Part shown: positions 1 through 64,000 of the stretch, in pieces
Layout of the letters: each line of letters opens with the position of its first letter
How positions within the stretch are numbered: the first letter of the stretch is position 1
Assembly: GCA_041671225.1 (NCBI GenBank)
Contig: JBAZBY010000001.1
Coordinates: 763,454-827,453 of the forward strand
Direction: 5' to 3'
Length of the DNA stretch: 64,000 bases
Source: Patescibacteria group bacterium
Lineage (GTDB): Bacteria > Patescibacteriota > Patescibacteriia > JBAZBY01
The notes under the pieces: model-generated
Seen by the model: the letters and a program-made list of their open reading frames with translations, nothing else
Told to the model about the DNA's origin: nothing
Databases searched by the model: none
Position numbers and translations under genes: made by a program

Positions 1-653
1 CGAGTATCACAAAAATCGCGACAGCATTGACTTTTTTGGAAGCGAATCCGGATTGGGATAAAGTCATGACTATTACGGATGACGATCATCCTCAGCCGAT
101 TCCTGGAGTTGAAATTGCAGTAGGTCCCGGCGATACTATTACCGTACGCGATTTGTTTGAAGCAATGCTTACGGGTTCCGCAAATAATGCTGCATATGCC
201 CTTGTGCGCTCTACAGGATTGTCTCGCGATGTATTCGTCACGAAAATGAATGATCTTGCAAAGCGTCTTGGAATGACCACGGCGCATTTTGTGGAGCCGA
301 GCGGGTTGAATACGGAGAATAAGGCAAGCGCACGCGATCTTGCAAAACTTTTTGAGTATGCAAGTCATCGTCTCGGTCTTTCGCAGGTAACGGTGCAAGG
401 AACCGACTCTTATACCAAACTCAATACCGGCGAAGTGCGCACGATCAAAAATCCGGTGTACCTCGCTTCCGGTCTGAATGATAAACCGCTTCGCATTGCC
501 AAAACAGGCTATCTTGATGAGTCACTGTATAATCTTGGCGTGAAGGTCCGCGGCAGCGACGGCAAAGAGCGCATAATTGTTGTTTTGGGTTCAGGATCAC
601 GCGCGTCGCGGAATAACGACGTCGCGCGACTTATTGATTGGTCACTCAATTAG
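1..653 (+). CDS. D-alanyl-D-alanine carboxypeptidase-like (peptidase S11) protein, C-terminal part; 5' end lies outside the window
   Basis: The reading frame is open from nt 3, so the gene starts upstream. The product has an S11-like C-terminal segment (SGLNTENKASARDLAKL, VYLASGLNDKPLRIAKTGYL). Confidence 0.55.
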   Translation, partial: SITKIATALTFLEANPDWDKVMTITDDDHPQPIPGVEIAVGPGDTITVRDLFEAMLTGSANNAAYALVRSTGLSRDVFVTKMNDLAKRLGMTTAHFVEPSGLNTENKASARDLAKLFEYASHRLGLSQVTVQGTDSYTKLNTGEVRTIKNPVYLASGLNDKPLRIAKTGYLDESLYNLGVKVRGSDGKERIIVVLGSGSRASRNNDVARLIDWSLN

Positions 654-654
654 G

Positions 655-1344
655 ATGGCATATCTTAGTGTCAAAAATCTCACAAAGAAATTTCATCTCG
701 GTGGTGAAACGATCACCGCGCTTGACGATGTGAGTTTTGATGTGCAGCAAGGTGAGTTTTTGTCCGTGACCGGGCAGAGTGGTTCGGGCAAATCAACACT
801 TATGCATATTCTTGGTGCGCTGGAGATACCCACAACAGGCACGTACGCGCTTGATGGCGAAGATATCAGCGGTAAGTCGCTTTCTTCACTTGTGCACGTT
901 CGTCGGCACTCTATTGGTTTTGTGTTTCAAACATTCAATCTCCTTCCGCGCCTCTCCGCAGCAGAAAATGTTGCCCTGCCTTTGATCTACCAGGGTATTG
1001 GTCTTGTTGAACGCCGTCATCGCGCCCAGGAGGCCCTGAAGCGCGTCGATCTTGAGAATCGCATGAAGCACAAGCCAAATGAACTTTCTGGCGGCGAACG
1101 CCAACGCGTTGCCGTCGCGCGCGCACTTGTGACAAATCCAAAGATCGTCCTTGCTGATGAACCAACCGGCAACCTTGATTCCAAGACAAGTGCCGAGATC
1201 ATGAAATTACTCCTGCAGCTCAAAGATCAAGGAACAACCATCATACTTGTTACACATGAGTCAGACCTTGCCAGACTCGCAGATCGCGTCTTAGAACTAC
1301 ACGATGGTAAAGTTGCATCAATAACATCTGGAGGTGCCAAATGA
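655..1344 (+). CDS. ABC transporter ATP-binding protein (MacB/LolD-like)
   Basis: Walker [14 protein letters not shown] signature LSGGERQRVAVARAL and Walker [13 protein letters not shown] are all present. The ATG at 655 follows the upstream stop directly, and the longer listed ORF (577) overlaps the preceding gene. Confidence 0.85.
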   Translation: MAYLSVKNLTKKFHLGGETITALDDVSFDVQQGEFLSVTGQSGSGKSTLMHILGALEIPTTGTYALDGEDISGKSLSSLVHVRRHSIGFVFQTFNLLPRLSAAENVALPLIYQGIGLVERRHRAQEALKRVDLENRMKHKPNELSGGERQRVAVARALVTNPKIVLADEPTGNLDSKTSAEIMKLLLQLKDQGTTIILVTHESDLARLADRVLELHDGKVASITSGGAK

Positions 1345-2573
1345 TCGCTCGTATTCTTGAATATTTCCGCATGGCCTTTCGTGCGATTTTGGGCAATATT
1401 GGCCGCTCGCTTCTTACCGTTCTTGGTGTCGTTATTGGTGTGGTTGCCATTCTGACGCTCATCGGTTTGGGCGCAGGAGTGAAGCGCGAAGTGACAAATG
1501 AAGTTGATGCGCTCGGCCCTTCAGTCTTTGCGGTGATTTCGGGTGATCTTGGTGAAGGTTCAGATATTAATCCGACTGCTGCCGCAGGAGCAAGTACGTT
1601 GACGAACAGTGACGTTCTTGCAGTACAGAACATAGCGGGTGTGGAAGTTGCAGCACCACTTGCGCTCATTGCCTCACCAGCTCGTTATGAAGAAAATGCG
1701 GGTCTTGGTGCCCTTGTTGTTGGCATTACCCCTGATGTTACGAATATTATTGAACTTACTATTGAACAGGGACGCTTCATCAATGAAGATGATATGACGA
1801 ATGAGCGGAATGTGCTTTATGTGGGTGATTCCCCACGTCAGCAGTTATTCCCAGGGATGAGTGCAGAAGATATTTTGGGCGAAGAGGTTATGATCGGCAC
1901 AGAAGCATACGAAGTGATTGGTGTGGCACCGGCGCAAACAGAGACATCGGTGTTTGGCGGTAGCACCAATCCCTTTTCTGGCTTTCTTGCCATTCCCTAT
2001 GCAACCGCCGAGGCAAACTTTGAGAATACACAGATCTTCCGTATTCTTGGCAAGGCAACAGATCCAGAGCAGGTTGATGCCGTGACAGGGCGCATCGAAG
2101 AGGCACTGTTGGCATCACATGGCACGAAGGACTTTAGTGTCTTTACACAGGCCGATCTCCTTGGCATTATCGACAACATCCTTTCTCTCATAACCAATGC
2201 TATTGTGGGTATTGGTGCGATCTCCCTTGTTGTTGGCGGCATCGGTATTATGAATATCATGCTTGTTTCTGTAACAGAACGCACAAAGGAGATTGGATTG
2301 CGCAAATCAATCGGTGCATCAAACAGCGATATTCTTATTCAGTTTTTACTCGAAGCATTACTCCTTTCCCTCCTTGGTGGGCTATTGGGACTTGCGATAA
2401 GTGGCCTTGCATCATTGATTGCAGACAAGGCTGCAAATATACCGATTCTTATTGATGGAAGCTCTGTTTTCCTTGCGGTTGGGTTCTCCGTCTTTGTCGG
2501 TATCGTCTTCGGCGTCGCCCCTGCGATCCGGGCGAGTAGACTGAACCCGATTGATGCGCTACGATACGAGTAA
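1341..2573 (+). CDS. ABC transporter permease, MacB/FtsX family
   Basis: The start overlaps the ATPase stop (ATGA). There is an N-terminal TM helix, a periplasmic domain and three C-terminal FtsX-type TM helices. Confidence 0.8.
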   Translation: MIARILEYFRMAFRAILGNIGRSLLTVLGVVIGVVAILTLIGLGAGVKREVTNEVDALGPSVFAVISGDLGEGSDINPTAAAGASTLTNSDVLAVQNIAGVEVAAPLALIASPARYEENAGLGALVVGITPDVTNIIELTIEQGRFINEDDMTNERNVLYVGDSPRQQLFPGMSAEDILGEEVMIGTEAYEVIGVAPAQTETSVFGGSTNPFSGFLAIPYATAEANFENTQIFRILGKATDPEQVDAVTGRIEEALLASHGTKDFSVFTQADLLGIIDNILSLITNAIVGIGAISLVVGGIGIMNIMLVSVTERTKEIGLRKSIGASNSDILIQFLLEALLLSLLGGLLGLAISGLASLIADKAANIPILIDGSSVFLAVGFSVFVGIVFGVAPAIRASRLNPIDALRYE

Positions 2574-2591
2574 GCATCATTAGGGGGACGC

Positions 2592-3272
2592 ATGATTGTT
2601 TTCAAAAATGTAACCAAAATTTATCCCGGAAAGACCGTTGGTCTTCAAAACGCCGATCTTGTAGTAGAACCCGGCGAGTTTATTTCTATTGTCGGTCAAT
2701 CCGGAGCAGGGAAGTCAACGCTCGTAAAGCTTATTACCGCAGAGGAACGTCTCACATCAGGACAGATTATTGTTGGCGGCTGGGATATTACGAATATTTC
2801 TCACAGTGACATTCCAACACTGCGCCGGCAGATTGGAATGATTTTTCAGGACTTCAAGTTGCTTCCTAAAAAGAAAGTTGAAGAGAATGTTGCCTTTGCA
2901 TTAGAAGTGGCAGCTGTGCCAGATCGTAAGATACGGGAGATCGTACCCCAGGTGCTGAAAATCGTTGGCCTAGAAGAAAAAATGGGTCGATATCCAAACC
3001 AGCTCTCCGGCGGAGAACAGCAGCGCGTTGCCATTGCGCGGGCGCTTGTGCACCGGCCAAAGATTTTGCTGGCAGATGAACCAACTGGCAACCTTGATTC
3101 GATCAACGCGCAGGATATCATTACCCTTCTTAAGAAGATCAATGAGTTTGGAACAACCGTCGTGCTTGTAACGCATAATCGCGAAGTGGTGAATCAGTTG
3201 CGCCGCCGTGTTATTACCATTGATAACGGGAATATTATCGCCGACCAAAAGGGCGGTAAATATATACTCTAG
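2592..3272 (+). CDS. ftsE: cell division ATP-binding protein FtsE
   Basis: The N-terminus [14 protein letters not shown] is FtsE-like. Walker [25 protein letters not shown] and [12 protein letters not shown] are present, and ftsX follows immediately. Confidence 0.8.
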
Positions 3273-3274
3273 CT

Positions 3275-4195
3275 ATGTGGCATACCACTAAACGCGCATT
3301 TCTCTTTGCTGGTCAGAATTTCATACGAAATTTCTGGCTCTCTTTGGTAACGCTGCTGATTATGGTGCTCACATTGTTCATGATAACAACACTTGCGGGC
3401 GTGCAGCTTGTTTCGACTGAGGCGATTCGCTCTGTTGAAAATCAAGTGGATGTGACGGTGTACTTTGAGCCAGAGACTCCGGAATCTGTGGTATTTGATG
3501 TGCAGGAAGGTTTGCTTGCTGATAGTCGCGTGGAAGGCGTTCGTTTTGTTTCCCGTACAGAGGCTCTAGCGGAATTCAGGGAAAAAAATCAGGATAATCC
3601 ACTACTTCTTGACGCTATTGAGGCATTAGAGACAAACCCACTTGGTCCAACACTTGTTGTGAAGGCAGTGCAGCTTGCTGACTATGCAGAGATTCTTAAA
3701 GCGCTTGAAACCGAGGATGTCTCTCGTTTTATTCAGGATGAAGGAAGAGACTTTGAAGAAACAGCACTTGTCGTTGAGCGGCTTTCTGGCATCACTGACC
3801 GACTACGTCAGATCGGCCTCATTGTGTCCTCGGTGTTTGTGTTGATCGCGATGATGATGACGGTGAACACTATTCGTATTGCGATTTACACGCACCGCGA
3901 GGAAATAGCCATCATGAAGCTTGTGGGCGCAACAAATGGTTTTATACGCGCACCATTTATCATTGAGTCTCTGTATTATGCGGTGCTCGGAGCGATCATT
4001 ACGACGCTGCTTTTCCTGCCGATGATCGGCCTTGTTGACGCGTGGCTTGGTGGTTTTTTTGCCGGTTATGAACTCGGCGTGGTTGAACTCTTACAAAACA
4101 ACCTGCTCTGGTTTTTCCTGGGGCAGCTGGCCTTTGCGGTTTTTCTTTCTGCGCTTTCAGCGGCAATTGCTGTTGGCAGGTACTTGCGAGTTTAA
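3275..4195 (+). CDS. ftsX: cell division permease FtsX
   Basis: The gene is adjacent to ftsE. The product has an N-terminal TM helix, a periplasmic domain and three C-terminal TM helices (FtsX topology). Confidence 0.75.
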   Translation: MWHTTKRAFLFAGQNFIRNFWLSLVTLLIMVLTLFMITTLAGVQLVSTEAIRSVENQVDVTVYFEPETPESVVFDVQEGLLADSRVEGVRFVSRTEALAEFREKNQDNPLLLDAIEALETNPLGPTLVVKAVQLADYAEILKALETEDVSRFIQDEGRDFEETALVVERLSGITDRLRQIGLIVSSVFVLIAMMMTVNTIRIAIYTHREEIAIMKLVGATNGFIRAPFIIESLYYAVLGAIITTLLFLPMIGLVDAWLGGFFAGYELGVVELLQNNLLWFFLGQLAFAVFLSALSAAIAVGRYLRV

Positions 4196-4554
4196 AAGTA
4201 GCTTTTGTCTTCTGGTGCCTGCGCTTTCGTTATAACCTCCTGCACGTCTGGCGGATAGATTTTTGTGATGCAAAATATTCCCGATGTTGTTTTCTTTTCA
4301 GCGTGAATGGTTTGTTCCAGTATATGCGCTTCTCCCCAGAAGAGCCATTTGCCGTCGATGTTCTGAACAAGATGCACGCGTACTGGCGCGGGCTGGTACA
4401 GCCGCATATCCTTTTTCTCAAATGGGAATGTCATGCCAGAAAAATCCTCAGTGGTGAAAGGCGTCTGCAGATGCTTCTCCAATATAAGCGCAGCAGGAAA
4501 TCCTTGTTCCTGCGTTATCTGCAATGTGTCGTTTATTTCGATAAAGCTACCCAT
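4192..4554 (-). CDS. hypothetical protein
   Basis: A 120-aa ORF with no recognisable motif. Confidence 0.35.
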   Translation of the reverse strand: MGSFIEINDTLQITQEQGFPAALILEKHLQTPFTTEDFSGMTFPFEKKDMRLYQPAPVRVHLVQNIDGKWLFWGEAHILEQTIHAEKKTTSGIFCITKIYPPDVQEVITKAQAPEDKSYF

Positions 4555-4761
4555 TAACGACTTATCAACATAAATCCAAGCAGCATGAGACTCGCAAGAA
4601 CGCAGAGACTGATAAGGTGACTATCTTTTGCTAGTGGATTTTCCATGAGAATAGTATAGCGTTTTTTTGTGTCCCCGCAAATGAGAGGGTTTGGTGTCAC
4701 GCTTGCGGCACGTGGCTTTGCTCGCCATGAACCTGAACGAACGGAGTGAGTGAATGGTTTA

Positions 4762-4774
4762 TGGCTCGGGGACA
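4762..4774. repeat. 13-nt direct copy (TGGCTCGGGGACA) of the tRNA-Gln 3' end; candidate distal att/direct repeat of the island
   Basis: Identical to 12127-12139 (the reverse complement of the tRNA 3' terminus including CCA). A chance 13-mer match within 64 kb is unlikely (about 0.002). Confidence 0.55.
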
Positions 4775-4989
4775 ACTTGTCCGCCTCTGGCGGAGGGATT
4801 TATCGCCTCGCCCCGCGCCTAGCGGTGCTCGTTGTCCGGGGCAGCAGTGAACGCTGCGCCAGCTCGCGTTCCCTGATCGCTCGCCGTCGCCACGCCTTCG
4901 GCAAGTGGCTTGGCTCGCTTCTGCCCGGTTCGAATCCTCCATAAACAAAAAAGGTTCTGCCGCCCGCAGACGGGCGCCAAAACCTTTTT

Positions 4990-5177
4990 GGCTCTCTTTA
5001 CTGTGCGCCGCGCGAACCTATTTTGAGACGCAGGAAGGAAAAAACGGGGAAAAATGAAAAAATCTTCTCTTGGAGGGGCGGGGCGGAATTCCCCCCAAAC
5101 CCCCCTTCCGCCCCGCCCCTTTTCTTGGGCGCGAAAATCTGAGAGTACGAAGATCTTTGTTTTACTACCGTCGCTTC
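4990..5177. repeat. 188-bp inverted repeat, arm A (perfect reverse complement of 10276-10463)
   Basis: Verified by direct reverse-complement comparison. It contains the GGGGCGGGGCGGAATTCCCCCCAAACCCCCCTTCCGCCCCGCCCC G-rich palindrome. Confidence 0.9.
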
Positions 5178-5302
5178 ACCCTTCGTGCTTGCTCAGTGCT
5201 TGCTTCGTGTTCGTTCGGTGGTGTCCATGGTAACTCTTTGTGCTTACCCCACCCGCCCTGTGAGCGCGTAAACCCGTCCGCTAACGCGGACGACTCCTTT
5301 AA

Positions 5303-7666
5303 TTAGTATTTTTGATAAATGGTGTTAAAGTCTGTAATTTTTCCTTTAAGCTGTGAAAGGCCGTGGTCGTCGCCCACATCAACATGAGAAGTAGTCCAAT
5401 TACAAAAAGAATATATATTCTTGATCTTATCCAAATCGTCGTCAGAAACTTGCTTATTTGTTTTTATGCCATCTACAACTTTTGGAAAGTCCTGCAATAC
5501 ATCAAGGTGTAGGAGACGGCATTTAATAAAGTTTTCAGTCTCGTATCTTAAATATTGGCCATACTCAACTATTTGAAGTTCAACATCAAAACCATTCTGG
5601 TTTTGTCCAAGTTGCAATAAATGTTCCTCAAAGTTGGTAAGTTTTTCAATGAACCTTTGCGTCATGCTTTTACAAATAAAGCTCCCGCCAAATCTCTTTT
5701 CGTTTCTTAGAATGTTGTATTCAAGTGATTGATCGCGGAATTTTTTGCGCAGAAACTTAAAAAATGTTCTGTGGTGAGTAAAAACAAATGTTTGTGAGAA
5801 TTTGTCTTTTTCAGTAGCAATCAAATCTACCAAGCTACTCAAGTTGCTATCGTCTAAACTTGTAATAGGATCGTCAAAGATAAGAATTTTCTTATCCTCA
5901 TCTTTCTGAATATCAAGGAAGGCAAAAAAGAAGCAGAGTGATAGAACCTGTATCTCGCCTTCCGACAGTCCTTCTTTAAGATCTCTTTCGGTCCCGTCAG
6001 AATCAATGACCCTAAACGCTAAAGGCAACTCTTTTGTAGAACCTGTGTGGCGATTGTCTGTATCAAGTTCTAAAGTAAAACTAAATTTGAAATTGCTAAA
6101 ATAGGATTCAATTTTTCGGAGTGTTTTTTTAAAAGCACCCTTAGCGCAATACTCCTCGTAGGATTCTCTTGCTATTTTGTGGGCTTCTCGTGCCTTCTCA
6201 AGCGACCTTATTAACTTGTTTAATTCTTTTAGTTGTTGGAGTTTGAACTTATTACTTTCAATCTTATTACTATTGATAAACCCCAACTCCCGCTCAATAT
6301 CATTCAAATTTCTTTGATTCTTTTCGATTCTACCAGCTAATTTTTCATCAGTATGCTCCTTTTTGAAATTTCTAATAAGCTTATTCTTGGCTTTTACAAA
6401 GCGCGCAAGTTCTAAAAAATATTTTTTTAGATTACTAAACTCATCTCGCGCCTCGCCAAACAGAATGGATATATCCTCTTTGGTAGGTTTCCCAAGATTA
6501 ACAAGTTTTGTTTTTAACTCGCCGATCTTTTTTAGGGTCGGTAATTTTCTAAAATATTCCTCCTTTTCTATGTCGTAAAGTCCTTTTATGGTATATTGTT
6601 CAACGAGCTTCTTCATTTTGATAAAATAATCGTCCAACTCAAACTCGTTGAGTGCCTCTTGTACTTGTTCCAGCTCTGCTATTAAGGTTTCCTTGTATTT
6701 TTCAAACTGACCCTCCTGCTCCTTATAAGATTCATCATAAATTTGATTGTAAGTTTTGACTATCTGTTTTATTTCTTCCTCTCTATTTTGCGTCCCGCAA
6801 AACGGGCATTGATTTGGGTGTTCATCTCTTACATCAAACCCCATTTCAAAAAATTCTTTATGTTTTTTAATCTGCTCAACCAAACTACGCTCGGCCTCCA
6901 CTTTTGCACGCTCTTTTAGTTTGAAATTAAAAACTTTCTGATAGGAAGTTTTTGAGGAGAGGTTAAACTCGATATCAACTTCCTCTAATTCTTGTATGAC
7001 TTGAACTTCCCTCGTCTTTTGCAAGAGCTGACTATCAAGTTCTAGTTCGTTGGACAAATCCACCCTCTTTTGACCGAGTTCTTCCCTTATGTTCTTAGTA
7101 GTATTTTCGTCCTTTCGTTTATACTTTCTAAAAAGTCTTTCCCCATCTTCATCTAATTCAAAACCAAGAACCCGTTTATTGCTTGTCTTAAAGTCATCAA
7201 GTTTCTGATTTTTCTCCTCCTTTATTCCAGCCAATCTATCCCTAACCTTGCGAAGTTCAATGGCATCGCCGTCAAACTCTATGACGAGGTTTCCGGATTC
7301 TTGCTCCTGTTCACCTTGCTGTGTACCTCGTTCACGGCCAAGATGAACATGCCTATCCACAAATTCCCGGTCAAAAAATAATATAGAATCTTTCGGAATA
7401 TAATCATCCCACTTATCCTCAGTGCGAGTATATTTATACCTCTTACTATCAATCAATACTTGCGCTTCTTCAGGGTAGCATTTAGTAAATTTTTTATTTT
7501 GAGATACGCTTTTAAGAATGTTACAAATTGAACTTTTTCCGCTTCCGTTCTCGCCATATAAAATGTTGGTCTTTTGGTGGAAATTCTCGGTATTAAAAAA
7601 ATTATGCCAAGAAAAATCTTGGAATGATTTATAACTTTTTATCTTCTTGATTTGCTTGAGTTTCAT
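5303..7666 (-). CDS. AAA_13-family ABC-type ATPase with a long coiled coil and Rad50-like CxxC zinc hook (RloC/PrrC-like; candidate anticodon nuclease or defence ATPase)
   Basis: Walker A GENGSGKSS at the N-terminus. A lysine/glutamate-rich coiled coil of about 450 aa has CPFCG at its centre. Walker B ILIFDDPITSLD and the H-loop FTHH follow. A C-terminal extension of about 170 aa contains RLLH. The gene is AT-rich (about 35% GC). Confidence 0.65.
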   Translation of the reverse strand: MKLKQIKKIKSYKSFQDFSWHNFFNTENFHQKTNILYGENGSGKSSICNILKSVSQNKKFTKCYPEEAQVLIDSKRYKYTRTEDKWDDYIPKDSILFFDREFVDRHVHLGRERGTQQGEQEQESGNLVIEFDGDAIELRKVRDRLAGIKEEKNQKLDDFKTSNKRVLGFELDEDGERLFRKYKRKDENTTKNIREELGQKRVDLSNELELDSQLLQKTREVQVIQELEEVDIEFNLSSKTSYQKVFNFKLKERAKVEAERSLVEQIKKHKEFFEMGFDVRDEHPNQCPFCGTQNREEEIKQIVKTYNQIYDESYKEQEGQFEKYKETLIAELEQVQEALNEFELDDYFIKMKKLVEQYTIKGLYDIEKEEYFRKLPTLKKIGELKTKLVNLGKPTKEDISILFGEARDEFSNLKKYFLELARFVKAKNKLIRNFKKEHTDEKLAGRIEKNQRNLNDIERELGFINSNKIESNKFKLQQLKELNKLIRSLEKAREAHKIARESYEEYCAKGAFKKTLRKIESYFSNFKFSFTLELDTDNRHTGSTKELPLAFRVIDSDGTERDLKEGLSEGEIQVLSLCFFFAFLDIQKDEDKKILIFDDPITSLDDSNLSSLVDLIATEKDKFSQTFVFTHHRTFFKFLRKKFRDQSLEYNILRNEKRFGGSFICKSMTQRFIEKLTNFEEHLLQLGQNQNGFDVELQIVEYGQYLRYETENFIKCRLLHLDVLQDFPKVVDGIKTNKQVSDDDLDKIKNIYSFCNWTTSHVDVGDDHGLSQLKGKITDFNTIYQKY

Positions 7667-7692
7667 CTTCCGGTCATGGCAAGGACGTCTTG

Positions 7693-8862
7693 TTACCGAT
7701 TTCCTTTTGCTCTATTGTGTGTTTTACACAGCATCTCACAATTCTTCGCCGAAGTAGCACCGCCCTTGCTCCACGCTGATACATGGTCTGCTTCCATTTC
7801 GCCAAAACCCCAAATCTTGCTTTTGTTAGCATCATGCCCAACGGCGCAAAGCGAGCAGTTTGACTTCTCTTTGGTTTCAGCCTCTTTGGTTTGTTTAGCA
7901 TAAACAGATCGTTTGGTCGCCTCATCAAAAAATCGGACATCTAGCAATTTTGTATCAACGGAGCCACCGAGAATGTATTCAAAAATGCCTCTGCGATTTT
8001 TGATATACGGATCACCATAGAGCTTATGCACCTCAGCCGATACTTTGGCTGGGTTATATGATTTTTTGTGATACTCCCCGTAAAGTCGTCCCCATTCAAG
8101 CCCGCGCATTTCGCTTTCTACGTCGGTAAATACGCCAGATACCCAATCAATGACGGTGTTAAAGTATTTTTTCAGCTCATCAATGTTTTTGTCTTTGCGA
8201 TGCTTGCTCATGTAATCGCCAATATTGCCTTTGCTAACCCAATCCAAAGCACATTCCAAAAATTCCTGTCGGTTCGCACTACCGGATACATATGCGCTCC
8301 ATTTTTGAATGTTGGCGTTTTGGCTATTGCTAAATTCTTCTTTAGCCCTAGTTACGAATGGACCGGAATACACGGCGTTGAGTAACTCCTGATTATTAAG
8401 TGGAACACCAGCAATATTTATGGTCTTGAACCATTCTTTTATCTGACTCTCTGTTCCTTCACATTCGTAAATGAGTAGTTTCGTTTCCAAAATCTTGGCT
8501 TGTTTGTCTTTTGCCATGCCACCAAAGTATTGTTCCATGCCATTTTCGTCCTTGATGGCAAATTTGTCCGTGATAAATCGTCCGAGACTTGTGATGCGCT
8601 GTTGTCCATCTAAAACTTCTAGGTTGTCGGCGGAGACGATATTAAAATAAATCAATCCGATTGGGTATCCCTTGAGAACTGATTCGATGACGGCCATTTC
8701 TCTTTTTCCGCCATCAGATGCATAAATATAATTTCGTTGATACTCCGGTTGGATGGTAAGCTTGCCAGACAAGCCAAACAGACCCTTACCCTCAAGTTCG
8801 TTATAGACAAATCCGTCACAGATCTCTTGAACAGTTACATTGGTTTTTAGGGTTGTTTTCAT
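7693..8862 (-). CDS. DUF262 (ParB-like NTPase/nuclease) domain fused to a C-terminal HNH nuclease; GmrSD-like type IV restriction enzyme candidate
   Basis: The N-terminal DGQQR motif ([13 protein letters not shown]) is typical of DUF262. The C-terminal HNH motif is CSLCAVGHD...[11 protein letters not shown]...[15 protein letters not shown]. Confidence 0.7.
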
Positions 8863-8863
8863 A

Positions 8864-9991
8864 TTATTTCTTTTTAATAAATATCCGCTTGAATTTGGTT
8901 TTTCCGTTTATTATGCAATGAGGATTTTTGCCGTCCCAAATGCCGCCAGAAAAGCCCTTTCCGTTATCTTCTGCCATTCCGACAATTTCAAATTGTTCAG
9001 GATTATATTTGTCCAAATAACTAATTGGCACACCCATCACACCTTCATAATCACTTGGGATGGCGTCGGTAAACGGCACTTCTATTGCATTATAATTGTC
9101 ATATTTATAATATGTTTTTTCGCCTTTAATCTCTTTGTGTCTACTGTATTTCAAATTTTCTTCCATTGTCATAAGTGGTAATGGTTGATGACGTCTTCCG
9201 TGATCAAGATTAGTGAGCCATAAACAGCTATTAGTAGCAACAATTCTATCCCCATTTTCATCTATTCGCGCTTCTGTTCCAAATAATTCGTAAGATTTGG
9301 GTACAATAAACCCAGAAATCCATCTTCCCATTCCATTACCAAGCCATATTTCATTATTTCTAATTTTTGGGAAAACTTCTTTATATGTTATGCAATTAAT
9401 ATTGCCGATTATCAAAAACTTTTTTTTGTGTTCAAAAAGTTGCTTAACATACTCACGGAACAAACTAAACGGCGGATTGGTTACCACAATATCAGACTGT
9501 TTCAGTAATGCTATACATTCGGGACTTCTGAAGTCACCATCTTCCTCAAGGGGCATCCATTCGTTGTTTTTGTTTTCCTTTAACTGTTTGGCAACATCTT
9601 TCAGATTGAACTCGCCATCGCCGTCTATGTCGTGCACTTCGTTTATAATGAATGTATTGGCAGTTATCTTTGGACGGCCTTTTGCATTTACAAGCGTTTT
9701 GTCATCACCAAATAATCCCAGTTGCGTGTTGGCGACAGGCGATGGTTTGTAGCTCGTTGTGATTAGCTGTTTCAGTCCAAGTCTGTTGAAATTGAGAACA
9801 AAATAACGGAAGAAATTACTCTCAAATGGATCGTCGCAGTTGCAATACACAACTTTAGCTCGAAATGTATTAGGGTTGTAATCTAAATACTTCTCAATTT
9901 CTTTCTGAATATCGCCATATTGAGTATAAAACTCATCGTTCTTTGCTCGTTTCGCATTTGTAAGATTTTTGACTGATGCTTCTCTAGCCAT
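8864..9991 (-). CDS. putative DNA N6-adenine/N4-cytosine amino-methyltransferase (NPPF catalytic motif)
   Basis: [12 protein letters not shown] matches motif IV (D/N)PP(Y/F). The upstream [11 protein letters not shown] resembles a degenerate motif I. It lies 1 nt from the DUF262-HNH gene on the same strand. Confidence 0.55.
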
Positions 9992-9995
9992 AAAT

Positions 9996-10244
9996 TTACC
10001 TCAAAAGCTCGTCGCTCGTTACTCCCAACGCTTGAGCTATTTTCTCAATGGTGGCAAGCGTGGGGTTGCCTTTGCCCGATTCAATATTGCTCATTTGAGC
10101 ACGATCAAGCCCTACCGCACGGCAAACGTCGCCTTGCGACATTTCCTTTTGCTCGCGTATGCGCTTGATATTTTTACCAAGTCTGGACGTTGGGGTTCTT
10201 ATATTCACAGATGTAATATAGCCAGATATTGTGTCGTATGACAA
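9996..10244 (-). CDS. XRE-family helix-turn-helix transcriptional regulator (controller-like)
   Basis: LGKNIKRIREQKEMSQGDVCRAVGLDRAQMSNIESGKGNPTLATIEKIAQALGVTSDELL is a canonical HTH_XRE domain. It is the first gene of the minus-strand cassette. Confidence 0.75.
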   Translation of the reverse strand: MSYDTISGYITSVNIRTPTSRLGKNIKRIREQKEMSQGDVCRAVGLDRAQMSNIESGKGNPTLATIEKIAQALGVTSDELLR

Positions 10245-10275
10245 TAATGTGTTATATTACAAGTATGCTGAAATC

Positions 10276-10463
10276 GAAGCGACGGTAGTAAAACAAAGAT
10301 CTTCGTACTCTCAGATTTTCGCGCCCAAGAAAAGGGGCGGGGCGGAAGGGGGGTTTGGGGGGAATTCCGCCCCGCCCCTCCAAGAGAAGATTTTTTCATT
10401 TTTCCCCGTTTTTTCCTTCCTGCGTCTCAAAATAGGTTCGCGCGGCGCACAGTAAAGAGAGCC
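10276..10463. repeat. 188-bp inverted repeat, arm A' (reverse complement of 4990-5177)
   Basis: Perfect match over 188 bp. The likely promoter region of the HTH gene lies inside this arm. Confidence 0.9.
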
Positions 10464-10531
10464 AGCTCATACTTCTGGAATTTTCCGCCAAAATTTTCCA
10501 CGGCTTTTCCCAAGTCCACAGGGGCTTTCTG
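10459..10531. repeat. 73-bp inverted repeat, arm B (reverse complement of 12060-12132), with an imperfect extension to about 10557
   Basis: Verified by reverse-complement comparison. It shares the 5-nt GGCTC core (10459-10463) with arm A'. Confidence 0.85.
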
Positions 10532-10677
10532 CCAAGGAGGAGGCGGTTCGTGGCACGGAACGTGCCACCAAGGAATTTCTAAAAAACACATATTAGAAAT
10601 TTCTTGGTTCCAATGTTTTCCACGTTTCCGCCAAAGGCGGAAAGACGAAGCAAGATTTATTCTTCTGGCGAATCCCT

Positions 10678-12159
10678 ATGACATATTTCCTCTACGCAAG
10701 AAAATCCAGCGAGGACGAAGAACGCCAAGTGATGTCCATAGAGGCACAGCTTGTTGAATTGGAACAATTTGCAAAACGTGAGAACCTCACGATTGCCAAG
10801 CAGTTTGTGGAGAGTAAAAGTGCAAAAGCACCCGGCCGCGAAGTGTTCAACCACATGCTTTCCGCAATCTACAAAAGCAAGGAACCCGTTGGCATTCTTG
10901 CGTGGCATCCGGATCGTCTCGCGCGCAATTCCGTTGACGGCGGCCAAATCATTTATCTCGTTGATACTGGGAAGGTCATTGCGCTCAAGTTCCCGACATT
11001 TTGGTTTGAACCAACGCCGCAAGGATTGTTCATGTTGCAGGTGGCATTCGGGCAATCGAAATACTATTCAGACAACTTGTCCGAGAACGTAAAACGCGGG
11101 ATTCGCCAGAAGCTCCGCAAAGGAGAATGGCCCGGCCCTGCGCCGTTCGGATATGTGAATAATCGAAACACGCATAGTATTGATCCGGATCCGGTGAAAG
11201 CAAAAATCGTCCGGCGTATCTTTGAGGAGTATGCAACCGGAGAATACAACCTCCGCACGATTGGAGAACACTTTGCACTCTGGGGCGTGGTGAGCGCGTC
11301 CGGCAAACCTTTGGCAAAATCCACCCTGAAGCATCTGCTTACGCACCAAGCATATATTGGAACGATTATTTGGAGTGGTGAGCCGTATGAAGGTTCATTC
11401 CCGCCGTTGGTGCCAAAGGACGTGTTTGAGACCGTCCAGCACGTCATAAAAAGCCAAGAGAAGCGCAGGTACGTCCGCCGGAAGCATGATTTCTCATTCC
11501 TTGGCCTATTCCGCTGTGGAGAATGCGGCGGGGCGATTACGGCTCAACTTGCCAAGGGAAACGGCGGCACATACCGCTATTATCGTTGCACCAAAAAGTT
11601 TGGCCTGTGTAAACAGGGTTACATTCAGGAAAGTGATTTTGCAGTGCTTTTGAGAAAGGAAGTTAATCGTGTTGCGATTAACGAGCAGTGCGCCTCGCGC
11701 ATGCTTGAACAAGTGAAACTGTGGGAACGTGAAGAAAACGTTGATGGCGAAAAACATACGCGCGAAAGAAAAACGAAGTTGGAAGTGATTGACCAAAAAC
11801 TTGATACCCTCGTTAACGCCTTTCTTGAAGGTACGTTAGAAAAGGAAACCTACCTCAAAAAGAAAGCCGAACTAATTGACGCCAAAGCTGGCCTTCGGGA
11901 AGAAAAGGTATCTTTACAAGCGCGAGGCGCACAATGGATCGAACCACTACGAAACTGGATAAACCGCGCTCACCACGCCCAAAATCTTGCTTCGTCTGAT
12001 GATTTGAGCAAACTCAAATCATTCGTGGAAAACATTGGAACGAACCGCCTCCTCCTCGACAGAAAGCCCCTGTGGACTTGGGAAAAGCCGTGGAAAATTT
12101 TGGCGGAAAATTCCAGAAGTATGAGCTGGCTCGGGGACAGGGATTCGAACCCCGATTGA
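10678..12159 (+). CDS. large serine recombinase (integrase/resolvase family)
   Basis: The N-terminal resolvase catalytic domain is YARKSSEDEERQVMSIEAQ...AWHPDRLARN. A recombinase domain and a zinc ribbon (CGECGG...YYRCTKKFGLC) follow, then a C-terminal coiled coil. The last 33 nt overlap the tRNA 3' end and the att arm, so the true stop may lie earlier. Confidence 0.85.
   Translation: MTYFLYARKSSEDEERQVMSIEAQLVELEQFAKRENLTIAKQFVESKSAKAPGREVFNHMLSAIYKSKEPVGILAWHPDRLARNSVDGGQIIYLVDTGKVIALKFPTFWFEPTPQGLFMLQVAFGQSKYYSDNLSENVKRGIRQKLRKGEWPGPAPFGYVNNRNTHSIDPDPVKAKIVRRIFEEYATGEYNLRTIGEHFALWGVVSASGKPLAKSTLKHLLTHQAYIGTIIWSGEPYEGSFPPLVPKDVFETVQHVIKSQEKRRYVRRKHDFSFLGLFRCGECGGAITAQLAKGNGGTYRYYRCTKKFGLCKQGYIQESDFAVLLRKEVNRVAINEQCASRMLEQVKLWEREENVDGEKHTRERKTKLEVIDQKLDTLVNAFLEGTLEKETYLKKKAELIDAKAGLREEKVSLQARGAQWIEPLRNWINRAHHAQNLASSDDLSKLKSFVENIGTNRLLLDRKPLWTWEKPWKILAENSRSMSWLGDRDSNPD
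12060..12132. repeat. 73-bp inverted repeat, arm B'; abuts and includes the last 5 nt of tRNA-Gln
   Basis: Perfect reverse complement of 10459-10531. An imperfect extension runs from 12033 to 12059. Confidence 0.85.
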
Positions 12160-12200
12160 CGGCGCCAAAGGCCGCTGTCCTACCATTAGACGATCCCCGA
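12127..12200 (-). tRNA. tRNA-Gln (anticodon UUG), 74 nt including encoded CCA
   Basis: The reverse complement reads TCGGGGA-TC-GTCTAATGGTAGGAC-A-GCGGC-CTTTGGC-GCCGT-CAAT-CGGGG-TTCGAAT-CCCTG-TCCCCGA-G-CCA. The 7-bp acceptor stem and a GGTTCGAATCC T-arm are present, and the anticodon loop CUUUGGC gives anticodon UUG. Confidence 0.8.
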
Positions 12201-12337
12201 ATGGATCTCGCCAGCGAGCATACCAAACGCGTGCAGCAGTGTAAAGTGCATTTGACGGGGCATTCTATCCAAACTAGGATGCAAACATTCGGCATTTTCG
12301 CCGACGCTCTGTCACATTCCTGAAAGGGGCCATTACC

Positions 12338-13873
12338 GTGGCAACTTCCACTGCTCCCAACCGAGTCGTGATCCTGAAACCGAGCAAGTATCGGGTTGGA
12401 GGCGCGGTGGAAAGGTTCCGCCGCGGTTTCATGCCCAACTCTACCCTCAATCATTTGCAGGCGTTGACGCCGGCATCTGTCGGGGGGCGACTGCTCGAGG
12501 TCGTGACCATCGATGAGTACATCGAAACCGATCTCAAGTACCTGGATGAGCTCAACCCTGAGACCTGTCTGGTGTTTGTTCTTGCTGGCGTGCAGTCACA
12601 CCAGTACAACCGTGCGCTGGATCTGGCCGCGTTGGCGTTGAGTCGCGGCGTGGCCAACGTCATCATCGGCGGACCGCACGCCATGACGTGCCACACAGAG
12701 TCCGAGGAGGGTCGCGGCCTGTCATTCGCACATTGCGAGGCTGAGCTTGTTTGGGAGACCATCCTAGCGGATGCGGTCTCCGGCAAACTACGGCCGACGT
12801 ACGGCGATACGCAACGGTGGCAGCGCCAGCTCATCACCAAGCCGCTGATTCCGCCGACACCGCAAGAGATGCGTCGTTACGTGATTCCGCAGATGGGGAT
12901 CTACCCCTCCCGCGGATGTCCGTATCGGTGCACATTCTGCTCTGTCACGCAGCTCGCTGGGCGCGTGCTCCGCAACGAGCCTTTGGAGGTAACGCTCCAA
13001 ACGCTTCGCGCGGCCAAGGCTGCTGGCGTACGCATGATCATGTTCACCCCGGACAACTTCAACAAGATCCCGGGCATTGAACATCTCTTGCGTGCGATGA
13101 TCGCGGAAGATCTGCGTATCCCGTTCTTCGTGCAGTGCGATACGCAGGTCATGAAGCAGCCGGAGCTCATTGCCCTCATGGCGAGGGCGGGGTGCTACCA
13201 GATGTTCCTCGGGGTTGAATCCTTCAACCGCGCCGTGTTGCTTGCCGCTGGCAAGACGCAGAACCATCCGTCGCAGTATCGACTGATCGTGGATCTCTGC
13301 GAGAAGAACGGCATCCTGTGCCACTTTTCCAACATTGTCGGGTTCCCTGAGCAGCATGAGAAGGACATCCTCGAACATCTGGCGACGATCCTGCAGATCA
13401 ACCCGCACGTGGCCTCGTTCTACATCCTCACCCCGATTCCCGGAAGTGAGCAGTACGCGGACTTTCTGGCGCGCGGGATGATCACCGAGGTGAACATGGA
13501 TCGGTACGACGGAACGTGCGTGACATGGCGTCACCCGCACATCCCACCGGAGCGCATCGTTGACTTGCTCTTCGAATGCTACGCCGCGTTCTACGCGGAA
13601 GAGCGGGCGGCGTTCCTGCCGCCGGAAGCGTTCTGGGCAAAGACCCCGGATATCTCGCGTGATGCGCACAGGGCATACTGCGCGTTCTCACGGAAGGTCA
13701 TCCAGGAGCGTCACCATCCGATGTCCGGCGGATTCGGCCTTGTGGAGGTCGATAATGCGGCAGACTACGCCGCCCTGCGCCGAGAACGCTTCGGGTTTGA
13801 GATGGCACCGCTCCCGCTGCGTCGCGAGATCAACATGGAGGAAATGGATCTCTACGACAGCTCGAGAGCGTGA
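12338..13873 (+). CDS. B12-binding domain-containing radical SAM protein (class B radical SAM methyltransferase-like)
   Basis: A GTG start follows GAAAGGGG. The N-terminal domain is Rossmann/B12-binding-like. The radical SAM cluster motif SRGCPYRCTFCS (CxxxCxxC) is present. GC is about 62%. Confidence 0.7.
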   Translation: MATSTAPNRVVILKPSKYRVGGAVERFRRGFMPNSTLNHLQALTPASVGGRLLEVVTIDEYIETDLKYLDELNPETCLVFVLAGVQSHQYNRALDLAALALSRGVANVIIGGPHAMTCHTESEEGRGLSFAHCEAELVWETILADAVSGKLRPTYGDTQRWQRQLITKPLIPPTPQEMRRYVIPQMGIYPSRGCPYRCTFCSVTQLAGRVLRNEPLEVTLQTLRAAKAAGVRMIMFTPDNFNKIPGIEHLLRAMIAEDLRIPFFVQCDTQVMKQPELIALMARAGCYQMFLGVESFNRAVLLAAGKTQNHPSQYRLIVDLCEKNGILCHFSNIVGFPEQHEKDILEHLATILQINPHVASFYILTPIPGSEQYADFLARGMITEVNMDRYDGTCVTWRHPHIPPERIVDLLFECYAAFYAEERAAFLPPEAFWAKTPDISRDAHRAYCAFSRKVIQERHHPMSGGFGLVEVDNAADYAALRRERFGFEMAPLPLRREINMEEMDLYDSSRA

Positions 13874-14059
13874 TACGTTCATTCACCACTTGTGCTCTGG
13901 CGTTGCCTCACCGCAGCGCCAGAGCCCACTCACCCATTTCCTATGCGGGGATCTTTGCTATACTCTATATCTATGACATGGGTTATTTGCTAGGAATGCG
14001 GAATTTCGCTAGCTGAAGATGCGCGGAGCAAATTTTCTTATGCAAGCTATATTTTATCC

Positions 14060-14740
14060 ATGAATAAAAATACCACCGCCATTATCTTTGACTTCAACGG
14101 TGTGTTGCTTTGGGATGCAGAGCAACACAAAGAAGCATGGAATATCATGGCTGTGAAGCTTCGCAATACGCCATTTACTGATGAAGAACTTGCAGAACAT
14201 ATGTATGGTCGCGTGAACCGTGACATTATTGCATACCTTTTACGCCGTGCTCCAACACCAAAAGAGACCGCCGTATTCATTGAAGAGAAAGAAAGTATGT
14301 ATCGCGCCATTCAGCAGAAGCGGGGGAGCGCTTTTGCGCTTTCACCCGGTGCCATCCCTTTTCTGGATGTACTGAAAGAACAAAATATTCCACGCACCAT
14401 TGCCACATCATCAGAAATCGTTAATGTGCGTTTTTTCTTTGCACATCTGGATTTGGCACGCTGGTTTTCGTTTGAAGATGTGGTGTATGATGATGGCGTG
14501 CGCAACGGCAAGCCCGCACCAGATATTTACCTTGCCGCAGCAGAACACATCGGCATTATACCGCAGCAATGCATGGTCATAGAAGATGCATCATCGGGTA
14601 TTGCCGCAGCACATGCCGCGGAGATTGGCCGCATCATTGCCTTGGGACCGGCAGAACGGCATGCCGCCCTTGCCGCACTCCCTGGCGTGGATGATGTCAT
14701 CACAACTCTTGCAGAGATAAACATCAATGAGCTTTTATGA
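14060..14740 (+). CDS. HAD-superfamily hydrolase (beta-phosphoglucomutase-like)
   Basis: Motif I is IIFDFNGVL (DxD-type), with downstream HAD motifs. Confidence 0.7.
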   Translation: MNKNTTAIIFDFNGVLLWDAEQHKEAWNIMAVKLRNTPFTDEELAEHMYGRVNRDIIAYLLRRAPTPKETAVFIEEKESMYRAIQQKRGSAFALSPGAIPFLDVLKEQNIPRTIATSSEIVNVRFFFAHLDLARWFSFEDVVYDDGVRNGKPAPDIYLAAAEHIGIIPQQCMVIEDASSGIAAAHAAEIGRIIALGPAERHAALAALPGVDDVITTLAEININELL

Positions 14741-15456
14741 CCCCTATCACGCACGAACAACAAAAACGACTTTGGGAAGAAGAACATGCCAAACCTTTTT
14801 TGTTTGACGCAATGAACAGTACAGATCCATCCAGCGGGGTGGTGAAGTTTTGGGATTGGTTGCAGCAACGCGGCCCGCAGAAGGATCTGGAGGGTCTTGA
14901 ATGCGCATGCGGCAAGGGAAGGAATGTCATTTGGCTTGCGCAGCAGGCGGCCGTGCGCAAGATGCATGGGTTTGATTTTTCCACGGTTGCCATTACCGAG
15001 GCGATCAAGCGTGCCGCAGTAGCGGACGAGGAAACCGCAACATCCTTTAAGATCCATGATGCAACAATACCATGGCCATATGCAGACAACACTTTTGATT
15101 TTGCGCTTGATATTTTTGCCTCAACCGATATCGAATCCCCGGAAGGACGGGCATTTATGCGTCAGGAATTTTTGCGTGTCTTGAAGCCAGGTGGGTATCT
15201 TTTGCTTTATACTCTCTCCACTGATGATGGTTTTCATGGAGAAATGATGAAGGAGTCTCCTGGCGACCAAAAAAATTCTTTTTACCATCCCACCACCGGG
15301 AAGTTCGAAAAGATTTTTGACCGCGAGGAGTTGGCGGCGCTCTATGCGGATTTCACCGTTGTTGCGGAAGATCGCGTTGAGAAGATGGCAACGTTCTTCG
15401 GTAAGGCGTATCCCATGAAGCATTTCTGGATGGTCTTGCAGAAGCCGTCAGCGTGA
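14737..15456 (+). CDS. class I SAM-dependent methyltransferase
   Basis: Motif I LECACGKGRN matches ExGxGxG. The post-I motif is LKPGGYLLL. The start overlaps the previous stop (ATGA). Confidence 0.65.
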   Translation: MTPITHEQQKRLWEEEHAKPFLFDAMNSTDPSSGVVKFWDWLQQRGPQKDLEGLECACGKGRNVIWLAQQAAVRKMHGFDFSTVAITEAIKRAAVADEETATSFKIHDATIPWPYADNTFDFALDIFASTDIESPEGRAFMRQEFLRVLKPGGYLLLYTLSTDDGFHGEMMKESPGDQKNSFYHPTTGKFEKIFDREELAALYADFTVVAEDRVEKMATFFGKAYPMKHFWMVLQKPSA

Positions 15457-15635
15457 ACCTTTTGCCCGCGCAACAGACTCATTGTTTTGCATCTGCCAGA
15501 GCCGCAAGAAGAGGTTTTTTGGGTATTGACATACGCGATAAGAAGTGTAGTGTCCTATTGCAGTTTACGCGCAATCCCGTCCAAAGGGGTTGATTTCAAT
15601 GCCCTTTGACAGGTGAAAAACCTGGAGAAGGGGGG

Positions 15636-17786
15636 ATGCTAACCATGAGGAGAAACGGCATGAGACGGAACGTGAAGTTCTCTATGCTCATCGCAGCGGC
15701 GGCCATCTTGCTGGCAGCTGCTACGGCGAGTGCCACGACATATGTTGTGAAACCTGACGGCACGGGGGACTACCCCACCATCCAGGCGGCGATCGCGGCT
15801 GTCGCCAACGGCAGCATCATCGAGCTCACCGACGGCACCTTCATTGGTGCCGGCAATCGTGACATCGACTTCGCGGGAAAGGCGATCACAGTCCGTTCCC
15901 AAAGCGGGAACGCGGAAGCCTGTGTTATTGATTGCCAGGGGTCGATGTCTACGCCTTACATCGGAGTCTACTTCGACTCTGGTGAGGGCGTGAACTCCAA
16001 GCTGGCCGATATCAAGATAATCAACGGTTTCAGCAGTTTCACCTATCAGCCGTTGGCGATCTACGTGTATAGCGCTGGCCCAACGATTGACGGATGTGTC
16101 TTCGTGGACAACGGGATCTATGTCTCTGGGTATGCGAGTCCGCAGTTCGTGCGGAACACATTCCGGGACTTCAACTCGGGCGGGATGATGCAGCCTCCGA
16201 TTTCCGTGACGAACACAAGCTCAAGCGTGGCAACGTTGACCATCGAGGACAATGTGTTCAAGGACTGCACATTCGGTGGCCAGTACTCGTCTGGGACAGC
16301 GATCTCGGTGAGCGGGACGGGGTCGGCCACCAACACTGCCTACATCAGACGCAACGTCTTCGAAAATCTCAACGGAACCGCAGTCGCTCTAGGTGGAACC
16401 GGCGATGTCACGGTCTGGGGTCATCTCGACGACAACGTCATCAAGGCGTGCGGCAACTCGATGATGTCCACTCCGGCCGTAAGCATTTCTACCAACAGTA
16501 CCTCGGACACCCACATGCTTATGTCAGGCAACGTCTTCGTTGACTGCCAGTCAGCCGCCATCAAGACCTGGGGGTACAACCCCAACATCTGGGTAGCGGT
16601 TGATTCCACGACCATTACAGGTTGTGATGCTGGGATCATCAAGGGTACCGCGGTGGCGTCGCTGGCCATCAGCCACACCATCCTGTGGAACACCGATGAC
16701 CTGAACGGCGTGCTGTCGTCCGAAGTCAGCTGTTCCGATATCGGCAACGGCGACTTCCTCGGCGTGAACGGTAACTTCAGTGACGATCCGATGTTCTGCG
16801 ACGCAGCGAACGGAGACTTCCAGATCAACGTTAAGTCGTCGTGCGTCACTGGGTACGGTTGCGGGTTGGTCGGTGCTCTGGGGGTTGGCTGCGATGTCGT
16901 GATCACCGAGGTCAAGGACATCCCGAACGATCAAGGACGGCGTGTGCTTGGTACGTGGCTGGCGGCTTTTGCCGATACTGGCAGCGTGTCCGAGTACACC
17001 ATCTGGGGAAAGTACGAGTACAGTGCCAAGGGTGACCTCACCACGCTCTCGTATCCGCCCGGCACGTGGTACTACGTCATGACTGTCCCGGCTTGCGAGG
17101 AGAGTGTGTACAGTGCAGTATGGCCGACGCTGGCAGATTCGAATGCGGCCGGCATGCAGTACAGCACGTTCTTCGTGAGAGCCAAGATCGGGAACTCGTA
17201 TCTGGATTCGGATCCTGCTTCTGGCTACTCGGTGGACAATCTTCCGCCCAGCGTCCCGGGAGGATTCGCTGGGGAGTTCGATGCCGGCTTGACGGTTCTG
17301 ACGTGGGATGAGGCCCTGGAGGGGGATTTCAACCACTACAAGGTCTACAGCGGGTCGAGCGCCGACTTCATCCCCGGGCCCGGCAACCTGCTGGGTGCGG
17401 TGATTGAACCGACGTTCTCTGATGCCAGTTGGGGGCTGTATTACAAGGTGAGCGTCGTGGACTTCAACGGCAACGAGAGCGCCTTCGCGCTCTTGAGGCC
17501 GGAAGAAGTCACAGGCGTGAAGGAGACCGGCGCGGTACCGGTGATGGCGCTTGCGCCGCTCACCAATCCGCTCCGGGGGCAGATGTCCCTCTCGTTCTCA
17601 CTCGCCTCGGACCTGCCGGGGGAGATCGTCGTCTATGATCTCGCCGGACGTCGCGTGGCCGGGAAGCGGGTCTCGGGTGCCGGTGCGCAGACGATGTCCT
17701 TCGGCGACTTGCCGTCGGGTATCTACTGGGCACGCCTTACCCAAGGCGTGGCCCAGGTGACGGCCAAGGTGGTCGTCATCCAGTAG
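15636..17786 (+). CDS. secreted right-handed parallel beta-helix protein with a C-terminal FlgD-Ig/T9SS-type sorting domain
   Basis: SD GGAGAAGGGGGG precedes the ATG at 15636. The signal peptide is MLIAAAAILLAAATASA. Repetitive beta-helix-like G/N/T-rich segments follow. The C-terminal tail EIVVYDLAGRRVAGKRV...LPSGIYWARL...AKVVVIQ is the sorting domain. GC is about 62%. Confidence 0.6.
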   Translation: MLTMRRNGMRRNVKFSMLIAAAAILLAAATASATTYVVKPDGTGDYPTIQAAIAAVANGSIIELTDGTFIGAGNRDIDFAGKAITVRSQSGNAEACVIDCQGSMSTPYIGVYFDSGEGVNSKLADIKIINGFSSFTYQPLAIYVYSAGPTIDGCVFVDNGIYVSGYASPQFVRNTFRDFNSGGMMQPPISVTNTSSSVATLTIEDNVFKDCTFGGQYSSGTAISVSGTGSATNTAYIRRNVFENLNGTAVALGGTGDVTVWGHLDDNVIKACGNSMMSTPAVSISTNSTSDTHMLMSGNVFVDCQSAAIKTWGYNPNIWVAVDSTTITGCDAGIIKGTAVASLAISHTILWNTDDLNGVLSSEVSCSDIGNGDFLGVNGNFSDDPMFCDAANGDFQINVKSSCVTGYGCGLVGALGVGCDVVITEVKDIPNDQGRRVLGTWLAAFADTGSVSEYTIWGKYEYSAKGDLTTLSYPPGTWYYVMTVPACEESVYSAVWPTLADSNAAGMQYSTFFVRAKIGNSYLDSDPASGYSVDNLPPSVPGGFAGEFDAGLTVLTWDEALEGDFNHYKVYSGSSADFIPGPGNLLGAVIEPTFSDASWGLYYKVSVVDFNGNESAFALLRPEEVTGVKETGAVPVMALAPLTNPLRGQMSLSFSLASDLPGEIVVYDLAGRRVAGKRVSGAGAQTMSFGDLPSGIYWARLTQGVAQVTAKVVVIQ

Positions 17787-17889
17787 TTTCTTTAGGCAGG
17801 TTTTCTGCCATAGGTGGGGTCGTGCGCATGCGCGACTCCACCATTTTTGTATGCTTGAAAAATCAGCGGAAATACGCGATGATACGTAC

Positions 17890-19653
17890 ATGCGTATTTT
17901 CCGCTTTGTACTTCCATCAATTGTTCTGTGTTTGTTATTACTGCTGCCGTCTGCTGCGCATGCCGGTGAAAATTCTGAATATGGCGCCACGACCATTGCA
18001 ACAAGCAGGGGTGCGTTTGGTATCCATTATGTTCGCATCAGTCTCGCCAATCCCAATTTGCGCATATACTCTCTCACCGGCACTTCCGGGACTTGCACCC
18101 AGTGCGTCACCAAACCGCTCGCAAGCTATGTACAGGAGGTGAATGGTTTTGCCGGCATCCACGGGAGCTACTTTTGCCCGTCAGATTACGCGTCGTGCTC
18201 CGGTCAGGAGGGTTCATATTATTGGATGTGGTACAACACGCTCACCAAGATCATGGCCAATGCAACGCAGAATCAGTACAACACCGGCGGCTCGCTCGTT
18301 GCGTTCGATGCGAACAACACCGCGCACGTCTACCGTACCGCACCGGGGTTTGCGTCCAAGGATGCGTTTGAAGACCAGTACGGCGCCACATTGCAGGCAT
18401 TGTTCTCCAACGGTCCGGGACTCATCTACAATGGCGAGAACATCACCGAGACGTTCGGACTTGATGAAAAGCAGCGCACGGTGAAGGGTGCTCGCGGCGG
18501 CGTGGGGTTCAAGGGTAATGATATGTACTTGGTGATCGCATCCGGTGCGACGGTCATCGACCTCGGCGCCATCATGCAGACCATGGGCATGTCCTATGCG
18601 GTGAATCTGGACGGCGGGGGAACGTCTGCGCTTTGGTATGACGGCGGATATAAAGTGGGGCCGGGGCGCAACATGCCAAACGCCATCGTGTTCGCAGAAG
18701 CGGGCAGCGCCACGCCGGCACCCACTGCAGCAAAGGGCACCGGATTCTTTGCATACAGCGAGCAGCTCCGCGGCGGCTTTGATGTTGCAAGCGGGAACGT
18801 GACCGGGGACAGCGCGGATGAGATCGTCATGGGAACGAGCAGCGGGTTCGGGCCGCATGTGCAGGTGCTGAACGCCGAGGGCACAGTGCGCTCGTCATTC
18901 TTCGCGTTCAATGATGCGCATCGCAACGGCGTCCGCGTGGCGGTGTGTGATGTGGACAACGACGGCATTGGCGAGATCCTTGCTGCAGAAGGCCCGGGCC
19001 AGCTTCCGCGCGTGCGCATCTTCACGGCCGCGGGCGCGCTCATTCGCGAATTCCCCGTGCTTGACGGCCGCTTTACCGGCGGGGTGCATGTGTCCTGTGG
19101 GGACACGGATGGCAATGGCACGCCGGAGGTCATTGCTTCCGCAAGTCCCGGGGGCGGTCCGCACATCATGGTATACACCGCGACCGGGAAGGCAATTGTG
19201 AACTTCTTTGCGTATGACCCGTCATTCCGCGGCGGCGTGAACGTGATGGCAACGGACATCGATGGGGACGGTCATGATGAGATCGTCACCGGTCCGGATG
19301 TGGGCGCACCGCACGTGCAGATATTCCAGATACGTCCGGGCGGCGTGCACAGGCTTTCTCCGGGGTTCTATGCCTATGATCAGTCATTCCGCGGCGGCGT
19401 TGATGTTGCCGGTGCAGATCTGGATGGCGACGGCGTGCAAGAACTCATTGTTGCGCCTGGCACAGGGTTAAGCCCGCTCATCAAGGCATACACCATCCGC
19501 GAAGTGCTGACAGATTCCTTTTATGCGTTCGCACCAACCTTCCTTGGCGGAGTGAACATGGCCGGCGGAGATGTGAATGGGGACGGTAAAGATGAGGTGA
19601 TCATCGTGCCGCGCAGCGGCGGCGGACCGCAAGTGCGCAGCATCTCGCGGTAG
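17890..19653 (+). CDS. secreted phosphodiester glycosidase-family protein with C-terminal FG-GAP/VCBS-like repeats
   Basis: The signal peptide is MRIFRFVLPSIVLCLLLLLPSAAHA. The central glycosidase segment (GIHGSYF...VNLDGGGTSALWYDGG) is followed by six or more repeats of the DxDxDGxxEI form (DVDNDGIGEIL, DTDGNGTPEVI, DIDGDGHDEIV, DLDGDGVQELIV, DVNGDGKDEVII). Confidence 0.55.
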   Translation: MRIFRFVLPSIVLCLLLLLPSAAHAGENSEYGATTIATSRGAFGIHYVRISLANPNLRIYSLTGTSGTCTQCVTKPLASYVQEVNGFAGIHGSYFCPSDYASCSGQEGSYYWMWYNTLTKIMANATQNQYNTGGSLVAFDANNTAHVYRTAPGFASKDAFEDQYGATLQALFSNGPGLIYNGENITETFGLDEKQRTVKGARGGVGFKGNDMYLVIASGATVIDLGAIMQTMGMSYAVNLDGGGTSALWYDGGYKVGPGRNMPNAIVFAEAGSATPAPTAAKGTGFFAYSEQLRGGFDVASGNVTGDSADEIVMGTSSGFGPHVQVLNAEGTVRSSFFAFNDAHRNGVRVAVCDVDNDGIGEILAAEGPGQLPRVRIFTAAGALIREFPVLDGRFTGGVHVSCGDTDGNGTPEVIASASPGGGPHIMVYTATGKAIVNFFAYDPSFRGGVNVMATDIDGDGHDEIVTGPDVGAPHVQIFQIRPGGVHRLSPGFYAYDQSFRGGVDVAGADLDGDGVQELIVAPGTGLSPLIKAYTIREVLTDSFYAFAPTFLGGVNMAGGDVNGDGKDEVIIVPRSGGGPQVRSISR

Positions 19654-19656
19654 TTT

Positions 19657-19730
19657 TCTGTCATTCCCGCCCCGGCCTTCGCCGGGGTAAAATTCAGCGG
19701 GGATCAATGTATTCTGTCACCCCGAAAGCC
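19657..19730. repeat. interspersed palindromic repeat element (TGTCATTCCCGC...hairpin variant)
   Basis: ttctgtcattcccgccccggccttcgccgggg...ctgtcaccccgaaagc. It is a member of the family seen at 21947, 23836 and 25212. Confidence 0.55.
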
Positions 19731-19771
19731 TTTCTGTGGTATGATAGAGCAGGTTTCTTCTTCGAGGCATT

Positions 19772-21919
19772 ATGCTGAATCCAATGGTCACAGAGGCGAC
19801 AAAAACACGACGGAAAATCTCTCAACGCGTGAGCATGATGCTGGTGCTTGGATTCGGCGCGATGGCCGTTGCCGCGCTCGCACTCAGTATCCGTGCCATT
19901 CCGTCCGGCAAGTCCGCCGCACGCGTGGTCTCCGTGCATGAGCGTCTTGTAATTGCCGCAGAGAATATCCAGAATGCCGCAGCCGCTGGGCGCCAGAATG
20001 AGGCAGTGCAGTTTGCACAGAAGAGGCGCATGCTGCTGGCAAATCTTGCAAAGCGCAGTCCGCAGCAATTCCGCATTGAAGCCATCGCAACCGCGCCTGA
20101 CGGTGCATCATTGCCAGCGGACGTTGTGGCGCTCACGGAAACCGCGGAAACCCTCACCGGAACCGTCGCCCGGTATCTTTTTGATGACAGTGAAAACCAG
20201 ACTTCCGCTTTTTATACAACACTGCTGACCGATACAGGGGTGCCATATGTGATGATCGGCGAGGATGCCGCGCTTTCCGCGCTCGACACCGCGCAACGCG
20301 CGACCATCACCGGGATCGCGCTCCCGGCAAGCGATACGGAGGGCGCGTTGCTCATTCCCAATGCCGCAGATGGCATCACTGTTGATAAGGAGCTCCTCCT
20401 CACTGCGACTGCCGAGGCAGGCACGGTGAGAACCCAGCGCGTGCTCGCGCTGTTGATGACCTTCCACAACGACCACAGAGAACCCCGCACCCGCGAAGAG
20501 ATAAGTACGACGATGTACCAAGGACTCATCAGCCTCAGCCAGAGCGCGTATGATCGTATTCAGTTCACCTGGGAGAGCCCCGGAGATATCATTGGCTGGT
20601 TCGATGCGCGCGATGCATCAGGCGCGGTGGACCTGCCGACGGTCTGCCCGCCCGGAGGCGCGCTTGCATTCGCCGATGATCTGCTCTCCTGGGCACAGTT
20701 CGGCGCGCAGGATGCAACGGGAGAGAGCATCGATCTCTCACAGTATGACCAAGTGCTGGTCTTCAGCGGCAACGGGAGCCTTCCCTGCAGTTTGCCGACC
20801 GCCTTCACGCGCTATGTCGGCAATACGCAGCACTTCTTCAAGGGGATCTCGGATTTTCTGATCTCCCACGAGGTCGGGCACGGGCTTGAACCCGGTATCG
20901 GCGTGGATCATTATGATTTCTATGCGTGCCCGAGCACCGGCGGCACCCAACAGACATTCACGGATTCCTGTAATAAGGTGGATTACGGCGGCGTGTATAG
21001 CATCATGGGAATGCAGGCAAATGAACTTGGTGCCCAGCACAAAGAACGCCTCGGCATCTTTACCAATGAAGAGATCGCCATTGCCGATGCACCCGGGGTG
21101 TATCAGTTGGTGGGGATGAGCGATACCACAAAGCTGGGGTATCGGACGCTGAAAATCCCGCGGGTCTTCTATCCGCCGGATTTCAGCAATCCGCAATACC
21201 AAAATAAAGTGAGCGAATGGTTCTATCTTGAGTACCGGCCGCGTGTTCGCATGGACAGCACCGTCCCTGCGCAATGGGAAAACGGCGTGCTCGTGTATTA
21301 CAACAGAGCGTCAATACCCCGTTCGGAATCCAGTCTCTTGGATATGCACCCCTCAGGAACGGTGCCCGCAGGCGTCGGCGCAGCGCAGACGGCATTGCAG
21401 GATGCGGCACTCGCAACCGGAGAAAGCTGGACGGATCCGTTGGGCTCGGGCGTGACCATCACCACGCTCGGACTGAACGCCGCGGGATACATGCAGGTGC
21501 AGGTGAGTTATCCGGAGAAGACTGGCCATGGATGCGTTCTTGCTGCACCGACCATCGACGTCGGCAGCGGTTCTGTGATGTACGCGTCAGGCGCAACCGA
21601 GGTGAATATCGGCGCGCGCATCGTCAATAATTTTAAGGAGCAGGAAAACGGATATTGCCCGGCGAAGTTGACTGCGACGTTCACCAAGCCCGTCGGGTTT
21701 GCAGTGCCTTCAAATTCCTATTTAACGCAAACCATACATATTGCACCAGGAGAGAGCAGCTCCGTGAGTACCAAGCTCACGCCTCCCAGCCGTGGCAGTA
21801 CAACGCCATCACTGGTCCACATCACTGTCCAGCCGCTGGGAATTTCCGGGTATGCGGCAAGCGCGGATGTGTCCGTGAGCATGCAGAGCGAACCCACCCA
21901 GCACATCCAGCAGGAGTAG
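19772..21919 (+). CDS. zinc metalloprotease-like protein (HExxH), membrane-anchored or secreted
   Basis: An N-terminal TM helix (MMLVLGFGAMAVAALALS) is followed by the HExxH motif ISHEVGHGLEPG. Confidence 0.5.
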   Translation: MLNPMVTEATKTRRKISQRVSMMLVLGFGAMAVAALALSIRAIPSGKSAARVVSVHERLVIAAENIQNAAAAGRQNEAVQFAQKRRMLLANLAKRSPQQFRIEAIATAPDGASLPADVVALTETAETLTGTVARYLFDDSENQTSAFYTTLLTDTGVPYVMIGEDAALSALDTAQRATITGIALPASDTEGALLIPNAADGITVDKELLLTATAEAGTVRTQRVLALLMTFHNDHREPRTREEISTTMYQGLISLSQSAYDRIQFTWESPGDIIGWFDARDASGAVDLPTVCPPGGALAFADDLLSWAQFGAQDATGESIDLSQYDQVLVFSGNGSLPCSLPTAFTRYVGNTQHFFKGISDFLISHEVGHGLEPGIGVDHYDFYACPSTGGTQQTFTDSCNKVDYGGVYSIMGMQANELGAQHKERLGIFTNEEIAIADAPGVYQLVGMSDTTKLGYRTLKIPRVFYPPDFSNPQYQNKVSEWFYLEYRPRVRMDSTVPAQWENGVLVYYNRASIPRSESSLLDMHPSGTVPAGVGAAQTALQDAALATGESWTDPLGSGVTITTLGLNAAGYMQVQVSYPEKTGHGCVLAAPTIDVGSGSVMYASGATEVNIGARIVNNFKEQENGYCPAKLTATFTKPVGFAVPSNSYLTQTIHIAPGESSSVSTKLTPPSRGSTTPSLVHITVQPLGISGYAASADVSVSMQSEPTQHIQQE

Positions 21920-21946
21920 GGGTTTTTCAGCCAACGCGTGCTTTTC

Positions 21947-22014
21947 TCCCTCTGTCACCCTGAGGTTTCTTGCTCTGTCATTCCCGCGAAAGCGGGAATC
22001 CAGGAGTTGATTTT
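21947..22014. repeat. interspersed palindromic repeat element
   Basis: ctctgtcaccctgagg...ctctgtcattcccgcgaaagcgggaatccaggagttgatttta. Confidence 0.7.
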
Positions 22015-22041
22015 AGCCGGAAAATGAAGGATGATGAAGCA

Positions 22042-22785
22042 ATGAACGGTACACGGATCATATCACAGGAGCGGCGCAAATTTATTTCCCCAATGTTCCT
22101 GTTAATATTCATACAGGGGCTGCGGTTTCTCGTTGACGCACAGTATATCTGGGCGGGTCTGCTCATGGCCGCTGGCGTGCTTGGGTATATTGCATACAGA
22201 ATATATTGGAAGGATGCAGAGCCACATTTGCTGCAACAGATCGCACAGCAGTACCACCTCACCGTGCACCAAACGCCCTCGGTTCCAGAGGCCTGGCGAG
22301 AAACAGTCCTCATGACAACGCTGCGTCCGCGGAAAATGTATACGGCCGAAGGCACCATCGAGGGGCACGCTGTTGTGCTCGGTTTTGTGATGGGAACCCA
22401 TGAGAAACGTTCGTTGCTCAGCCGTAAGGTGCAATGGCGCGAGGATTTTTATATCGGCATACGGATCGCACAGGATATTGCGGGATGGCTCGTCGTGGAT
22501 CAGGGCATCCGTGATATTCAAGGCATGGGGACGCGCGTGCAATTGGAAAGTAATGACCTGCACAAGAAGGTGAGCGTTCTTGTTTCAAGTCCACCGCTTG
22601 CCCCGCACATCCTGGACCCGAACGCGATGGCGCTGCTGCTCGATTGGGAATTCTTGCCGGACGTTGAGATTCGGGATTCGCTCGTACTCCTGCGTCTGGA
22701 AATTTCCCGCTATCACCATCGCAAACTGGACTTCCATATCCACAACGCCCTCCGCCTTGCCGCGCAGGTCGAGCGGAATGTGTAG
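22042..22785 (+). CDS. hypothetical membrane protein
   Basis: N-terminal TM helices (FLLIFIQGLRFLV..., WAGLLMAAGVLGYIAY) are present. The listed ORF start at 21970 lies inside a repeat element, so the true start is probably further downstream. Confidence 0.4.
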   Translation: MNGTRIISQERRKFISPMFLLIFIQGLRFLVDAQYIWAGLLMAAGVLGYIAYRIYWKDAEPHLLQQIAQQYHLTVHQTPSVPEAWRETVLMTTLRPRKMYTAEGTIEGHAVVLGFVMGTHEKRSLLSRKVQWREDFYIGIRIAQDIAGWLVVDQGIRDIQGMGTRVQLESNDLHKKVSVLVSSPPLAPHILDPNAMALLLDWEFLPDVEIRDSLVLLRLEISRYHHRKLDFHIHNALRLAAQVERNV

Positions 22786-22792
22786 CATCCCG

Positions 22793-22822
22793 TGGAGTTG
22801 ATTTTACGGGGTAAATGGGGGA
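22793..22822. repeat. partial repeat element tail (GGAGTTGATTTTA...AAATGGGGGAT)
   Basis: It shares the 3' tail of the repeat family, including a pseudo-start ATGGGGGAT. Confidence 0.45.
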
Positions 22823-22887
22823 TTAAAGGAGCTGATTCTGTACAATATAGTGAATCTATGTCATTTTTTGTTTATATTCACTCTATA

Positions 22888-22916
22888 TTGACAAAATAGC
22901 GTGAATAGAATATACT
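22888..22916 (+). promoter_or_regulatory. promoter (TTGACA-17-TATACT) of the Fic gene with a flanking inverted repeat; leaderless start
   Basis: ATATAGTGAAT...ATTCACTCTATAT forms an inverted repeat around the -35 box. The ATG lies 7 nt after the -10 box. Confidence 0.5.
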
Positions 22917-22922
22917 GTCTAT

Positions 22923-23813
22923 ATGGCTACCTCCAATCCCTTTCGTCGTCGTATCAAAGAACTCAAAGAAGAGTTCGACCGTTTGCGTCCGGGCAAGGAA
23001 TCCTTGCTGAACATCATTGATGAAGCAGAGTTGCCGGAAAGCGTGTATAACTCGAACGCGATAGAGAATTCCACGCTGACACTGAAGGAAACCGAGAAGA
23101 TCCTTCTGCAAATGGAGCTTTCGCGCGAGGTGGACCTGCGGGAAGTCTTTGAAGCCAAGAACCTGGCACGCGTCATGGAATATGTCCGTGGCAAAGCGGC
23201 GCAGTCGGAGATCACCAAAGAGCTGATGCTTCTCCTGCACCAGATGTTGCTCCTGAACATCAAAGACGCCATTGCCGGGCGGTTCCGGCAAAAGGGCGAG
23301 TATGTCCGCATCGGTACGCATATTGCCCCTGCGCCAGAAAAGGTGGAACAGATGATTGATGCACTCTTGGTCGATTTTTCCAGCGATCAGGAAAGCTATG
23401 TGACAGACAAGATCGCCAGATTCCATTTGGATTTCGAGACCATCCATCCCTTTAACGACGGCAATGGACGCATTGGCCGCGTGCTCATGAATTTCCAATT
23501 CCTCCGCTTTGGTTTTCCTATGGTGGTCTTGCGCGATAAGGAGAAGCGAGCGTACTACCGCGCGTTCCAGGAATATGAAGGTACAAAGGCAACAAAGCCG
23601 ATGGAGCGGTTCGTTGTGCTCGCGCTCATTGAATCACTGCATAAGCGGGTGACATATCTGCGCGGTGAAAAGATCATCGCCTTAGCGGAGTATGCAAAAA
23701 TACATGCACAAAAAATGCCTGCATTGTTGAACGCCGCACGTCGTCAGACCATCCCAGCATTCCGCGAGCGCGGCGTTTGGAAGATCGGTGCGGAGTATAC
23801 GAATGCAGAGTAA
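22923..23813 (+). CDS. Fic-family protein (AMP-transferase) with an intrinsic inhibitory helix motif
   Basis: The Fic motif HPFNDGNGRIGR is present. An N-terminal SNAIEN matches the (S/T)xxxE(G/N) inhibitory motif. The ATG lies 7 nt after the -10 box, so the mRNA is leaderless. Confidence 0.85.
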   Translation: MATSNPFRRRIKELKEEFDRLRPGKESLLNIIDEAELPESVYNSNAIENSTLTLKETEKILLQMELSREVDLREVFEAKNLARVMEYVRGKAAQSEITKELMLLLHQMLLLNIKDAIAGRFRQKGEYVRIGTHIAPAPEKVEQMIDALLVDFSSDQESYVTDKIARFHLDFETIHPFNDGNGRIGRVLMNFQFLRFGFPMVVLRDKEKRAYYRAFQEYEGTKATKPMERFVVLALIESLHKRVTYLRGEKIIALAEYAKIHAQKMPALLNAARRQTIPAFRERGVWKIGAEYTNAE

Positions 23814-23835
23814 TACAATCGAGCGCCCAGCTTTC

Positions 23836-23898
23836 CCTCTCTGTCATTCCTCCCACTTGTCATTCCCGCGCATGCGGGAATCCAGGAGTTGATTTTGT
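23836..23898. repeat. interspersed palindromic repeat element
   Basis: tctctgtcattcctcccacttgtcattcccgcgcatgcgggaatccaggagttgatttt. Confidence 0.7.
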
Positions 23899-23905
23899 CT
23901 GCGCA

Positions 23906-24523
23906 ATGTTAGATGATGTCCCCATGCACACACCCATCACCGCCGCCATCTTTGATCTCAACGGCGTCTTTATCGTGAGTCCAAAACTGTCCGACCGCTT
24001 TGCGGAAGTCTATGGCGTGCCGCAGGAACAATTCCTGCCCGCCTTGCAGCATGTGCTGGATGTTGCGCGCATGCCGAATGCCGGCAGCAGCTTCGCACTC
24101 TGGAAGCCATATCTGGACCAATGGCATGTTGAACTTTCTGAGCAGGCGTTCTTCGATTTCTGGTTCTCAGCAGAGCAGGAGAACACGGCCATGATAGCGC
24201 TTGCGCGGGAATTAAAGGATCGTGGTATGCGGCTATTTGTGCTTTCCAATAACTTCCGCGAGCGCACGGAGTATTACCGCAGCCACTTCCCATTCCTCGC
24301 AGAATTGTTCACGTTTATATATTTTTCTTGGGAGCAGGGGTATGTGAAGCCGGACCCGCGTGCCTGGGAATGGCTCATCCAGAACACCGGCGTGGTTCCC
24401 AACGAGACACTGTATATGGATGACAAAGAGGAGAATTGCACCGTGGCGGCGAGTTTGGGTTTTTCGGTATTGGGAGCGATGGATACAGAGGAAATTCGGA
24501 AAGTGGTGGGGATTGAGGGTTGA
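23906..24523 (+). CDS. HAD-superfamily hydrolase
   Basis: AAIFDLNGVFIV is motif I. The listed ORF start (23777) lies inside the repeat element, so the ATG at 23906 (MLDDVPM) is preferred. Confidence 0.6.
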   Translation: MLDDVPMHTPITAAIFDLNGVFIVSPKLSDRFAEVYGVPQEQFLPALQHVLDVARMPNAGSSFALWKPYLDQWHVELSEQAFFDFWFSAEQENTAMIALARELKDRGMRLFVLSNNFRERTEYYRSHFPFLAELFTFIYFSWEQGYVKPDPRAWEWLIQNTGVVPNETLYMDDKEENCTVAASLGFSVLGAMDTEEIRKVVGIEG

Positions 24524-24536
24524 AAAAGTGGGGGAT

Positions 24537-25187
24537 ATGCGCGATGATTCCCCCATGCTTCTTCTCTGTTCAAACGGCCCGGTCGCCCTGAAAGCGATCC
24601 CGGGCATACTCGGCACACCCGTGCAGGATATCCGCCTGCTCTACGTGTTCACTGCCGCCAAGGTGGCACGGGACCGGACGTATCTTGGGCCGGTGGAGGC
24701 GTGTCTTCAAGAGATGCCATACCAGCTCCGCCGCTTTGATATCCAAGGGAAGACGGAGCAGGACATCGATGCGGCGCTTGCGGCCTGTGATGCCGTGTAC
24801 GTGGAAGGCGGCAATCCGTTCTTCCTTCTGCAGGCCGTTCGGGACAGCGGGTTTGCACAGGCAGTACAACGCTTTCTTGCACAGGGGAAGCTGTATGCCG
24901 GTGCCAGCGCTGGTGCATATATCGCATGCCCCACCATTGCCATGGCAACATGGAGAAAACCGGGGGATGAAAAACCGCAGCATGGCGTCACGGAGTATAC
25001 CGCGATGCACCTTGTGCCGTTCCTTGTTGTGGCGCATTACACCCCCAAGCGTGCGGATGACGTGCGGAATGGCATGCAGCACACCACGTTGCCGGTCCGC
25101 CTTCTGCAGGATGGCCAGGGTCTGTTGGTGAATGATGATGGCAGTGTGGAGTTTTTTGGAGAAGGGGAAGAGGGGCGGTTGGAGTAA
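24537..25187 (+). CDS. peptidase S51 (dipeptidase E/cyanophycinase-like) family protein
   Basis: The VYVEGGNPFFLLQAVRDSG...YAGASAGA core is S51-like. The start is chosen after the upstream gene, because the longer ORF (24360) overlaps it. Confidence 0.55.
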   Translation: MRDDSPMLLLCSNGPVALKAIPGILGTPVQDIRLLYVFTAAKVARDRTYLGPVEACLQEMPYQLRRFDIQGKTEQDIDAALAACDAVYVEGGNPFFLLQAVRDSGFAQAVQRFLAQGKLYAGASAGAYIACPTIAMATWRKPGDEKPQHGVTEYTAMHLVPFLVVAHYTPKRADDVRNGMQHTTLPVRLLQDGQGLLVNDDGSVEFFGEGEEGRLE

Positions 25188-25211
25188 GGTGCGCCCTCCT
25201 TTCTGTCATTC

Positions 25212-25335
25212 CCGCGTAGGCGGGAATCCATCCGCTCTGTCATTCCGGCCTTGAGCCGGAATCCATTCATTTACTTTACCCGCCGGAGCGAAGCGTAGGA
25301 GGGTTGATTTTAAGGGGGAAATGGGGGATGATGGA
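25212..25335. repeat. interspersed palindromic repeat element (two hairpin units plus tail)
   Basis: ctgtcattcccgcgtaggcgggaatcca and ctgtcattccggccttgagccggaatcca are followed by agggttgattttaagggggaaatgggggatgatgg. Confidence 0.7.
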
Positions 25336-25935
25336 TTTATGACTGAGGTCTATTCACTTATTAAGGGAGTTGTAAAGAAGATTCGCGATGGACTTTTTTT
25401 GGCATCTAGTAGGACGACCGGGGAACAATACATAGAACCCTTTATTCGCAAGAAATATAATCTTAAAGATCCGACGGGCAATGACTATGATGGGATGGAT
25501 CAAGCGGGAAAAAAATACGAGATTAAGACGTGCAAAGTTTTAAGGGAGACAGGAAACGACAAAAAAACAAAATCCATTCTAGATCGTATACTTTTTGAAA
25601 GTACAAATTTAGAAACGAAAAGGCTCGTGGTTTTTAGGGACCGCGAAACGGCAAAGTACTTAGCAAATGTTCAAAACGTCAAGAGGGATCATTTTGATTA
25701 TCTCATCTACGTTTTACTATTTGCGGACTGTGTGAAAATATTTTGGGCCAAGAGGGAAGAGATTAACACCAAAGATTTTTCTCGTTGGAGTGACAAGCAT
25801 GGTCGCTATGATGCACTTGGTAAGAGTGGTCAATTTGGGATAGATAAAAACAATATATGGTGGCATCTGCAGAATCATCTCAAAGACACTGTATCCTATG
25901 ATGAAATGAGAAAAGTGTATACTGAGCTCTCCTAA
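25321..25935 (+). CDS. putative type II restriction endonuclease (PD-(D/E)xK-like), cognate of the downstream methyltransferase
   Basis: A small AT-rich ORF joined to the methyltransferase by a TAATG junction. The candidate catalytic motif is D(YDGMD)...KYEIKTCK. Confidence 0.4.
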   Translation: MGDDGFMTEVYSLIKGVVKKIRDGLFLASSRTTGEQYIEPFIRKKYNLKDPTGNDYDGMDQAGKKYEIKTCKVLRETGNDKKTKSILDRILFESTNLETKRLVVFRDRETAKYLANVQNVKRDHFDYLIYVLLFADCVKIFWAKREEINTKDFSRWSDKHGRYDALGKSGQFGIDKNNIWWHLQNHLKDTVSYDEMRKVYTELS

Positions 25936-27572
25936 TGAATGGTGTGATCGCGAGAAATACCACCATACAAAATCGCTCAAAACAACAAAGGCTAAGTTCT
26001 GAGCACGTCATTCCTTTTCAGAATGTAAAGGGAGTTGGAGTTGTAAGTTTTTTGCAGTCTTTGAATTTTTTCACTAAGCCAAAGGAGCAAATTTTATTCT
26101 CGATTGGTTGCCATTTGCTAAAAAAAAATAGAAATCCCGCAGTGAGGAAATTTTTAGCAGAGTACGATTATGAAATTCTCGATATCCAAAATATACCCGA
26201 GAATACATTTGATCTTTTGGGTTCGATCTATCAGTTTCTCAACACAAAGAAGGAGAACTTAGAGAAGGGATCATTTTATACTGGCTCTGAAATAGCAAAG
26301 GATTTTGTTAATGATCTGGATTTTTCCTCCGGGCAGATCATTTTTGATCCTGCATGCGGATCTGGTTCATTCCTATTTAATTCCAATGCACCTGCTGAGC
26401 AAATAGTTGGAGTTGACTCTGATCCTATTGCCATCATGATTGCAAAATTTAACTACTTCATTAAGTTTCCCAGATCCCAAGAGCCAAGGCTATTCTGCTA
26501 TGATTTTTTTGATTGGTTTCCCGACAACCGTAAAATAAAATTCGATTATGTTATTAGTAATCCGCCATACGGCGCAAACCTAGATCTGTCTAGAATTCCA
26601 ACTCAATTTGTATCGTCAGGAGAAAGTTTTTCGTATTTCATTGAGTTTGGATATCAACTTCTGAAGAGCGGAGGAGTATTGAGATTTTTATTGCCAGAGG
26701 CAATTTTGAATGTAAAGCGACATACAGATATAAGAGACTTTATACTCGATCAGACTAACTTAAGGAAGATAAAAAGATATTCAAAGAAGTTTTCGGGAGT
26801 AATGTCTGATGTGTATATGATAGAGCTTGATCGTGGCCATGGCCACAAGATGTTATTTATTAATGATGTGACAACAGTCATACCAAAGAAAATATTTAGG
26901 GATTTTAAAAATCACATTCTTGTTCATTTAAATGAACAAGACATAACGATCATCGAGAAGGTGGATCGACTTAAGAGACATGATCTTTCAAATAGTATTT
27001 TTGGGTTAGGAGTGGTGACTGGCGATAATATGTCTAAACTTCTGGACAAGAGAATACCGGGCTCGGAGCCCATCTATACAGGAAAAGAGGTTAATAAGTA
27101 TAAGTTACTCACGCCCAGAAATTATCTGGTTTTTGATAGGGAGAAATTACAGCAGGTTGCTCCTGATGAAATATACAGAGCACCAAAGAAATTAGTGTAC
27201 AAGACAATCAATAAATTTTTGAAGGTTGCTCTCGATACGACGCGATCTCTAACAACAAATAGTGCCAACATAGTGATTCCAAGGGTTCCGGAGTTAGATA
27301 TTTATGTGCTGATGGCATTTTTGAATTCTGACCTTTACTCTTATCTAAATTTAAAGTTATTTGGTGGTGTTAACAAAATCGCAAAAGAAAATCTAATGGC
27401 ATTGCCCTTCCCAGGTATTTCAAAAACAGAGAATACCGTGATTAAAAATCTAGTCAAAGATGCTATCAAGAAAGGAAATGATGAATATCTGCAAAAGTAC
27501 ATTAATAAGAAAATTTTTAAGTTATCTGAACGAGAGATTGCTTATATTAAAGGTTTTGTAACAAAAAAATAA
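25935..27572 (+). CDS. N6-adenine DNA methyltransferase, gamma class (type II R-M)
   Basis: Motif I is IFDPACGSGSFLF and motif IV is VISNPPYG. The C-terminal half is a large target-recognition domain. GC is about 33%. Confidence 0.8.
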   Translation: MNGVIARNTTIQNRSKQQRLSSEHVIPFQNVKGVGVVSFLQSLNFFTKPKEQILFSIGCHLLKKNRNPAVRKFLAEYDYEILDIQNIPENTFDLLGSIYQFLNTKKENLEKGSFYTGSEIAKDFVNDLDFSSGQIIFDPACGSGSFLFNSNAPAEQIVGVDSDPIAIMIAKFNYFIKFPRSQEPRLFCYDFFDWFPDNRKIKFDYVISNPPYGANLDLSRIPTQFVSSGESFSYFIEFGYQLLKSGGVLRFLLPEAILNVKRHTDIRDFILDQTNLRKIKRYSKKFSGVMSDVYMIELDRGHGHKMLFINDVTTVIPKKIFRDFKNHILVHLNEQDITIIEKVDRLKRHDLSNSIFGLGVVTGDNMSKLLDKRIPGSEPIYTGKEVNKYKLLTPRNYLVFDREKLQQVAPDEIYRAPKKLVYKTINKFLKVALDTTRSLTTNSANIVIPRVPELDIYVLMAFLNSDLYSYLNLKLFGGVNKIAKENLMALPFPGISKTENTVIKNLVKDAIKKGNDEYLQKYINKKIFKLSEREIAYIKGFVTKK

Positions 27573-27580
27573 TAATTTTC

Positions 27581-27609
27581 TTGACGCCCCTTCCAGCGGA
27601 GCGTATGGT
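27581..27609 (+). promoter_or_regulatory. sigma70-type promoter with a palindromic operator in the spacer (ACGCCCC-N7-GGAGCGT)
   Basis: TTGACG, a 17-nt spacer, then TATGGT. Near-identical to 28369-28397. Confidence 0.55.
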
Positions 27610-27652
27610 TGTAATATTGTAGGAGTAATTGTTAATATCCAAAGAATTCACC

Positions 27653-27925
27653 ATGAGATGCTACATTCTCACATATGAGAATAAGTCAGGGTTTGATGAG
27701 GCACGATTGATTCAGACGATCAAGGATTATGGAACCTGGGCTCACATAAATGGAAATGCCTGGGCATTTTTAAGTGATAAACCTGCATCTCAGCTTCGTG
27801 ATGAATTTAGGGCCATGGTCAACGAAAGCGATAGCGTTTTTGTTATAAAGACGGGCGTTGAGGCAGCTTGGTCAAATACACACGCTGAATCAAGCTGGTT
27901 ACGCAAATACCTTTTGTATGGTTGA
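27653..27925 (+). CDS. hypothetical small cytoplasmic protein (candidate sensor or regulator of a two-gene module)
   Basis: A 90-aa ORF downstream of the promoter/operator at 27581-27609. It overlaps the next gene by 8 nt. Confidence 0.45.
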   Translation: MRCYILTYENKSGFDEARLIQTIKDYGTWAHINGNAWAFLSDKPASQLRDEFRAMVNESDSVFVIKTGVEAAWSNTHAESSWLRKYLLYG

Positions 27926-28313
27926 GCAAGGAGAAAAAAATCCAGAATCCCAACCACACATTGTCCGGGCATCACTAGACGAAATTGTTGTTTATGATGT
28001 TACAGAGGATGAACTCGACATACTTGAAAATGGTTCACCTAGCTCGCAATACCTGAATTTTGCTTTATTTGCCCTTTCCAGTTTCCTTTCCTTTCTCGCC
28101 GTTTTGCTGACGGTTACAATTGAATTGGACAGAATTTTCATGGTGTTTATTGTGGTTACCATTGTGTCGGGGGCTGCCGGAGCCATTTTTGGAATTCTTT
28201 GGTTTCATAATCGGGTATCAGTAAATAAAATGACCGCTAGAATTCGTAAACGTAAAAGAATACCCGAAGCTCAGGATAGTAGTGGTCAACAGATCAACGT
28301 AACCACTAAATGA
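27918..28313 (+). CDS. hypothetical small membrane protein (2 TM)
   Basis: The ATG at 27918 is in frame with the listed ORF. The TM helices are FALFALSSFLSFLAVLLTV and MVFIVVTIVSGAAGAIFGILWF. Confidence 0.45.
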   Translation: MVEQGEKNPESQPHIVRASLDEIVVYDVTEDELDILENGSPSSQYLNFALFALSSFLSFLAVLLTVTIELDRIFMVFIVVTIVSGAAGAIFGILWFHNRVSVNKMTARIRKRKRIPEAQDSSGQQINVTTK

Positions 28314-28368
28314 TAGGGCTTGTAGCTTCGGAATTCTAAGCCCCTCTGGCACTCTGGAAAAACTTTTC

Positions 28369-28397
28369 TTGACGCCCCTCCTCTCGGGGCGTATGGT
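28369..28397 (+). promoter_or_regulatory. sigma70-type promoter with a perfect palindromic operator (ACGCCCC-N7-GGGGCGT)
   Basis: TTGACG, a 17-nt spacer, then TATGGT. Upstream of the HEPN-like gene. Confidence 0.55.
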
Positions 28398-28439
28398 TGT
28401 GTTTGGATATACATGGAATACAAATTAGTTTGATACTTC

Positions 28440-29708
28440 ATGCCCAGAAAAAGAAGCTCGAAGCGAAAACGTCAACAGGATGAGTTTGATCGATTATCAA
28501 AAGTTTTTGTAAGTAGAATTGTACCAATTTATGACTTATTTTTATTATTCCAAAATGTTAGAGATCAACGGTATAAAAAATTTGATAAAAATTTAAAATC
28601 ATTCCTCAAAAAAAGATACATCACAAGTGAGGGAAAAATAGCAAAACTCCAAATTGAACATCCTCAAGAATTCAGGGCTTTGATTGCAACACAAAAAGAA
28701 CTTAACGAATTAATATTTGCAAGAACACGAATCCCTTCCGCCTTTTTGTCGTTGCTGCTTGAGGAATACGAAACATTTGTTCAAAAATGTTTACAACTTT
28801 ATTTTCAAAAAAAATCTTATCGGCTTTATAGGTCTGATAAAACATTAAGTTATGAGGAAATTCTGAAGGTTAATTCAGCTTTAGGTTTGAAGGAACGAAT
28901 CTTCCAGAAGGAATCAAAGAAAATTATCGATGATGGCGTGAGCGGTATTATCAAGTGGTTTCAGCATGAGGAGATTCAAATACAAAATTACCTCTTTGAT
29001 ATTTGGATGCTAGCTGAAATATTTCAAAGAAGAAATATGCACGTTCACAATCTTGGTAGAGTTGATGAAAAATATATTAGTGTTCTTAAAAATGCAGAAT
29101 TTCCGAATCATTCGAAACTAAAAATAGGTGAGAGATTACCAATCGATTCGGATTATCTGGAAAAAGCTCTCGAGGCTTTTATTGAGAGTGGCATAATAAT
29201 TGCAACCCTACTTTGGATGAAGTGTAGTCCAAAGGATAAAAATAAAAGAATGGAGAATTTATATGAGCTTGGGTACAAATTACTTGAAGAACATAAATAT
29301 GGTTGTTCAGGTAAGGTTCTAAATTTCGCGCAGCATTCGAGTATGACTATTGGTAGCAAAAAGGAACTAAAAATTATTAATATCATAAACCTTGCAACCG
29401 CATATAAATTGTCCGGTGATCGAAAAAAATTTAAATCAACACTATCATTAATTAATAGAACAGAATTAGATGAAAGATTTCAATTTGCTATTGCCGTTCT
29501 TGAGCATAAGTATGTGTTAGCATCTGAATTGATGAAGAAGATTGGAAGAAATGGTTCAATAAGGCGCGATGATTACCATGAGTGGCCACTATTAGCAAAA
29601 TTTAGAAAAACAAAACTTTTTATTAAAACTTACAAAGGTATTTTTGGAGATAATTATAATTTTAAGAGTCCATTTACATCCCGTGTATTTAAAAATATTG
29701 ATCTCTAA
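28440..29708 (+). CDS. HEPN-like (Rx4H) abortive-infection-type protein
   Basis: A 422-aa AT-rich ORF with an RNMHVH (Rx4H) motif, as seen in Abi_2/HEPN proteins. It has its own promoter with the same operator as the upstream module. Confidence 0.45.
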   Translation: MPRKRSSKRKRQQDEFDRLSKVFVSRIVPIYDLFLLFQNVRDQRYKKFDKNLKSFLKKRYITSEGKIAKLQIEHPQEFRALIATQKELNELIFARTRIPSAFLSLLLEEYETFVQKCLQLYFQKKSYRLYRSDKTLSYEEILKVNSALGLKERIFQKESKKIIDDGVSGIIKWFQHEEIQIQNYLFDIWMLAEIFQRRNMHVHNLGRVDEKYISVLKNAEFPNHSKLKIGERLPIDSDYLEKALEAFIESGIIIATLLWMKCSPKDKNKRMENLYELGYKLLEEHKYGCSGKVLNFAQHSSMTIGSKKELKIINIINLATAYKLSGDRKKFKSTLSLINRTELDERFQFAIAVLEHKYVLASELMKKIGRNGSIRRDDYHEWPLLAKFRKTKLFIKTYKGIFGDNYNFKSPFTSRVFKNIDL

Positions 29709-29798
29709 CACGAACTTCATTATTGAGTCTAAATAGACATCCCCACCCCCCCAACAGTAAAGCCCAAAAAGTATCTCCACCCAAAACCCAAAACACAC

Positions 29799-30350
29799 AT
29801 GCACATGCCCCCATACACCATCCGTAAAAGCAGACGCGCACGGCATATGCGCCTGGCAGTGCATTCGGATGGCGCAGTCATCGTCACGCTTCCGTGGTAC
29901 GTTCCGAGCCGCATGGCAGAGCGTTTTGTGCATGCGCACCATGCATGGCTTTCTTCCAAGCTCGCCACATGCAAGAAACAGCAACAACCGCCAATGCCAA
30001 AGCACACCTCTTCCGAGATCCGCACATACACAAAAGCGGCACGAGACCTCGCAGCAGAGCGCATCGCACAGGTGAATCAGCATTACCAGCTTCCCTTTGG
30101 GCGCATTGCCATCCGCAACCAGCGCACGCGGTGGGGGAGCTGCTCAAAGAAAAAGAACATCAACTTCAATTACCGCATCGCGCTGCTGCCTGCAGAGCTT
30201 GCTGACTACATCATTGTCCACGAGCTCTGCCACACCAAGGAATTCAACCATTCCACAAAGTTCTGGGCATTGGTCGCAGAGACCGTGCCGGAGTACAAAA
30301 TACTGCGAAAGCGGCTGCGGGAAGAGCATAGTGTCTATTCGATGATGTAG
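29799..30350 (+). CDS. YgjP/DUF45-family metal-dependent hydrolase (SprT/WLM-like)
   Basis: The zincin-like motif IIVHELCHTKEFNHS (HExxH) is present at a YgjP-like length. Confidence 0.7.
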   Translation: MHMPPYTIRKSRRARHMRLAVHSDGAVIVTLPWYVPSRMAERFVHAHHAWLSSKLATCKKQQQPPMPKHTSSEIRTYTKAARDLAAERIAQVNQHYQLPFGRIAIRNQRTRWGSCSKKKNINFNYRIALLPAELADYIIVHELCHTKEFNHSTKFWALVAETVPEYKILRKRLREEHSVYSMM

Positions 30351-30384
30351 TTTTTCCCCACCCCTCCGCACGGTTGTCACACAG

Positions 30385-30427
30385 CAAAAACACCCCAGTG
30401 ATACCGTCACAGCGGTGTGGTGTTTTT
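30385..30427. terminator. bidirectional rho-independent terminator between convergent genes
   Basis: An A-run, an imperfect long hairpin (AAAAACACC...GGTGTTTTT) and a T-run. Confidence 0.55.
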
Positions 30428-30759
30428 TATGCGGAGAAGATGTTCCGTTCGTTCAACGGAATATGCTGCCCTTTGAGTTCCCGGACGAGGCTGTGGAGCG
30501 CGCGATCCGTACCAACCAGTTCAAGCACGGCAACTTTCACGTCACCGAGCTCTGATTTAATCTCAATGATACCACTTTCCATCCGATCCATCCGGGCGTC
30601 CATCCGATCCATCCGCGTATCTTGTTTTCCCTGGCCACGAACAAGCTGTTCGTTCAGGTCGCGAATCGAGCCACTGAGAACTTCAGTTTGGGCTTCAAAC
30701 TGTGTTTTGAACAGCTCCTTGATGGTGCTGATATCGTTGTGTGTGAGAGACATGTTCAT
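30427..30759 (-). CDS. hypothetical coiled-coil protein
   Basis: A start at MNMSL is preferred. The product contains an RMDRMDARMDRME repeat. Confidence 0.4.
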   Translation of the reverse strand: MNMSLTHNDISTIKELFKTQFEAQTEVLSGSIRDLNEQLVRGQGKQDTRMDRMDARMDRMESGIIEIKSELGDVKVAVLELVGTDRALHSLVRELKGQHIPLNERNIFSA

Positions 30760-30875
30760 AACTCCGTACCGCCGTAAAATGGGAATACAGTATACCCCTT
30801 GCAAAAATACGCTGTCAAAGGTATATATGCACTGCATATCTTTCTGGCAAGCATCTTAGCATTCATCGCATTTTT

Positions 30876-31127
30876 ATGCCCACCCCACACAACGACAACC
30901 AAGAAGAATTCAAAGTCTCCGGTGATGATCTGGTGAAGAAAGTGAAAGAGATCATCAAAGAGGGGAACGCCCGCAGGATCATCATCAAGAATGAGAAAGG
31001 CGAAGAGATATTGCAGATGCCGGTCACGGTCGGCGTGATCGGGACCGTGTTCGCCTTCCCGCTTGCAGCCATTGGCGCCGTTGCCGCGTTGGTCACCAAC
31101 TGTACGTTGGTGGTGATCAAGAAGTAG
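30876..31127 (+). CDS. small hypothetical protein (DUF4342-like)
   Basis: An 83-aa ORF with a glycine/alanine/valine-rich C-terminal hydrophobic segment. Confidence 0.4.
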   Translation: MPTPHNDNQEEFKVSGDDLVKKVKEIIKEGNARRIIIKNEKGEEILQMPVTVGVIGTVFAFPLAAIGAVAALVTNCTLVVIKK

Positions 31128-31171
31128 CAGGCGGACGCGTTTCTCTCCGCAAGCCCATTACTCCCGGGGTG

Positions 31172-31185
31172 TTTTTTGGTATACT
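31172..31185 (+). promoter_or_regulatory. extended -10 promoter TTTTTGGTATACT giving a leaderless transcript
   Basis: The ATG is at 31192. The same TGGTATACT box precedes the genes at 41947, 34494 and 32895 at 6-12 nt. Confidence 0.45.
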
Positions 31186-31191
31186 TCTCGC

Positions 31192-31713
31192 ATGAAACCA
31201 TTCCTCCTTATTATTGATGGCCCAATGGGTTCAGGGAAGACGACCACGGCGGAGATGATGCACAAGAAGTTTCCCCGAACCGCAATACTCGGCCTCGATC
31301 GTATCAAGTGGTCTGTTTCTGGATTCAAGCGCGACACACGGAATAACACCATCATCTATGATGTGGTCTTTGCGATGACCAGCGCATTTCTTGCGCATGG
31401 GGTGAATGTCATCGTGGAACAAGGATTCCGGAAGGGGATGGTTGAACAGTACCAGAAGCGCGGGAAGCAATTGGGCGCACGGACCGTCACGGTACAGCTC
31501 ATCGCGCCACGAAAAGCACTCATCGAACGCGTTGATGCCCGCAGAAAGAAACCGAAGTTTCCCGGACGCACGCAGATCTCACACGCTCGCGTGCTCCGTA
31601 ATTTTCGGAAGCATGCAGCAAAACCGCTGATCAAGGGTCACATTCTTGATACCACAACACTTTCTCCGAAGAAGGTCGTGAAAAAGATCATGCAAATGAT
31701 ATCGAAGCCGTAG
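31192..31713 (+). CDS. P-loop kinase-like protein (AAA_33/zeta-toxin-like fold)
   Basis: Walker A IIDGPMGSGKTT is present. The ATG lies 6 nt after the TGGTATACT -10 box, so the mRNA is leaderless. Confidence 0.6.
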   Translation: MKPFLLIIDGPMGSGKTTTAEMMHKKFPRTAILGLDRIKWSVSGFKRDTRNNTIIYDVVFAMTSAFLAHGVNVIVEQGFRKGMVEQYQKRGKQLGARTVTVQLIAPRKALIERVDARRKKPKFPGRTQISHARVLRNFRKHAAKPLIKGHILDTTTLSPKKVVKKIMQMISKP

Positions 31714-31806
31714 TAGTGATGGTGAGACAGAAGTAGTAGGACAGACAAGGTTGACAATTTCTCTATATTATAATACGATTATAATACTGATTTTTCATAC
31801 ACACCT

Positions 31807-32046
31807 ATGACCCAAAAAGTACTCAAAGTCGGCAGCTCTGCTGCGGTGACCATTCCAAAGGAAGCGTTGGTTGATTTGCAATGGAAAATCGGAGATAGAG
31901 TGACTGTGGAAAAAGACACCAAACGTGGTGGCCTTGTTATCTTGCCGGTACGCAAAGGAAAGATCGATGCAGAAGTGCTTGACTGGACGGATAACTTCAT
32001 CAAAAAGTACCGTCCGGCACTGGAAGCATTGGCAAACAAGAAATGA
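31807..32046 (+). CDS. AbrB/MazE/SpoVT-family antitoxin
   Basis: KVLKVGSSAAVTIPKEALVDLQWKIGDRV is a swapped-hairpin motif. The stop overlaps the start of the next gene (ATGA). Confidence 0.7.
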   Translation: MTQKVLKVGSSAAVTIPKEALVDLQWKIGDRVTVEKDTKRGGLVILPVRKGKIDAEVLDWTDNFIKKYRPALEALANKK

Positions 32047-32426
32047 CGTACCTCGACGGCGAAGAGGTGCTGGTGCTTCATGCCCGCATGATCGAACTGA
32101 TCGGCGGTTCGCATGGCGTTCGCGATGCTGAGCTGTTGAAGTCTATTCTTGAAGCGCCGAAGCAACGTTTTGGCGGCAAGGCATTACATGCAACCGTATG
32201 GGAAAAGGCGGCAGTATATCTGGAACGCTTTGCGCAGTTTCACGTGTTTGTGGATGGCAATAAGCGGACGGCCATTATTGCGACAGCACGGTTCTTGTAT
32301 CTCAACGGCTATACCTATCATGCGACGAATACAGAAACGGAGCGGTTTGTGTTGCGCGTTACTACAGAGAAACTTGATATGAAGGAAATTGCTGCGTGGC
32401 TGAAGAATCACAGTAAGAAGCAATAA
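32043..32426 (+). CDS. doc: Doc (death-on-curing) toxin, Fic/Doc family
   Basis: The Doc motif HVFVDGNKRTA is present. Confidence 0.8.
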   Translation: MTYLDGEEVLVLHARMIELIGGSHGVRDAELLKSILEAPKQRFGGKALHATVWEKAAVYLERFAQFHVFVDGNKRTAIIATARFLYLNGYTYHATNTETERFVLRVTTEKLDMKEIAAWLKNHSKKQ

Positions 32427-32470
32427 TCGTCGGTTCTTGGAGGCGCAAGGATAGAATTTACTATATATGT

Positions 32471-32860
32471 ATGCGCAATCGGGCCGTTGGCATCATCCTG
32501 AATAATGGAAAGCTATTATTACTTCGCCGTGTGAAGCCGGACGAGGAATATTTTGTGCTTCCCGGCGGCGGTATCGAAGAAGGGGAGACTCCGGAACAGG
32601 CGCTGCTGCGCGAACTGCACGATGAGCTTGGTATTGAACCGTCAACGCATGAGAAGGTATTTACGCGCCACACAGATAATGGCGAGGAACACTACTTTCT
32701 CATCACCGCACATGCCGGCACCCCCAACCTTGGCCCGGAGATCCGCGCGCGCATGACAGAAGAGAATCAGTATTTCATCCACTGGGTCGACGTGATGCGG
32801 CTTCCTGCTTCCTTCCAGCCGCGGGAAATACAGGAACGGATCCGAGCATTAAAAATGTAG
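32471..32860 (+). CDS. NUDIX hydrolase
   Basis: The Nudix box is GGGIEEGETPEQALLRELHDELGI. Confidence 0.8.
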   Translation: MRNRAVGIILNNGKLLLLRRVKPDEEYFVLPGGGIEEGETPEQALLRELHDELGIEPSTHEKVFTRHTDNGEEHYFLITAHAGTPNLGPEIRARMTEENQYFIHWVDVMRLPASFQPREIQERIRALKM

Positions 32861-32894
32861 GATCCTTTCTGGTATTATTTGCTATACTTCCCGT

Positions 32895-33470
32895 ATGTCT
32901 GAATCAATATCTCAAGAACACGTGAAGCGCCCGACAGCTTTTACAATCACCACTACCATTGCATTCAGCGTGCTGCCGCTGGTGTTTCTGCTGACCGGCT
33001 ATGCTTCTGGCGTGGCGGTGTTTGCCGCGTTCTGTTATGAAGCTCTGGTGCTCACATTGTTGCAGCCTGTCCGGTTTATCCTTGCCCGGGCGCCGCGGAA
33101 AGAGCCGTTTGTGTGGCTGCTTGGTATGAGTGGGTTCCTTGGGGGAGCGGGGGTATTTGCGAACGAGTTTGCACCGGAGCTCATTCGGGCTATGGTCACC
33201 ACACCCACGATAGTGCTTGGCGTAAGCTTTCTCGTGCAGCATACCGTGGAGCTCGTGATGGCGGTGCGCCGTGGTGAGTTGAAAGATGATGGCGGGAACC
33301 CAACGTTCCGGACGCTGGGGTATCTCTGGCTCCTTGCAATGGTGGTGGTGGTGAGTGTTGCCAGCGGACAGTTTGGGTTGGTTGTGCCGGCGTATAGCAT
33401 CGTGATTGTGAAGATGCTTGCTGATGCGTGGATGCTGGTTGCCCGGTGGCAGCAGGCTGCGCGCGCATGA
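32895..33470 (+). CDS. hypothetical integral membrane protein
   Basis: Four or five predicted TM helices. Confidence 0.45.
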   Translation: MSESISQEHVKRPTAFTITTTIAFSVLPLVFLLTGYASGVAVFAAFCYEALVLTLLQPVRFILARAPRKEPFVWLLGMSGFLGGAGVFANEFAPELIRAMVTTPTIVLGVSFLVQHTVELVMAVRRGELKDDGGNPTFRTLGYLWLLAMVVVVSVASGQFGLVVPAYSIVIVKMLADAWMLVARWQQAARA

Positions 33471-33650
33471 CGTACGCATAACCCCTCACTCATCCTCGGC
33501 AAAATCACCACCCAGCAGGTGAGGCGCGCAGCACGAACTGCACGTCCTTTTGGCATTGACACGGGTGCATATCTTTGAGAGGTTGACCATAGTTCTAGAG
33601 GGGGTCTCATGCCCCTTTTTGTGTGCCGTTCATCCGCGGAGGAGGATATG

Positions 33651-33812
33651 CGCATGTGGTTCTGGATCTTTCTCGTTGCCGGTCTCATCGCCGGCCACTT
33701 TGCTGGCAGCTGGTGGGCTGGCACCGTCATCGGCGGCACTATCGGCGTGGTTATTCAGGTGATCATCACCGAGAGGAAGAAGGCCCGGCCCGGGCGTCGC
33801 CGCCCCCGCTGA
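33651..33812 (+). CDS. small membrane protein (GlsB/YeaQ/YmgE-like)
   Basis: MRMWFWIFLVAGLIAGHFAGSWWAGTVIGGTIGVVIQ is followed by a basic tail. Confidence 0.35.
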   Translation, partial: RMWFWIFLVAGLIAGHFAGSWWAGTVIGGTIGVVIQVIITERKKARPGRRRPR

Positions 33813-33995
33813 AGGAGCAGTGTCTCATCAGGTGGCAGGCAACTCCATGCGGGTTCGCCTGCCACCATCATTACCACCTCGACTTATTAGAAGAAAAGCA
33901 GACGCTTCACCCATCTCTGATTGACAGGTGAATTTTCTTCTGGTAAGACGTAGCTGTTCAAGAATGGTTCGGTTTTGCAACCATGGAGGGGGCGA

Positions 33996-34349
33996 ATGGC
34001 AAGACAAGCGCAGCGTGTGCAGTGTCGGATTTGTGAGGACAAGGACAAGCGGAGTGAAATGCACGTCAATGCAGGGGGGATCGCCGTATGCAAGAAGTGC
34101 CACGGGACCTGCGTGAAGTGCAGGAGGCCCATCCCGCAGGAAGAGCGGCGGAAAAACGGTTTTTTCTGCCAGTCCTGCGTCGGCGGCGCGAAAGATGAAG
34201 CGCGGGCGGCCTATCCGTGCGATCCGCACGTCCACACCGCCATTGATTTCTCCGATCGTTCGCGCAGGGCGCTCCACAGCCCTATCACTGGTCATCCGTA
34301 CAGGCAGCGGGTGTACCTGGAGTCCAGCGACGATGACAACGAGTCCTGA
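33996..34349 (+). CDS. cysteine-rich zinc-finger protein
   Basis: Three CxxC pairs are present (CRIC...CKKC, CVKC...CQSC). Confidence 0.4.
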   Translation: MARQAQRVQCRICEDKDKRSEMHVNAGGIAVCKKCHGTCVKCRRPIPQEERRKNGFFCQSCVGGAKDEARAAYPCDPHVHTAIDFSDRSRRALHSPITGHPYRQRVYLESSDDDNES

Positions 34350-34493
34350 TCATTCCAGACCTTAACCGCGGCAGGTCGGCCCCTTCTGGGACCGACCTGC
34401 CACACCCCTCATTGTCTTTGTGGTGTGTTTTTGCGTATACGAAAATCCTTCTAATGCTCTCCCGATGCAAATTGTTTCTGCTATACTTCTTTT

Positions 34494-35006
34494 ATGCCCA
34501 ATCTCTTCCTCATCCTCGGCGACATCACTACTGAGCAGGTTGATGCGATTGTGAATGCCGCAAATCCTTCCCTTGCAGGTGGCGGGGGCGTGGATGGCGC
34601 CATTCATGCCGCAGCCGGACCGGAACTTAAGGAAGCTGCAGTAAAACTTGCGCCCTGCCCAACCGGTGAGGCGCGCATCACGCCGGGTTTTCACCTGCCG
34701 GCGAAGTTTGTGATCCACACTGTTGGTCCGGTGTATGGCGAGGAACAGGGCAGGGAAGCGGCACTGCTTGCCTCCTGCTATGCGCAAAGTCTTGCACTTG
34801 CGGAAGAACAGGGCGCAACAAGCATCGCATTCCCGTGCATTTCCACGGGCGTGTATGGGTATCCAAAAGCAGAGGCTGCTGCAATTGCCGTGGAGGCGGT
34901 AAAGAAATATTTTGTTGAACATCCAACGTCTTCCATGCGTGACGTGCGGTTCGTGGTGCATAGGGAGGAAGAGAAAATCATTTATCAAGATATTCTACAA
35001 AAATAG
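34494..35006 (+). CDS. macro-domain protein (O-acetyl-ADP-ribose deacetylase, YmdB-like)
   Basis: [18 protein letters not shown] and [10 protein letters not shown] are present. Confidence 0.85.
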
Positions 35007-35071
35007 ACTTGTAAGGTGACAGTGGACAAAACTCTTCATTCTCCCGCATAATGAAATAAAGGGGATAACCT

Positions 35072-35650
35072 ATGGCACACCACAAAAAAGGATTCACGCT
35101 CATTGAACTCTTAGTCGTCATCGCGATTATTGGAGTTCTCTCTGCAATTGGCCTGGTGTCTCTGAATGGTGCACGGGAAAAGGCACGAGATGCACAGCGC
35201 GTAAGTGATCTTGCCCAAATGAGCACCGCGCTTGTACTCTATTATGATGATCACGATCATACATACCCTGAGCAATTAGCGCAGAGCCTTGATGCGGAAG
35301 TGGATTGCGTCAATTCAGATAACGCCGGCTTTGATGTTGGGTTTACGTCAGACGGAACAAGTCTAACCCCTTCCGTGGTGGGGGAATTTATGGTATGGCA
35401 GAAAAGTGGGCCGATCGTCCCGCAGTATTTGTCTATAAATCTTTTTCCGCCGGGTGGTGGAACCGGATGGCAGGATCTCTACTGCTATGATACGAACAAT
35501 GCTGCGAGCACGCCGCAAAGTTCGTATATTATTTTCACCGGCCTTGAGGCAGGAAGCGGCAACGGATTTTTCTACATTAATTCCCGTGGGTTCACTGGAA
35601 ATACCAAACCGGCGTCATTGTGTGAAGCTCAGGACATTTGCATGCCTTAA
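35072..35650 (+). CDS. type IV pilin-like protein (prepilin-type N-terminal cleavage/methylation domain)
   Basis: KKGFTLIELLVVIAIIGVLSAI. Confidence 0.75.
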   Translation: MAHHKKGFTLIELLVVIAIIGVLSAIGLVSLNGAREKARDAQRVSDLAQMSTALVLYYDDHDHTYPEQLAQSLDAEVDCVNSDNAGFDVGFTSDGTSLTPSVVGEFMVWQKSGPIVPQYLSINLFPPGGGTGWQDLYCYDTNNAASTPQSSYIIFTGLEAGSGNGFFYINSRGFTGNTKPASLCEAQDICMP

Positions 35651-35696
35651 TGCAGTGCAGCACGCCTCTGTGGTATTTTTAGATTTTTTGTATATT

Positions 35697-35780
35697 TACC
35701 ACACATCACGCCGGGCTTCAACGTGCCCGTGAAGTTTGTGATCCATACGTTTGCTGGTGTATGGGTATTCAAAAGCGAGG
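35697..35780 (+). pseudogene. macro-domain gene fragment (degenerate partial duplicate of 34677-34880)
   Basis: atcacgccgggcttcaacgtgcccgtgaagtttgtgatccatacg...gtgtatgggtattcaaaagcgaggct aligns to the macro gene, with substitutions and an internal deletion. Confidence 0.5.
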
Positions 35781-35906
35781 CTACATTTCTTGACACAAGC
35801 TTCATCACCTGATACGGTGCCGTGCTTGTCACAATGCTCATTCCCAAATGCTCAACGCGAGTATGCGGTGCAATGCGCGATTTTTGTTTAAGGAGGGCTC
35901 TCGGAA

Positions 35907-36809
35907 GTGAAGACTCGGAAGAAGGTTGCGCGCAAACCGCGGCCTCGTTGGCCATGGGCACTGGTTGGCATCCTCGTGCTGCTTGTGGTCATTGCCAAGC
36001 CGGTCATTCGCGAGTATGGCGAGTACCGACGGACAATGCCGTTCATTTCGATCACAGGTACCGAGCATGTCGACCCGGATTCGCTTCCGCGGGGTCTCAT
36101 CCTCACCGAGGATTACCTCGCGCAGTTTGAAGGGCTTCCGTGCCTCGCAAGCAAGCTGGAGAACATCCGGCAGAATATCCCCATCTGGAACGCGTTCATC
36201 GACTCCGCGTGGAACCAGGCGGATGGGCTCACCATCGATCTGCTCATGCAGGAGCACGCGTCTGAGCTCACTCCTGTGAGCAAAGGGATCGAGCGGAGCC
36301 AGCATGCCATAGAGAAGATCCTGGAGCGCGAGCGTTACTCCGTGGTTGGTTTTGAAGGCAACGATATCCCCAAAATCAACGAAGCAAGCCTCCGTACGTA
36401 CACGCGGAACTTGATGAGTTCGTTGGGGTTGTCGCCGATCGAAGGAGACGTTGTAGCGATAACGCGTGACTATATTGCACAGAATGGCGGTACGCGCTAC
36501 GCCCAGCGGCATCCGGACGTACATCTCTTCGGCTGCGAGGCTGAGAGCCTGCTCTCGGCGAACTCCTGCTTCGTGTATTCTTTCAAGGGATTGCGCTATG
36601 CGCGCGGGCAGGATCCGCTCATGGATAACCTCGTGGATGCTTTGGAGTTTTGCCGCAGCGAGATGGCGCTTGCCAAGACCATCTTAGAGCTTCACCGCCT
36701 TGGGGAAACCCGGGGCGCCATCATCATCGGCTCGTACCACGGGCCTGCGATGGAGGGGATGATGAAGCTTCTCAGGATTCGTGGCACCATCTACAACACG
36801 GCGAGGTAG
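35907..36809 (+). CDS. hypothetical membrane-anchored protein
   Basis: A basic N-terminus is followed by the TM helix WALVGILVLLVVIA. Confidence 0.45.
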   Translation: MKTRKKVARKPRPRWPWALVGILVLLVVIAKPVIREYGEYRRTMPFISITGTEHVDPDSLPRGLILTEDYLAQFEGLPCLASKLENIRQNIPIWNAFIDSAWNQADGLTIDLLMQEHASELTPVSKGIERSQHAIEKILERERYSVVGFEGNDIPKINEASLRTYTRNLMSSLGLSPIEGDVVAITRDYIAQNGGTRYAQRHPDVHLFGCEAESLLSANSCFVYSFKGLRYARGQDPLMDNLVDALEFCRSEMALAKTILELHRLGETRGAIIIGSYHGPAMEGMMKLLRIRGTIYNTAR

Positions 36810-36892
36810 GTGTACGAAGTTCGTTGTATTGTGCAGGCTGGTCCTCTTATTGAGGACCGGCCTGCTTTTCCTTCTCTTGCTTTTGACCTAGA

Positions 36893-37871
36893 AATGCGGG
36901 ATTATTCCCTTATGCGCTCCCATACCATAAAGCAGCCCTGGATTGTTCGTGCTTCTGCTATTCATGGCAAGGGTGTGTTTGCGCACCGCGCCATCAAAAA
37001 AAATGAGGAGGTTTTTACCGTGGAGGGACCCAAGATTACCTACCCGGATGAGCCGAACTGGCGCATGGGGCCGGACTGGCTGCATGTCGGGCGGAACACA
37101 TACATCATCGCGTATCCGGATAATCCATGGATTTTTATCAATCACTCCTGTGATCCGAATGCATTGGTAACCAGAGAGTGCCGTGTTGTTGCCCTGCGTC
37201 CACTTCACCCTCGGGAGGAAGTGACCATTGACTACGCATTTGTTGAGGCTGGCACGCAATGGCGTATGCACTGCACCTGCGGTTCTGCACAGTGCCGGCA
37301 TGAGATACGCGGCGTACAGTACCTGCCGAGCCGCAGCGTTCTGCGGTATAAGAACCGCATGCTCCCGTACCTGTACCACGTGTTCCAGCGCCAGAAGGTG
37401 GAGACAATCCGTCGTGGAACGCAGACGTTATTGATTGCCAAGCAAACACTGCACCGCGGCGAGACCGCCTTTGTGGTTGAAGGGCCGGAGATTCGCTATA
37501 CGCTTCCCCCAAACTCACGCCGCGGTTTCTACTGGCTTGGGATCAGTAAGAATAAATGGCTGATTCCGTACCAGAATAATCCATGGAATGTGATGAGGCA
37601 CTCCTGCATGCCGAATGTTGGCATCACGGATGCACATCATGTGAAGGCGCTCTGCACCATCCGTCGCGGTGAAGAGATTACCATTGATGATTCCATCACA
37701 GAGGCAGACCCCAATTGGCAGGTCCAGTGTGTCTGTGGTTCCCCTCACTGCAGAAAGATTGTCCGTTCTATCAATTTTTTGCCGCCCGCATCATTCCGCC
37801 GTGCCATGCCATACATTCCGAGTTATATGCAAAAGGCGTATCGCGCTGCACAAAAAGACATTTTCCCTTGA
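36893..37871 (+). CDS. tandem SET-domain protein (putative protein-lysine methyltransferase)
   Basis: Two SET cores are present: FINHSCDPNA...EEVTIDY and MRHSCMPNV...EEITIDD. Each is followed by a Cys cluster (CTCGSAQC, CVCGSPHC). Confidence 0.65.
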
Positions 37872-37895
37872 CGCCCGCGCGTTTTCCTGTATAAT
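37868..37895 (+). promoter_or_regulatory. promoter (TTGACG-16-TATAAT) of typA
   Basis: Consensus-like hexamers about 58 nt upstream of the typA ATG. Confidence 0.5.
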
Positions 37896-37952
37896 ACGCA
37901 GCTGTTACTAGCAAGAGAGACTCACACGCCAGCTCTCAGATAGCTGAGGTTT

Positions 37953-39743
37953 TTGAAGATTATGGACATCCGCAATATTGCCATCATCGCCCACGTGGAC
38001 CACGGAAAAACAACGCTCACAGACGCGTTGCTTCGCCAAACCGGCATGACCGACGAGACAAAAAGCATGGATTCAAACGCGCTTGAACAAGAGCGCGGCA
38101 TTACCATTTATGCAAAGAACACCTCACTTTTTTATCAAGACACCAAGATCAACATCGTGGACACCCCTGGGCACGCTGACTTTGGTTCTGAGGTAGAACG
38201 CGTGCTTCGCTCCATTGATTGCGTTTTGCTCGTGGTGGACGCGCAAGAAGGCCCTATGCCCCAGACGCGCTATGTGCTCAAGAAGTCTCTGGAACTGGGC
38301 CTTAAGCCTATTGTCGTTATTAATAAGATAGATAAACCGGCAGCGCGTATTCCGGAGGTTGAGGAAATGATCCTGGAGCTGTTCATGGATCTGGGCGCGA
38401 ATGACGAGCAGCTGAACTTCCCCCATGTGTATTCCATTGGTTCGCAAGGCATTGCAAAGCGCGCACTTACGGATGATTCAAAGGACCTCACCCCGCTCCT
38501 GGATATGATTCTTGAAAAGGTTCCGGTTGCGCCGCATGACATCTTCGTGCCGCTCCGCATGCAGCCTTTTAATCTTGCGTATGATGATTACCTCGGCCGC
38601 ATGGGCATTGGCCGCATCTATGAAGGCGTCATCACGCAGGGTGAAACAGTGGTGATAAAAACACCCGCAGGGGAATCCCGCACCGGCAATATCACCAAGC
38701 TGTATACATTTCATGGGACGGATCGCAAGGATGTTGCACAAGCAGAAGCGGGGGATATTGTGATGATTGCAGGGATCGAAGACATCGACATCGGCGAAAC
38801 CGTGTGCCATGACGAAGCACAAGTGCCGCTTGCCGCTATTCATGTGGATGAGCCGACCATCTCCGTCCACTTCATGGTGAACAATTCACCATTTGCGGGA
38901 AGGGATGGAAAATTCGTCACCAACAGCCAACTCAAGGAGCGCCTGGAAAAAGAACTTGAAGTGAACGTGGGATTGAAGATCGATTTTTCTGATAAGGATT
39001 TTTATAAGGTCTACGGCCGCGGCGAAATGCACATTGCCATTCTTTTGGAACAGATGCGCCGCGAGGGCTATGAAATGCAGGTTTCCCAGCCGCATGCGAT
39101 CTTTAAGGAAGAAAACGGCAAACGTCTGGAGCCTTTTGAGCAAATGACCATCGATATTCCCAATGCAATGTCCGGCACGGTGATTGAGAAGCTGCAACGC
39201 CGCAAAGGCGTGATGACCAAGATGCACGCCGCGGATACCACGCGCCTCACGTTTGAGATCCCAACACGCGGCTTGCTTGGATATCGCGGTGAGTTCGTTG
39301 TGGATACCAAAGGCGAGGGAATCATGGCAGCGGAGGGTTTGGGGTTTCGCTCATATGCCGGAGAGATCGAATCGCGCGATGTTGGTTCTATGGTTTCCAT
39401 GATATCCGGCAAAGCGCTTGGTTATGCGCTGTACAATCTGCAAAATCGTGGCCAGCTCTACATTCACCCGAATATTGAAGTCTATGAAGGCATGGTGATC
39501 GGCAACACCTCCAAAGGTGATGACATGGCTGTGAATCCCATCAAGGGGAAGCAGCTCACGAACATGCGTTCTTCTGGTACAGATGAGGCCATAAACCTCG
39601 TTACGCCGATCGAGCTTACGATCGAGCGCGGCTTAGAACTCATGAGCGGGGATGAATATTTGGAGATCACTCCACACAACGTCCGACTTCGCAAACAACA
39701 CCTCACTGCAGAGGCTCGCGTGAAGGCCCAGAAGGTAGTGTAA
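37953..39743 (+). CDS. typA: translational GTPase TypA/BipA
   Basis: The N-terminus is [17 protein letters not shown], with DTPGHADF and NKID motifs. The length (596 aa) and C-terminal domain are BipA-like. Confidence 0.9.
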
Positions 39744-39832
39744 GGACACTGAAATAAATACCCCATAGTCGGTGTAACAAGGATGAGCGTATAAAAGCTC
39801 ATTGTTCCTTCCTTATTCACTATTTTTTATAC

Positions 39833-41194
39833 ATGAGCGTTTTGAAGCGCGGGGTGAAAAATACCTTCCGCAACGGGATACGAACAATATCTGTTACCGC
39901 TATTTTGGCCATAAGCATCGCATTATCATTGGTCATGCTGCTTTCCTATCAGGCCGTGGAGGGACGGATTACTGAGGTGAAGTCGTCCATTGGCAATATC
40001 ATTACCGTGACGCCGGCGGGCTCACGCGGCTTTTTTGGTGGCGGGGAACCGCTGACGAATGATACTGTTGCGGCCATAAAAAACACCGCGCACGTCAGCA
40101 AGGTTCAGGCAACGCTTTCCAGTCAGCTCACAACGGATAGTACAACGAATTTGGAATCAGGCATGGATGCTGGCACGCTTGGCGAGCGGAGATTTGGCGG
40201 ACAAGACGGCGGTCCCGTTCCGCCGGACGGTCAGGTGAGCACGGGCACATTCACGCTGCCAATTTTTAGCGTGGGTGTTGATGATGTTGCGAACGCGCGT
40301 GCCATCAGCGGCAGTGCCATTACCATTGCTTCTGGCAGCGCATTTGATGCAAGCAGCAGTGATCGTGAAGCACTCATTGGTTCTGGTATTGCAGAAAAGA
40401 ATGAGCTTTCTGTTGGTGCTACCTTCACCGCATATGATGAGGAAATTATTGTTGCGGGTATTTTGGATACTGCGGATAACCGTTTTGCGGAGAACGTGGT
40501 TGTTTTTCCATTGGCGACATTGCAGGAACTGGCAGGACTTGATGGTGAGGTTTCTGATGCGACGGTGCAAGTAGATTCTATTGAGAATATGGATGCGACG
40601 GTTTCGGCGCTTCAGGCCACGCTTGGCGACATTGCGGACGTTGTGAGTCAACAGGATACAGCCGCAAGCGCGTTGGAGCCGCTACAAAATATTCGCGGCG
40701 TGACGCTTGCAAGTTTGTTCGGGGCACTTGGTGCTGGCGCGGTGATCCTCTTTCTCACGATGTTGATGGTTGTGCGGGAGCGGCGCCGTGAGATCGGCGT
40801 GATGAAGGCGATCGGGGCGCCCACAAGCAGTATCGTTACCCAGTTCTTCACCGAAGGTGTGACGTTCACCGTACTCGGTGGTATTTTTGGCACTATTTTG
40901 GGCGTGGTACTGGCAAATCCGGTACTTGGCGCATTGGTAAAAAGCAGCACCGGCACAACGGGCACACCAACAGAAGGCATTGCCAGGATCGCTGGCGGAC
41001 CGGGCGGGGGATTTGCACGGGCGTTTGAGACCATCAACCTTCGCGGTACGCTGGATAATTTGACGGCTGCCGTGAGCTGGGAAGTGGCACTCTATGCGGT
41101 ACTTGCCGTACTCGTGATTGCCGCTCTTGGTAGTATGATTCCTTCATTCTTTATTGCTCGGGTTCGCCCGGCGGAGGTTATGCGCAATGAATAA
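39833..41194 (+). CDS. ABC transporter permease, MacB/FtsX family
   Basis: An N-terminal TM helix, a large extracytoplasmic domain and C-terminal FtsX-type TM helices. Confidence 0.75.
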   Translation: MSVLKRGVKNTFRNGIRTISVTAILAISIALSLVMLLSYQAVEGRITEVKSSIGNIITVTPAGSRGFFGGGEPLTNDTVAAIKNTAHVSKVQATLSSQLTTDSTTNLESGMDAGTLGERRFGGQDGGPVPPDGQVSTGTFTLPIFSVGVDDVANARAISGSAITIASGSAFDASSSDREALIGSGIAEKNELSVGATFTAYDEEIIVAGILDTADNRFAENVVVFPLATLQELAGLDGEVSDATVQVDSIENMDATVSALQATLGDIADVVSQQDTAASALEPLQNIRGVTLASLFGALGAGAVILFLTMLMVVRERRREIGVMKAIGAPTSSIVTQFFTEGVTFTVLGGIFGTILGVVLANPVLGALVKSSTGTTGTPTEGIARIAGGPGGGFARAFETINLRGTLDNLTAAVSWEVALYAVLAVLVIAALGSMIPSFFIARVRPAEVMRNE

Positions 41195-41861
41195 CGTTCT
41201 ACAGGTAGAAAAATTAGATAAGAAGTTTCAGACAGGGGAACACACCGTGCACGCCGTGCGCGACGCGTCGTTTGGCATTCCTCAAGGATCGGTCACGGCT
41301 ATTGTCGGCGCGAGCGGCAGCGGAAAGAGCACGCTTCTGGCATTACTGGGTTCTTTGGATGTGCCGGATAGCGGTACGATCACCATGGATGAACAAGAAG
41401 TGACCAAACTTTCTGATCACGCATTGATCAAATACCGTAACAAGAAGATCGGGTTCGTGTTTCAGGCGTATGAATTGATCCCCAATCTCACTGCGCTTGA
41501 AAATGTGATGTTACCCATGGAATTTGCGCATAGTAAAAGACATGAGCAGCAACACCGTGCGGAAAAACTGTTGCATCAGGTGGGTTTGAACAAACAACAG
41601 ATGGAACGCACCCCTCGCAAACTTTCAGGCGGTGAGCAGCAGCGCGTGGCTATTGCACGCGCACTGGCCAATGCGCCGCGCATGATCCTTGCAGATGAGC
41701 CAACAGGGAACCTGGACAGCAATACCGGCAAAAAGATTCTGGAGCTGCTCAAAGGACTCGCCAAAGATGAGAACACTGCGGTGATCATTGTGACGCATGA
41801 TCAGTCGATTGCGAGCCAGGCAGACCGCGTGTTGCACATAAAAGACGGCAAGATAGCATAG
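41187..41861 (+). CDS. ABC transporter ATP-binding protein
   Basis: [25 protein letters not shown] and [11 protein letters not shown] are present. The start overlaps the permease stop by 8 nt. Confidence 0.85.
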
Positions 41862-41946
41862 CCATTCTATACGTGTGGGGATAATGTGTCATAGCCAGTA
41901 TGTCTTTTTTTGGTATACTGGGCATACTATTAGTAAGAAAGAATCT

Positions 41947-42465
41947 ATGAATAAGACCATTCTCATTGTCATTGGTGTGCTTATCATTGGCGGCGTTGGC
42001 GCATGGGCAAGCGGCGTCTTTAAGGAAAAAGTATCGGAAAGTATCATTGAAAATACCATCGAATCGCAGTCTGGTGACGACGTCGATGTTGACCTTGATC
42101 TCTCAGGTGAGGAGACAACGATCAACGTGAATGGGTCAACATTGAATCTTGGAACAGATGTGGACCTCCCTTCTGATTTTCCCAATGATGTGTATATTCC
42201 CGATGATGCGGAGATACTTGCAGTTGCAAATATAGAAGTTGGTGCCTATACCGTCAGTATGACAAGCGATCGCGATGTTGCGGATCTGCGCCAGGATTAT
42301 GAAACCCAACAGTCGTCAGACGGCTGGGTGATTGGCAGCACAATAACCGTCGGTGAAGGAGTCTCGCTTATCTGGGAAAAGAATGACCGCATGATGAGCG
42401 TGAATATCATAGAAAGCGATGACGGGACCACTGCCATCGGGCTTTCTGTCGGTTCATCGTCATAA
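41947..42465 (+). CDS. hypothetical membrane-anchored/secreted protein
   Basis: An N-terminal TM helix or signal peptide is followed by an acidic domain. Confidence 0.45.
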   Translation: MNKTILIVIGVLIIGGVGAWASGVFKEKVSESIIENTIESQSGDDVDVDLDLSGEETTINVNGSTLNLGTDVDLPSDFPNDVYIPDDAEILAVANIEVGAYTVSMTSDRDVADLRQDYETQQSSDGWVIGSTITVGEGVSLIWEKNDRMMSVNIIESDDGTTAIGLSVGSSS

Positions 42466-42487
42466 GACGCATACGACCATATACATG

Positions 42488-42520
42488 GCGCCCCCGCAAA
42501 GCGGGGGCGCTTTTGGTTTT
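42488..42520 (+). terminator. rho-independent terminator
   Basis: GCGCCCCCGC-AAA-GCGGGGGCGC followed by TTTTGGTTTTT. Confidence 0.7.
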
Positions 42521-42524
42521 TATT

Positions 42525-45053
42525 CTAGTGAGCGGATGCTGCCCTGCGCGCGCTCATTCGGTAGTAAAGCAATTTTACGCCTTCGGTAACGCCCAGATAC
42601 ACAAGGGCAATCGCGAGAATAATGCCAAGGTCGGCAAGCTCAGGGGGTTCAAATTTGAACAGTGTTTGCCCAAAGCCGGTAAATGGAATCACGAGCGTGA
42701 CAAGGATCGCGAGAAGTGAAAGCCATATGACGATACCCGCCGGGCGCTTTGCGCGGAACATTGGCAGGCGCGTGCGAATAGAAAAGAGGAGGAGGAGTTC
42801 AGTCAGTACGCTTGCAATGAACCAATTCGTTTGCAGCACCGCGGCGCCCATGCCGACGAACGTGGCAAAAACAAGAAAATCAAAGAATGAACTCACAAGC
42901 CCAAGCACGCTTGCAGAAAGCGCAATATCTTTCACATTATACGCGCGCGGGCTCTTAAGCTCTTCTTTATCAACCGTGTCTGCTGCGATGGCGATCATCG
43001 GGAAGTCAGAGAGAAGGTTGAGTAAGAGGATCTGCACGGGAAGCATCGGCAGAAAGGGGATGAGCAGTGATGCGACTGCCACGGCATAAAAGTTTCCAAA
43101 ATTTGACGTCAGTGTTGCCCGGATGTATTTGGTGGTATTCGCAAAGATTTCCCGACCTTCACAAATTCCATCCACAATCACCTTAAGATTCTTCTTGAGA
43201 AGGACGATATCCGCGGTGTCTCGCGCAATATCCGATGCATGATCCACGGCCAGCGCCACATGCGCCACTTTGAGCGCAGGCGCGTCATTGATCCCTTCTC
43301 CCAAAAAACCAACAAGCTTATCTTCCTTGAGCAGGGATATGATGGAAAATTTGTCCTGCGGCGTCGTGCGGGCAAAGACCGCTTTCTCGTGCACTGCGCG
43401 ATGTTTTTCCGTTTCTGTGAGCGCATTGAACTGCTCTCCTGTGAGAACATGCGTCGGGTCGGTCAGAAGGCCGATTTCCTTCCCGACCGCGCCTGCAACG
43501 GCAGCGCTGTCTCCGGTGAGGATCACGATTCGTACGCCTAATGCTTTGGCGCGGCTCACCGCCTCCGGCGTTGTCTTCTTCACCGGGTCAACAAAAGCGA
43601 TCAATCCGCTGAAGGTGATGTTTTTTACATCAGAAAGCGTTTCAGGGATGTGCGGCACTGTTGCTTTCCCAACGGCGAGAACGCGTCTTCCAAGAAATCC
43701 TTGTGCGTCAATCCATGCGTATGCATCCTTACTTTCATGCGCAGAAAGGTTCGCTGCGGCAAGCAGCGTCTCTGGTGCACCGCGCAGAATAACCTGCTGC
43801 GATTTGCCTTGTTTGATGCAAACACCGTTGCTGCGTGCAACAGGATCAAATGGATAGATACGCAGTGGTTTTTCATTTTCAAAACTCGCGCGCGATGCTT
43901 CTGGCAAAGCTGCAAAGAGTGCAAGGTCAAATGCGTTATTTGCTTCGTGCTTCACGCTAAAAGAACTTGCCGCTTGCGCTGCAAAGGTAAGGAGCTCTGC
44001 TTTTTCCGTTTCCCCGTATGTCTCAGCCACCGTCAATGTATTCTCCGTGAGTGTCCCTGTTTTATCCGTACAAAGCACTTCAATGCTCCCAAGGTCCTCA
44101 ACAGCAGAAAGTCTTTTGACCACGACTTTATTTGCAGCGAGCCTGCGCGCGCCGCGTGAAAAAGAGAATGTCATCACAACAGGCAATGCTTCTGGCGTCA
44201 CACTGACGGCAAGGGCTATTGAGAAGATGATAAGTTCAATGATGTTTGTTTCTCCGCGATGAATAGCGAGATTCGCGATAAAGATGAACACCAACGTGAT
44301 GCCTATCAATTGGAGAATAAAGGTACTGATGCGGCCGATGCCGATGCTGAACGCGCTCTTCTTTTCTGTTTCTGTTGTCAGTTTTGCGATACTGCCCACA
44401 GCCGTTTGATTCCCCGTGGCACACACAACGCCCGTGGCACTTCCCGATGATAGCGTTGTGCCGGAAAAACCAATATTCGACGCTGCAAAAATGTCCTTTG
44501 GCGCAGCGGCAAGGGGGTCCGCATGTTTACTCACAGGAGCGGACTCCCCCGTAAAGACGGATTCATCTACGGCAAGCCCTTGAACATCGATAAAACGAAG
44601 GTCGGCAGGAATGCGGTCGCCTGGTTCCAGCAACACAATATCTCCTGGCACAAGCTCTGCAACGGGTATGCGCACAATAGCGTCATTGCGCCGCACATGG
44701 CACTGCTGTGCAATGACGCGAGAAAGAAGGTTTGCTGTCTGTTCTGAACGGTATTCCTGAAAAAATCCAAGCGCCGCGTTAATGAGGATAAAAAGAAGGA
44801 TAAGGATACCATCAAAGAGTCCGCCGAGTGCAAAAGAGAGCACTGCCGCAGCAGCAAGGAGGTAGAGAAAGGGTGAACGAAATTGACGGAAAAAAATTCC
44901 AAAAATAGAGGTGCGATGCGTCGCAATGGTGTTGGGGCCATATTGCGCAAGCCGTGTTGTTGCCTCAGCTGCGGTGAGGCCCTGAGGCGTGCTCCGAAGC
45001 GTTGTGAGAACGTCTGGTGCAGGAGGTGTTGCAAATGATGTATACGTTGCCAT
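42525..45053 (-). CDS. cation-transporting P-type ATPase (MgtA/Ca2+-type)
   Basis: The phosphorylation motif is CTDKTGTLT and the hinge motif is GEGINDAPAL. About 10 TM helices are predicted. The start is placed at MATYTS, an internal Met of the longer ORF. Confidence 0.85.
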   Translation of the reverse strand: MATYTSFATPPAPDVLTTLRSTPQGLTAAEATTRLAQYGPNTIATHRTSIFGIFFRQFRSPFLYLLAAAAVLSFALGGLFDGILILLFILINAALGFFQEYRSEQTANLLSRVIAQQCHVRRNDAIVRIPVAELVPGDIVLLEPGDRIPADLRFIDVQGLAVDESVFTGESAPVSKHADPLAAAPKDIFAASNIGFSGTTLSSGSATGVVCATGNQTAVGSIAKLTTETEKKSAFSIGIGRISTFILQLIGITLVFIFIANLAIHRGETNIIELIIFSIALAVSVTPEALPVVMTFSFSRGARRLAANKVVVKRLSAVEDLGSIEVLCTDKTGTLTENTLTVAETYGETEKAELLTFAAQAASSFSVKHEANNAFDLALFAALPEASRASFENEKPLRIYPFDPVARSNGVCIKQGKSQQVILRGAPETLLAAANLSAHESKDAYAWIDAQGFLGRRVLAVGKATVPHIPETLSDVKNITFSGLIAFVDPVKKTTPEAVSRAKALGVRIVILTGDSAAVAGAVGKEIGLLTDPTHVLTGEQFNALTETEKHRAVHEKAVFARTTPQDKFSIISLLKEDKLVGFLGEGINDAPALKVAHVALAVDHASDIARDTADIVLLKKNLKVIVDGICEGREIFANTTKYIRATLTSNFGNFYAVAVASLLIPFLPMLPVQILLLNLLSDFPMIAIAADTVDKEELKSPRAYNVKDIALSASVLGLVSSFFDFLVFATFVGMGAAVLQTNWFIASVLTELLLLFSIRTRLPMFRAKRPAGIVIWLSLLAILVTLVIPFTGFGQTLFKFEPPELADLGIILAIALVYLGVTEGVKLLYYRMSARRAASAH

Positions 45054-45177
45054 AGAGCTATGCGTAGTATCTCGCTTTTGTAGCAGAAAGACAAGGAATA
45101 TTTTTTGAAAAAGAAGAAGCCCCGAGTCCTCCAAGGTCGGGGCATTCAAGGCGGTATGAAAAACGAAAGGTGCTGCA

Positions 45178-45978
45178 TCACTGGTAGCGAGACTTGAGCA
45201 GTCCCCAGGTCGTGGGCTGCACCGGCGTGGGCTTCGCGTTCAGCGACAGCTGATACGTGCCGGTCTCGTTGTAGGCGCTGTATGCCAGCACCGTGTAGAG
45301 ACCGGACGCCGGAAGGTAGACCCTGTCGATGAGCCCGTTACCAGGCTTGCCGAGAAGAGTGCCATCCAACCGGTAGAGTTCGAGTCGCGGATTGACGCCG
45401 CTACCCTCGCCATACCGCACCATACTCACAGTGACGGAATCTCCGGCTACGCCCTGGAACTGGTAGGTGTGCGTAGTCCCGCACCCATCGATGCTCTTGA
45501 TCCAAGTGTAGCCCGGTTCCAGGAGTTCGATCTGTCCCTCGGGGGCGCTGGTCCGCTGCAGCGTGATGCTGAACTGACCGCCGCCGCTGTAGTTCACATC
45601 GTGCGTGGTGATGATGTGCTTCCCGGAATTGGCAAGGCGAATGTCGGTGAGAGCGAGACGAAGCGACCAACTGCAGTGGTTACTGTTGAGACCAGAGGCG
45701 TTCTGACGCACAAGGTTCCCGTTGGAATCCTTGATTTCGGACGCGAGGTCAAAGCAGCAGCATCCAGGCCTGCAATTGCCGCCGTAGTCACTGCACCACG
45801 TCACGAACATAACGACGCGGTCACCGGCATTGCCGTCGAATGAGAGCGAATCGATGCTTCCGTTGCACACGGAACGTCTGTACAGCGTGTCCCCGAAGTT
45901 GATCGGATCCACCCTGGCAGTCGCCGGCGCAGCGATAAGCACTGCGAACAGAACGAGGAAAAGAACGCATTTCGTCAT
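45178..45978 (-). CDS. hypothetical secreted protein
   Basis: The signal peptide is MTKCVLFLVLFAVLIAAPATA. The ORF is GC-rich. Confidence 0.45.
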   Translation of the reverse strand: MTKCVLFLVLFAVLIAAPATARVDPINFGDTLYRRSVCNGSIDSLSFDGNAGDRVVMFVTWCSDYGGNCRPGCCCFDLASEIKDSNGNLVRQNASGLNSNHCSWSLRLALTDIRLANSGKHIITTHDVNYSGGGQFSITLQRTSAPEGQIELLEPGYTWIKSIDGCGTTHTYQFQGVAGDSVTVSMVRYGEGSGVNPRLELYRLDGTLLGKPGNGLIDRVYLPASGLYTVLAYSAYNETGTYQLSLNAKPTPVQPTTWGLLKSRYQ

Positions 45979-46134
45979 AGCCGAGCTCCTTATGGAGGTT
46001 CATGTGGAAGGGCGAACTACACATTCTTTAGCAAATAGATATACCCTTGTCAATGTGTTATGCATTGCCTTCACTATCCCTCTTTTTTAGTGTATTCTTA
46101 GTGCGCTCATTCGTTTGCAATTAAGGGAAAATCT

Positions 46135-46590
46135 ATGACTTCCAGGCCATTTTTTCTGCTCATTTTATACTTCAGCGTCCTTGGTTCACTTCTTTCTGGA
46201 TACCTTTCTTACAACACGTTATTTCGATCCGAAGGATGCGGGCAGGCATTGATCACCTGCGGTGAAAAGCCAGTGGAATTCTTTGGTGTGAGTCAGTGCA
46301 TCTATGGCTTCATTTTCTTTGTGATCGTGCTTGTGGTGAGTATTTTGGGACTCACAATGAAGGATCGCGCAAAAAAGCTCATGAGCCTTGAGGTCTATCT
46401 TGGCATTGCGGGCACTCTTTTTGCTGGAGGCCTCTCATACTATGAATTGTGGATCCAAACACCAAAGCCCATGTCGATGCCATCGTGCGTGTATGGTTTC
46501 TTCTTATTCGGCGGTGTTCTGCTCACGGCATACCTTGCAAAGCAGGCACTGTTTTCATCAACAAATAATGCATCATATGACGGAGCCTAA
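46135..46590 (+). CDS. hypothetical membrane protein (VKOR-like features; weak)
   Basis: Four TM helices and a loop cysteine pair (CGQALITC). Confidence 0.4.
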   Translation: MTSRPFFLLILYFSVLGSLLSGYLSYNTLFRSEGCGQALITCGEKPVEFFGVSQCIYGFIFFVIVLVVSILGLTMKDRAKKLMSLEVYLGIAGTLFAGGLSYYELWIQTPKPMSMPSCVYGFFLFGGVLLTAYLAKQALFSSTNNASYDGA

Positions 46591-47326
46591 CGAATTACCA
46601 GGGGGAGCAGTGAAAGAAGAAAAGAAAAACGAACCGCAGCCGACTATAGATGAAGGAGGCAAAAAGAAAAAACGGCGTGTGTGGCCGTGGGTGACCCTTG
46701 GTGTTGTTATTGTGGTTCTCATTGTGCTTGTTGCCGTATCGGGTTTGTATTCCATACCCTTGCTCTCTGATCTTTTTGGCGCAGGTAATCCAAAGGATCT
46801 CGGAGTGACATATACAGAACAAGATGTTGCAAGTGCGGAAAAGAAGTTACTTTTTAATCTTAAGGGTACCTCAGAGGGGTATTCTCTCTTTAGCAATATG
46901 GAGTATGAAGGCAGTAAAGATGTTGATCAAACGCTAACATCATCAGAGCTTACTGCTTTTGCAAATACCTATATTCCGGATAATGACCTCTTCTCAAATA
47001 TGCAACTGAAAGTACGTGATGGAGGCATGGAAGTAAGTCTGCATGTTACGCCATACATAAATGCACCGGTGTATATTGCCGGGGATATTGCTAAAGCATC
47101 TGAAAAAGGAATTGCGTTGGATCTCACTGCACTCAAGGTTGGTCTGCTGCCTATTCCTGGAAATATCCTGCAACAAGTTGAAGACTTTGCAGAAGGCGTT
47201 ATCAATGACCGTATGCAGGACATCGATGGCTTCACCATAGAGACGTTGGAATTCACTGATGACGGTATTGTCTTTACGGGGACACATCCGAAGAGTAAAA
47301 CTCTCTCAGAAGGAGATTGGCTTTAA
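46577..47326 (+). CDS. hypothetical membrane-anchored protein
   Basis: A start at MTEPNEL is preferred. There is one TM helix (VWPWVTLGVVIVVLIVLVAV). Confidence 0.45.
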   Translation: MTEPNELPGGAVKEEKKNEPQPTIDEGGKKKKRRVWPWVTLGVVIVVLIVLVAVSGLYSIPLLSDLFGAGNPKDLGVTYTEQDVASAEKKLLFNLKGTSEGYSLFSNMEYEGSKDVDQTLTSSELTAFANTYIPDNDLFSNMQLKVRDGGMEVSLHVTPYINAPVYIAGDIAKASEKGIALDLTALKVGLLPIPGNILQQVEDFAEGVINDRMQDIDGFTIETLEFTDDGIVFTGTHPKSKTLSEGDWL

Positions 47327-47342
47327 TACGTAACCAAATACT

Positions 47343-48467
47343 ATGAAGAAAGTGATTTTATTTGCCGCCCTCGCATTGTTTCTTGCACCGAGCGTGGCAC
47401 ATGGCGCAACATTGCGCGCCGGCACTGATTATTCACTGCCCGCAGATGAAACAATTCAAGGCAGTCTCTACCTTGGTGCAGGGAGTGTAGCAATAAACGG
47501 TATCGTTGCGGGAGATCTCATTGCAGCGGGTGGCACCATCACGCTCAACGGTGAAGTGCAAGGCGATGTTCTTATCACAGGGGGGACGCTCTCTGTGAAT
47601 GGTAAGCTTGGCGGAGATGTACGTGTTGCAGGAGGAAATATTGACATCAATACTGAAGTTCCGGGGGATCTTGCAGTTGCAGGCGGGGACGTTGGTTTAT
47701 TGAGCGGAGGATCGGTTCGCGGCGATGTGCTTGCAGCAGGCGGCAATGTGAAGCTTGCCGGACCAGTTGATGGGAAAGTGAACGGCGCAGCCGGAACGTT
47801 CACCCTTTCAGGAATCGTGAGCGGTGATGTTGATGTGCATGCAGGTGAGTTGATTCTTGAAAGCGGGGCAAAACTCGGGGGCAACCTCACCTATGAGGCT
47901 GAACATGAAGCAACAATTTCCTCAGCGGCGACCATTGAAGGAACCATAAAGTACACAGAAGGGCGCTGGAATAATTTTAACTTTGCAATAGGCGGCGTGG
48001 CATTCGTTGGCTGGTTCATCGGTTTGCTCTCCATGGCTTTCTTTGTTGTTGTTTTGATGTTGCTCTTCCCGCGCTTCAGTGAAGCGGTCATTGAGCGAGG
48101 TATGAAGCAGTTTTGGCGCCAGGCACTCTATGGGCTCATTTTTCTTATTGTTGCACCGTTCGTAGGAGTATTTCTCTTTACAACGGTTGTCGGATGGATG
48201 CTTGGGCTTGCATTATTCACCATTTATGGACTCTTTGTGATGGTTGGTGCTGGTTATGGAAATATTTTGCTCGGTACGTACTTCATGAAACTTGTGCGCA
48301 AGAAGGAAGTCATGAAGCCGACATGGGCTATTGCGCTCCTGGGCGTGCTGCTCGCGACCTTCATTGGTTTTGTTCCCGTCATCGGATGGGCATTTGTGTT
48401 CATCTTTTTTGTTGCGGGTCTGGGTGCATTCTTTATGCACGATTGGCAAAAGATGCGGGGAGCATAA
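47343..48467 (+). CDS. bactofilin-like repeat protein with C-terminal TM helices
   Basis: A signal peptide is followed by reiterated GxxVxGD(L/V) beta-helical repeats and then four TM helices. Confidence 0.45.
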   Translation: MKKVILFAALALFLAPSVAHGATLRAGTDYSLPADETIQGSLYLGAGSVAINGIVAGDLIAAGGTITLNGEVQGDVLITGGTLSVNGKLGGDVRVAGGNIDINTEVPGDLAVAGGDVGLLSGGSVRGDVLAAGGNVKLAGPVDGKVNGAAGTFTLSGIVSGDVDVHAGELILESGAKLGGNLTYEAEHEATISSAATIEGTIKYTEGRWNNFNFAIGGVAFVGWFIGLLSMAFFVVVLMLLFPRFSEAVIERGMKQFWRQALYGLIFLIVAPFVGVFLFTTVVGWMLGLALFTIYGLFVMVGAGYGNILLGTYFMKLVRKKEVMKPTWAIALLGVLLATFIGFVPVIGWAFVFIFFVAGLGAFFMHDWQKMRGA

Positions 48468-48483
48468 CCTCATGACAGCACAC

Positions 48484-48513
48484 AAAGCGCCCCGGCATAC
48501 GGGGCGCTTTGGT
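48484..48513 (+). terminator. rho-independent terminator
   Basis: AAAGCGCCCCG-GCATA-CGGGGCGCTTT. Confidence 0.6.
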
Positions 48514-48551
48514 ATTGTGTGCATCTCGTTTATACTAAAGAGGTGAAGCCG

Positions 48552-49226
48552 ATGACAAAAACACTAAGCATTGCATTGGGCATATTTGTGCTTCTCCTTG
48601 TGCTTTCTGTCTTTCTTTACATTAATGATGTGACGCGTGAGTATCTCACTTCAGATACCCTTTTGCGAGAAAGCGTAGAGCGCTTTGGCATCTTTGCACC
48701 ACTTGTTGTCATTCTCTATCACATTGTACAGGTTATTATTGCGCCAATTCCAGGCCAACCTGCAGATATTGCAACAGGGTATCTCCTTGGGCCGTATATC
48801 GGTATTCCCACATCACTGATTGGGATCTATCTTGGCAGCCTTATTGCGATCATTCTTGCGCGCAGATTCGGCCGGCCGCTCGTCGATCATCTTGTACCCA
48901 GAAAAGCGGTTAGTAAGGTGGATCATTTTTTGGGAAAACGAAGCATGTGGTTCTATATTATTCTGTTCATCATCCCGATTTCTCCGGGCGATTTGCTTTG
49001 TTTTGCTTTGGGGCTCACCAAAATGCCAATATGGCGCACGCTCGTCGTTATTATTTTAGGTCGCACGCCAGTCGCCATAACCGCCGTACTTGTTGGTGCA
49101 AGCGGTAGATATTTCAGTCCATTAGAATTTCTTGGGATTGCGGGAATAGTCGTCATTGTCTTTCTTGCTCTCGTTCGTATATTGCCGCTTAAGCGCATTG
49201 AGCGATTTCATTTTTGGACGAACTAG
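48552..49226 (+). CDS. DedA/TVP38/TMEM64-family membrane protein
   Basis: APIPGQPADIATGYLLGPYIGIPTSLIGIYLGSLIAIILARRFGR. The SD AGGTGA precedes the ATG at 48552. Confidence 0.65.
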   Translation: MTKTLSIALGIFVLLLVLSVFLYINDVTREYLTSDTLLRESVERFGIFAPLVVILYHIVQVIIAPIPGQPADIATGYLLGPYIGIPTSLIGIYLGSLIAIILARRFGRPLVDHLVPRKAVSKVDHFLGKRSMWFYIILFIIPISPGDLLCFALGLTKMPIWRTLVVIILGRTPVAITAVLVGASGRYFSPLEFLGIAGIVVIVFLALVRILPLKRIERFHFWTN

Positions 49227-49257
49227 TATTTTTCGGCAAACATCGTAGACTACACAT

Positions 49258-49941
49258 ATGGCAATAAAGACACAGACGCACACGTCAACTGGTTTACTCA
49301 CAACAATCCTTATCGTACTTCTTTTAGGTATTGGCGGCGCAGGAATATGGTGGATTTTCTTTTATCAGGACAATGCTGCATCAGGCACTGCTGTGGCTCA
49401 GAAGAGTACCCAAGATGAAAATGGGGCTATCTTATTGCAAGCAGCTGAGAATGTCACTGTCGTGGAGAATCAGAATACCGCTATCATGCCCCCTGCTGCG
49501 ACTGAGAAGGATGCAGATAATGATGGTTTACCTGATGTGCAGGAAGATCTTTATGGCACGAGCAGCACCAATAGCGATACTGACAATGATGGTTTTCTTG
49601 ATGGCTACGAGATTGAACAACTCTATTCGCCGGTGGGCGAGGGGAGACTCTCTGCCGTATATGCTTTGACCGCATGTCTCACGGGGCAGTCGACAGAGGG
49701 AGTTGAGTTTACGAGCGAACTTGAAGAAGCAATCTGCGGCGCAGCTTCAGAATTATATACAGCATATCTTCTTAAAGAAGCTCATGATATTGCCGCAGCG
49801 CGCACACAACTCGTATTGGATCGTGTTGCGCGTTGTGACGCACTTTACGCCGCAGGCAGTAGTGAGAACTTCCTGTGCTCGGCGGCTCTGCAATATCTTT
49901 TTGTTCCACTGGTGAAAGAAGATGTAGTGAACGAGTCATGA
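49258..49941 (+). CDS. hypothetical secreted protein with Ca-binding-type DxDxDG repeats
   Basis: A TM or signal segment is followed by DADNDGLPD and DTDNDGFLDGYE. Confidence 0.4.
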   Translation: MAIKTQTHTSTGLLTTILIVLLLGIGGAGIWWIFFYQDNAASGTAVAQKSTQDENGAILLQAAENVTVVENQNTAIMPPAATEKDADNDGLPDVQEDLYGTSSTNSDTDNDGFLDGYEIEQLYSPVGEGRLSAVYALTACLTGQSTEGVEFTSELEEAICGAASELYTAYLLKEAHDIAAARTQLVLDRVARCDALYAAGSSENFLCSAALQYLFVPLVKEDVVNES

Positions 49942-50705
49942 GCCAATTCATTCATACGCGCAATGGAAAAAAACTTGCAGTCGTTGTTGATATTCCTGAG
50001 AATCCTCGAGGATTGGCGTTTGTGCTGCATGGATGGCGCGGATTCAAAGAACAGCCGCATATTGAGGCGATAGCAGAATCGTTTGTTGCAGACGATATTG
50101 TCTCAGTGAGGCTGGATACGCAAAATGCAGGTGGCGAGAGCGGGGGATCAGTCGATGATCTCACGATCACAGGAATGCAGGAAGATTTTGAGGATACCTT
50201 GGCATGGGCAGTAACGCAGCTGTGGTTCCGTACTCCATTTTTTGTTGCAGGCCACAGCGCTGGTGCGCACATCGTTGTACGGTATGCCGCGCAGAATCCA
50301 CAGGCGGTTTGTGGCGTGGTAAGCGCTTCTGCAATAGTTGATAATGATATTTTTCTTTCACAACACACTCCTGAGGAAATCCTCGACTGGAAGGAAAAAG
50401 GTTACCGCATGGTGCAGAGCCGAACGCAAAATCCAACAGGCGCAAAGATGACCTGGAAGTTCATTAATTCATACAATGGCGTTGATTTGCGAAAAATTGC
50501 CAAAGACCTTACGATGCCGGTTTTGATCATTGTTGGTGAAAACGATTCCATAACCGGCCCTGCCGTGCAGCAACTATGGTTTGAAAAAATTGCCGGCCTC
50601 CGGACAATGCATGTCATTCCCAATGGCAGGCACACACTTATTGATGCTTCAGACCTAACAGAGATTAAGGAAACGGTCACAGGCTGGCTTCATGAGCTTT
50701 TGTAG
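49938..50705 (+). CDS. alpha/beta-hydrolase fold protein
   Basis: The nucleophile elbow is GHSAGAH. The start overlaps the previous stop (ATGA). Confidence 0.7.
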   Translation: MSQFIHTRNGKKLAVVVDIPENPRGLAFVLHGWRGFKEQPHIEAIAESFVADDIVSVRLDTQNAGGESGGSVDDLTITGMQEDFEDTLAWAVTQLWFRTPFFVAGHSAGAHIVVRYAAQNPQAVCGVVSASAIVDNDIFLSQHTPEEILDWKEKGYRMVQSRTQNPTGAKMTWKFINSYNGVDLRKIAKDLTMPVLIIVGENDSITGPAVQQLWFEKIAGLRTMHVIPNGRHTLIDASDLTEIKETVTGWLHELL

Positions 50706-50745
50706 GTTGATGGATTTTTCACTCTTCATTTGATAGAATGAACGT

Positions 50746-51081
50746 ATGCGGGGGTATCGTTTTCTACAAAAAGGTACTGAAATAGTGTTCGTTATCGCCG
50801 AACTTTTTTTGCTATTGCGATTTGTCTTGAAGCTATTCAATGCAACAACAGATGCGACGTTCGTTGAGTGGCTCTACGCAACAACCGAACCACTTCTTGG
50901 TCCTTTTGTACGCATGTTCCCTGCGCCTTCATCAGAAGGCATGGTCATAGAATTCACTGCGCTCTTTGCGATCATCGTGTATGCGATCATCGGATTCTTG
51001 TTAAAGATAGCTCTCAAGGCTCTCAATGCGGCAACACGCGAACAAAATGCCCGTATCACCTCGCAAGAAGAAAAAAAATAA
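50746..51081 (+). CDS. YggT-family membrane protein
   Basis: Two TM helices in a YGGT-like pattern. Confidence 0.55.
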   Translation: MRGYRFLQKGTEIVFVIAELFLLLRFVLKLFNATTDATFVEWLYATTEPLLGPFVRMFPAPSSEGMVIEFTALFAIIVYAIIGFLLKIALKALNAATREQNARITSQEEKK

Positions 51082-51082
51082 T

Positions 51083-51580
51083 ATGCGCATACTTCTCATT
51101 TACGGCACAAATACCAGCGGCACCTATGAGGCAGGCACCGTGATACGCGATGTTTTTAAAAAGCATCGCCATACCGTTACGCTGAAAGCAGCAAAAAATA
51201 CCAAACCACAGGATGTAAAAAGGTATGATGCGGCCATCTTTGCGTCATGTACATGGGGAAAGCTTGATAAAACGGGAAAGTATCCTGTGTGGCTGGAAGG
51301 GCAGATGCATTGGGATTGGGATCAGCTTGCTGCAAAGTTTAAAAAAAGTTCTCTCAAAGGAACTCCCATTGCTGTTGTTGGGTTAGGGGATTCAAACTAT
51401 AAATATTTTTGCCGAGCGGCAACGTATCTGGAAGATATTGTGAAGCTAACCGAGGCGAAGAAAATTGGCACGAGCTTGCGCATTGACCGTTTTCACCATA
51501 CGCTTCGCGAAAATCGCCGGAAGGTAGAACAGTGGGCTGATGCAACGGCGCGTCGGTTCTCCAAACTTACGCACGCATAA
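51083..51580 (+). CDS. flavodoxin-like protein
   Basis: ILLIYGTNTSGTYEAG is a flavodoxin-type FMN-binding N-terminus. Confidence 0.5.
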   Translation: MRILLIYGTNTSGTYEAGTVIRDVFKKHRHTVTLKAAKNTKPQDVKRYDAAIFASCTWGKLDKTGKYPVWLEGQMHWDWDQLAAKFKKSSLKGTPIAVVGLGDSNYKYFCRAATYLEDIVKLTEAKKIGTSLRIDRFHHTLRENRRKVEQWADATARRFSKLTHA

Positions 51581-51590
51581 AACTGCGCAC

Positions 51591-53456
51591 GTGAAGAAAA
51601 AGCAGCAGAAGCAAGAATCAGTACCCGACATCGAGCAACTCGCACGGCTCGCGCGTTTGAATATCCTTCGCATGACAACGCGCGCTGGATCCGGGCATCC
51701 AACGTCATCACTTTCTTCTGTTGAGCTTTTGGCAACGCTCTTTTTTGGCGGCTTTTTTCGAGCAAAACCAAAACAACCGTCATATGAAAACAATGATCGA
51801 TTCATTCTTTCAAAGGGTCATGCCGCGCCGCTGCTTTATGCGTTATACGCCGTTGCAGGAATAATCCCTGAAAAGGAACTCTGGACGCTGCGCAAAAAGA
51901 AAGGGCGTCTGCAGGGTCATCCCATGCCTGATTTTCCTTATGCGGAGCTTCCAACAGGCTCGCTCGGGCAAGGCCTTTCAGCTGGTATCGGGTTGGCGCT
52001 GAACGCGCGCTTTGAAAATTTGACCTATCACACGTTTGTGTTGCTCGGAGATAGCGAAATGGCAGAAGGATCCGTTTGGGAAGCCATTCAGCTTGCCGGG
52101 CATGAAAAGCTCGATAACCTCATTGCGATCGTTGATGTGAATGCGCTTGGTCAAAGCGGCCCAACGATGTGGGGCGGGAATCTCCAAACATATGTCAATC
52201 AGGTGAAGGATTTCGGCTGGCAAACGCTTGTAGTTGATGGGCATAACCCAAAGGCAATAGCAAAAGCGTATGCCGCCGCAATGAAGGAGCATCGCAGACC
52301 TGTGATGATCATTGCAAAAACAGTCAAAGGAAAAGGCGTTTCCTTCATAGAAGGGAAGTGGGGTTGGCACGGAAAGGTGCTTTCCAAAAAAGAATTAGCA
52401 CGCGCAGAAAAGGAACTCGGGGTGGTGAACCACAAGGTGCGCGGACATTTTGTAATTCCAGACGCGTTACCCATTACGCACATCAAGGCGCAGAAGGTTC
52501 AGGAGCCGCACTATGCTCAGCATGCACTCGTTGCTCCGCGTAAGGCATTTGGCGCTGGTATTCTCCGGCTCGCAAAAGCATATCCGCATATGGTTGTATT
52601 GGATAGTGAAGTTCGCAATTCAACATTCACCGAGGATTTTGCCGACGAGCGCCGCGGACGTTTTTATCAAACATACATTGCGGAACAGAATATGGTGGGC
52701 ATTGCGACAGGTCTCGCTTCGCGCGGGCTCCTGCCGGTCCTTTCAACATTCGCGGCATTTTTCACCCGCGCGCATGACCAGATACGCATGGCGCAATATA
52801 CGGGAACGCATCAGGTCTATGTTGGGACGCATCCTGGAGTCGCTATCGGCCCTGATGGCGCATCGCAGATGGGACTTGAGGATATCGGGATGTTCCGCGC
52901 CCTCGAGAAGAGCATTGTGCTGTATCCTGCCGATGCTTATGCCACGGAGAGGCTTTTGCAGAGCGCCTTGGATGCAAAGGGGCTTGTGTATATCCGCGCG
53001 ACTCGCGGGGAGCTGCCAGTATTGTATAATGCAAAAACAGTATTTTCTATTGGAAAAAGCCGCACCTTGTTAACGAGTAAAAAGGATCGCATAACGCTTG
53101 TTGCTGCAGGTGTGACACTTCATGAAGCACTTGTGGCCGCGAGAACGCTTGCAACAAAGCACATCGCAGTACGCGTCATTGATCTGTATAGCATCAAGCC
53201 AATCGATGCAGTAACGCTGCGCAGAGCAGCAAAAGAAACCGGCGCATTGCTCGTTGTGGAAGATCATCGTCCTGAAGGCGGCATGGCCGAGGCAGTCCGC
53301 ACTGCATTGGGGACAGATGCGGGAGCGGTACATTCCCTTGCAGTAACAGGAATACCGCACAGCGGCTCTTCAGAAGAGTTACTGTGCGCACACGGGATCG
53401 ATCAAAAAGCAATAATAAAGAAAGTACGAGAAATAGTTACAATGAAGGAACATTGA
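51591..53456 (+). CDS. tkt: transketolase
   Basis: The thiamine-diphosphate-binding segment is RMTTRAGSGHPTSSLS...GSLGQGLS...GDSEMAEGSVWEA. The C-terminal domain is a transketolase pyrimidine/C-terminal domain. The start is ambiguous (a GTG at 51591 is proposed; the ORF is open from 51540). Confidence 0.85.
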   Translation: MKKKQQKQESVPDIEQLARLARLNILRMTTRAGSGHPTSSLSSVELLATLFFGGFFRAKPKQPSYENNDRFILSKGHAAPLLYALYAVAGIIPEKELWTLRKKKGRLQGHPMPDFPYAELPTGSLGQGLSAGIGLALNARFENLTYHTFVLLGDSEMAEGSVWEAIQLAGHEKLDNLIAIVDVNALGQSGPTMWGGNLQTYVNQVKDFGWQTLVVDGHNPKAIAKAYAAAMKEHRRPVMIIAKTVKGKGVSFIEGKWGWHGKVLSKKELARAEKELGVVNHKVRGHFVIPDALPITHIKAQKVQEPHYAQHALVAPRKAFGAGILRLAKAYPHMVVLDSEVRNSTFTEDFADERRGRFYQTYIAEQNMVGIATGLASRGLLPVLSTFAAFFTRAHDQIRMAQYTGTHQVYVGTHPGVAIGPDGASQMGLEDIGMFRALEKSIVLYPADAYATERLLQSALDAKGLVYIRATRGELPVLYNAKTVFSIGKSRTLLTSKKDRITLVAAGVTLHEALVAARTLATKHIAVRVIDLYSIKPIDAVTLRRAAKETGALLVVEDHRPEGGMAEAVRTALGTDAGAVHSLAVTGIPHSGSSEELLCAHGIDQKAIIKKVREIVTMKEH

Positions 53457-53475
53457 TTGAAAGGAGGTGACGAGT

Positions 53476-53589
53476 ATGGAAACATGTCCAAAGTGCAGTA
53501 TGGAAGTAGAGGATATGGAGGCACATATGGCAGAAGCGCACGCCGATGAAGCAATGGATGATATGCCACCTGAAGAAGATTCAATGTAG
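53476..53589 (+). CDS. small hypothetical protein (37 aa; CPKC motif, acidic tail)
   Basis: A strong SD AAGGAGGTGA lies 7 nt upstream and a terminator hairpin follows. The ORF is below the 60-aa ORF-track cutoff. Confidence 0.35.
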   Translation: METCPKCSMEVEDMEAHMAEAHADEAMDDMPPEEDSM

Positions 53590-53600
53590 TTTTAATACAA

Positions 53601-53637
53601 AAAAAGGAAAGAGCGCCATACGGCGCTTTTTCTTATT
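53601..53637. terminator. bidirectional rho-independent terminator
   Basis: An A-run, AGCGCC-ATAC-GGCGCT, then TTTTCTT, between convergent genes. Confidence 0.65.
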
Positions 53638-54055
53638 ATACGCGCTGAAAATCAATGTCGCCATTTTCCTGAAGCACGGCCAGATACGATTCAACATGAA
53701 GACCCGGAAATGCCTTTCTGAGCACCACTTCCGCTTCCTTCAGATCCTTTTCATGTACACGGCGCTCGCTCTGGACGTCTGGGAATGCCGCGCTTCCGCC
53801 ATATGCGCTGCAGTCCGTATGATTCATGAGTATGACCCGCGACGTCTTATGGAGCTTCTGTGAAAGCGCCACGTGCTCCATGAGCATAACATGCTTCGCG
53901 CTATTGGCATCGGCAAGGTCCTTTGCCGCGCCAGCGATGGAGAGGATATCCGCGTCGCCGCAAAGACCTTGCGGTTCCAGAAAGCCGTAGTGGATGCCTT
54001 TTTCCAAACGAAAATCCATACAGCGGATAAGTAATGTTGAACAATGATGTGTCAT
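53636..54055 (-). CDS. beta-carbonic-anhydrase-like protein
   Basis: CMDFR matches the CxDxR motif and HTDCSAYGG matches the HxxC motif. Confidence 0.45.
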   Translation of the reverse strand: MTHHCSTLLIRCMDFRLEKGIHYGFLEPQGLCGDADILSIAGAAKDLADANSAKHVMLMEHVALSQKLHKTSRVILMNHTDCSAYGGSAAFPDVQSERRVHEKDLKEAEVVLRKAFPGLHVESYLAVLQENGDIDFQRV

Positions 54056-55581
54056 AGTCGTTTAGCGTTCTTTGTTCGCTCGGCAAGTTTCCTTGCGAGT
54101 TCTTGCGTTAATTGATCATCTTTTAAACGCCAATCCCAATTCCCCTTGATGCGCCCCGGACGGTTCATGCATGCCGACCCTGGCAGGTTTAAAATGTCCT
54201 GCATCGGCGCGATTGTCATGACGGACGAGGAGTTCCATACAGCATCAAGCGCAGCATTCGTGATATTCTTGTCATCGCTCCGCAAGATCCTCCGTGCGAA
54301 CGCCAGCCTTCTTTTGATACCACGCGCCGTGCGCGAGCCGCGCTTCGTGGGCTTTTCTGTGAACCATCCGCGGAAGGTATTGTTGTCATGCGTTCCGGTG
54401 TATCCGATGGTGTGTTTTGGATAATTCTGCGGCAAATGGAAATTCTGCGGATCAAGGCTCCCCAGGCCGAACTGCAGAACGCGCAAGCCCGGGAGTTTCA
54501 GTTCATCACGCAGCATGTGTACCGTATCGGTGATATCACCAAGATCCTCGACGATGAAGGGGAGTGTTCCGATATGCTTTTTGAGTGCAGTAAAAAGCGC
54601 TTTGCCCGGACCGGGCTGCCATTGGCCGTTCCTTGCCGTGTGCTCGCGCGCGGGGACCTCCCAGAACGAGAGATAGCCGCGGAAATGATCGAGCTTAATG
54701 AGGGAGAAGTATTCAAGCGTCGCATCCATCCGTTCAATCATGAGCTTCCACCCTTCACGCTTAACCTGGCGCCAGCGGTATGTCGGGTTTCCCCAGAACT
54801 GGCCATTCTCATTGAAATAATCCCCGGGAACTCCCGCGATCAGTTCGAACCTGCCGGTTTTCTCGCTGACGTTGAAGCAGCGCTGCTGCGCCCAGACGTC
54901 TTCGCTGTCGTGCGCGGGGTAAAAGGCAAAGTTGCCGATGAATTGCACTCCATAGTGCTCTGCATATGTGCGGAGGCGATGCCACTGCACACTGAACTGC
55001 CATTGCAGAAACTGATGATATCTGATCTCCTCTTTCAGATCCAGTGTTGCTTTTTTCAGTGCAATTGGCTCGGCAGCGCGAAGATCCGCAGGCCATTCCC
55101 ACCAGGGCCTTCCTTTGAATTGATACTTGAGCGCCATAAAGAGTGAGAATCGGCGCAGCCATGGTACGGAAGCGGCAAAGTCGTGGAAGTGCGCTTTTGC
55201 GGCGGGGTGATGATGCTGTTCAATAAAACGCGCGTATGCCTTCCGGAGAATGCGTCTTTTCCATCGCGTTGCGATATGAAAATCCACTCGCCCTTCCGGG
55301 AAGGAGGGGGCATGCGCAATATCCCTTTGCGTCAGCCAGCCGTCCCGGACAAGGTCTTCGGGTGAGAGCAGTAATGCGTTGCCGGCCTTGGTTGAGTATG
55401 CAGAGAATGGGGAATTCACATGGCCAGTGGGGCCGATGGGCAGCATCTCCCACCATGTTTGTTTTGCTGCAGCAAGCCAGTCAACAAAGTGCCGCGCCTC
55501 AGGCCCAAGATCGCCGATGCCAAATCGGCCAGGGAGGGACGTGGGATGGAGAAGGATTCCAGATGAACGTTTGAGTTGCAT
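54052..55581 (-). CDS. malQ: 4-alpha-glucanotransferase (amylomaltase, GH77)
   Basis: RSSGILLHPTSLPGRFGIGDLG...WWEMLPIGPTG. Confidence 0.9.
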   Translation of the reverse strand: MQLKRSSGILLHPTSLPGRFGIGDLGPEARHFVDWLAAAKQTWWEMLPIGPTGHVNSPFSAYSTKAGNALLLSPEDLVRDGWLTQRDIAHAPSFPEGRVDFHIATRWKRRILRKAYARFIEQHHHPAAKAHFHDFAASVPWLRRFSLFMALKYQFKGRPWWEWPADLRAAEPIALKKATLDLKEEIRYHQFLQWQFSVQWHRLRTYAEHYGVQFIGNFAFYPAHDSEDVWAQQRCFNVSEKTGRFELIAGVPGDYFNENGQFWGNPTYRWRQVKREGWKLMIERMDATLEYFSLIKLDHFRGYLSFWEVPAREHTARNGQWQPGPGKALFTALKKHIGTLPFIVEDLGDITDTVHMLRDELKLPGLRVLQFGLGSLDPQNFHLPQNYPKHTIGYTGTHDNNTFRGWFTEKPTKRGSRTARGIKRRLAFARRILRSDDKNITNAALDAVWNSSSVMTIAPMQDILNLPGSACMNRPGRIKGNWDWRLKDDQLTQELARKLAERTKNAKRL

Positions 55582-55739
55582 GCCCTAATATTTTAGCATA
55601 GGATTGATTTATATGGCATTCACAAAGCTCGGCGTGCACACCATTCTCTACAAGAATTTCAAACAGATGCGGAAAGATGTAACGAGAATTTTACACTCGG
55701 GAAGTTGAATAACACCGCTATCCGTGCCATACTAGCCAT

Positions 55740-56645
55740 ATGATTTGGATATGGTTTGCATTGGCCGCCGCGTTCCTCTGGTCTGTTTCGAACATTGCGG
55801 ACCGCATTATTCATGAAAAATACATCACGAGCAGCGTGCTGACGGTGGTGATTCTTTCGATATTCGAAATGGGTATCACTATTCCGCTCATCCCAATGGT
55901 GCAATGGGATGCCTTTACCTCAGATATCATCATCCTTATTCTGGCGTCAGCAGCGATCGGTCTCGTTGCGACTGTCTTTTATTTTCAGGCTATTGTATCA
56001 AAAGAAGTATCGCGGGTGATTCCGACGTTTCAGTTTATTCCTGTTTTTGTACTTTTGTTTGCCGCGGTCTTTTTTGGTGAGCTGCTTACTGAAAAGCAGG
56101 GTATTGCTTTTGCGATTATTTTTCTCGGTGTAATGTTCCTTTCTATTGAGAGAGGGGAGCAGTTGAAAATTAAACTTTCACGAGCATTCTGGTTGGCGCT
56201 CATCGCCTCAGCATTTTTTGCGCTTTCAAATGTTATTCTTGCTCAAGCGCGAAATCTGCTGCCAAACACACTTTCTACTTTTGTCGGCGTGCAGATTGCA
56301 ACATTCATACTCATTCTTTTTTACCTCATGCTCGCGCCAGTGCATTTTAAAATGGTGATTCATGAATTTAAAACCATAGGAGCAAAAAAGACGAGTTGGT
56401 ACGCGCTCAGCGTTGTTGCCTCGATGCTTGGGTATGTGCTGTTCATTTCAGCGCTTCCGTTTGCTCCTGTTGCGCTTATTTCCGTTATTGGTGGGATCCA
56501 ACCATTTTTTGTCTTTCTTCTCGCTGTGCTATTCACGGCTTTCGCGCCACAGCTTATTCGTGAGGATATTAATTATCGTACGGTCATTTTGAAGATTGTT
56601 GCGCTTATTATCGTGTTTTCCGGCACCTACCTTCTCTTTACCTAG
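55740..56645 (+). CDS. EamA/DMT-family transporter
   Basis: Ten TM helices in two EamA repeats. Confidence 0.75.
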   Translation: MIWIWFALAAAFLWSVSNIADRIIHEKYITSSVLTVVILSIFEMGITIPLIPMVQWDAFTSDIIILILASAAIGLVATVFYFQAIVSKEVSRVIPTFQFIPVFVLLFAAVFFGELLTEKQGIAFAIIFLGVMFLSIERGEQLKIKLSRAFWLALIASAFFALSNVILAQARNLLPNTLSTFVGVQIATFILILFYLMLAPVHFKMVIHEFKTIGAKKTSWYALSVVASMLGYVLFISALPFAPVALISVIGGIQPFFVFLLAVLFTAFAPQLIREDINYRTVILKIVALIIVFSGTYLLFT

Positions 56646-56662
56646 CGTGCTATAGTGAATAT

Positions 56663-57178
56663 ATGAAAGGATTGATTGCCATTTCCGTGTTCGGTGTGCT
56701 GGCAGCTGGCATACTCTACCAGCAAGGTCAAACTGTTGCTGACATGGGGTATGTTCTTTTAGTAAAACATTCGGTCCCTGCAAGAACAGCACAGACACTT
56801 GAGCTTGTACCCGTTGGGCAGGTTGCCGGTGCCGAAGACACAACAAAAGATGAGTCAGCTGACCCGCCGACACAAACCGTCATAGATCTTGAAGGCAAGC
56901 CGGTTACGGTTGTGATTGGTGCTAGCGGATTCTTTCCTTCTTCAGTAACCGTGGAGGCTGGTACTGCTATTGTATGGGAGAATACTGATACTCTTGCGCA
57001 CTATGTCACGCCTGATGACCACCCGTCACACACAAAGTACAAAGGAATTTGGGATGACGTCGGTGCTGGGGAACTTGCTCCTGGCCAATCCTATACCTTT
57101 ATTTTCAGCGTACCAGGTACCTATACCTACCATGACCACTTCATTCCGGAATCCACAGGAATGATCATCGTACAATAA
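56663..57178 (+). CDS. cupredoxin-like secreted protein
   Basis: A signal peptide is followed by VTVEAGTAIVWENTD...HYVT...H...YHDHF. Confidence 0.55.
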   Translation: MKGLIAISVFGVLAAGILYQQGQTVADMGYVLLVKHSVPARTAQTLELVPVGQVAGAEDTTKDESADPPTQTVIDLEGKPVTVVIGASGFFPSSVTVEAGTAIVWENTDTLAHYVTPDDHPSHTKYKGIWDDVGAGELAPGQSYTFIFSVPGTYTYHDHFIPESTGMIIVQ

Positions 57179-57190
57179 ACGTGAGCCGCC

Positions 57191-57424
57191 ATGGAATCTA
57201 CGACATACAATAAAGGTGAGCCTGTCCCGAATACGGGTCAATATATTTGCGCTCCTTGTGGTTTCAAAAAAGAATTCAAGAAAGGTGAAAGTTTTCCGGA
57301 GTGTACTTCATGTCTTTCTGGGTCAGCGGCCGGCAGAGAGGAATATATCGAGGGGCTGGAGCTTTGGGAAAAAATTCGTGATTTTCCAAAGGACGACGCA
57401 GAAAAAGAGAAGCAGGAATCATAG
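57191..57424 (+). CDS. small zinc-ribbon protein
   Basis: CAPCG...CTSC. Confidence 0.4.
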   Translation: MESTTYNKGEPVPNTGQYICAPCGFKKEFKKGESFPECTSCLSGSAAGREEYIEGLELWEKIRDFPKDDAEKEKQES

Positions 57425-57430
57425 CATCAC

Positions 57431-58843
57431 GTGCCAAAGGGATTTGATACTTCGCGTCCGTTAACACCGCAGCTGTTTTATCAGTATCTGCAGTGTCCAC
57501 ATTGGATCTGGTTTGACCACTATGGTGACCAGAGCAAAAAGAAGGAGCTCTCTGCATTGCAACAGAAGCTTCTTGAGCGCGGCGTTATGCATGAAGAAAA
57601 GTACATGAAGGATCAGGATGTTATTGAGGTTCGCGAAAAAAATATTACAGAAGCAGCCGAGAAAACGCTCGCACTCATGAAAAAAGGGGTTCCGCGTATC
57701 TATCAAGGAGCGCTCATTTCCGGCAGGTGGCGCGGAAGGCCTGATATACTCGAAAAGAAAGAAGGGAGTTCCTCTTTTGGTGATTACCACTATATTCCCA
57801 TAGATATTAAATCCTCACACGATATACATACCGCGCAGCAACTGCAACTCGTTTTTTATGCTCTGCTTCTTGAGGACGTGCAGGGGTTGAGGCCCCCAAA
57901 AGCCGGGATCATTAACATTGATCACAAAACGATTCTTTTTGATGTCTCTATAGGACTCAAGCGCCTTTCTGCGGTGCTCGAAGGGATCTATGAGCTTCTT
58001 GATGGCAAGAAGCCGGATCCGTATCTCACGCGGCAGTGTTCTGAAACCCCATGGTTTGGCGAGTGCAAGCGTACTGCAGAAGAAAAGAATGACATCGCCT
58101 TGATCTATAATATCAAAAAGCCCGCCATGCAGGCGCTCAGAAAACATAAAATCAAGACAGTTGCTGATGCGGCATGGATGGATCCAGATGAGCTCACTCA
58201 CATTGCACCGGGACTCACCAAGCGCGAGTTGGAACGTATTAAGCGCCAGGCAACCTCGCTCATGAAGCAAGAGATGATCGTGAAGCATCCTGCAAAGCTG
58301 CCGGCCGCTACGACATATATCTATTTTGACATTGAGGGTGACCCGTTCTATGCCATGGAATATTTGTTTGGTTTTTTGATGGAGGTCGATGGAAAGGAAA
58401 AATACACCGCCTTTATTGCTGAACGCCCCGAGGATGAGGAAAAAATGTGGAAGGAGTTTCTTGAATGGATCCCGACATTACCAAAGGACTATCTTGTGTA
58501 TCATTACGCGAGTTATGAAAAAAGTCGCCTGACGATGTTTGAAAAAAAATACGGCGGGGGAGAAGGCCTTGCGGAATTCAAGGAGCGCCTTGTTGATCTT
58601 GCGATCGTCATACGGGATAGCGTCGTGCTGCCGCTGTATTTTTATGGCCTTAAAGATATTGCCAAGCACCTTGGATTCACATGGTCACACTCTCAGGCAG
58701 GCGGGGCGCAGTCGATTGCGTGGTATGAGCAATGGCTTGAAACAGGGGATCGCAAGATCCTCGATACGATCATCGAATACAACAAAGACGACGTGGTGGC
58801 CACCAGGTTCCTCAAGGAATGGATTGAGGGAATAAAAAAGTAG
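57431..58843 (+). CDS. RecB-family (PD-(D/E)xK) nuclease, TM0106-like
   Basis: The N-terminus is CPHWIWFDHYGD. The D...EIK-like core is IPIDIKSS. Confidence 0.5.
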   Translation: MPKGFDTSRPLTPQLFYQYLQCPHWIWFDHYGDQSKKKELSALQQKLLERGVMHEEKYMKDQDVIEVREKNITEAAEKTLALMKKGVPRIYQGALISGRWRGRPDILEKKEGSSSFGDYHYIPIDIKSSHDIHTAQQLQLVFYALLLEDVQGLRPPKAGIINIDHKTILFDVSIGLKRLSAVLEGIYELLDGKKPDPYLTRQCSETPWFGECKRTAEEKNDIALIYNIKKPAMQALRKHKIKTVADAAWMDPDELTHIAPGLTKRELERIKRQATSLMKQEMIVKHPAKLPAATTYIYFDIEGDPFYAMEYLFGFLMEVDGKEKYTAFIAERPEDEEKMWKEFLEWIPTLPKDYLVYHYASYEKSRLTMFEKKYGGGEGLAEFKERLVDLAIVIRDSVVLPLYFYGLKDIAKHLGFTWSHSQAGGAQSIAWYEQWLETGDRKILDTIIEYNKDDVVATRFLKEWIEGIKK

Positions 58844-60682
58844 CTATTCCACAATGCGCCAGGATCCCGGCTTGATGGTGAGTGATGCGCCTGGGCCTGA
58901 AACAAAATTCGCGTTTACCAGACCACTGTGATACGTCACAATGGCATTGTTTGAGAGAAAAAGCTTATATGCAACAGCTTCATTAACTCCGGCATTATTA
59001 TTCATGCGGATCGTGCCGTTTGCAGCATATACGATCACACCTTGTGAATTATTTGAAATATCTACTGATGGATTTGCAGTATCCTGTGATGTGTCTGTGG
59101 TAACCATCATGAGGAAACTATAATTACCGGGATTTACCGGATCTTCTGCGTAACAGATATTTGAACCATTATCATAGTATGATCCGCATAATATCGCGTT
59201 GTTATTAAAAATGATCTTTCCATCGTTGACTATCACGCCACTCGTTGCGTTATACCCCGGCGAAAGGTAAACCTCAGCACCAATGTTTAGCGTGATATTG
59301 CCGTGCACATAAAGTGAACCCGTGATTTCAAGCTCAACGCTGCCATTAACAATAAGATTACCTGTTATTTCTTTTGGGCCGATTGATCCATTGGCACTAA
59401 TAATAACATCCCCCGTTGTTGTTCCACCAAGTTGTGCATCCGCTTTCCAATCAGCAATAGTGCCATCAGAGATAGGCATCTGGCCAGGAGATTGAGGAAT
59501 ACTCCCAGGATGCGCGTTTCGGCCATACGTTGAACCTGTCAACCCTCCATCATAATACACATCACACTCAACGGTTGAGTTGGTTATTTGTTGTGCGTAG
59601 GCATCGCCGTGGTGGGTCGCGTAATGGGCATCATCACAAATATGCGTAATATCCCCAACAACAACGCCACTGAGTGATGTTGAAACGCTGCCCATATATG
59701 TTTTGAAGTTATAGTCGCGTACGCTGTTTATCCATGAACTTGTACCATTATTGTAATGCATACCAATCCCATTGCCGTATCCCGAGTTGTCATGCGAACC
59801 AGAAACCCAATAACGAGATGAATTAATAGCCTGCGGCTCAACAATGATCCAATACGTGAATCCACTCGTGAGTGTTGGGTTTGGGGAAAGCGCAACTTCT
59901 ATCCACGCAAGGGATCCTGTGCCTGCTGCACTTGACAATAATGTGCCCGTCGCAAGATTCACAGAGCCGGGTACGCCGCCATTGTCAGCAACAATGCGCA
60001 CTGTTGCGTTGCTTGTATTGTTATGTGTTTTGCGCACAAATAATTCCACCTTATTGATGGTATCCGTTACTGTCGGTTCAAAGCTTTGTGCAATGCGTGC
60101 TTGTGATGCATTATTACCAAAATTAAATGTGCCGCTTTGGGTCGTGACGGTCGCATCAGCGAGTAAACTTGTGCCGCTTGCAACAATAGCATCACCCGTG
60201 ATGCGTGAACCGCTGCCACCAGAAATACTGCCGTTAGAAAAAACATTGCCATCAACCATAGCGTTGTTTTGCAGTATAAGTCCGCCGTCACCAACCTGCA
60301 CCCCATAATTGAATGAAACATCGCTTGAACTTGTTGCAACAGTAACTTCGATCACCTTCGTCTCCTTGGTGTTCACTTTATCCGGATAGTATGCCGTACT
60401 TGTCACAGTCGTCTCACCGCTTCCAGAAGAAACCGCAATATCCATAACACCATCCCCAAAAGGAACATCCATCTCGCCGCCATAACCAGGATCTGTGTTG
60501 AGTTTATCAATAGCATATTCAATGCCCGCTTCAGCCACTTCACGTGTTTCTGCAGCGCGCTCTTGGTGCCGTACTGTATTATTTCCAAAAGCGATTTTTG
60601 AGAGCAACACGGCAGTAGTGGCGATCACCACTGCGAGGATCAGTGTTGCGATGATGAGAACTTGTCCTTTTTGTGTGAACAT
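58844..60682 (-). CDS. pilus-associated large secreted protein (PilX/minor-pilin-like N-terminus)
   Basis: The N-terminus is MFTQKGQVLIIATLILAVVIATTAVLL. It is the third gene of the minus-strand pseudopilin operon. Confidence 0.45.
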   Translation of the reverse strand: MFTQKGQVLIIATLILAVVIATTAVLLSKIAFGNNTVRHQERAAETREVAEAGIEYAIDKLNTDPGYGGEMDVPFGDGVMDIAVSSGSGETTVTSTAYYPDKVNTKETKVIEVTVATSSSDVSFNYGVQVGDGGLILQNNAMVDGNVFSNGSISGGSGSRITGDAIVASGTSLLADATVTTQSGTFNFGNNASQARIAQSFEPTVTDTINKVELFVRKTHNNTSNATVRIVADNGGVPGSVNLATGTLLSSAAGTGSLAWIEVALSPNPTLTSGFTYWIIVEPQAINSSRYWVSGSHDNSGYGNGIGMHYNNGTSSWINSVRDYNFKTYMGSVSTSLSGVVVGDITHICDDAHYATHHGDAYAQQITNSTVECDVYYDGGLTGSTYGRNAHPGSIPQSPGQMPISDGTIADWKADAQLGGTTTGDVIISANGSIGPKEITGNLIVNGSVELEITGSLYVHGNITLNIGAEVYLSPGYNATSGVIVNDGKIIFNNNAILCGSYYDNGSNICYAEDPVNPGNYSFLMMVTTDTSQDTANPSVDISNNSQGVIVYAANGTIRMNNNAGVNEAVAYKLFLSNNAIVTYHSGLVNANFVSGPGASLTIKPGSWRIVE

Positions 60683-60683
60683 A

Positions 60684-61250
60684 TTAATTACGGAGAGAAA
60701 TAGTGCGTTGCAAGGTTACTTGAATTGGATGATTCGCAACTACGCGTTCTGCGATCAAAATAATAGAAACAGCATCAGCATCGCCAGGGAGTTTTTCATT
60801 ATAGGTTATGATGAGCTTTTCGATATCAAGGGAAAGCACTCTTGTATGCGTCGTTCGTCCAACATCATGCGCTTCAAGCTCCTCAAGAAGCTTCGTACCA
60901 TCCAGGCGATACCCAATGTAATCCTGGCTGCTGAAGTTCACCGCGTCAGTATTTGTTACTGACTGCATTGTAAGGGCGAGCATATCATCATCTGAAACAA
61001 ACACCGTGCCGTTGATCGTTTGCGACGCAAGAATTTCACGCGAGGATTGAACGCGCTCCGCAATCGCGTTCATTGCGACAGTTGTTTCGACATAGAGCTC
61101 AACACGAGAAGCCTCACGGTTATAGATGCGCTGAAAGGCGACATAGAGTGATGTTAGCAATCCCATGCTCAGTGTGATAACAAAAATAACAACCAGAACC
61201 TCCGTGAGAGTAAAACCGTCTTGGTGTCTTTTTTTATTTGGCAGTGCCAT
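60684..61250 (-). CDS. prepilin-type N-terminal cleavage/methylation domain protein (pseudopilin)
   Basis: DGFTLTEVLVVIFVITLS. The start is placed at the internal MALPNKK to avoid a long overlap with the upstream gene. Confidence 0.6.
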   Translation of the reverse strand: MALPNKKRHQDGFTLTEVLVVIFVITLSMGLLTSLYVAFQRIYNREASRVELYVETTVAMNAIAERVQSSREILASQTINGTVFVSDDDMLALTMQSVTNTDAVNFSSQDYIGYRLDGTKLLEELEAHDVGRTTHTRVLSLDIEKLIITYNEKLPGDADAVSIILIAERVVANHPIQVTLQRTISLRN

Positions 61251-62316
61251 AACGGCTGATAATGGTTTGAAGTGAAACTGATTGCAAACCCCCGACACCT
61301 TCGTATTGTACTGTTGCAACTATTTGTTTAAGGTCTGGATTGCCGGCATGTTCAGTAATAGTAAGCTCAGCGTTGTCATTCGCAATAGCAGGAGTCGTAT
61401 TGGGCAGGTCATTAATGCCAAAGCGTCCCCAGCCTGCTGCAACAGCACCAATTGTTTCTCCTGTATCAAAATCCCATGTGCGATTCCATGACGGTTCAGC
61501 CGGAGGGATATTGCTTGTATCAGTCGCAATATGAATATCATCAAAGTATGCGTGTGCAGCATTCTGTGTTGTGAGTACAATATGCCCCTTCGGTATGGTA
61601 TCTTCTGTTGTCGTAAAAATAGTCGATCCTGCGAGTGAGATGCTGAGGTTATTGGAGACATCATCCGTAAACCGAACACGAAGCGTATGCCATGTATCCT
61701 GTTGTATCGTTGGTGTTGCGGAGTAAAGAGTGCTGTTGCTGATTATCCCTGTAGTATCAGTACTGCGTCGTGTAAGCGTGATACGATCATCGCCAAGCGC
61801 AAGAAGGTAGTAATTATTTTCATCTTGATAGCGGAAATAAAATCCAGCTTCCCAGTCCGAGCGAACAGAATCTGAAAGAACGCGTACCTTTGCTTCTGCG
61901 GTAAAGGTTGAAAGGGTGGCTTCAAAATTTGTTGCTGAGGGTACCACGGCATTACCGGTAACCCCAGCGGTTCCTACGCCTGATTCTCGTGCGGCATACA
62001 CTGCAGATCCGGATGCGGCGTCTGTGGTGCTTGTAACATCCCAAATACCAAAAGGGTACGCCACATTCATGAATGCGGCAGGGGATGCGTCATCCCGATC
62101 AGCAAACGCAGCGAACCCAAGATCGCGCAGCGCCTCCAACTCTTCAAGTGCGAGATTATATGCTGCGGCACGGTGTTTCACCTGAGAATTAAGCGTGATA
62201 TAGCTAGAAAGAGCGCCAAAAGCAAGAATAGCAACGCCAATAACAAAGAGCGCCAAAAGCGTCTCAATAAGCGTTACCCCTTTTTGCTGATGTGTGCTGC
62301 GTAAGCGTTCCCCCAT
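61234..62316 (-). CDS. prepilin-type N-terminal domain protein (pseudopilin/minor pilin)
   Basis: KGVTLIETLLALFVIGVAILAF. Confidence 0.6.
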   Translation of the reverse strand: MGERLRSTHQQKGVTLIETLLALFVIGVAILAFGALSSYITLNSQVKHRAAAYNLALEELEALRDLGFAAFADRDDASPAAFMNVAYPFGIWDVTSTTDAASGSAVYAARESGVGTAGVTGNAVVPSATNFEATLSTFTAEAKVRVLSDSVRSDWEAGFYFRYQDENNYYLLALGDDRITLTRRSTDTTGIISNSTLYSATPTIQQDTWHTLRVRFTDDVSNNLSISLAGSTIFTTTEDTIPKGHIVLTTQNAAHAYFDDIHIATDTSNIPPAEPSWNRTWDFDTGETIGAVAAGWGRFGINDLPNTTPAIANDNAELTITEHAGNPDLKQIVATVQYEGVGGLQSVSLQTIISRYGTAK

Positions 62317-62372
62317 AACGCATACTATACCTCATTGTTTGGCTTGTTTCCAGCTGTTATACTCGCACATAC

Positions 62373-63257
62373 ATGAAACGCAACCCAAGTCAGTACACAA
62401 TTTTTCAGAAGCGCATCCGTCGCTGGTTTAAAGCACATCAGCGCGATTTGCCATGGAGAAAAACGCGCAATCCTTACCAGATCACTGTTTCTGAATTCAT
62501 GTTACAGCAAACGCAGGTTGATCGGGTTATTCCCAAATATCGATCCTTTCTCCATACATTCCCAAACTGGGCAACGCTTGCGAATGCGCCGCTGCATTCA
62601 GTATTCAAAGAATGGTCAGGCCTTGGTTACAATCGCCGCGCAAAGCACCTTCATCAGCTTGCGCAAATCGTTCAACAAGAATGGAATGGCGTCCTTCCCA
62701 AAAGTATTTCACAGCTTCAGCAACTTCCAGGCATTGGGCCATACACCGCACGGGCGATAGCCGTCTTTGCATTTGGGGCGCATGAAGCGCCGCGTGATAC
62801 GAATATTGAGCGTGTTACTCGCCGCTATTTCTACGGCGAGCGCGCTGTTTTAAAAACGACACTTGAAGATGCGGCTCAAAACGCACTCCCGGCGCGTGAC
62901 GCGTACTGGTGGAACCATGCACTGATGGATTTTGGCGCGCTTGTATGCACGGCGCGCAGGCCCTCCTGCATGACGTGCCCATTACGATCCACCTGCAAAG
63001 CCGCACCGCATTTTTTACGCGGCAATAGTGCAACAGTCAGCAAGCGCCCTCAGGAATCGTTTGGGCGATCTCTGCGCCAGCTGCGAGGATTGCTCGTGAA
63101 GGAACTTGTTCAACTGGGTCCGCAGCAAAGAAACCAGCTGATACATGCCGTCTTGAGGCAAACAACGCAAAACAAGGAGCGAATTCTGCGCGCACTCCAG
63201 GATTTGACGCAGGAGGGGATAGTACGCGCGAAGGGTGGCATCGTAGAGATCGCGTAG
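62373..63257 (+). CDS. HhH-GPD base-excision glycosylase, MutY/Nth family (A/G-specific adenine glycosylase-like)
   Basis: QTQVDRVIPKYRSFLHTFPNWATLANAP...GLGYNRRAKHL. The 4Fe-4S loop is CTARRPSCMTCPLRSTC. Confidence 0.75.
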   Translation: MKRNPSQYTIFQKRIRRWFKAHQRDLPWRKTRNPYQITVSEFMLQQTQVDRVIPKYRSFLHTFPNWATLANAPLHSVFKEWSGLGYNRRAKHLHQLAQIVQQEWNGVLPKSISQLQQLPGIGPYTARAIAVFAFGAHEAPRDTNIERVTRRYFYGERAVLKTTLEDAAQNALPARDAYWWNHALMDFGALVCTARRPSCMTCPLRSTCKAAPHFLRGNSATVSKRPQESFGRSLRQLRGLLVKELVQLGPQQRNQLIHAVLRQTTQNKERILRALQDLTQEGIVRAKGGIVEIA

Positions 63258-63308
63258 GTTGCACCTCGCGTAAAAAATGGTATAGTAAAATTGGTTTGTT
63301 ACTCATAT

Positions 63309-64000
63309 ATGCATCGCGAACTTAGCATCCACAATGTTACGTGGCACTATATAGAAAAGACCTCTGCCAAGGATATTCAATATCTGGCAGAGCATTTTAA
63401 GTTCCACCCGCTGGATCTTCAAGACTGTTATGACGTATCACAACGCCCAAAGATCGATACGTATCCCAGTTACCTTTTTCTTGTTTTTCATTTTCCTTAC
63501 TACGATCAAAAGTATCGAAGAATTCGCGCGCATGAGCTGAATGTTTTTGTGGGAAAGGGATACGTGATTACGCTCTCACATGAACCCATTCCACTTCTTG
63601 CAGAATACTTCCAGGAAGTACAGGAAAAGAGTGCAAAAAAACCAAAACATGACAAGTTGAAAAACACATCCGGGTACATGCTCTATAAAATTTTGGATCT
63701 GCTCTTTGGAAACACAGCTCGCCTCCTTGATACAATGAGTCAGTTGATCATTGATGTAGAGGAAGAAGTATATTCGGATAACACGAAGCATGCGGCGAAG
63801 GACCTCGGCATTATCCGCCGTAACATAATGAATCTGCGCCGCCATACGCAGCCGCAGGTGCGCATGCTCGGGCAGTTGGTGGCACTCCGAACAACATTCA
63901 TGCCCCATACGCTTTCTGTGTACTTTGACGACGTTCACGATAATCTTGAACGCATGTGGTCAAGTATCGAGACGTATCGTGAAAATATTGATGGACTCCA
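63309..64000 (+). CDS. corA: CorA-family Mg2+/Co2+ transporter, N-terminal part; 3' end lies outside the window
   Basis: CorA cytoplasmic-domain pattern (HPLDLQDC, YLFLVFHFPYY...NVFVGKGYVITLSH). Confidence 0.6.
   Translation, partial: MHRELSIHNVTWHYIEKTSAKDIQYLAEHFKFHPLDLQDCYDVSQRPKIDTYPSYLFLVFHFPYYDQKYRRIRAHELNVFVGKGYVITLSHEPIPLLAEYFQEVQEKSAKKPKHDKLKNTSGYMLYKILDLLFGNTARLLDTMSQLIIDVEEEVYSDNTKHAAKDLGIIRRNIMNLRRHTQPQVRMLGQLVALRTTFMPHTLSVYFDDVHDNLERMWSSIETYRENIDGL

Follow-up and report, generated by a model that had tools for sequence, protein, structure and literature searches.

Why does the 3' end of a tRNA-Gln gene occur twice at one locus of a Patescibacteria group bacterium, on both sides of a large serine recombinase (LSR) gene and a cassette of AT-rich genes? 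The stretch of 64,000 nucleotides that was analysed (the window) contains an intact tRNA-Gln(UUG) gene on the minus strand at 12127–12200, which is called as tRNA-Gln(ttg) by both ARAGORN and Rfam (60.4 bits) and has its T loop (plus-strand TCGAACC) at 12145–12151. The last 13 nt of this tRNA, TGGCTCGGGGACA, are found in exactly two copies in the window, at 4762–4774 and 12127–12139, both on the plus strand. With up to one mismatch allowed, shuffled sequences gave a mean of 0.10 matches, and two matches were reached in 1 of 100 shuffles; by our estimate, another perfect 13-nt match fixed to the tRNA end is expected about 0.002–0.01 times per window. The tRNA gene, the direct repeat and the LSR gene with its cassette between the two copies had all been named in the original prediction and were confirmed, the last of them by domain searches. 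Two long inverted repeats, an LSR frame that runs 33 nt into the tRNA and the tRNA-end rule of the LSR family had not been mentioned there.

The cassette consists of four genes on the minus strand (5303–10244). The first gene of the operon encodes a C-protein-like HTH controller (9996–10244; PADLOC Control_protein, 5e-16, and Pfam), followed by an EcoRI-like N6-adenine DNA methyltransferase (8864–9991; Pfam EcoRI_methylase, 6.1e-128; PADLOC MTase_II, 1.1e-115), a type II restriction endonuclease candidate (7693–8862; PADLOC REase_II, 2.8e-80 over the full length; Pfam GmrSD_N plus HNH) and an AAA_13 / PDC-S06 / LmuB-like ATPase of 787 amino acids (5303–7666; domain and defence profiles). Controller, methyltransferase and endonuclease genes are adjacent, as required of a type II restriction-modification (R-M) system with a controller, and the matches support the prediction of a C-M-R type II R-M operon plus a PDC-S06-like ATPase. 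The GC content of the cargo (5178–10275) is 0.384, ranging from 0.34 to 0.44 across 500-nt windows, compared to 0.489 in the LSR gene, 0.479 in the left flank and 0.568 in the right flank. An AT-rich defence cargo had been proposed and is found; its GC content had been put at about 35% and that of the flanks at 50–62%, values close to the measured ones.

The LSR gene (10678–12159, plus strand) encodes Resolvase, Recombinase and Zn_ribbon_recom domains (PF00239, PF07508 and PF13408, all exceeding the Pfam cut-off). S10 in the catalytic region is invariant among 26 homologues, and the structure model has long helices at residues 336–383 and 389–417 and a folded core that ends at residue 453. With resolvase catalytic, recombinase and zinc-ribbon domains and a coiled coil the protein belongs to the serine integrase class, sharing this composition with the integrases of phiC31, Bxb1 and A118/LI and with SprA of SPbeta. 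Its best NCBIfam matches are CcrB (76 bits, cut-off 900) and CcrA (73 bits, cut-off 700), scores that exclude membership in SCCmec. The SCCmec cassettes (CcrA/B/C at the 3' end of rlmH) resemble the element in being LSR-driven and located at the 3' end of a housekeeping gene, but differ from it in target, size and architecture.

The ends of the element are given by two inverted repeats, the only ones of at least 40 nt in the 64 kb. I1 (4989–5177 and 10276–10464; 189 nt, 100% identical) flanks the cargo, and I2 (10459–10551 and 12040–12132; 93 nt, 98% identical) flanks the LSR gene. Together they define three junctions with a common 6-nt core, TGGCTC, at 4989, at 10459 (inverted) and at 12127, and identity breaks exactly there. 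The region 4989–12132 is an integrated island of 7.1 kb mobilised by the LSR, and the earlier claim of an integrative island at the 3' end of tRNA-Gln gains support from these junctions. At the left end (attL, site S1) the core occupies 4989–4994 on the plus strand, forming the outer end of I1 and equalling the last six nt of the tRNA. It is preceded by the B arm, an intrinsic terminator of the minus strand (4945–4988; a hairpin of -32.1 kcal/mol, then TTTTTTG), and followed on the plus strand by the Y arm (4995–5177), which sequence comparison identifies as the left copy of the P' arm of attP. This arm contains the displaced last 20 codons and the stop codon of the LSR (4995–5057), a mimic of the tRNA T loop, CGAACC, at 5013–5018, and a GC hairpin terminator (5072–5122) plus a T run. 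At the right end (attR, site S3) the core at 12127–12132 on the plus strand is the reverse complement of the G-A-G-CCA end of the tRNA. The X arm, which is the P arm of attP and the right arm of the LSR-flanking repeat, precedes it (12040–12126, plus strand) and starts at the Thr codon of an invariant GGA/ACGAACC (12037–12046; the slash marks the repeat edge). The third site, S2 (10276–10551, minus strand), is a complete inverted copy of attP, composed of a Y' arm (10276–10458), the core GAGCCA (10459–10464) and an X2' arm (10465–10551) that ends with GGTTCGT at 10545–10551. As S2 lies between cargo and LSR gene, each module is enclosed by long inverted repeats of near-complete identity. The adjoining region upstream of the LSR gene (10552–10677, plus strand) is a decayed inverted copy of LSR codons ~435–454 (I4, I6), interrupted by about 52 nt with two small palindromes.

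The reaction that built this arrangement would be ordinary LSR recombination of attP with attB, giving attL at 4989 and attR at 12127. The attB site would consist of the terminator, TGGCTC and the tRNA body, and attP of the 3' coding end of the LSR (X), TGGCTC and Y. In the rebuilt empty site the CCA end of the tRNA runs directly into the terminator at 4945–4988, and the empty allele would be expected to read ...AACCTTTT-TGGCTC-GGGGACAGGG... The collections contain no close relatives of the host, and for this reason no such allele was found. A metagenome scan with the radical-SAM neighbour yielded only relatives with 52–54% identity, which lacked a tRNA; the best radical-SAM homologue in a protein search was 75% identical and located on a 1.7-kb contig, with nothing closer; and exact look-ups of ftsX, radical SAM, LSR and methylase returned nothing but contigs from this organism that break off at the repeats.

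The 13-nt copy at 4762–4774 on the plus strand lies 227 nt outside attL. It would be the left boundary if the locus were a classical tRNA island (4762–12139) that had entered by tyrosine-type integration and carried the LSR as a passenger, in which case the empty allele would read ...GGTTTA-TGGCTCGGGGACA-GGGATTCG... The repeat is real and unlikely to arise by chance, and in three data sets the last k-mer of the short-read contigs begins at 4760/4761, so that the sequence from 4762 onward is present in a second context. We nevertheless consider this explanation very unlikely. In accordance with the earlier statement that the serine recombinase is the only one, no tyrosine recombinase (Phage_integrase) domain was detected in the Pfam-scanned ORFs between 4762 and 12139; the LSR junctions fix 4989 and 12132 to the base; a native-looking terminator adjoins the core at 4989, between the 13-nt copy and the element; and 13 of the 15 relatives with mapped attL lack an outer repeat of this kind. 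Islander-type tRNA islands and tycheposons are like the element in being small cargo islands at tRNA 3' ends which restore the tRNA, in carrying defence genes and in having a displaced tRNA-end fragment nearby, but the element crosses over at the CCA end within a core of 3–9 nt, has no tyrosine recombinase or replication module and contains three sites.

For an element bounded by the LSR junctions the 13-nt copy outside it is probably the scar of an earlier event. The stretch 4762–4988 has a GC content of 64%. Its non-coding GC-rich part at 4775–4944 includes 11 nt (GGTTCGAATCC, 4927–4937) that repeat the T arm of this tRNA in inverted orientation. A locus from Saccharibacteria (L011), the layout of which matches the window, has an analogous 18-nt copy 176 nt to the left of attL, and the two corresponding segments are weakly similar (z ~4.6). 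No structured RNA, tRNA or tmRNA was found in 4762–4988 by Rfam (E up to 1) or ARAGORN, and an exact look-up of the 55-amino-acid ORF at 4777–4944 returned no record. Of the composite island that had been suggested, the newer element at 4990–12132 is retained, with the crossover lying in TGGCTC, and the older remnant at 4762–4989 is plausible.

A further question is whether an LSR at a tRNA end is exceptional, as had been supposed. Eighty related loci, with LSRs 50–62% identical and mostly from Patescibacteria and Omnitrophota, were compared. A tRNA on the opposite strand is located at the LSR 3' end in 61 of them, so the position is not anomalous in this LSR family. At least 581 loci of the family occur in data with one genome per species, and crossover takes place at the CCA end of at least 13 tRNA types. 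A publication of 2020 (PMC7192596) stated that serine integrases were not known to target tRNA genes, and a few tycheposons use LSRs (bioRxiv 10.1101/2020.12.28.424599). In the literature searched, the coverage of which was incomplete, no description was found of an LSR family at tRNAs with an inverted attP, in CPR or in connection with the T loop; the family of tRNA-end LSR elements with inverted attP is apparently undescribed. The cargo of the relatives includes type I, II and III R-M systems and Fic proteins. Only 2 partial matches were obtained among 2.9 million viral contigs, and LSRs of annotated phages and plasmids were just ~24–28% identical with nothing above 28%, for which reasons an origin from phage or plasmid was rejected.

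How the enzyme could recognise so many tRNA genes is suggested by the T loop, which is nearly universal in tRNAs. In 28 of 29 loci (C/T)GAAC in the Y arm of attP sits 5 bp further out than in the T loop of the tRNA, in the window at +24 as compared to +19. A DBD2 motif located 5 bp nearer to the centre in attB than in attP is a known rule for LSRs (PMC11722253). By its sequence the shifted T-loop mimic is the attP/attB signature of this LSR, and we infer that the T loop of tRNA-Gln at 12145–12151 is the DBD2 motif of the B' arm. The CGAACC of Y, whose distance from the core exceeds that of the genuine T loop in attB by 5 bp, would let the LSR tell attP from attB. The offset is shown by the right half-sites only; the left half-sites (X and B arms) have no clear dyad symmetry, and the CGAAC motif is not mirrored there. 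The serine integrases of phages and ICEs likewise have a short core common to attP and attB, a gene adjoining attP and the 5-bp offset of DBD2. In contrast to them, the LSR of the window (~24–28% identical; match to the SPbeta integrase with E=2.5e-14) targets a tRNA 3' end via the T loop, has attP inside its reading frame, lacks a directionality-factor candidate and is accompanied by a conserved internal inverted attP.

The reading frame of the LSR passes through the crossover site and 33 nt into the tRNA. With attP inside the gene, integration exchanges the last 20 codons and the terminator for 8 tRNA-antisense codons, the protein having 493 amino acids as integrated and 505 in the attP form. 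The displaced codons, now at attL 7 kb away, hold a conserved tail, xLLNxxRTxFE. Leu codons of this tail change synonymously, which points to selection on the protein, and Arg is always encoded by CGA, which points to selection on the DNA. The reading frame in S2 is open as well, without a start codon in the window, and a small independent gene in S2 was rejected on this ground. In the SSV1 family attP lies inside the int gene and integration alters the gene product. These archaeal integrases share with the element an attachment site within the recombinase gene, but they are tyrosine recombinases with a gene cut into two large parts, whereas only a tail of 20 codons and the terminator are exchanged here and the LSR 3' end is additionally retained as an inverted duplicate.

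The three-site layout proved to be conserved across the family. The LSR-flanking inverted repeat is present in 69 of the 80 relatives and missing in only four loci with enough flanking sequence; 15 of the 80 have the full layout, with core overlaps of mostly 3–9 nt. These loci come from many phyla and assemblers and include the contig_-named L011 and L087, which by their record names are probably long-read assemblies. The arms (92–203 nt and 145–435 nt) are 100% identical within an element and ~30% between elements, and where related elements differ, both arms show the change. The inner repeat edge falls within 0–2 nt of the Thr codon of KIG/TNRRLL in 25 of 30 loci and coincides with a DNA-invariant GGAACGAACC, its codons being GGA (69/77), ACG (68/77) or TCG (9/77), and AAC (76/77). 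Could the repeats nevertheless be a functionless accident of genome or assembly, such as head-to-head nested elements or a fold-back artefact? The attL junction at 4989 is covered by the window itself only, short-read contigs stopping at 4790 or 4901, and the Y arms of 189 nt are longer than the short-read k. Such an accident is extremely unlikely, as the layout recurs independently in the numbers just given, its inner boundary is conserved to the nucleotide and the arms co-vary. The S2-LSR-tRNA arrangement is identical in three assemblies, with an X arm (93 nt) shorter than k=141, the adjacency of S2 and LSR being confirmed in two besides that of the window (L002 and L007). Simple LSR events (tandem insertion, integration in the wrong orientation or inversion between site pairs) were rejected as a source, since none yields the three-site layout from an element with one attP. 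An inversion at either repeat leaves the layout unchanged.

Overall it is likely that the locus is an LSR island inserted by attP x attB recombination at the tRNA 3' end, with S2 as an inverted attP and a 13-nt scar outside. The part of this reading in which S2 acts as a flip switch, through inversion of the LSR module, is tentative and, taken by itself, rather doubtful. RecA acting on the 93–200-nt arms, or the LSR acting at the cores, would invert the module, which would re-join the LSR gene to its native tail and terminator and would place it in sense rather than antisense behind the tRNA promoter. This would be a rare OFF-to-ON switch for an element without a directionality-factor gene. 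No candidate for such a factor was found among the element's genes, which are the LSR and four otherwise assigned cargo genes; as these factors have no common signature, absence is not proven. Canonical LSRs, however, do not recombine attP with attL or attR, and the long identity of the Y arms would not be needed. An excised circle or a flipped form was not seen, S2 supplying the attP sequence as an internal copy only, and the 90% cluster of the LSR contains the tRNA-fused form only, with no protein of the attP form. The LSR 3' end is at the tRNA in all of the ~9 loci with arms short enough (92–94 nt) for unambiguous assembly, so that flipping, if any, is a minority state. LSR proteins with an attP tail were rejected as proof of a flipped or free form, coming from long-arm elements with ambiguous contig paths; the contigs of L093 and L094 begin within the X' arm, exactly at k=126–127, which makes the path through the repeat ambiguous. 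Of the features of an inverton, repeats flanking a segment (I1 the cargo, I2 the LSR gene) and a recombinase at the locus are present, and a single orientation instead of both is seen in all short-arm loci. Like hsdS invertons, the G and C segments of phages Mu and P1 and shufflons, the element combines a gene and an inverted partial copy of its 3' end with a recombinase at the locus, and inversion would exchange the C-terminus. It differs from them in that the gene to be switched would be the recombinase itself, that the repeat ends in an att core and that both orientations are not observed.

Other roles for S2 may be considered. Its position between the divergent LSR and cargo genes, with all cargo ORFs directed away from it in 11 of 15 relatives, would suit a protein-binding or transcription element comparable to the res site of Tn3. 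By binding to attP and to the promoter-proximal GGTTCGT motif the LSR would autoregulate itself and the divergent cargo, and S2 would also terminate read-through from the tRNA promoter before the cargo. The strong hairpin followed by a T run in its Y part and the invariant T-loop mimic 15–223 nt from the LSR start codon are in line with this. An operator or terminator has no need, however, for arms of 90–435 nt that are 100% identical to attL and attR, nor for a repeat of the LSR 3' end in which the frame is kept open, which makes this role quite unlikely.

Quite improbable, too, is that S2 serves as another functional attP. In that case excision would produce a circle organised like the yeast 2-micron plasmid, with two inverted sites separating a recombinase half and a cargo half, and integration would proceed via either copy, or via both at once between two inverted tRNA genes. 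S2 has all sequence features of attP, and in L033 two distinct tRNA-Pro genes in inverted orientation flank the LSR module, with arms 81% identical, as expected for the product of S2 with a second attB. On the other hand there are no replication genes, LSRs do not normally recombine attP with attP, arms of such length would not be required, and the unambiguous loci have one orientation only. The 2-micron plasmid (FLP/FRT in 599-bp inverted repeats) parallels the predicted circle in its two site-bearing inverted repeats kept identical, but it encodes a tyrosine recombinase, FLP, and is able to replicate, whereas the element has no replication function and no free circle was seen.

The length of the arms would be explained if S2 worked as a splint. 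In a single-stranded island, as in natural transformation or conjugation, S2 would pair with both ends, X and core on the right and Y on the left; flap removal and ligation would give a precise single-stranded circle that is then made double-stranded, so that attP and an LSR gene of full length would be regained with no need for a directionality factor or for recombination of attL with attR. S2 is the exact reverse complement of the junction to be made (X, core, Y), contiguous to the base, and the arms far exceed the site needs of an LSR and stay perfectly complementary. The element has neither a directionality-factor candidate nor, among its genes, a transfer gene; hardly any members of the family occur on viral contigs or in annotated phages and plasmids; and the hosts are mostly Patescibacteria, some of which are naturally transformable. 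Yet host nucleases, ligase and complementary-strand synthesis would be required, the invariant GGAACGAACC at the arm edge is left unexplained, and we know of no precedent for such a mechanism. We regard the splint as unlikely, and the same holds for the broader idea that S2 is a working part of a new LSR mobility logic, be it this splint or its close variant, a flip by which the LSR gene regains its native 3' end.

Serine integrases are the main tools for insertion of large DNA, and their targets are usually idiosyncratic sites. The explicit rule found here, the same motif with a 5-bp shift, hints at integration sites that could be moved or retargeted, for use in uncultured lineages such as Patescibacteria. 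A conserved inverted attP, co-varying arms and a DNA-invariant motif within the LSR gene go beyond the current model of LSR directionality and would point to another way of controlling or bypassing excision. Such islets are apparently among the main carriers of restriction-modification and other defence genes in bacteria with small genomes.

The sole tRNA gene detected by ARAGORN in the window is a tRNA-Gln(ttg) at 12127-12200 on the minus strand, with which Rfam concurs (60.4 bits). The reverse complement of its last 13 nucleotides, CCA included, is TGGCTCGGGGACA. Two exact copies of this 13-mer occur in the window, at 4762-4774 and 12127-12139, and a mean of 0.10 matches was obtained in shuffled sequence when one mismatch was allowed. 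Between the copies lie a large serine recombinase (LSR) gene with Resolvase, Recombinase, and Zn_ribbon_recom domains (10678-12159, plus strand) and four minus-strand cargo genes (5303-10244). The cargo encodes an AAA_13/PDC-S06/LmuB-like ATPase and a C-protein HTH, both recognised by domain and defence-model matches, a GmrSD_N and HNH protein matching the PADLOC type II REase model over its full length (2.8e-80), and an EcoRI-like methyltransferase (6e-128). The GC content is 0.384 in the cargo, 0.489 in the LSR gene, 0.479 in the left flank, and 0.568 in the right flank. Thus ARAGORN, Rfam, Pfam, PADLOC, and GC content bore out the tRNA-Gln, the 13-nt direct repeat, the serine recombinase, and the AT-rich defence cassette of the original prediction, and its reading as an integrative island at the tRNA-Gln end stands.

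When contigs that other assemblies had yielded for this organism were aligned to the window, two long inverted repeats came to light, both confirmed by a repeat search of the window. The first pairs 4989-5177 with 10276-10464 (189 nt, 100% identical), the second 10459-10551 with 12040-12132 (93 nt, 98% identical), and no other inverted repeat of at least 40 nt is present anywhere in the 64 kb. The two repeats share the six nucleotides GAGCCA at 10459-10464, and each carries TGGCTC at its outer end (4989-4994 and 12127-12132), the terminal six nucleotides of tRNA-Gln. With TGGCTC as the core O, the LSR 3' coding end (12040-12126) as X, 4995-5177 as Y, 4945-4988 as B, and the tRNA body as B', the locus reads B-O-Y, cargo, Y'-O'-X', LSR, X-O-B'. 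The outer sites would accordingly be a standard attL at 4989 and attR at 12127, and the middle site, S2 (10276-10551), appears to be a full attP in inverted orientation. The empty site rebuilt in silico is AACCTTTT-TGGCTC-GGGGACAGGG, where a hairpin of -32 kcal/mol and a T run directly 3' of the tRNA CCA resemble a native tRNA terminator. The order S2-LSR-tRNA-radical-SAM is the same in an NCBI MAG contig and in a MEGAHIT contig, and as X is shorter than k=141 this segment does not depend on a choice made by the assembler. Among the assemblies compared, only the window covers the attL junction, and a contig of the cargo has both ends within Y, as expected for a 189-nt repeat. No close host relatives which could show an empty site or a circle were found in the collections.

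The LSR reading frame continues via O into the tRNA, giving the C-terminus ...SWL-GDRDSNPD. Read over X-O-Y it would end ...SWL-SLLCAARTYFETQEGKNGEK after 505 amino acids, and a 17-bp GC hairpin terminator comes after this frame. Nearly all of the 120 best homologues (54-62% identical) have C-termini of one of two forms, either a read-through of the reverse-complemented tRNA from a Trp codon (TGG, the reverse complement of CCA) or a conserved tail xLLNxxRTxFE. In the AlphaFold model of the LSR the confident fold stops at helix 443-453, and pLDDT is below 50 for residues 455-461 and 473-493; since the fold is predicted to end there, X probably codes for a flexible extension, in which constraints on the DNA can prevail. 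In the tail the Leu codons show synonymous changes and Arg is always CGA, which suggests selection at the protein level and at the DNA level, respectively. The copy of the LSR 3' end in S2 is open and in frame; as this 3' fragment has no start codon of its own, an independent gene in S2 was rejected.

A genome scan by LSR alignment yielded at least 581 loci, the best 80 of which were kept for counts. Their hosts are mostly Patescibacteria lineages and Omnitrophota, besides Bacteroidota, Ignavibacteria, Planctomycetia, and further groups. An opposite-strand tRNA is found at the LSR 3' end in 61 of these 80 loci, most commonly tRNA-Pro, also Gln, Trp, Arg, Ala, Ser, Leu, Lys, Phe, His, Asp, Ile, and others. 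An inverted copy of the LSR 3' end lies immediately upstream of the LSR gene in 69 of the 80 and is absent from only four loci having enough flanking sequence. The second repeat was seen in 15 loci with sufficiently long upstream sequence; there it adjoins the first, in most with an overlap of 3-9 nt, and brackets a cargo of 1.1-8.9 kb. Most short-read contigs of the family terminate inside these inverted repeats. The cargo of relatives includes ApaLI-like, HinfI, type I, and type III R-M systems, Fic, OLD-like ATPases, and occasionally metabolic genes. Hardly any members occur in IMG/VR or among annotated phages and plasmids (best match at most 28% identical), the nearest solved structure is that of the SPbeta integrase (E=2.5e-14), and no description of the family or of the three-site layout was found in the literature, coverage of which was incomplete. 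One member (L087, 9185-11528), from an assembly whose contig_ naming makes long reads probable, lacks the inverted attP; some 770 nt upstream of its LSR the X-core junction recurs as a direct copy of 50 nt. It resembles a minimal element consisting of the LSR only, or else a tandem junction.

When 30 S2 sites were aligned, anchored on the tRNA end, the consensus of Y was TGGnnn..tTGAACgaaGCtCGAACCtATTTTGAG. The motif CGAAC, which is the T-loop in the tRNA arm, begins there at +19 and in Y at +24; 28 of 29 loci show this offset of exactly 5 bp. The LSR DBD2 motif is known to lie 5 bp nearer to the centre in attB (PMC11722253). The spacing argues that the tRNA T-loop is the recognition element and that S2 is a true attP. 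Such an element would enable one LSR family to use many tRNAs. The original prediction had seen a paradox in a serine recombinase together with a tRNA-end direct repeat; tRNA-end LSR elements are normal in this family, and recognition of the T-loop would answer the paradox.

Over the final 60 nt of X, the S2 and attR copies of one element have a median identity of 100%, against 30% between elements. In the pairs of related loci L011/L066 and L081/L085 each difference is mirrored in both arms. With arm lengths of 92-203 nt, the inner edge of the repeat lies 0-2 nt from the Thr codon of KIG-TNRRLL in 25 of 30 loci. The codons at this edge are GGA (69/77), ACG (68/77) or TCG (9/77), and AAC (76/77), with no synonymous variation; in LSR DNA the motif is GGAACGAACC, and its invariant sequence (A/T)CGAACC mimics the T-loop. 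These patterns suggest that the inverted repeats are maintained and are not relics. A stretch of about 52 nt (10552-10603), which interrupts a decayed inverted copy upstream of the LSR, has two small palindromes, GGCACGGAACGTGCC, with GGAACG, the start of the invariant motif, inside it, and GAAATTTCTAA...TTAGAAATTTC, which could be elements of an operator or promoter.

The layout strongly argues that integration would proceed by LSR recombination of attP with attB at the CCA end. The tRNA would be spared, and attL would receive the displaced terminators of the tRNA and of the LSR along with the LSR tail. Somewhat doubtfully, the repeats may also let the LSR module invert and so act as a rare switch. 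Inversion would reconnect the LSR gene with its native tail and terminator and turn it from antisense to sense behind the tRNA promoter. The integrated junction in the window is LSR-body-X-TGGCTC-GGGGACA; a flipped module or an excised circle would carry LSR-body-X-TGGCTC-TCTTTACTG, and the flipped module also tRNA-GAGCCA-X2'-promoter. Against a switch, however, all loci whose arms are short enough for unambiguous assembly show a single orientation, the 90% cluster of the LSR contains the tRNA-fused form only, and the attP-tail proteins come from contigs with an ambiguous path through the repeat. No directionality-factor candidate was recognised among the genes of the element. Alternatively, S2 might serve as a single-strand splint that allows precise circularisation with no need of an excision reaction, which would account for both arms being long, perfect, and contiguous, or it might function as an operator and terminator. 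If S2 were a second working attP, locus L033 would fit: there an LSR module of this family (940-2937), whose arms share only 81% identity, is flanked by two different tRNA-Pro genes (GGG and CGG) in inverted orientation, as expected if the internal attP had recombined with a second tRNA gene to give a chromosomal rearrangement or cassette exchange.

The 13-nt copy at 4762-4774 lies 227 nt left of attL, past the terminator. The segment between them has 64% GC and includes an inverted 11-nt piece of the tRNA-Gln T arm. A Saccharibacteria locus with a tRNA-Gln(UUG) target (L011; LSR 59% identical) shares this layout: its tRNA-end copy of 18 nt lies 176 nt to the left of attL, a piece of the T arm is present in inverted orientation, and its segment is weakly similar to that of the window (z ~4.6); the outer copy is absent from thirteen other loci. 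The 13-nt copy may be read as the scar of earlier activity at tRNA-Gln, whose agent may have been an element of this same family, a tyrosine-integrase island, or some host feature. Flanking contigs from three short-read data sets stop with a last k-mer that begins at 4760/4761, at k=31 as well as at k=141, so that at least 140 nt from 4762 rightwards also occur in a second context. One short-read contig begins at 12174, which implies such a context in these samples for the tRNA as far as 12203 too; the contigs with ends at these two places are L003, L004, L005, and L001. A paralogous locus, variation between strains, or an empty site whose flanks differ could supply the second context. Just left of the putative remnant (4762-4988) a likely gene for a 31-aa hydrophobic peptide, MENPLAKDSHLISLCVLASLMLLGFMLISR, can be read at 4648-4554 (minus strand), preceded by a TATACT box; gene callers lengthened it to 73-78 aa over the 13-nt repeat.

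Elsewhere in the window, a second AT-rich block at 25900-29700 (GC about 0.37 versus 0.49 for the window) contains a TaqI/Eco57I-like N6-adenine methyltransferase (25935-27572) and three ORFs without Pfam match. No recombinase or tRNA was found near this block, which resembles a further R-M-like islet. Copies of a promoter-like repeat of 42 nt, TTGACGCCCC...TATGGTTGT, lie at 27571 and 28359. A 72-nt direct repeat (21976-22047 and 23858-23929, 78% identical), with a GC hairpin TGTCATTCCCGCGAAAGCGGGAATCC at its start, is like a REP or shared regulatory element. Por_Secre_tail (type IX secretion sorting domain) proteins and an FG-GAP/NAGPA protein are encoded at 15606-17786 and on L001/L002, two other contigs of the organism. 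Such proteins are unusual for the group under which NCBI lists this genome ('Patescibacteria group bacterium'). The right flank has 57% GC versus 49% overall, and it may be worth checking the taxonomic label or where this flank comes from.

The island belongs to the serine-integrase kind, and the features of its family seem to be a variant not described before. Targeting of the tRNA T-loop, an attP within the recombinase gene, a conserved inverted attP with co-evolving arms, and an invariant motif at the arm edge are the features seen here which merit experiments.

Follow-up and report, generated by a model that had tools for sequence, protein, structure and literature searches.

A tRNA-Gln-associated defence island in a Patescibacteria genome that probably keeps a spare, inverted attP beside its serine recombinase gene

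Nested inverted repeats around a large serine recombinase (LSR) gene and a set of defence genes, all sharing one short core with the end of a tRNA gene, could represent a DNA switch, an accident of integration, or the ordinary state of a mobile element. Which of these applies is the question raised by this Patescibacteria locus. Positions 4989-12132 of the window (the whole 64-kb stretch of DNA analysed) are probably one integrated defence island of ~7.1 kb at the end of tRNA-Gln. With reasonable confidence, we further interpret it as an LSR island that has kept a spare, intact attP in inverted orientation. The features that carry the argument are the repeat arms, the copies of the core, and the host sequences on either side:

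4956-4988, minus: left host flank of attB, the original tRNA-Gln terminator and trailer, now 7.1 kb from the tRNA
4989-4994, plus: core copy 1 (TGGCTC), in attL (J3)
4989-5177, plus: arm A, with a P'-type half-site, a second possible tail for the recombinase ORF, and a strong hairpin with a T-run after it
10276-10464, minus: arm A', the inverted copy of A and the P' half of the intact internal attP (J2)
10459-10464, minus: core copy 2 (GAGCCA), in J2
10459-10551, minus: arm B, a non-coding inverted copy of the last ~31 recombinase codons and the P half of J2
12040-12132, plus: arm B', coding, the P half of attR (J1)
12127-12132, plus: core copy 3 (TGGCTC), antisense of the tRNA ...GAGCCA-3' end
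12127-12200, minus: intact tRNA-Gln(UUG) (ARAGORN; Rfam, 60.4 bits)

A repeat search of the window established that the nested inverted repeats reported in a first-pass annotation are real, with some change to their dimensions. Arms A and A' are 100% complementary over 189 nt, the perfect inversion standing and the reported length of 188 bp not. The 73-nt B/B' repeat proved to be the perfect part of a 93-nt repeat that is 98% complementary, and a further 21 nt are complementary beyond it (10604-10624 and 12024-12044). A' and B do overlap, by six nucleotides (10459-10464, GAGCCA, that is, TGGCTC) and not by the five of GGCTC. The three junction strings agree letter for letter with those given before, and the 14-18-mers at the arm junctions each occur at their two sites only in the 64-kb window, against a chance expectation of 0.06-0.33. 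By alignment, B copies at least 150 nt of the recombinase gene's 3' end in inverted, degenerate form, with a palindrome-rich insertion of 57 nt breaking the copy. The hairpin of arm A lies at 5072-5121, in a folded stretch of -42 kcal/mol.

The common core, TGGCTC, is the antisense of the 3' end of tRNA-Gln, GAGCCA, and the junctions read host flank, core, A (J3); A', core, B (J2); and B', core, tRNA (J1). When the left flank is joined to position 12133 onward, the tRNA-Gln gene is restored through GAGCCA, followed by AAAAGG and a terminator; the minus strand of this flank carries a terminator-like hairpin and T-run at 4970-4956. The trailer and terminator thus lie 7.1 kb from their tRNA because the island was inserted between them. 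The assignment of J3, J2, and J1 as attL, an intact inverted attP, and attR of an LSR was upheld, as was the placement of the crossover in the last nucleotides of the tRNA. A GAAC motif lies at +19 after the core in A and at +14 in the tRNA arm (in the T-loop, as a B-type half-site), a spacing kept in ~36 of 38 loci. A 5-bp shift of the DBD2 motif is what distinguishes attP from attB (PMC11722253), and the 5-bp offset between the P' arm and the tRNA arm fits this distinction. Among relatives, the left half-sites (P and B) are poorly conserved, so these are not textbook symmetric LSR sites, and the left host flanks differ. J2 was also found in two further assemblies of the same organism, the contigs of which end inside A', as a repeat predicts.

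Between the arms lie a cargo operon on the minus strand and the recombinase gene on the plus strand, with J2 between the two divergent units:

5303-7666, minus: AAA_13/SMC-like ATPase, PDC-S06-like and LmuB-like (Pfam AAA_13, 3.6e-34; PADLOC PDC-S06, 3.2e-29)
7693-8862, minus: restriction endonuclease candidate of GmrSD/HNH type (Pfam GmrSD_N, 4.7e-20, and HNH, 2.7e-6; PADLOC REase_II, 2.8e-80)
8864-9991, minus: EcoRI-like adenine methyltransferase (Pfam EcoRI_methylase, 6.1e-128; PADLOC MTase_II, 1.1e-115)
9996-10244, minus: XRE/Cro-type HTH regulator that opens the cargo operon (Pfam HTH_3, 1.7e-15)
10552-10677, plus: recombinase upstream region, with the degenerate inner B copy and the inserted 57-nt block of two palindromes
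10678-12159, plus: large serine recombinase, 493 aa (Pfam domains), its stop inside the antisense of tRNA-Gln

A minus-strand sequence at 10244-10215 resembles a promoter, and the true start of the XRE gene is probably downstream of 10244. The 57-nt block is presumed from its palindromes to be regulatory. The recombinase matches Resolvase (7.2e-20), Recombinase (1.2e-13), and Zn_ribbon_recom (1.9e-8) in Pfam and keeps the invariant R8 and S10 and four cysteines; its nearest solved structure is the SPbeta integrase (E 2.5e-14), and the exact protein is also on record on a 1.03-Mb contig. As proposed earlier, B' and the antisense of the tRNA together encode the enzyme's C-terminus and stop codon, with the final nine codons and the stop falling in the tRNA part. 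In the attP configuration, the ORF would instead end W-LSLLCAARTYFETQEGKNGEK and stop, the tail coming from arm A.

This organization recurs widely. The canonical layout is present in 69 of the 72 loci classifiable on both sides, spread over many phyla, and 149 of 173 related loci have their recombinase gene flanked by an inverted repeat. In ~70 of 80 loci, the ORF 3' end is repeated in inverted form upstream of the gene, and the ORF enters an antisense tRNA in ~55 of 80 genome loci. The C-termini of the family, W[SL]G..DSNPR, correspond to antisense tRNA; these tRNA-derived tails vary freely between members. The full nested layout was found in 17 further loci, with core overlaps of 3-6 nt and 1.1-8.9 kb of cargo. 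In some of them, the repeat copies are just 74-94% identical, which excludes a collapsed-repeat artefact for those loci. In 45 loci, an XRE homologue stands on the minus strand 160-700 nt past B, and the XRE gene is part of the conserved family backbone; restriction-modification and other defence functions make up most of the cargo. A search of 2.9 million viral contigs gave three weak matches only, on which ground we describe the family as large, non-phage LSR elements that integrate at the extreme 3' terminus of tRNA genes. An attP region that occurs twice in inverted orientation (the 3'-terminal ~90 nt of the recombinase ORF, the 6-nt core, and a P' arm of ~190 nt), split in one copy and intact in the other, accounts for "nested" repeats with a common core. 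This split-plus-intact arrangement is a conserved hallmark of the family, itself apparently undescribed and found in uncultivated bacteria.

Two processes appear to act on the repeats. Mismatches between B and B' stay at 1-3% per nt up to 60 nt from the core and reach ~11% at 90-135 nt; between A and A' they amount to 0.7% at 20-80 nt and 4-8% at 80-140 nt. In one relative (L086), SNPs of the B copy extend across the outer ~130 nt of B', while the recombinase body is 99.94% identical to that of L018; this comparison shows a core-anchored gene-conversion tract directly. Ongoing gene conversion, previously suggested as the source of arm identity, is supported by that tract and by the depletion of mismatches near the core. 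The second process is inversion. Locus L097 matches L089-L096 in host flank and element, with the recombinase module inverted, and an informative SNP 72 nt from the inner end remains with the outer flank, placing the exchange at least 86 nt from the core and pointing to homologous recombination rather than a crossover in GGCTC. In L039, tRNA sequence abuts B and B' alike, and the module is probably inverted there too. The evidence for inversion is that of L097, one well-resolved short-read contig, and L039, and a mixture of strains could mimic it. Other loci that look "flipped" (L086, L087, L127, and the "A-type tail" proteins) have contigs that start within the repeat, which makes their apparent orientation arbitrary.

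In the account we prefer, excision would yield a circle whose recombinase arc and cargo arc are parted by two inverted, attP-bearing repeats of ~280 bp. Of the two attP copies, the one at the recombinase gene's 3' end would have served for integration, and the ORF now continues into the antisense tRNA and not into its own tail and the terminator in A. Gene conversion would hold both attP copies identical near the core, and homologous recombination across B/B' would now and then invert the recombinase module, toggling it between convergent with the tRNA (the state of the window) and co-directional with it, the latter giving the recombinase its native tail and terminator. J2 would be a functional recombinase-binding site under selection, as a spare attP, an operator or accessory site in the divergent promoter region, or both. 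Neither the excised circular form of the island nor an empty attB was found, so we infer the mobility of this copy and the two-attP circle. A single attP should suffice for integration and excision, a point against this account.

A different role for the repeats, as a double inversion switch in which TGGCTC crossovers of J3 with J2 and of J2 with J1 flip the defence cassette, the recombinase's own gene, or both, appears unlikely. The three cores are suitably oriented relative to each other, the module does occur both ways round in relatives, and the central dinucleotide, if it is the GC of TGGCTC, would be palindromic. Furthermore, the tRNA arm seems to dominate attB recognition while the left arms are poorly conserved, so that J1 may still seem B-like, and J2 P-like, to the enzyme. 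Such a switch nevertheless requires attP x attR and attL x attP reactions, which canonical LSR rules forbid (PMC11722253); the L097 exchange lies away from the core, and 69 of 72 resolved loci share the canonical orientation. The cargo operon, moreover, is oriented identically in all 45 loci where the XRE gene could be placed upstream of the recombinase, and flipping a whole operon between symmetric arms would leave its expression unchanged. The recombinase-driven inversion of both segments proposed in the first-pass annotation is thus poorly supported; what relatives show is inversion of the recombinase module, in L097 and probably in L039. It is similarly improbable that J2 is mainly a cis-acting protein-binding site and not a recombination partner. 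It could be an operator for autoregulation between the divergent XRE/cargo and recombinase promoters, as with res in Tn3. Alternatively, it could be an accessory site, the P-type-bound subunits of which would release attL and attR for excision with no directionality factor needed. In its favour, J2 is always placed between the divergent units, next to the XRE gene; over the 60-80 nt nearest the core, both arms are kept all but identical to the working sites; these very small elements show no evident candidate for a directionality factor; and a role of this kind is conceivable from the logic of the LSR coiled-coil handshake (PMC11722253). The proposal is purely inferential, though; identity over 90-435 nt exceeds what an operator needs, and a cis-acting role alone leaves the complete, inverted attP form unexplained.

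A recent, one-off rearrangement, left by a second integration (tandem, dimeric, or inverted) and a deletion after it, is very improbable and indeed already contradicted. The A/A' arms of the window are perfectly identical, and relic att sequences and additional, degenerate copies of A next to relatives (L089, L087) indicate that repeated insertion at the same tRNA does occur. The island, however, has one recombinase and one cargo only; the layout is shared by dozens of independent loci across different phyla, at recombinase identities of only 43-62%; and the divergence of the arms at some loci (74-94%) implies a duplication that is old and inherited. The tandem or dimeric integration product once suggested is accordingly abandoned. 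An assembly artefact, such as a chimeric path mixing the integrated with the excised form, or a contig that is collapsed or palindromic, is more far-fetched still. The family's short-read contigs do end at these repeats, and loop orientation is arbitrary where a contig begins within one. Yet the cargo-A' and B-upstream junctions appear in three assemblies of the same organism, contigs end k-1 nt past the core, as a true second A copy predicts, repeat copies are separable by SNPs at many loci, and the layout is also present on contigs of 0.6-1.0 Mb (L006, L089).

Viewed as an LSR island with a spare attP, the element has partial counterparts among known systems. As in the Hin/hix, Gin/gix, and Cin/cix switches, a recombinase gene lies in (Hin) or beside a segment bounded by inverted repeats and the module occurs naturally both ways round; those systems use a ~190-aa invertase, 26-bp sites, an enhancer, and Fis, whereas the island has a 493-aa integrase-type enzyme and repeats of 93-200 nt, one orientation dominates, and a core crossover is unsupported. 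Mycobacteriophages of the BPs/Brujita type likewise carry attP inside a gene, with integrated and excised states encoding different C-terminal tails; they use a tyrosine integrase and their tail controls protein stability, whereas the tRNA-derived tails of the island family vary freely among members. Islands that target tRNA genes, including tycheposons, some of which have LSRs, also carry small cargo or defence sets and reuse the same tRNA site, but typically with tRNA direct repeats of 15-50 nt or more (here 3-6 nt are shared) and mostly tyrosine integrases; an internal inverted attP is not described in the tycheposon preprint. In the yeast 2-micron plasmid (FLP/FRT, with 599-bp inverted repeats), repeats with the core at the centre of each part two unique segments, as the island's would if it were excised, and the repeats are held identical, as here. 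FLP is a tyrosine recombinase and the island enzyme a serine recombinase, no replication genes were found in the island cargo, the sole mappable island inversion exchanged outside the core, and the island is seen integrated, its circle not having been observed. The LSRs (serine integrases) of phages and islands, among them those of phiC31, Bxb1, A118/LI, and SPbeta (SprA), share with the island the Resolvase, Recombinase, and Zn-ribbon domains with the catalytic Ser and Arg, a short attP/attB core with hybrid attL and attR bounding the integrated element, and a DBD2 motif 5 bp further out in the attP-type arm. The island recombinase is only remotely related to the solved integrases, its family is nearly missing from viral contigs, and its attB is a tRNA 3' end with a conserved half-site on the tRNA side only. 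Its P arm lies within the recombinase ORF, so that integration swaps the C-terminal tail for antisense tRNA, and where those elements have one attP that is consumed on integration, the island family, in essentially every member, retains a second, intact and inverted.

The island at window positions 4989-12132, some 7.1 kb in length, is an integrated large serine recombinase (LSR) element that lies at the 3′ end of a tRNA gene and retains an intact attP in inverted orientation, a design that is conserved in its recombinase family. The nested inverted repeats that frame it had been reported in the first-pass annotation and are real, with small corrections to arm lengths and overlap. A repeat search of the window places the A and A′ arms at 4989-5177 and 10276-10464 (189 nt, 100% identical) and the B and B′ arms at 10459-10551 and 12040-12132 (93 nt, 98%, the perfect part being the 73 nt described earlier); A′ and B have 6 nt in common (GAGCCA/TGGCTC) rather than 5 nt. 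The two SNPs between B and B′ lie 73 and 75 nt from the core. Alignment relates B to the recombinase 3′ end, at least 150 nt of which it repeats in inverted and degenerate form, broken by a 57-nt block. The core, TGGCTC, is the antisense of the final six nucleotides (GAGCCA-3′) of tRNA-Gln(UUG), encoded at 12127-12200 on the minus strand. The three junctions, namely J3 on the left (host flank, core, A), J2 in the interior (A′, core, B), and J1 on the right (B′, core, tRNA-Gln), match the earlier readings exactly, and their junction words occur nowhere else in the 64-kb window. J2 (10276-10551) constitutes an intact B′-core-A site in inverted orientation, as it does in relatives.

A perfect G/C-rich hairpin, GGGGCGGGGCGGAA...TTCCGCCCCGCCCC, lies inside both A and A′ (5072-5121 and 10332-10381); the organism's NCBI contig, L001, ends exactly within it, starting at about window position 10342. 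Two further palindromes, GTGGCACGGAACGTGCCAC and GGAATTTCTAA...TTAGAAATTTC, are found upstream of the recombinase at 10552-10677, both within the 57-nt insertion of the B copy, and may act as a terminator or operator. This upstream region yielded no convincing sigma-70 promoter for the recombinase.

Between the repeats, the cargo of the window forms a single minus-strand operon with four members:

9996-10244, minus strand, XRE/Cro-type HTH gene
8864-9991, minus strand, EcoRI-like methyltransferase
7693-8862, minus strand, GmrSD_N+HNH nuclease
5303-7666, minus strand, AAA_13 ATPase

The hallmarks of a genomic island are present: the tRNA-Gln is intact at the insertion, the base composition is foreign (34-42% GC in the cargo vs 47-60% in the flanks), and the cargo consists of restriction-modification genes and an ATPase. 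The AAA_13/SMC-like ATPase (787 aa; PADLOC PDC-S06-like, also LmuB-like) is co-transcribed downstream of the restriction-modification pair and may be an additional defence component. With the left flank joined to the tRNA, tRNA-Gln regains its own terminator, at present 7.1 kb away at 4956-4988, and the predicted empty attB reads …CCTTTTTGGCTCGGGGACAG…. Because the island has displaced this terminator, read-through from the tRNA would enter the recombinase gene antisense; a promoter-like site, TTTACA-17-TGnTATGCT, is located upstream of tRNA-Gln (12217-12245, minus strand). The genome is annotated as that of a Patescibacteria group bacterium, and an identical recombinase is recorded on a 1.03-Mb contig. 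Proteins with Por_Secre_tail domains (type IX secretion sorting), unusual for the Patescibacteria of the genome's label, are encoded beside the island at 15606-17786 and downstream.

The recombinase (493 aa, ORF 10678-12159, plus strand) comprises Resolvase, Recombinase, and Zn-ribbon domains: a resolvase-type catalytic domain (Pfam PF00239, 7.2e-20, residues 4-151), with R8 and S10 invariant among 32 aligned homologues; DBD1 (PF07508, 1.2e-13); and a zinc-ribbon DBD2 (PF13408, 1.9e-8), with C280, C283, C304, and C311 invariant in the same alignment. Its nearest solved relative is the SPbeta integrase, the match covering recombinase residues 6-437. A coiled-coil insertion in DBD2 of LSRs governs directionality, and residues 330-420 are charged and appear heptad-like by sequence. 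As previously noted, the C-terminus and stop codon are encoded within B′ and the tRNA end: the ORF ends ...SRSMSW-LGDRDSNPD, the W codon TGG is the antisense of the tRNA CCA, and what follows the W is antisense tRNA. In the attP configuration, the ORF is predicted to end W-LSLLCAARTYFETQEGKNGEK and a stop, succeeded by a strong hairpin and T-run within A, from which it follows that A holds the recombinase's own tail and terminator. On integration, the antisense tRNA has taken the place of both.

This substitution recurs among homologues, whose C-termini align as W[SL]G..D[SL]N[PL]R, that is, as antisense tRNA. Recombinases at least 90% identical to one another bear many different tRNA-derived tails (for example, protein clusters 5-9), which implies that the same element type entered many tRNA-Pro genes or hosts; one protein, P0245, has a chimeric A-type/tRNA-type tail. 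A-type tails (WSQLLNEVRT..) terminate about one-fifth to one-third of full-length members in some 90% clusters. They were considered as signs of excised or flipped forms and rejected, since J2 supplies a B′-core-A path in every element and since the loci L086, L087, and L127 start inside a repeat, where a "lollipop" traversal leaves the orientation of the loop arbitrary.

The half-sites were compared in an alignment anchored at the point where J1 and reverse-complemented J2 diverge. The A arm carries a strongly conserved 33-nt consensus, ca.tT.CTGAACgaaGctCGAACcTTTTTTgAg, with GAAC at +19; in the tRNA arm, GAAC of the T-loop sits at +14. This spacing was observed in about 36 of 38 loci, the window included. 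In LSRs, the DBD2 motif lies 5 bp further out in attP-type than in attB-type half-sites (PMC11722253). This rule of roughly 5 bp holds for the right-hand half-sites only, the left half-sites being weakly or not conserved; dyad symmetry of the sites was rejected, the B′ left arms presenting only a weak AAAGTT and the host left flanks no motif. The half-site motifs reproduce the attachment-site assignment first proposed, with J2 as P/P′ (attP), J3 as (weak B)/P′ (attL), and J1 as P/B′ (attR), and the tRNA T-loop is a conserved attB half-site used by the family. The attP and attB sites share only a short core, as in LSRs, here of 3-6 nt. LSRs catalyse attP x attB recombination by cutting the central dinucleotide with a 2-nt stagger; in this family the dinucleotide can be narrowed down only to the core's last 3-4 nt.

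The same architecture pervades the recombinase's relatives. More than 7,500 database homologues exist, the best roughly 55-62% identical, mainly from Patescibacteria, Omnitrophota, and other uncultivated lineages, and many on contigs of 1.6-4 kb. A first set of 80 loci was drawn from species-representative genomes, and 80 metagenome loci were added later. In the species-representative set, the ORF enters an antisense tRNA in about 55 of 80 loci, and an inverted repeat of the gene's own 3′ end flanks it in about 70 of 80; with metagenome loci included, this repeat surrounds the gene in 149 of 173. The target is mostly tRNA-Pro, with Gln, Trp, Arg, Met, Phe, Leu, Ser, Ala, His, Lys, and Asp also represented. 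The canonical layout (host, core, A, cargo, A′, core, B, recombinase, B′, core, tRNA) is found in 69 of the 72 loci typeable on both outer sides, and the complete nested arrangement was seen in 17 loci besides the window, wherever upstream sequence suffices (cargo 1.1-8.9 kb, A 145-435 nt, B 92-182 nt, core overlap 3-6 nt).

Restriction-modification predominates in the family's cargo, alongside CBASS-type, Fic, toxin-antitoxin, and LexA-like genes, and an XRE homologue is the first cargo gene in 45 loci, divergent from the recombinase and 160-700 nt past B. LexA-like proteins (LexA_DNA_bind + Peptidase_S24) occur in four islands, SMODS/AGS_C (CBASS-like), Fic, RadC, HEPN/MNT, and SocA_Panacea genes in others, and apparently metabolic genes (ALAD, E1-E2 ATPase) in a few. 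An ORF of 120-180 aa is consistently called through A′, core, and B into the recombinase upstream region (L089:9445-9981; L090-L095); it has no Pfam match in L089-L095 and is probably spurious, an antisense of coding-like sequence. Just left of attL in L089 (3020-3140), a degenerate B end, core, and antisense tRNA-Pro fragment form a fossil attR, which suggests repeated insertion and decay at one tRNA. In L087, two extra degenerate A′ copies (75-80%) bound further cargo. Two loci depart from the canonical scheme: L088 (1400-1960 vs 7300-7709) has a second A copy without the core-proximal 100 nt, and L130 (1-240, 1740-1860) has two different A-type arms around the recombinase module.

Several simpler accounts of the retained site can be weighed against this pattern. 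An ordinary LSR element would possess one attP, consumed on integration, and is rejected by the intact J2 still inside. The tandem or dimeric integration product raised in the first-pass annotation is contradicted by the single recombinase gene and single cargo, by a J2 that is inverted rather than direct, and by a layout conserved across the family. As for misassembly, two other assemblies of the same organism carry J2, with contigs that break inside A′, and family contigs ending upstream of the gene likewise stop about 48 or 135 nt past the core, inside A′. These stop points equal k-1 of the usual assemblers, as expected if a second A copy exists. Several nested loci have copies only 74-94% identical, which makes assembly collapse impossible, and two loci reside on long contigs (L006, 0.64 Mb; L089, 0.87 Mb, or 873 kb). 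Tandem insertion and assembly artefact are effectively excluded. A phage origin was also rejected, a scan of 2.9 million viral contigs having returned only three weak or partial matches. Two other origins of the duplication, by single-stranded fold-back integration or by replication, were dropped on paper: were a serine recombinase to exchange a hairpin attP, the chromosome ends would be left capped by hairpins.

The identity of the repeats had been ascribed to recent formation or ongoing gene conversion, and the latter finds support in the depletion of mismatches near the core and in a tract at one locus. Few B/B′ mismatches fall within about 60 nt of the core, their frequency rising some tenfold at 90-135 nt; A/A′ mismatches amount to 0.7% at 20-80 nt from the core vs 4-8% at 80-140 nt. 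Between L018 and L086, the recombinase bodies are 99.94% identical, yet over its outer 130 nt or so the coding copy B′ of L086 matches non-coding B at the SNPs, a gene-conversion tract ending at the core. Such conversion rewrites about 40 C-terminal codons of the recombinase (...ILFDFRPPYDLVPKY... vs ...LIFDFVRPFDFVPKY..., proteins P0033 vs P0053), so that the upstream pseudo-copy donates alternative coding sequence. The distribution indicates that both core-proximal copies matter, or that conversion begins at the core.

It had further been proposed that the recombinase could invert either its own gene or the cargo. At one host locus compared across samples, L089 and L090-L096 are canonical, and L097 has the same host genes with tRNA-Ala/Phe/Pro upstream of the recombinase and in the same direction, its ORF running on from B′ to A and then the XRE gene. 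This gene order and read-through imply that the recombinase module is inverted. The L097 contig is resolved, since the SNP between its 158-nt repeat copies is covered by every 141-mer; the SNP stayed with the outer flank, which places the exchange at least 86 nt from the core and thereby indicates homologous recombination, not core crossover. In L039, a full tRNA-Pro abuts B, an antisense tRNA abuts B′, and four SNPs separate the copies, consistent with both orientations within one population. L086, L087, and L127 were discounted as flips, their contigs beginning inside the repeat, and cargo inversions in L127, L119, and L035 proved to be contig-edge cases; no resolved inversion of the cargo operon was found among the loci examined. 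Relatives thus show both orientations of the recombinase module.

We propose that integration used the attP copy at the 3′ end of the recombinase gene, that the excised form would carry two inverted attP-bearing repeats, and that gene conversion homogenises the two copies. A search of all whole contigs among about 175 loci for terminal direct repeats yielded no circular or excised form. Homologous recombination across B/B′ would now and then flip the recombinase gene between a tRNA-convergent state, that of the window, and a tRNA-co-directional state with native tail and terminator. The spare attP may be kept as a second integration site, as an operator in the divergent promoter region, as an accessory site allowing excision without a directionality factor, or as a true partner for recombinase-driven inversion; all four are candidates. 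On a bolder reading, which we consider improbable, the retained inverted attP operates within a self-contained control device that dispenses with any separate directionality factor. Once bound at J2, the recombinase would either recombine with the still B-like attR, whose tRNA arm supplies a T-loop serving as a near-universal attB half-site, or link attL to attR and unlock both. The gene would be toggled, as the module flips, between a silenced state (convergent with the tRNA and open to antisense read-through, with a junk tail) and a driven state (downstream of the tRNA promoter, with native tail and terminator) that would trigger mobilisation.

Serine integrases are prized in biology and genome engineering because their attP x attB logic is strictly one-way and attP is lost on integration. 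This family departs from that rule by systematically keeping an intact attP inside the integrated element, and furthermore places one attP arm within the recombinase ORF and uses the tRNA T-loop as attB half-site. Should the spare site be functional, it would bear on the long-standing question of how small LSR elements that lack a directionality factor ever leave the chromosome. The family represents a new set of tRNA-end-targeting integrases, its repeats explain the contig breaks k-1 nt past the core in these genomes, and in candidate-phyla-radiation bacteria its islands are a common vehicle of defence genes, restriction-modification genes among them. A full-text literature search, of partial coverage and hence not proof of novelty, returned no account of natural LSR elements that keep an inverted attP inside, or of this tRNA-end-targeting family. 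Neither the enzyme class nor the island concept is new; the architecture appears to be, and will chiefly interest specialists in mobile elements and serine integrases. Among known systems, the yeast 2-micron circle has two long inverted repeats, each with a recombination site, a geometry that the island would share if J1 and J3 were joined. The 2-micron circle has its own replication origin or genes and a tyrosine recombinase; in the island, the recombinase is a serine enzyme, and a Pfam survey of the cargo found defence and regulator genes and no replication module. The Hin/Gin switches rely on a small serine invertase that has a C-terminal HTH and acts at inverted sites of about 26 bp, in contrast to the 493-aa integrase-type enzyme and the 93-189-nt repeats of the island.

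Follow-up and report, generated by a model that had tools for sequence, protein, structure and literature searches.

Two known bacterial defences on one small mobile element: a controlled restriction-modification operon followed by an RloC-like gene

Controller-regulated Type II restriction-modification (R-M) systems of the PvuII and Esp1396I type have tightly coupled genes for a controller, a methylase and a nuclease, hereafter abbreviated as C, M and R, together with an XRE-type controller, a dyad operator and a near-leaderless promoter. The patescibacterial locus analyzed here shares these features, its promoter being predicted, as well as a gamma-class NPPF adenine methylase and an R protein that matches a REBASE-derived model of Type II restriction endonucleases (REase) over its full length. 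However, the nucleases EcoRI and PvuII have the PD-(D/E)XK fold, whereas R here is a DUF262-HNH protein. Its N-terminal DUF262 (with the DGQQR motif) and C-terminal His-Me/HNH nuclease are shared with GmrSD, BrxU and SspE; GmrSD is defined by DUF262 plus DUF1524, and BrxU has been described with an HNH fold (PMC12707154). Those proteins are solitary or accompany modification systems other than methylases and attack modified DNA, whereas R lies beside a methylase and a controller; at the sequence level, R matched no solved member of the GmrSD/BrxU/SspE group.

The last gene of the operon encodes an ATPase that resembles RloC of Geobacillus kaustophilus and Acinetobacter baylyi in its size (~790 aa), ABC head, coiled-coil insert with CxxC, R-x3-E...H pattern and weak translation signals. 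Yet the Glu and His of this triad are 50 residues apart rather than 41 as in RloC, and RloC has been reported as only rarely linked to R-M genes (PMC2610378), whereas in 16 of 21 informative loci the ATPase subfamily found here comes after such genes. The published triads are R692/E696/H737 in Geobacillus RloC and R320/E324/H356 in PrrC (PMC2610378). PrrC and EcoprrI offer the other precedent, an ABC-HEPN anticodon nuclease in an R-M operon that forms a second line of defence (PMC2610378; PMC3710099), an activity that is predicted for the present protein. Unlike the ATPase family considered here, the partners of which span Types I, II, IIS, IIG and III, PrrC occurs only in Type Ic hsd loci, is masked by that enzyme and has neither coiled coil nor hook. 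Identification of our ATPase as PrrC was rejected on the basis of its ~400-residue helical insert (AF2 model) and its Type II partner. ABC-HEPN genes of the PrrC/RloC kind within R-M operons have been described as multi-pronged defence (Anantharaman et al. 2013; PMC3710099); hence the architecture has a published precedent, contrary to an initial interpretation drawn from the DNA alone (hereafter the sequence-only reading), and the four-gene operon is a fresh example of a known pairing, not a novel type of system.

The window, i.e. the whole stretch of 64,000 nt that was analyzed (GCA_041671225.1, JBAZBY010000001.1:763454-827453), carries four minus-strand ORFs at 5303-7666 (787 aa), 7693-8862 (389 aa), 8864-9991 (375 aa) and 9996-10244 (82 aa as listed). 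ORFs and Pfam matches agree with the domains named in the sequence-only reading, and profile searches of each protein identify the 375-aa product as an EcoRI-type methylase and the 787-aa product as an AAA_13 protein. The features of the cassette are the following:

5178-5302, minus strand: conserved non-coding 3' end of the cassette, with a terminator-like hairpin right after the ATPase stop and then ~90 conserved nt
5303-7666, minus strand: RloC-like AAA_13 ABC ATPase of 787 aa (AAA_13 3.6e-34, residues 24-767; Pfam)
7693-8862, minus strand: R, DUF262 plus HNH endonuclease, the predicted restriction subunit (GmrSD_N/DUF262 4.7e-20, HNH 2.7e-6; Pfam)
8864-9991, minus strand: M, N6-adenine DNA methyltransferase of the EcoRI family (EcoRI_methylase 6.1e-128, full length, Pfam; MTase_II 1.1e-115, PADLOC)
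9996-10208, minus strand: C, XRE-type helix-turn-helix (HTH) controller protein (HTH_3 1.7e-15, Pfam; Control_protein 5.2e-16, PADLOC)
10209-10275, minus strand: predicted promoter (match of 10/12) and C-box-like operator

The GC content of the cassette (35-41%) contrasts with that of its flanks (48-59%). The gaps of 4 nt between C and M and of 1 nt between M and R point to translational coupling, while 26 nt separate R from the ATPase gene. The segment beyond the latter (5178-5302) has a predicted fold of -36.2 kcal/mol (z = -1.9) and retains 77-85% identity with the matching position in related loci (L005-L012 and L203-L205), irrespective of the cargo gene they carry.

As in other C-controlled systems, a small HTH protein heads the operon and a palindromic putative C-box lies in its own promoter. 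Translation of C probably starts with GTG at 10208, giving a protein of 70 aa, rather than with TTG at 10244 (82 aa), since this TTG falls within the -35 hexamer of the promoter that matched best (TTGTCA at 10244-10239, with the -10 hexamer TATATT at 10220-10215). Relatives start at an ATG that in the alignment corresponds to ATA in the window. The transcript from the predicted promoter would thus be near-leaderless. A dyad that can be read directly from the sequence, TGTAATATA-N32-TATATTACA, with an inner imperfect palindrome, lies upstream of C and overlaps the -35/-10 region; in the alignment with six relatives this promoter/operator region is almost invariant.

The translation of M contains TNPPF, the catalytic (D/N)PP(Y/F) motif. 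The DUF262 of R is a ParB-like NTPase domain with the DGQQR motif. By far the best PADLOC match of R is the Type II REase model (REase_II PDLC03418, 2.8e-80), with residues 20-388 aligned to profile positions 17-371 of 372; matches to HEC-05/06 and PD-T4-2 are weak. More than 586 loci contain relatives of R. In 72 of the 76 informative loci of GTDB species, R is preceded on its own strand by a methylase of the EcoRI_methylase family, which directly adjoins it in 51; the flanks of the other four hold no M of this family. Cultured Moraxella, Enterococcus and Arthrobacter carry the pair too, on plasmids. This linkage does not support the earlier statement that DUF262-HNH enzymes lack a methylase partner. 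Type II R-M systems typically encode the endonuclease in a gene of its own that is linked to the methylase gene, and this conservation of the M-R pair argues that C-M-R, judged by its sequence, is a conventional controller-regulated Type II system. That M shields self-DNA from the DUF262-HNH enzyme, as previously proposed, is still the best reading, but the accompanying notion of a II/IV hybrid is not needed, given the linkage in 72/76 loci and the full-length REase_II match. The median dN is lower for R (0.088) than for M (0.197), indicating that R is under more constraint. A palindrome-avoidance test for the recognition site gave no signal.

The ATPase combines a coiled-coil insert bearing a CxxC hook (C287/C290) with a C-terminal helical domain that contains R707, E711 and H761. 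In an alignment of 32 homologues (49-85% identity), the ABC motifs are all invariant, namely Walker A (GENGSGKS), the LSEGE signature, Walker B with the D-loop (FDDP..SLD) and the H-loop or switch His (H631), as are the CPFC sequence at residues 287-290 and the R707-x3-E711...H761 pattern. Its likeness to RloC and PrrC, already suspected from the DNA, is supported by an invariant hook and nuclease triad. In the AF2 model (pLDDT 80.5) the helical insert spans ~400 residues, the sole long break between the helices of residues 120-525 (283-292) surrounds CxxC and the C-terminal domain is all-helical, the triad His sitting in a low-confidence loop. The best solved structures retrieved by Foldseek are Rad50 (7zr1, E = 2e-8), SMC proteins and LmuB of Lamassu (LmuACB 9hqx, 2e-6); no solved structure of RloC or PrrC was found for comparison. 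Among PADLOC families the best match is PDC-S06 (3e-29), a single-gene candidate that appears only in inventories in the literature searched, where no functional test of it was found, followed by LmuB (2.5e-21); none of the PADLOC or NCBIfam models matched bears the name RloC or PrrC. The automated COG name given to homologues at JGI is 'wobble nucleotide-excising tRNase'. On the strength of the published residue pattern, rather than of an alignment to an RloC sequence, the protein is likely an RloC-like, predicted tRNA cutter. Its Shine-Dalgarno-like GGAAG is followed by the ATG without any spacer, an arrangement suggestive of low expression, which has likewise been remarked on for rloC genes.

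The gene following R is nearly always different, forming ~70 singleton clusters among 87 loci, and not one of the 80 R loci chosen to represent species contains the ATPase. Seven of ten sampled genes in this position match PADLOC models for defence or defence candidates (HerA, OLD, AbiLi, PDC-S33/S39/S53, and pAgo/Aga for a Schlafen-type protein), and a UvrD-type helicase occupies the slot in L001-L004 and L013. Conversely, ATPase homologues lie directly 3' of R-M genes in the 16 of 21 loci mentioned above, where they are preceded by nine unrelated nuclease families: HsdR, Type III Res, AlwI, MunI, HinP1I, MutH-like, MmeI, HinfI and DUF262-HNH. The systems that precede close homologues (59-85% identity) are of Type I, of Type III or of Type II kinds other than the present one, and even ATPases of 83-85% identity adjoin unrelated R-M enzymes. 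These results do not sustain the earlier concept of four permanently associated components, with the ATPase tied to the M/R complex and guarding it. Because the homologues follow at least nine unrelated R-M types in those 16 loci, the neighbour pattern speaks for a second-line module that works autonomously rather than for a partner masked in the manner of PrrC. Nevertheless, the neighbourhood survey called for in the sequence-only reading did recover the C-M-R-AAA_13 order elsewhere, in one diverged element (L203-L205) with a homologous 26-nt junction. The ATPases of the two elements are only 54% identical, and in another locus (L108) a fragment of the 3' end of R precedes a third, distant ATPase; therefore this pairing is old and repeated, and functional coupling beyond co-carriage could exist.

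As the sequence-only reading had surmised, the cassette lies in a recombinase-associated mobile unit. This is an integrative element of 7.1 kb (window 4989-12132) inserted in the 3' end of a tRNA-Gln gene. Two adjacent pairs of inverted repeats, hereafter IR-A (189 nt) and IR-B (93 nt), delimit its parts:

4989-5177, no strand: outer arm of IR-A, attR-like host junction (100% complementary to 10276-10464)
10276-10464, no strand: inner arm of IR-A, a perfect 189-nt repeat; the pair brackets the four genes
10459-10551, no strand: inner arm of IR-B, which flanks the recombinase gene (98% complementary to 12040-12132)
10678-12159, plus strand: large serine recombinase (Resolvase 7e-20, Recombinase 1e-13, Zn_ribbon_recom 2e-8; Pfam)
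12040-12132, no strand: outer arm of IR-B, complementary to the inner arm; attL-like junction (tRNA|GAGCCA|B)
12127-12200, minus strand: tRNA-Gln(UUG), the integration target (ARAGORN; Rfam tRNA, 60.4 bits)

The last 6 nt of the tRNA, GAGCCA, form a core common to its 3' end and to both junctions of the element; the outer arm of IR-A opens with the reverse complement TGGCTC and holds a GC-rich hairpin flanked by T/A runs, with terminator-like stems nearby. The recombinase has YARKSS in its N-terminal part, matches CcrB, CcrA and XisF-like proteins, and its 3' end crosses IR-B into the tRNA gene. Its three domains and the short-core att junctions fit a large-serine-recombinase (LSR) integrative element as judged from sequence. 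The inner arm of IR-B overlaps IR-A by the GAGCCA core, and together these inner arms (IR-A and 10459-10551) constitute an intact attP-like site (rcA|GAGCCA|B), inverted relative to both outer junctions; the inner ~45 nt of the IR-A arm (10276-10320) are conserved in L001, L005 and L013. The presence of two adjacent repeat pairs whose core recurs at the 3' end of the tRNA, and of an intact inverted attP-like site in the integrated element, distinguishes this layout from described mobile R-M units (Furuta, Abe & Kobayashi 2010) and LSR elements.

The operon is thus a set of two known bacterial defences on one small mobile element, a controller-methylase-nuclease restriction system and then an RloC-like enzyme. 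We consider it probable, though by no means assured, that the element carries in one minus-strand operon a Type II C-M-R system plus a separable RloC-like ATPase, the latter being an interchangeable module that fills a cargo slot on the 3' side of R rather than a subunit dedicated to the R-M enzyme. The large serine recombinase would insert the element into the 3' end of tRNA-Gln; C would act on the dyad operator of its near-leaderless promoter, delaying R until M has been produced; M would N6-methylate adenine in host copies of a presumed target site; and R, with its DUF262 NTPase and HNH nuclease, would cut DNA devoid of this mark, assuming that its cleavage is sensitive to methylation. The Rad50-type head, coiled coil and zinc hook may restrain a C-terminal HEPN-type anticodon nuclease until a DNA-end or DNA-damage signal, as might arise when restriction is under way or overrun, frees it; the freed nuclease would then cut tRNA and halt translation, leading to abortive infection and possibly to addiction to the element.

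Other explanations have been proposed or can be envisaged for either half of the operon. Were R a Type IV, GmrSD-like nuclease dependent on modification, with M an unrelated or orphan enzyme or the pair forming a II/IV hybrid, one could account for its DUF262 domain, the same as in GmrSD, BrxU and SspE (PMC12707154), for the weak matches to HEC-05/06 and PD-T4-2 and for the four loci without a nearby M. But M and R are linked in 72/76 loci, a C protein heads the operon, R best matches the Type II model (2.8e-80, full length), its C-terminal nuclease is Pfam HNH and not the DUF1524 defining GmrSD (PMC12707154), and a nuclease that depends on methylation would be suicidal if encoded in one operon with a methylase; this possibility appears very remote to us. 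Nearly as improbable is that the ATPase is a DNA-directed sensor of the SMC/Rad50 type (cf. LmuB of Lamassu and Wadjet) that cooperates with a DNA nuclease, perhaps the adjacent HNH protein, and is itself not an RNase. This agrees with the matches to LmuB in PADLOC (2.5e-21) and to Lamassu LmuACB (9hqx, 2e-6), Rad50 and SMC proteins in Foldseek, and is countered by the invariant R-x3-E...H triad in a separate C-terminal helical domain absent from SMC, Rad50 and LmuB, by the tRNase name of the homologues, by the lack of any LmuA-like effector and by the variation of the upstream nuclease from locus to locus.

A closer competitor, although still unlikely, is a single integrated four-gene system, in which the M/R complex would bind and mask the ATPase until a phage anti-restriction factor triggers it, as in PrrC-EcoprrI (PMC2610378; PMC3710099). 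The operon layout with its 26-nt gap, the same order and homologous junction in L203-L205 despite ATPases diverged to 54% identity, the R remnant directly before the distant ATPase of L108 and the 16/21 ATPase loci that follow R-M genes all fit with such a system. It would require, however, that a specific mask re-evolved each time, since the enzymes encoded ahead of ATPases of 59-85% identity are of Type I, of Type III and of unrelated Type II kinds; moreover, the ATPase is found in 0/80 species R loci and, unlike PrrC, possesses a Rad50-like hook and coiled coil, features that in RloC mediate self-regulation by DNA and zinc (PMC3458546; PMC3874168). Somewhat less doubtful, and compatible with the separable-module explanation we prefer, is that both modules are mainly devices for addiction (post-segregational killing) that stabilize the 7.1-kb element, phage defence being secondary. 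The minimal recombinase element carries only potentially lethal modules, an AbiEii toxin-antitoxin pair stands at the recombinase position in L001, and R-M systems with long flanking inverted repeats, or associated with an integrase in a tRNA gene, are known as selfish mobile forms (PMC2853133); the slot after R, instead, mostly holds recognized anti-phage genes, and the sequence itself does not separate the two roles.

No published description was found of paired adjacent inverted repeats sharing a core with the 3' end of a tRNA. Tentatively, and with less conviction than for the separable-module explanation, we suggest that these elements may form a distinct LSR family, mainly of CPR/Patescibacteria MAGs, that serves as a landing pad for exchange, and that the ATPase may be a sensor indifferent to its partner. 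If so, the integrated element would retain an intact inverted attP-like copy that splits the recombinase segment from the defence-cassette segment, each bounded by perfectly homogenized inverted repeats of 90-200 nt, and after excision it would become a circle topologically similar to the yeast 2-micron plasmid. The layout would then allow the swapping of C-controlled R-M cassettes and of their 3' defence cargo, whereas the RloC-like ATPase would sense restriction activity (DNA ends) and so back up any R-M type. The same double inverted-repeat layout is present in relatives at tRNA-Ser, tRNA-Glu and tRNA-Arg, and a separate assembly contig of 5,380 nt (L183) consists of the cassette plus 141 nt of each IR-A arm.

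The four minus-strand open reading frames that the sequence-only reading had reported were recovered where it had placed them, packed in an operon-like manner, and its domain-level assignments also proved correct, since Pfam returns HTH_3, EcoRI_methylase, GmrSD_N/DUF262 with HNH, and AAA_13. The genes are hereafter abbreviated as follows.

Genes of the cassette, in window coordinates
9996-10244, minus strand: controller gene (C)
8864-9991, minus strand: methylase gene (M)
7693-8862, minus strand: DUF262-HNH nuclease gene (R)
5303-7666, minus strand: AAA_13 protein gene (ATPase)

The stop codon of C precedes the start of M by 4 nt, with GAGG lying within the final C codons; 1 nt separates the M stop from the R start and 26 nt the R stop from the ATPase start. 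The cassette has a GC content of 35-41% against a background of 48-59%, and the conserved catalytic motifs are unbroken in all four proteins, as judged by sequence and comparison. The C protein matches HTH_3 (1.7e-15, Pfam) and Control_protein (5.2e-16, PADLOC). Because the TTG at 10244 falls in the -35 hexamer of the best promoter match of the region, and because the ATG with which C starts in its relatives is replaced by ATA in the window (10200-10210), the probable start of C is the GTG at 10208, two codons upstream of that ATA; translation of C may consequently be weaker in the window copy. The sequence upstream of C is near-invariant across six relatives and contains a -35/-10 pair together with a dyad, TGTAATATA-N32-TATATTACA, that has an inner imperfect palindrome. 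This layout is the usual C-box arrangement and constitutes a putative operator; the M-R pair lies in an operon under a C-type promoter.

M matches EcoRI_methylase over its full length (6.1e-128, Pfam) as well as MTase_II (1.1e-115, PADLOC) and contains the TNPPF motif. R, a protein of 389 aa, matches GmrSD_N/DUF262 (4.7e-20) and HNH (2.7e-6) in Pfam, and its residues 20-388 align with positions 17-371 of the 372 in the PADLOC model of a Type II restriction endonuclease, PDLC03418 (2.8e-80). Neither R nor M has a meaningful match by sequence among solved structures. DUF262-HNH proteins are commonly labelled 'McrA' or GmrSD-like Type IV, and the sequence-only reading had held that such enzymes are not normally paired with a methylase. 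This does not apply to the family of R. Relatives of R, scanned in one genome per species, were found at no fewer than 586 loci, of which the best 80 were fetched (comparison loci are hereafter designated by L-numbers); among the 76 informative loci of these best 80, 72 have an EcoRI-family M that lies upstream of R in the same orientation, directly adjacent to it in 51. Where the flank carries no EcoRI-family M, the gene upstream of R is of RhuM, DUF2130 or AAA_21 type. Plasmids of cultured bacteria also carry the M-R pair (Moraxella osloensis, 70% identity; Enterococcus faecium, 66%; Arthrobacter, 61%), and there the neighbour is annotated as 'adenine-specific methyltransferase EcoRI family protein'. 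On this sequence evidence, C-M-R is predicted to be an ordinary controlled Type II restriction-modification (R-M) system and, given that the family of R is paired with a methylase, the previously suggested II/IV hybrid is not needed. The 'McrA' and GmrSD-like labels thus need correcting for this family, since the DUF262-HNH protein is here the restriction partner in a conserved and widespread Type II system. In 21 of the 76 loci other genes fill 0.6-3.5 kb between M and R (L026, L032, L033, L035, L038, L041, L044, L049-L051, L054, L055, L058, L059, L066, L077-L079, L085, L088 and L089), the sampled ones encoding a PIN_8 protein (L033) and unknown proteins (L035, L038); these loci exemplify R-M systems with genes nested inside them.

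The methylase is usually the more constrained partner in R-M systems, a pattern that is reversed here, with a median dN of 0.088 for R versus 0.197 for M over 70 loci. Beside a near-constant R, M falls into three or more diverged subtypes, at about 80-90%, 61-78% and 50-55% identity. Recent spread was considered and rejected as the cause of the protein identity of R, above 81% across phyla: dS is saturated and dN/dS is 0.03-0.05, and the identity therefore reflects constraint. When palindrome observed/expected ratios were compared between 0.88 Mb flanking R-positive loci and 0.98 Mb of control loci, there was no R-specific avoidance of 4- or 6-mer palindromes (AATT, GAATTC, CAATTG and others).

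The 787-aa ATPase matches AAA_13 over residues 24-767 (3.6e-34, Pfam). In an alignment of 32 homologues (49-85% identity), the Walker A motif GENGSGKS, the LSEGE signature, FDDP, the D-loop and H631 are invariant, as are the CPFC motif at 287-290 and the combination R707-x3-E711 with H761. The same triad has been experimentally defined in the anticodon nucleases RloC of Geobacillus (R692/E696/H737) and PrrC (R320/E324/H356) (PMC2610378). The AlphaFold model (pLDDT 80.5) comprises a beta-rich head, helices from 120 to 525 that break at 283-292 around the CxxC, a further head lobe, and a C-terminal domain made up entirely of helices; its top matches among solved structures are Rad50 (7zr1, 2e-8), the SMC proteins of cohesin and condensin, and Lamassu LmuB. 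By sequence, the protein matches only SMC and Rad50 heads among solved structures. Several homologues carry the automatic name 'wobble nucleotide-excising tRNase' (JGI), and PADLOC places the protein in the candidate system PDC-S06. Its motifs and modelled architecture, rather than alignment with a reference RloC, identify it as a predicted RloC-like protein. No close homologue was found in IMG/VR viral contigs.

The four genes had been presented as one unusual defence cassette, and the comparison retains some association among them while disfavouring a fixed set. ATPase is present in none of the 80 species-representative R loci (the best 80 of at least 586), and the gene lying 3' of R falls into about 70 singleton clusters in 87 loci (L013-L092 range). 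Seven of ten sampled genes in this position match PADLOC models of defence systems or defence candidates, namely HerA, OLD nuclease, AbiLi, PDC-S33 (RelA/SpoT-like), PDC-S39, PDC-S53 and, for a Schlafen/AlbA protein, the pAgo/Aga models; a UvrD-type helicase occupies the slot in L001-L004 and L013. The absence of ATPase from these 80 loci, together with the varied and often defensive downstream genes, indicates that the fourth position is interchangeable and behaves like a defence cargo slot. A stricter view, drawn from the lack of ATPase in the first 92 R loci, was that the four genes never recur in this order; it was overturned by L203-L205, which carry C (85% identity), M (64%), R (96%) and, at 54%, an AAA_13 gene in the window order. 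The 26-nt junction is homologous as well, and nucleotide homology continues without a break from C into the ATPase gene for its first ~400 nt. Some association is also suggested by L108, where 27 residues of the R C-terminus survive (7547-7627, 78% identity) 11 nt ahead of a distantly related AAA_13 gene (29%) and resemble the relic of a former R-to-ATPase junction; the L108 AAA_13 gene is itself preceded by genes for a MutH-like nuclease and a C5 methylase.

Comparison also links the ATPase family to R-M systems at large, its genes lying immediately 3' of R-M genes at 16 of the 21 loci that were informative. Their partners comprise Type I HsdR/HsdMS (L093, L097, L103), Type III Mod/Res (L094, L175, L176-178, L179-182) and AlwI, MunI, HinP1I, a MutH-like enzyme, MmeI, HinfI and DUF262-HNH. 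A small C-type HTH gene heads the operon in eight of the R-M-linked loci, and a homologous serine recombinase is often nearby. The sequence-only reading had proposed a suicide back-up restrained by its R-M partner, as PrrC is. Such masking by one specific R-M enzyme is disfavoured by the variety of partners and by the finding that ATPases 83-85% identical to each other adjoin unrelated nucleases. An autonomous RloC-type switch responding to DNA ends or damage, in the terms of passages in PMC3458546 and PMC3874168, fits better with ATPases that follow many unrelated R-M types. Anantharaman et al. (2013) described ABC-HEPN proteins as 'often found in R-M operon', one arm of a multi-pronged defence, and named Ymh as a further HEPN family linked to R-M (PMC3710099). 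The general principle of pairing ABC-HEPN proteins with R-M systems has thus been in print since 2013, and current ideas are not overturned here. Because the RloC-like subfamily is consistently linked to many R-M types, it can be tested whether the ABC-HEPN trigger is a generic restriction signal (DNA ends) or a specific partner protein.

Some loci have further features. A Hypoth_Ymh (HEPN-family) gene sits between the restriction genes and AAA_13 in L179-L182 (6206-6997) and L096 (4370-5161), so that in some cassettes one R-M system is followed by two predicted RNase modules. In L097 a distantly related pair from the families of M (31%) and R (26%) (4368-6435) is convergent to an AAA_13 gene that follows Type I HsdR, within a serine-recombinase element adjoining tRNA-Gln and devoid of inverted repeats.

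The cassette of the window is carried by a 7.1-kb serine-recombinase element (4989-12132) inserted at the 3' end of a tRNA-Gln gene, with two pairs of inverted repeats, IR-A and IR-B.

Features of the carrier element, in window coordinates
12127-12200, minus strand: tRNA-Gln(UUG)
10678-12159: serine recombinase open reading frame, ending inside tRNA-Gln
4989-5177 and 10276-10464: IR-A, 189 nt, 100% identical, flanking the four genes
10459-10551 and 12040-12132: IR-B, 93 nt, 98% identical, flanking the recombinase gene
tRNA-side boundary, in the order tRNA, core, B: attL-like
internal boundary, in the order rcA, core, B: intact attP-like site, inverted
host-side boundary, in the order rcA, core, host: attR-like

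GAGCCA, the final six bases of the tRNA, is present at all three boundaries, and the terminator hairpin expected downstream of the tRNA gene is found on the host side of the attR-like junction. The tRNA is the sole Rfam match. The contig L183 of an independent assembly consists of the cassette and, on each side, exactly 141 nt of the arm, which is the expected outcome of a 189-nt repeat defeating a k=141 assembler.

The same layout recurs among relatives whose recombinases are 40-51% identical to that of the window. Seven double-repeat elements were observed (window 4989-12132, L013, L057, L048, L031, L014 and L203/L204), in which the recombinase gene and the defence cassette each have their own inverted repeat of 90-200 nt, with arms mostly 96-100% identical, and the two repeats abut or share a core of 6-27 nt, so that the integrated element retains an intact attP-like site in inverted orientation. 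This core is the tRNA 3' end in the five full elements in which a tRNA was found (Gln, Ser twice, Glu and Arg), and in L013 (tRNA-Ser GCU), L057 (tRNA-Ser GGA), L048 (tRNA-Glu) and L203 (tRNA-Arg) 4-6 nt at the 3' end of the tRNA are shared with the outer recombinase arm; the L031 and L014 loci yielded no tRNA gene. L019 (tRNA-Ser GCU) is partial: its contig stops 48 nt past the recombinase pair, so that no other pair is visible. The high identity of arms within an element would imply recent formation or homogenisation. The window arms match nothing in the fetched loci except for their innermost ~45 nt and have no further copy in the window, and a MITE origin was rejected accordingly. No case in support of segment flipping was found: recombinase orientation relative to the tRNA or outer arm is the same in the six elements checked (L014 not among them), and in all six elements with a visible cassette its C or M end is turned towards the internal site. 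The odd left end of L204 was discounted as evidence of inversion, for a de Bruijn assembler can produce such an end inside a repeat. Neither two independent TIR units nor tandem integration reproduces the inverted internal site, and the double-repeat structure could not be derived from simple integration models. In the wider recombinase family, L097, L103, L104 and L179 have no such repeats. R-M units with long inverted repeats, and R-M systems with an integrase in tRNA genes, are both known (PMC2853133); no description of the double-repeat design was found in the literature searched.

Overall, the finding is of a known Type II R-M family and a known second-line nuclease class on a small mobile element. 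Judging from these families, C would delay R until the chromosome has been methylated by M, and R would cut incoming unmethylated DNA; the head and hook of the ATPase would restrain its C-terminal nuclease until DNA ends or damage appear, and the released nuclease would then cleave tRNA anticodon loops, aborting translation. Loss of the element may likewise be penalised by both modules. What remains novel is the partner-agnostic R-M linkage of the RloC-like subfamily, the strong constraint on R and the double inverted-repeat element. At 7.1 kb, this element is small enough for whole synthesis, which would give access to the mobile defence cassettes of CPR bacteria, a group that is difficult to culture.

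At the end of the cassette, window 5178-5302 contains a terminator-like hairpin right after the stop codon and then ~90 nt of GC-rich non-coding sequence, whatever the cargo. The segment is 77-85% identical in L005-L012 and L203-L205, has a fold no better than expected (z = -1.9) and no Rfam match, and might be a recombination or exchange site. Beyond the element, a 120-aa open reading frame on the minus strand (4192-4554) matches no family in Pfam, PADLOC or NCBIfam; between it and the element boundary lie ~430 GC-rich nt that hold no convincing gene (window 4192-4988). Finally, L001-L004 and L201-L202 carry the same C-M-R-UvrD cassette as L013 (99.7% identical); the recombinase and one arm of the repeat have been lost, and the recombinase position beside tRNA-Ser is taken by an AbiEii/AbiEi toxin-antitoxin pair (~7200-8500 in L001).
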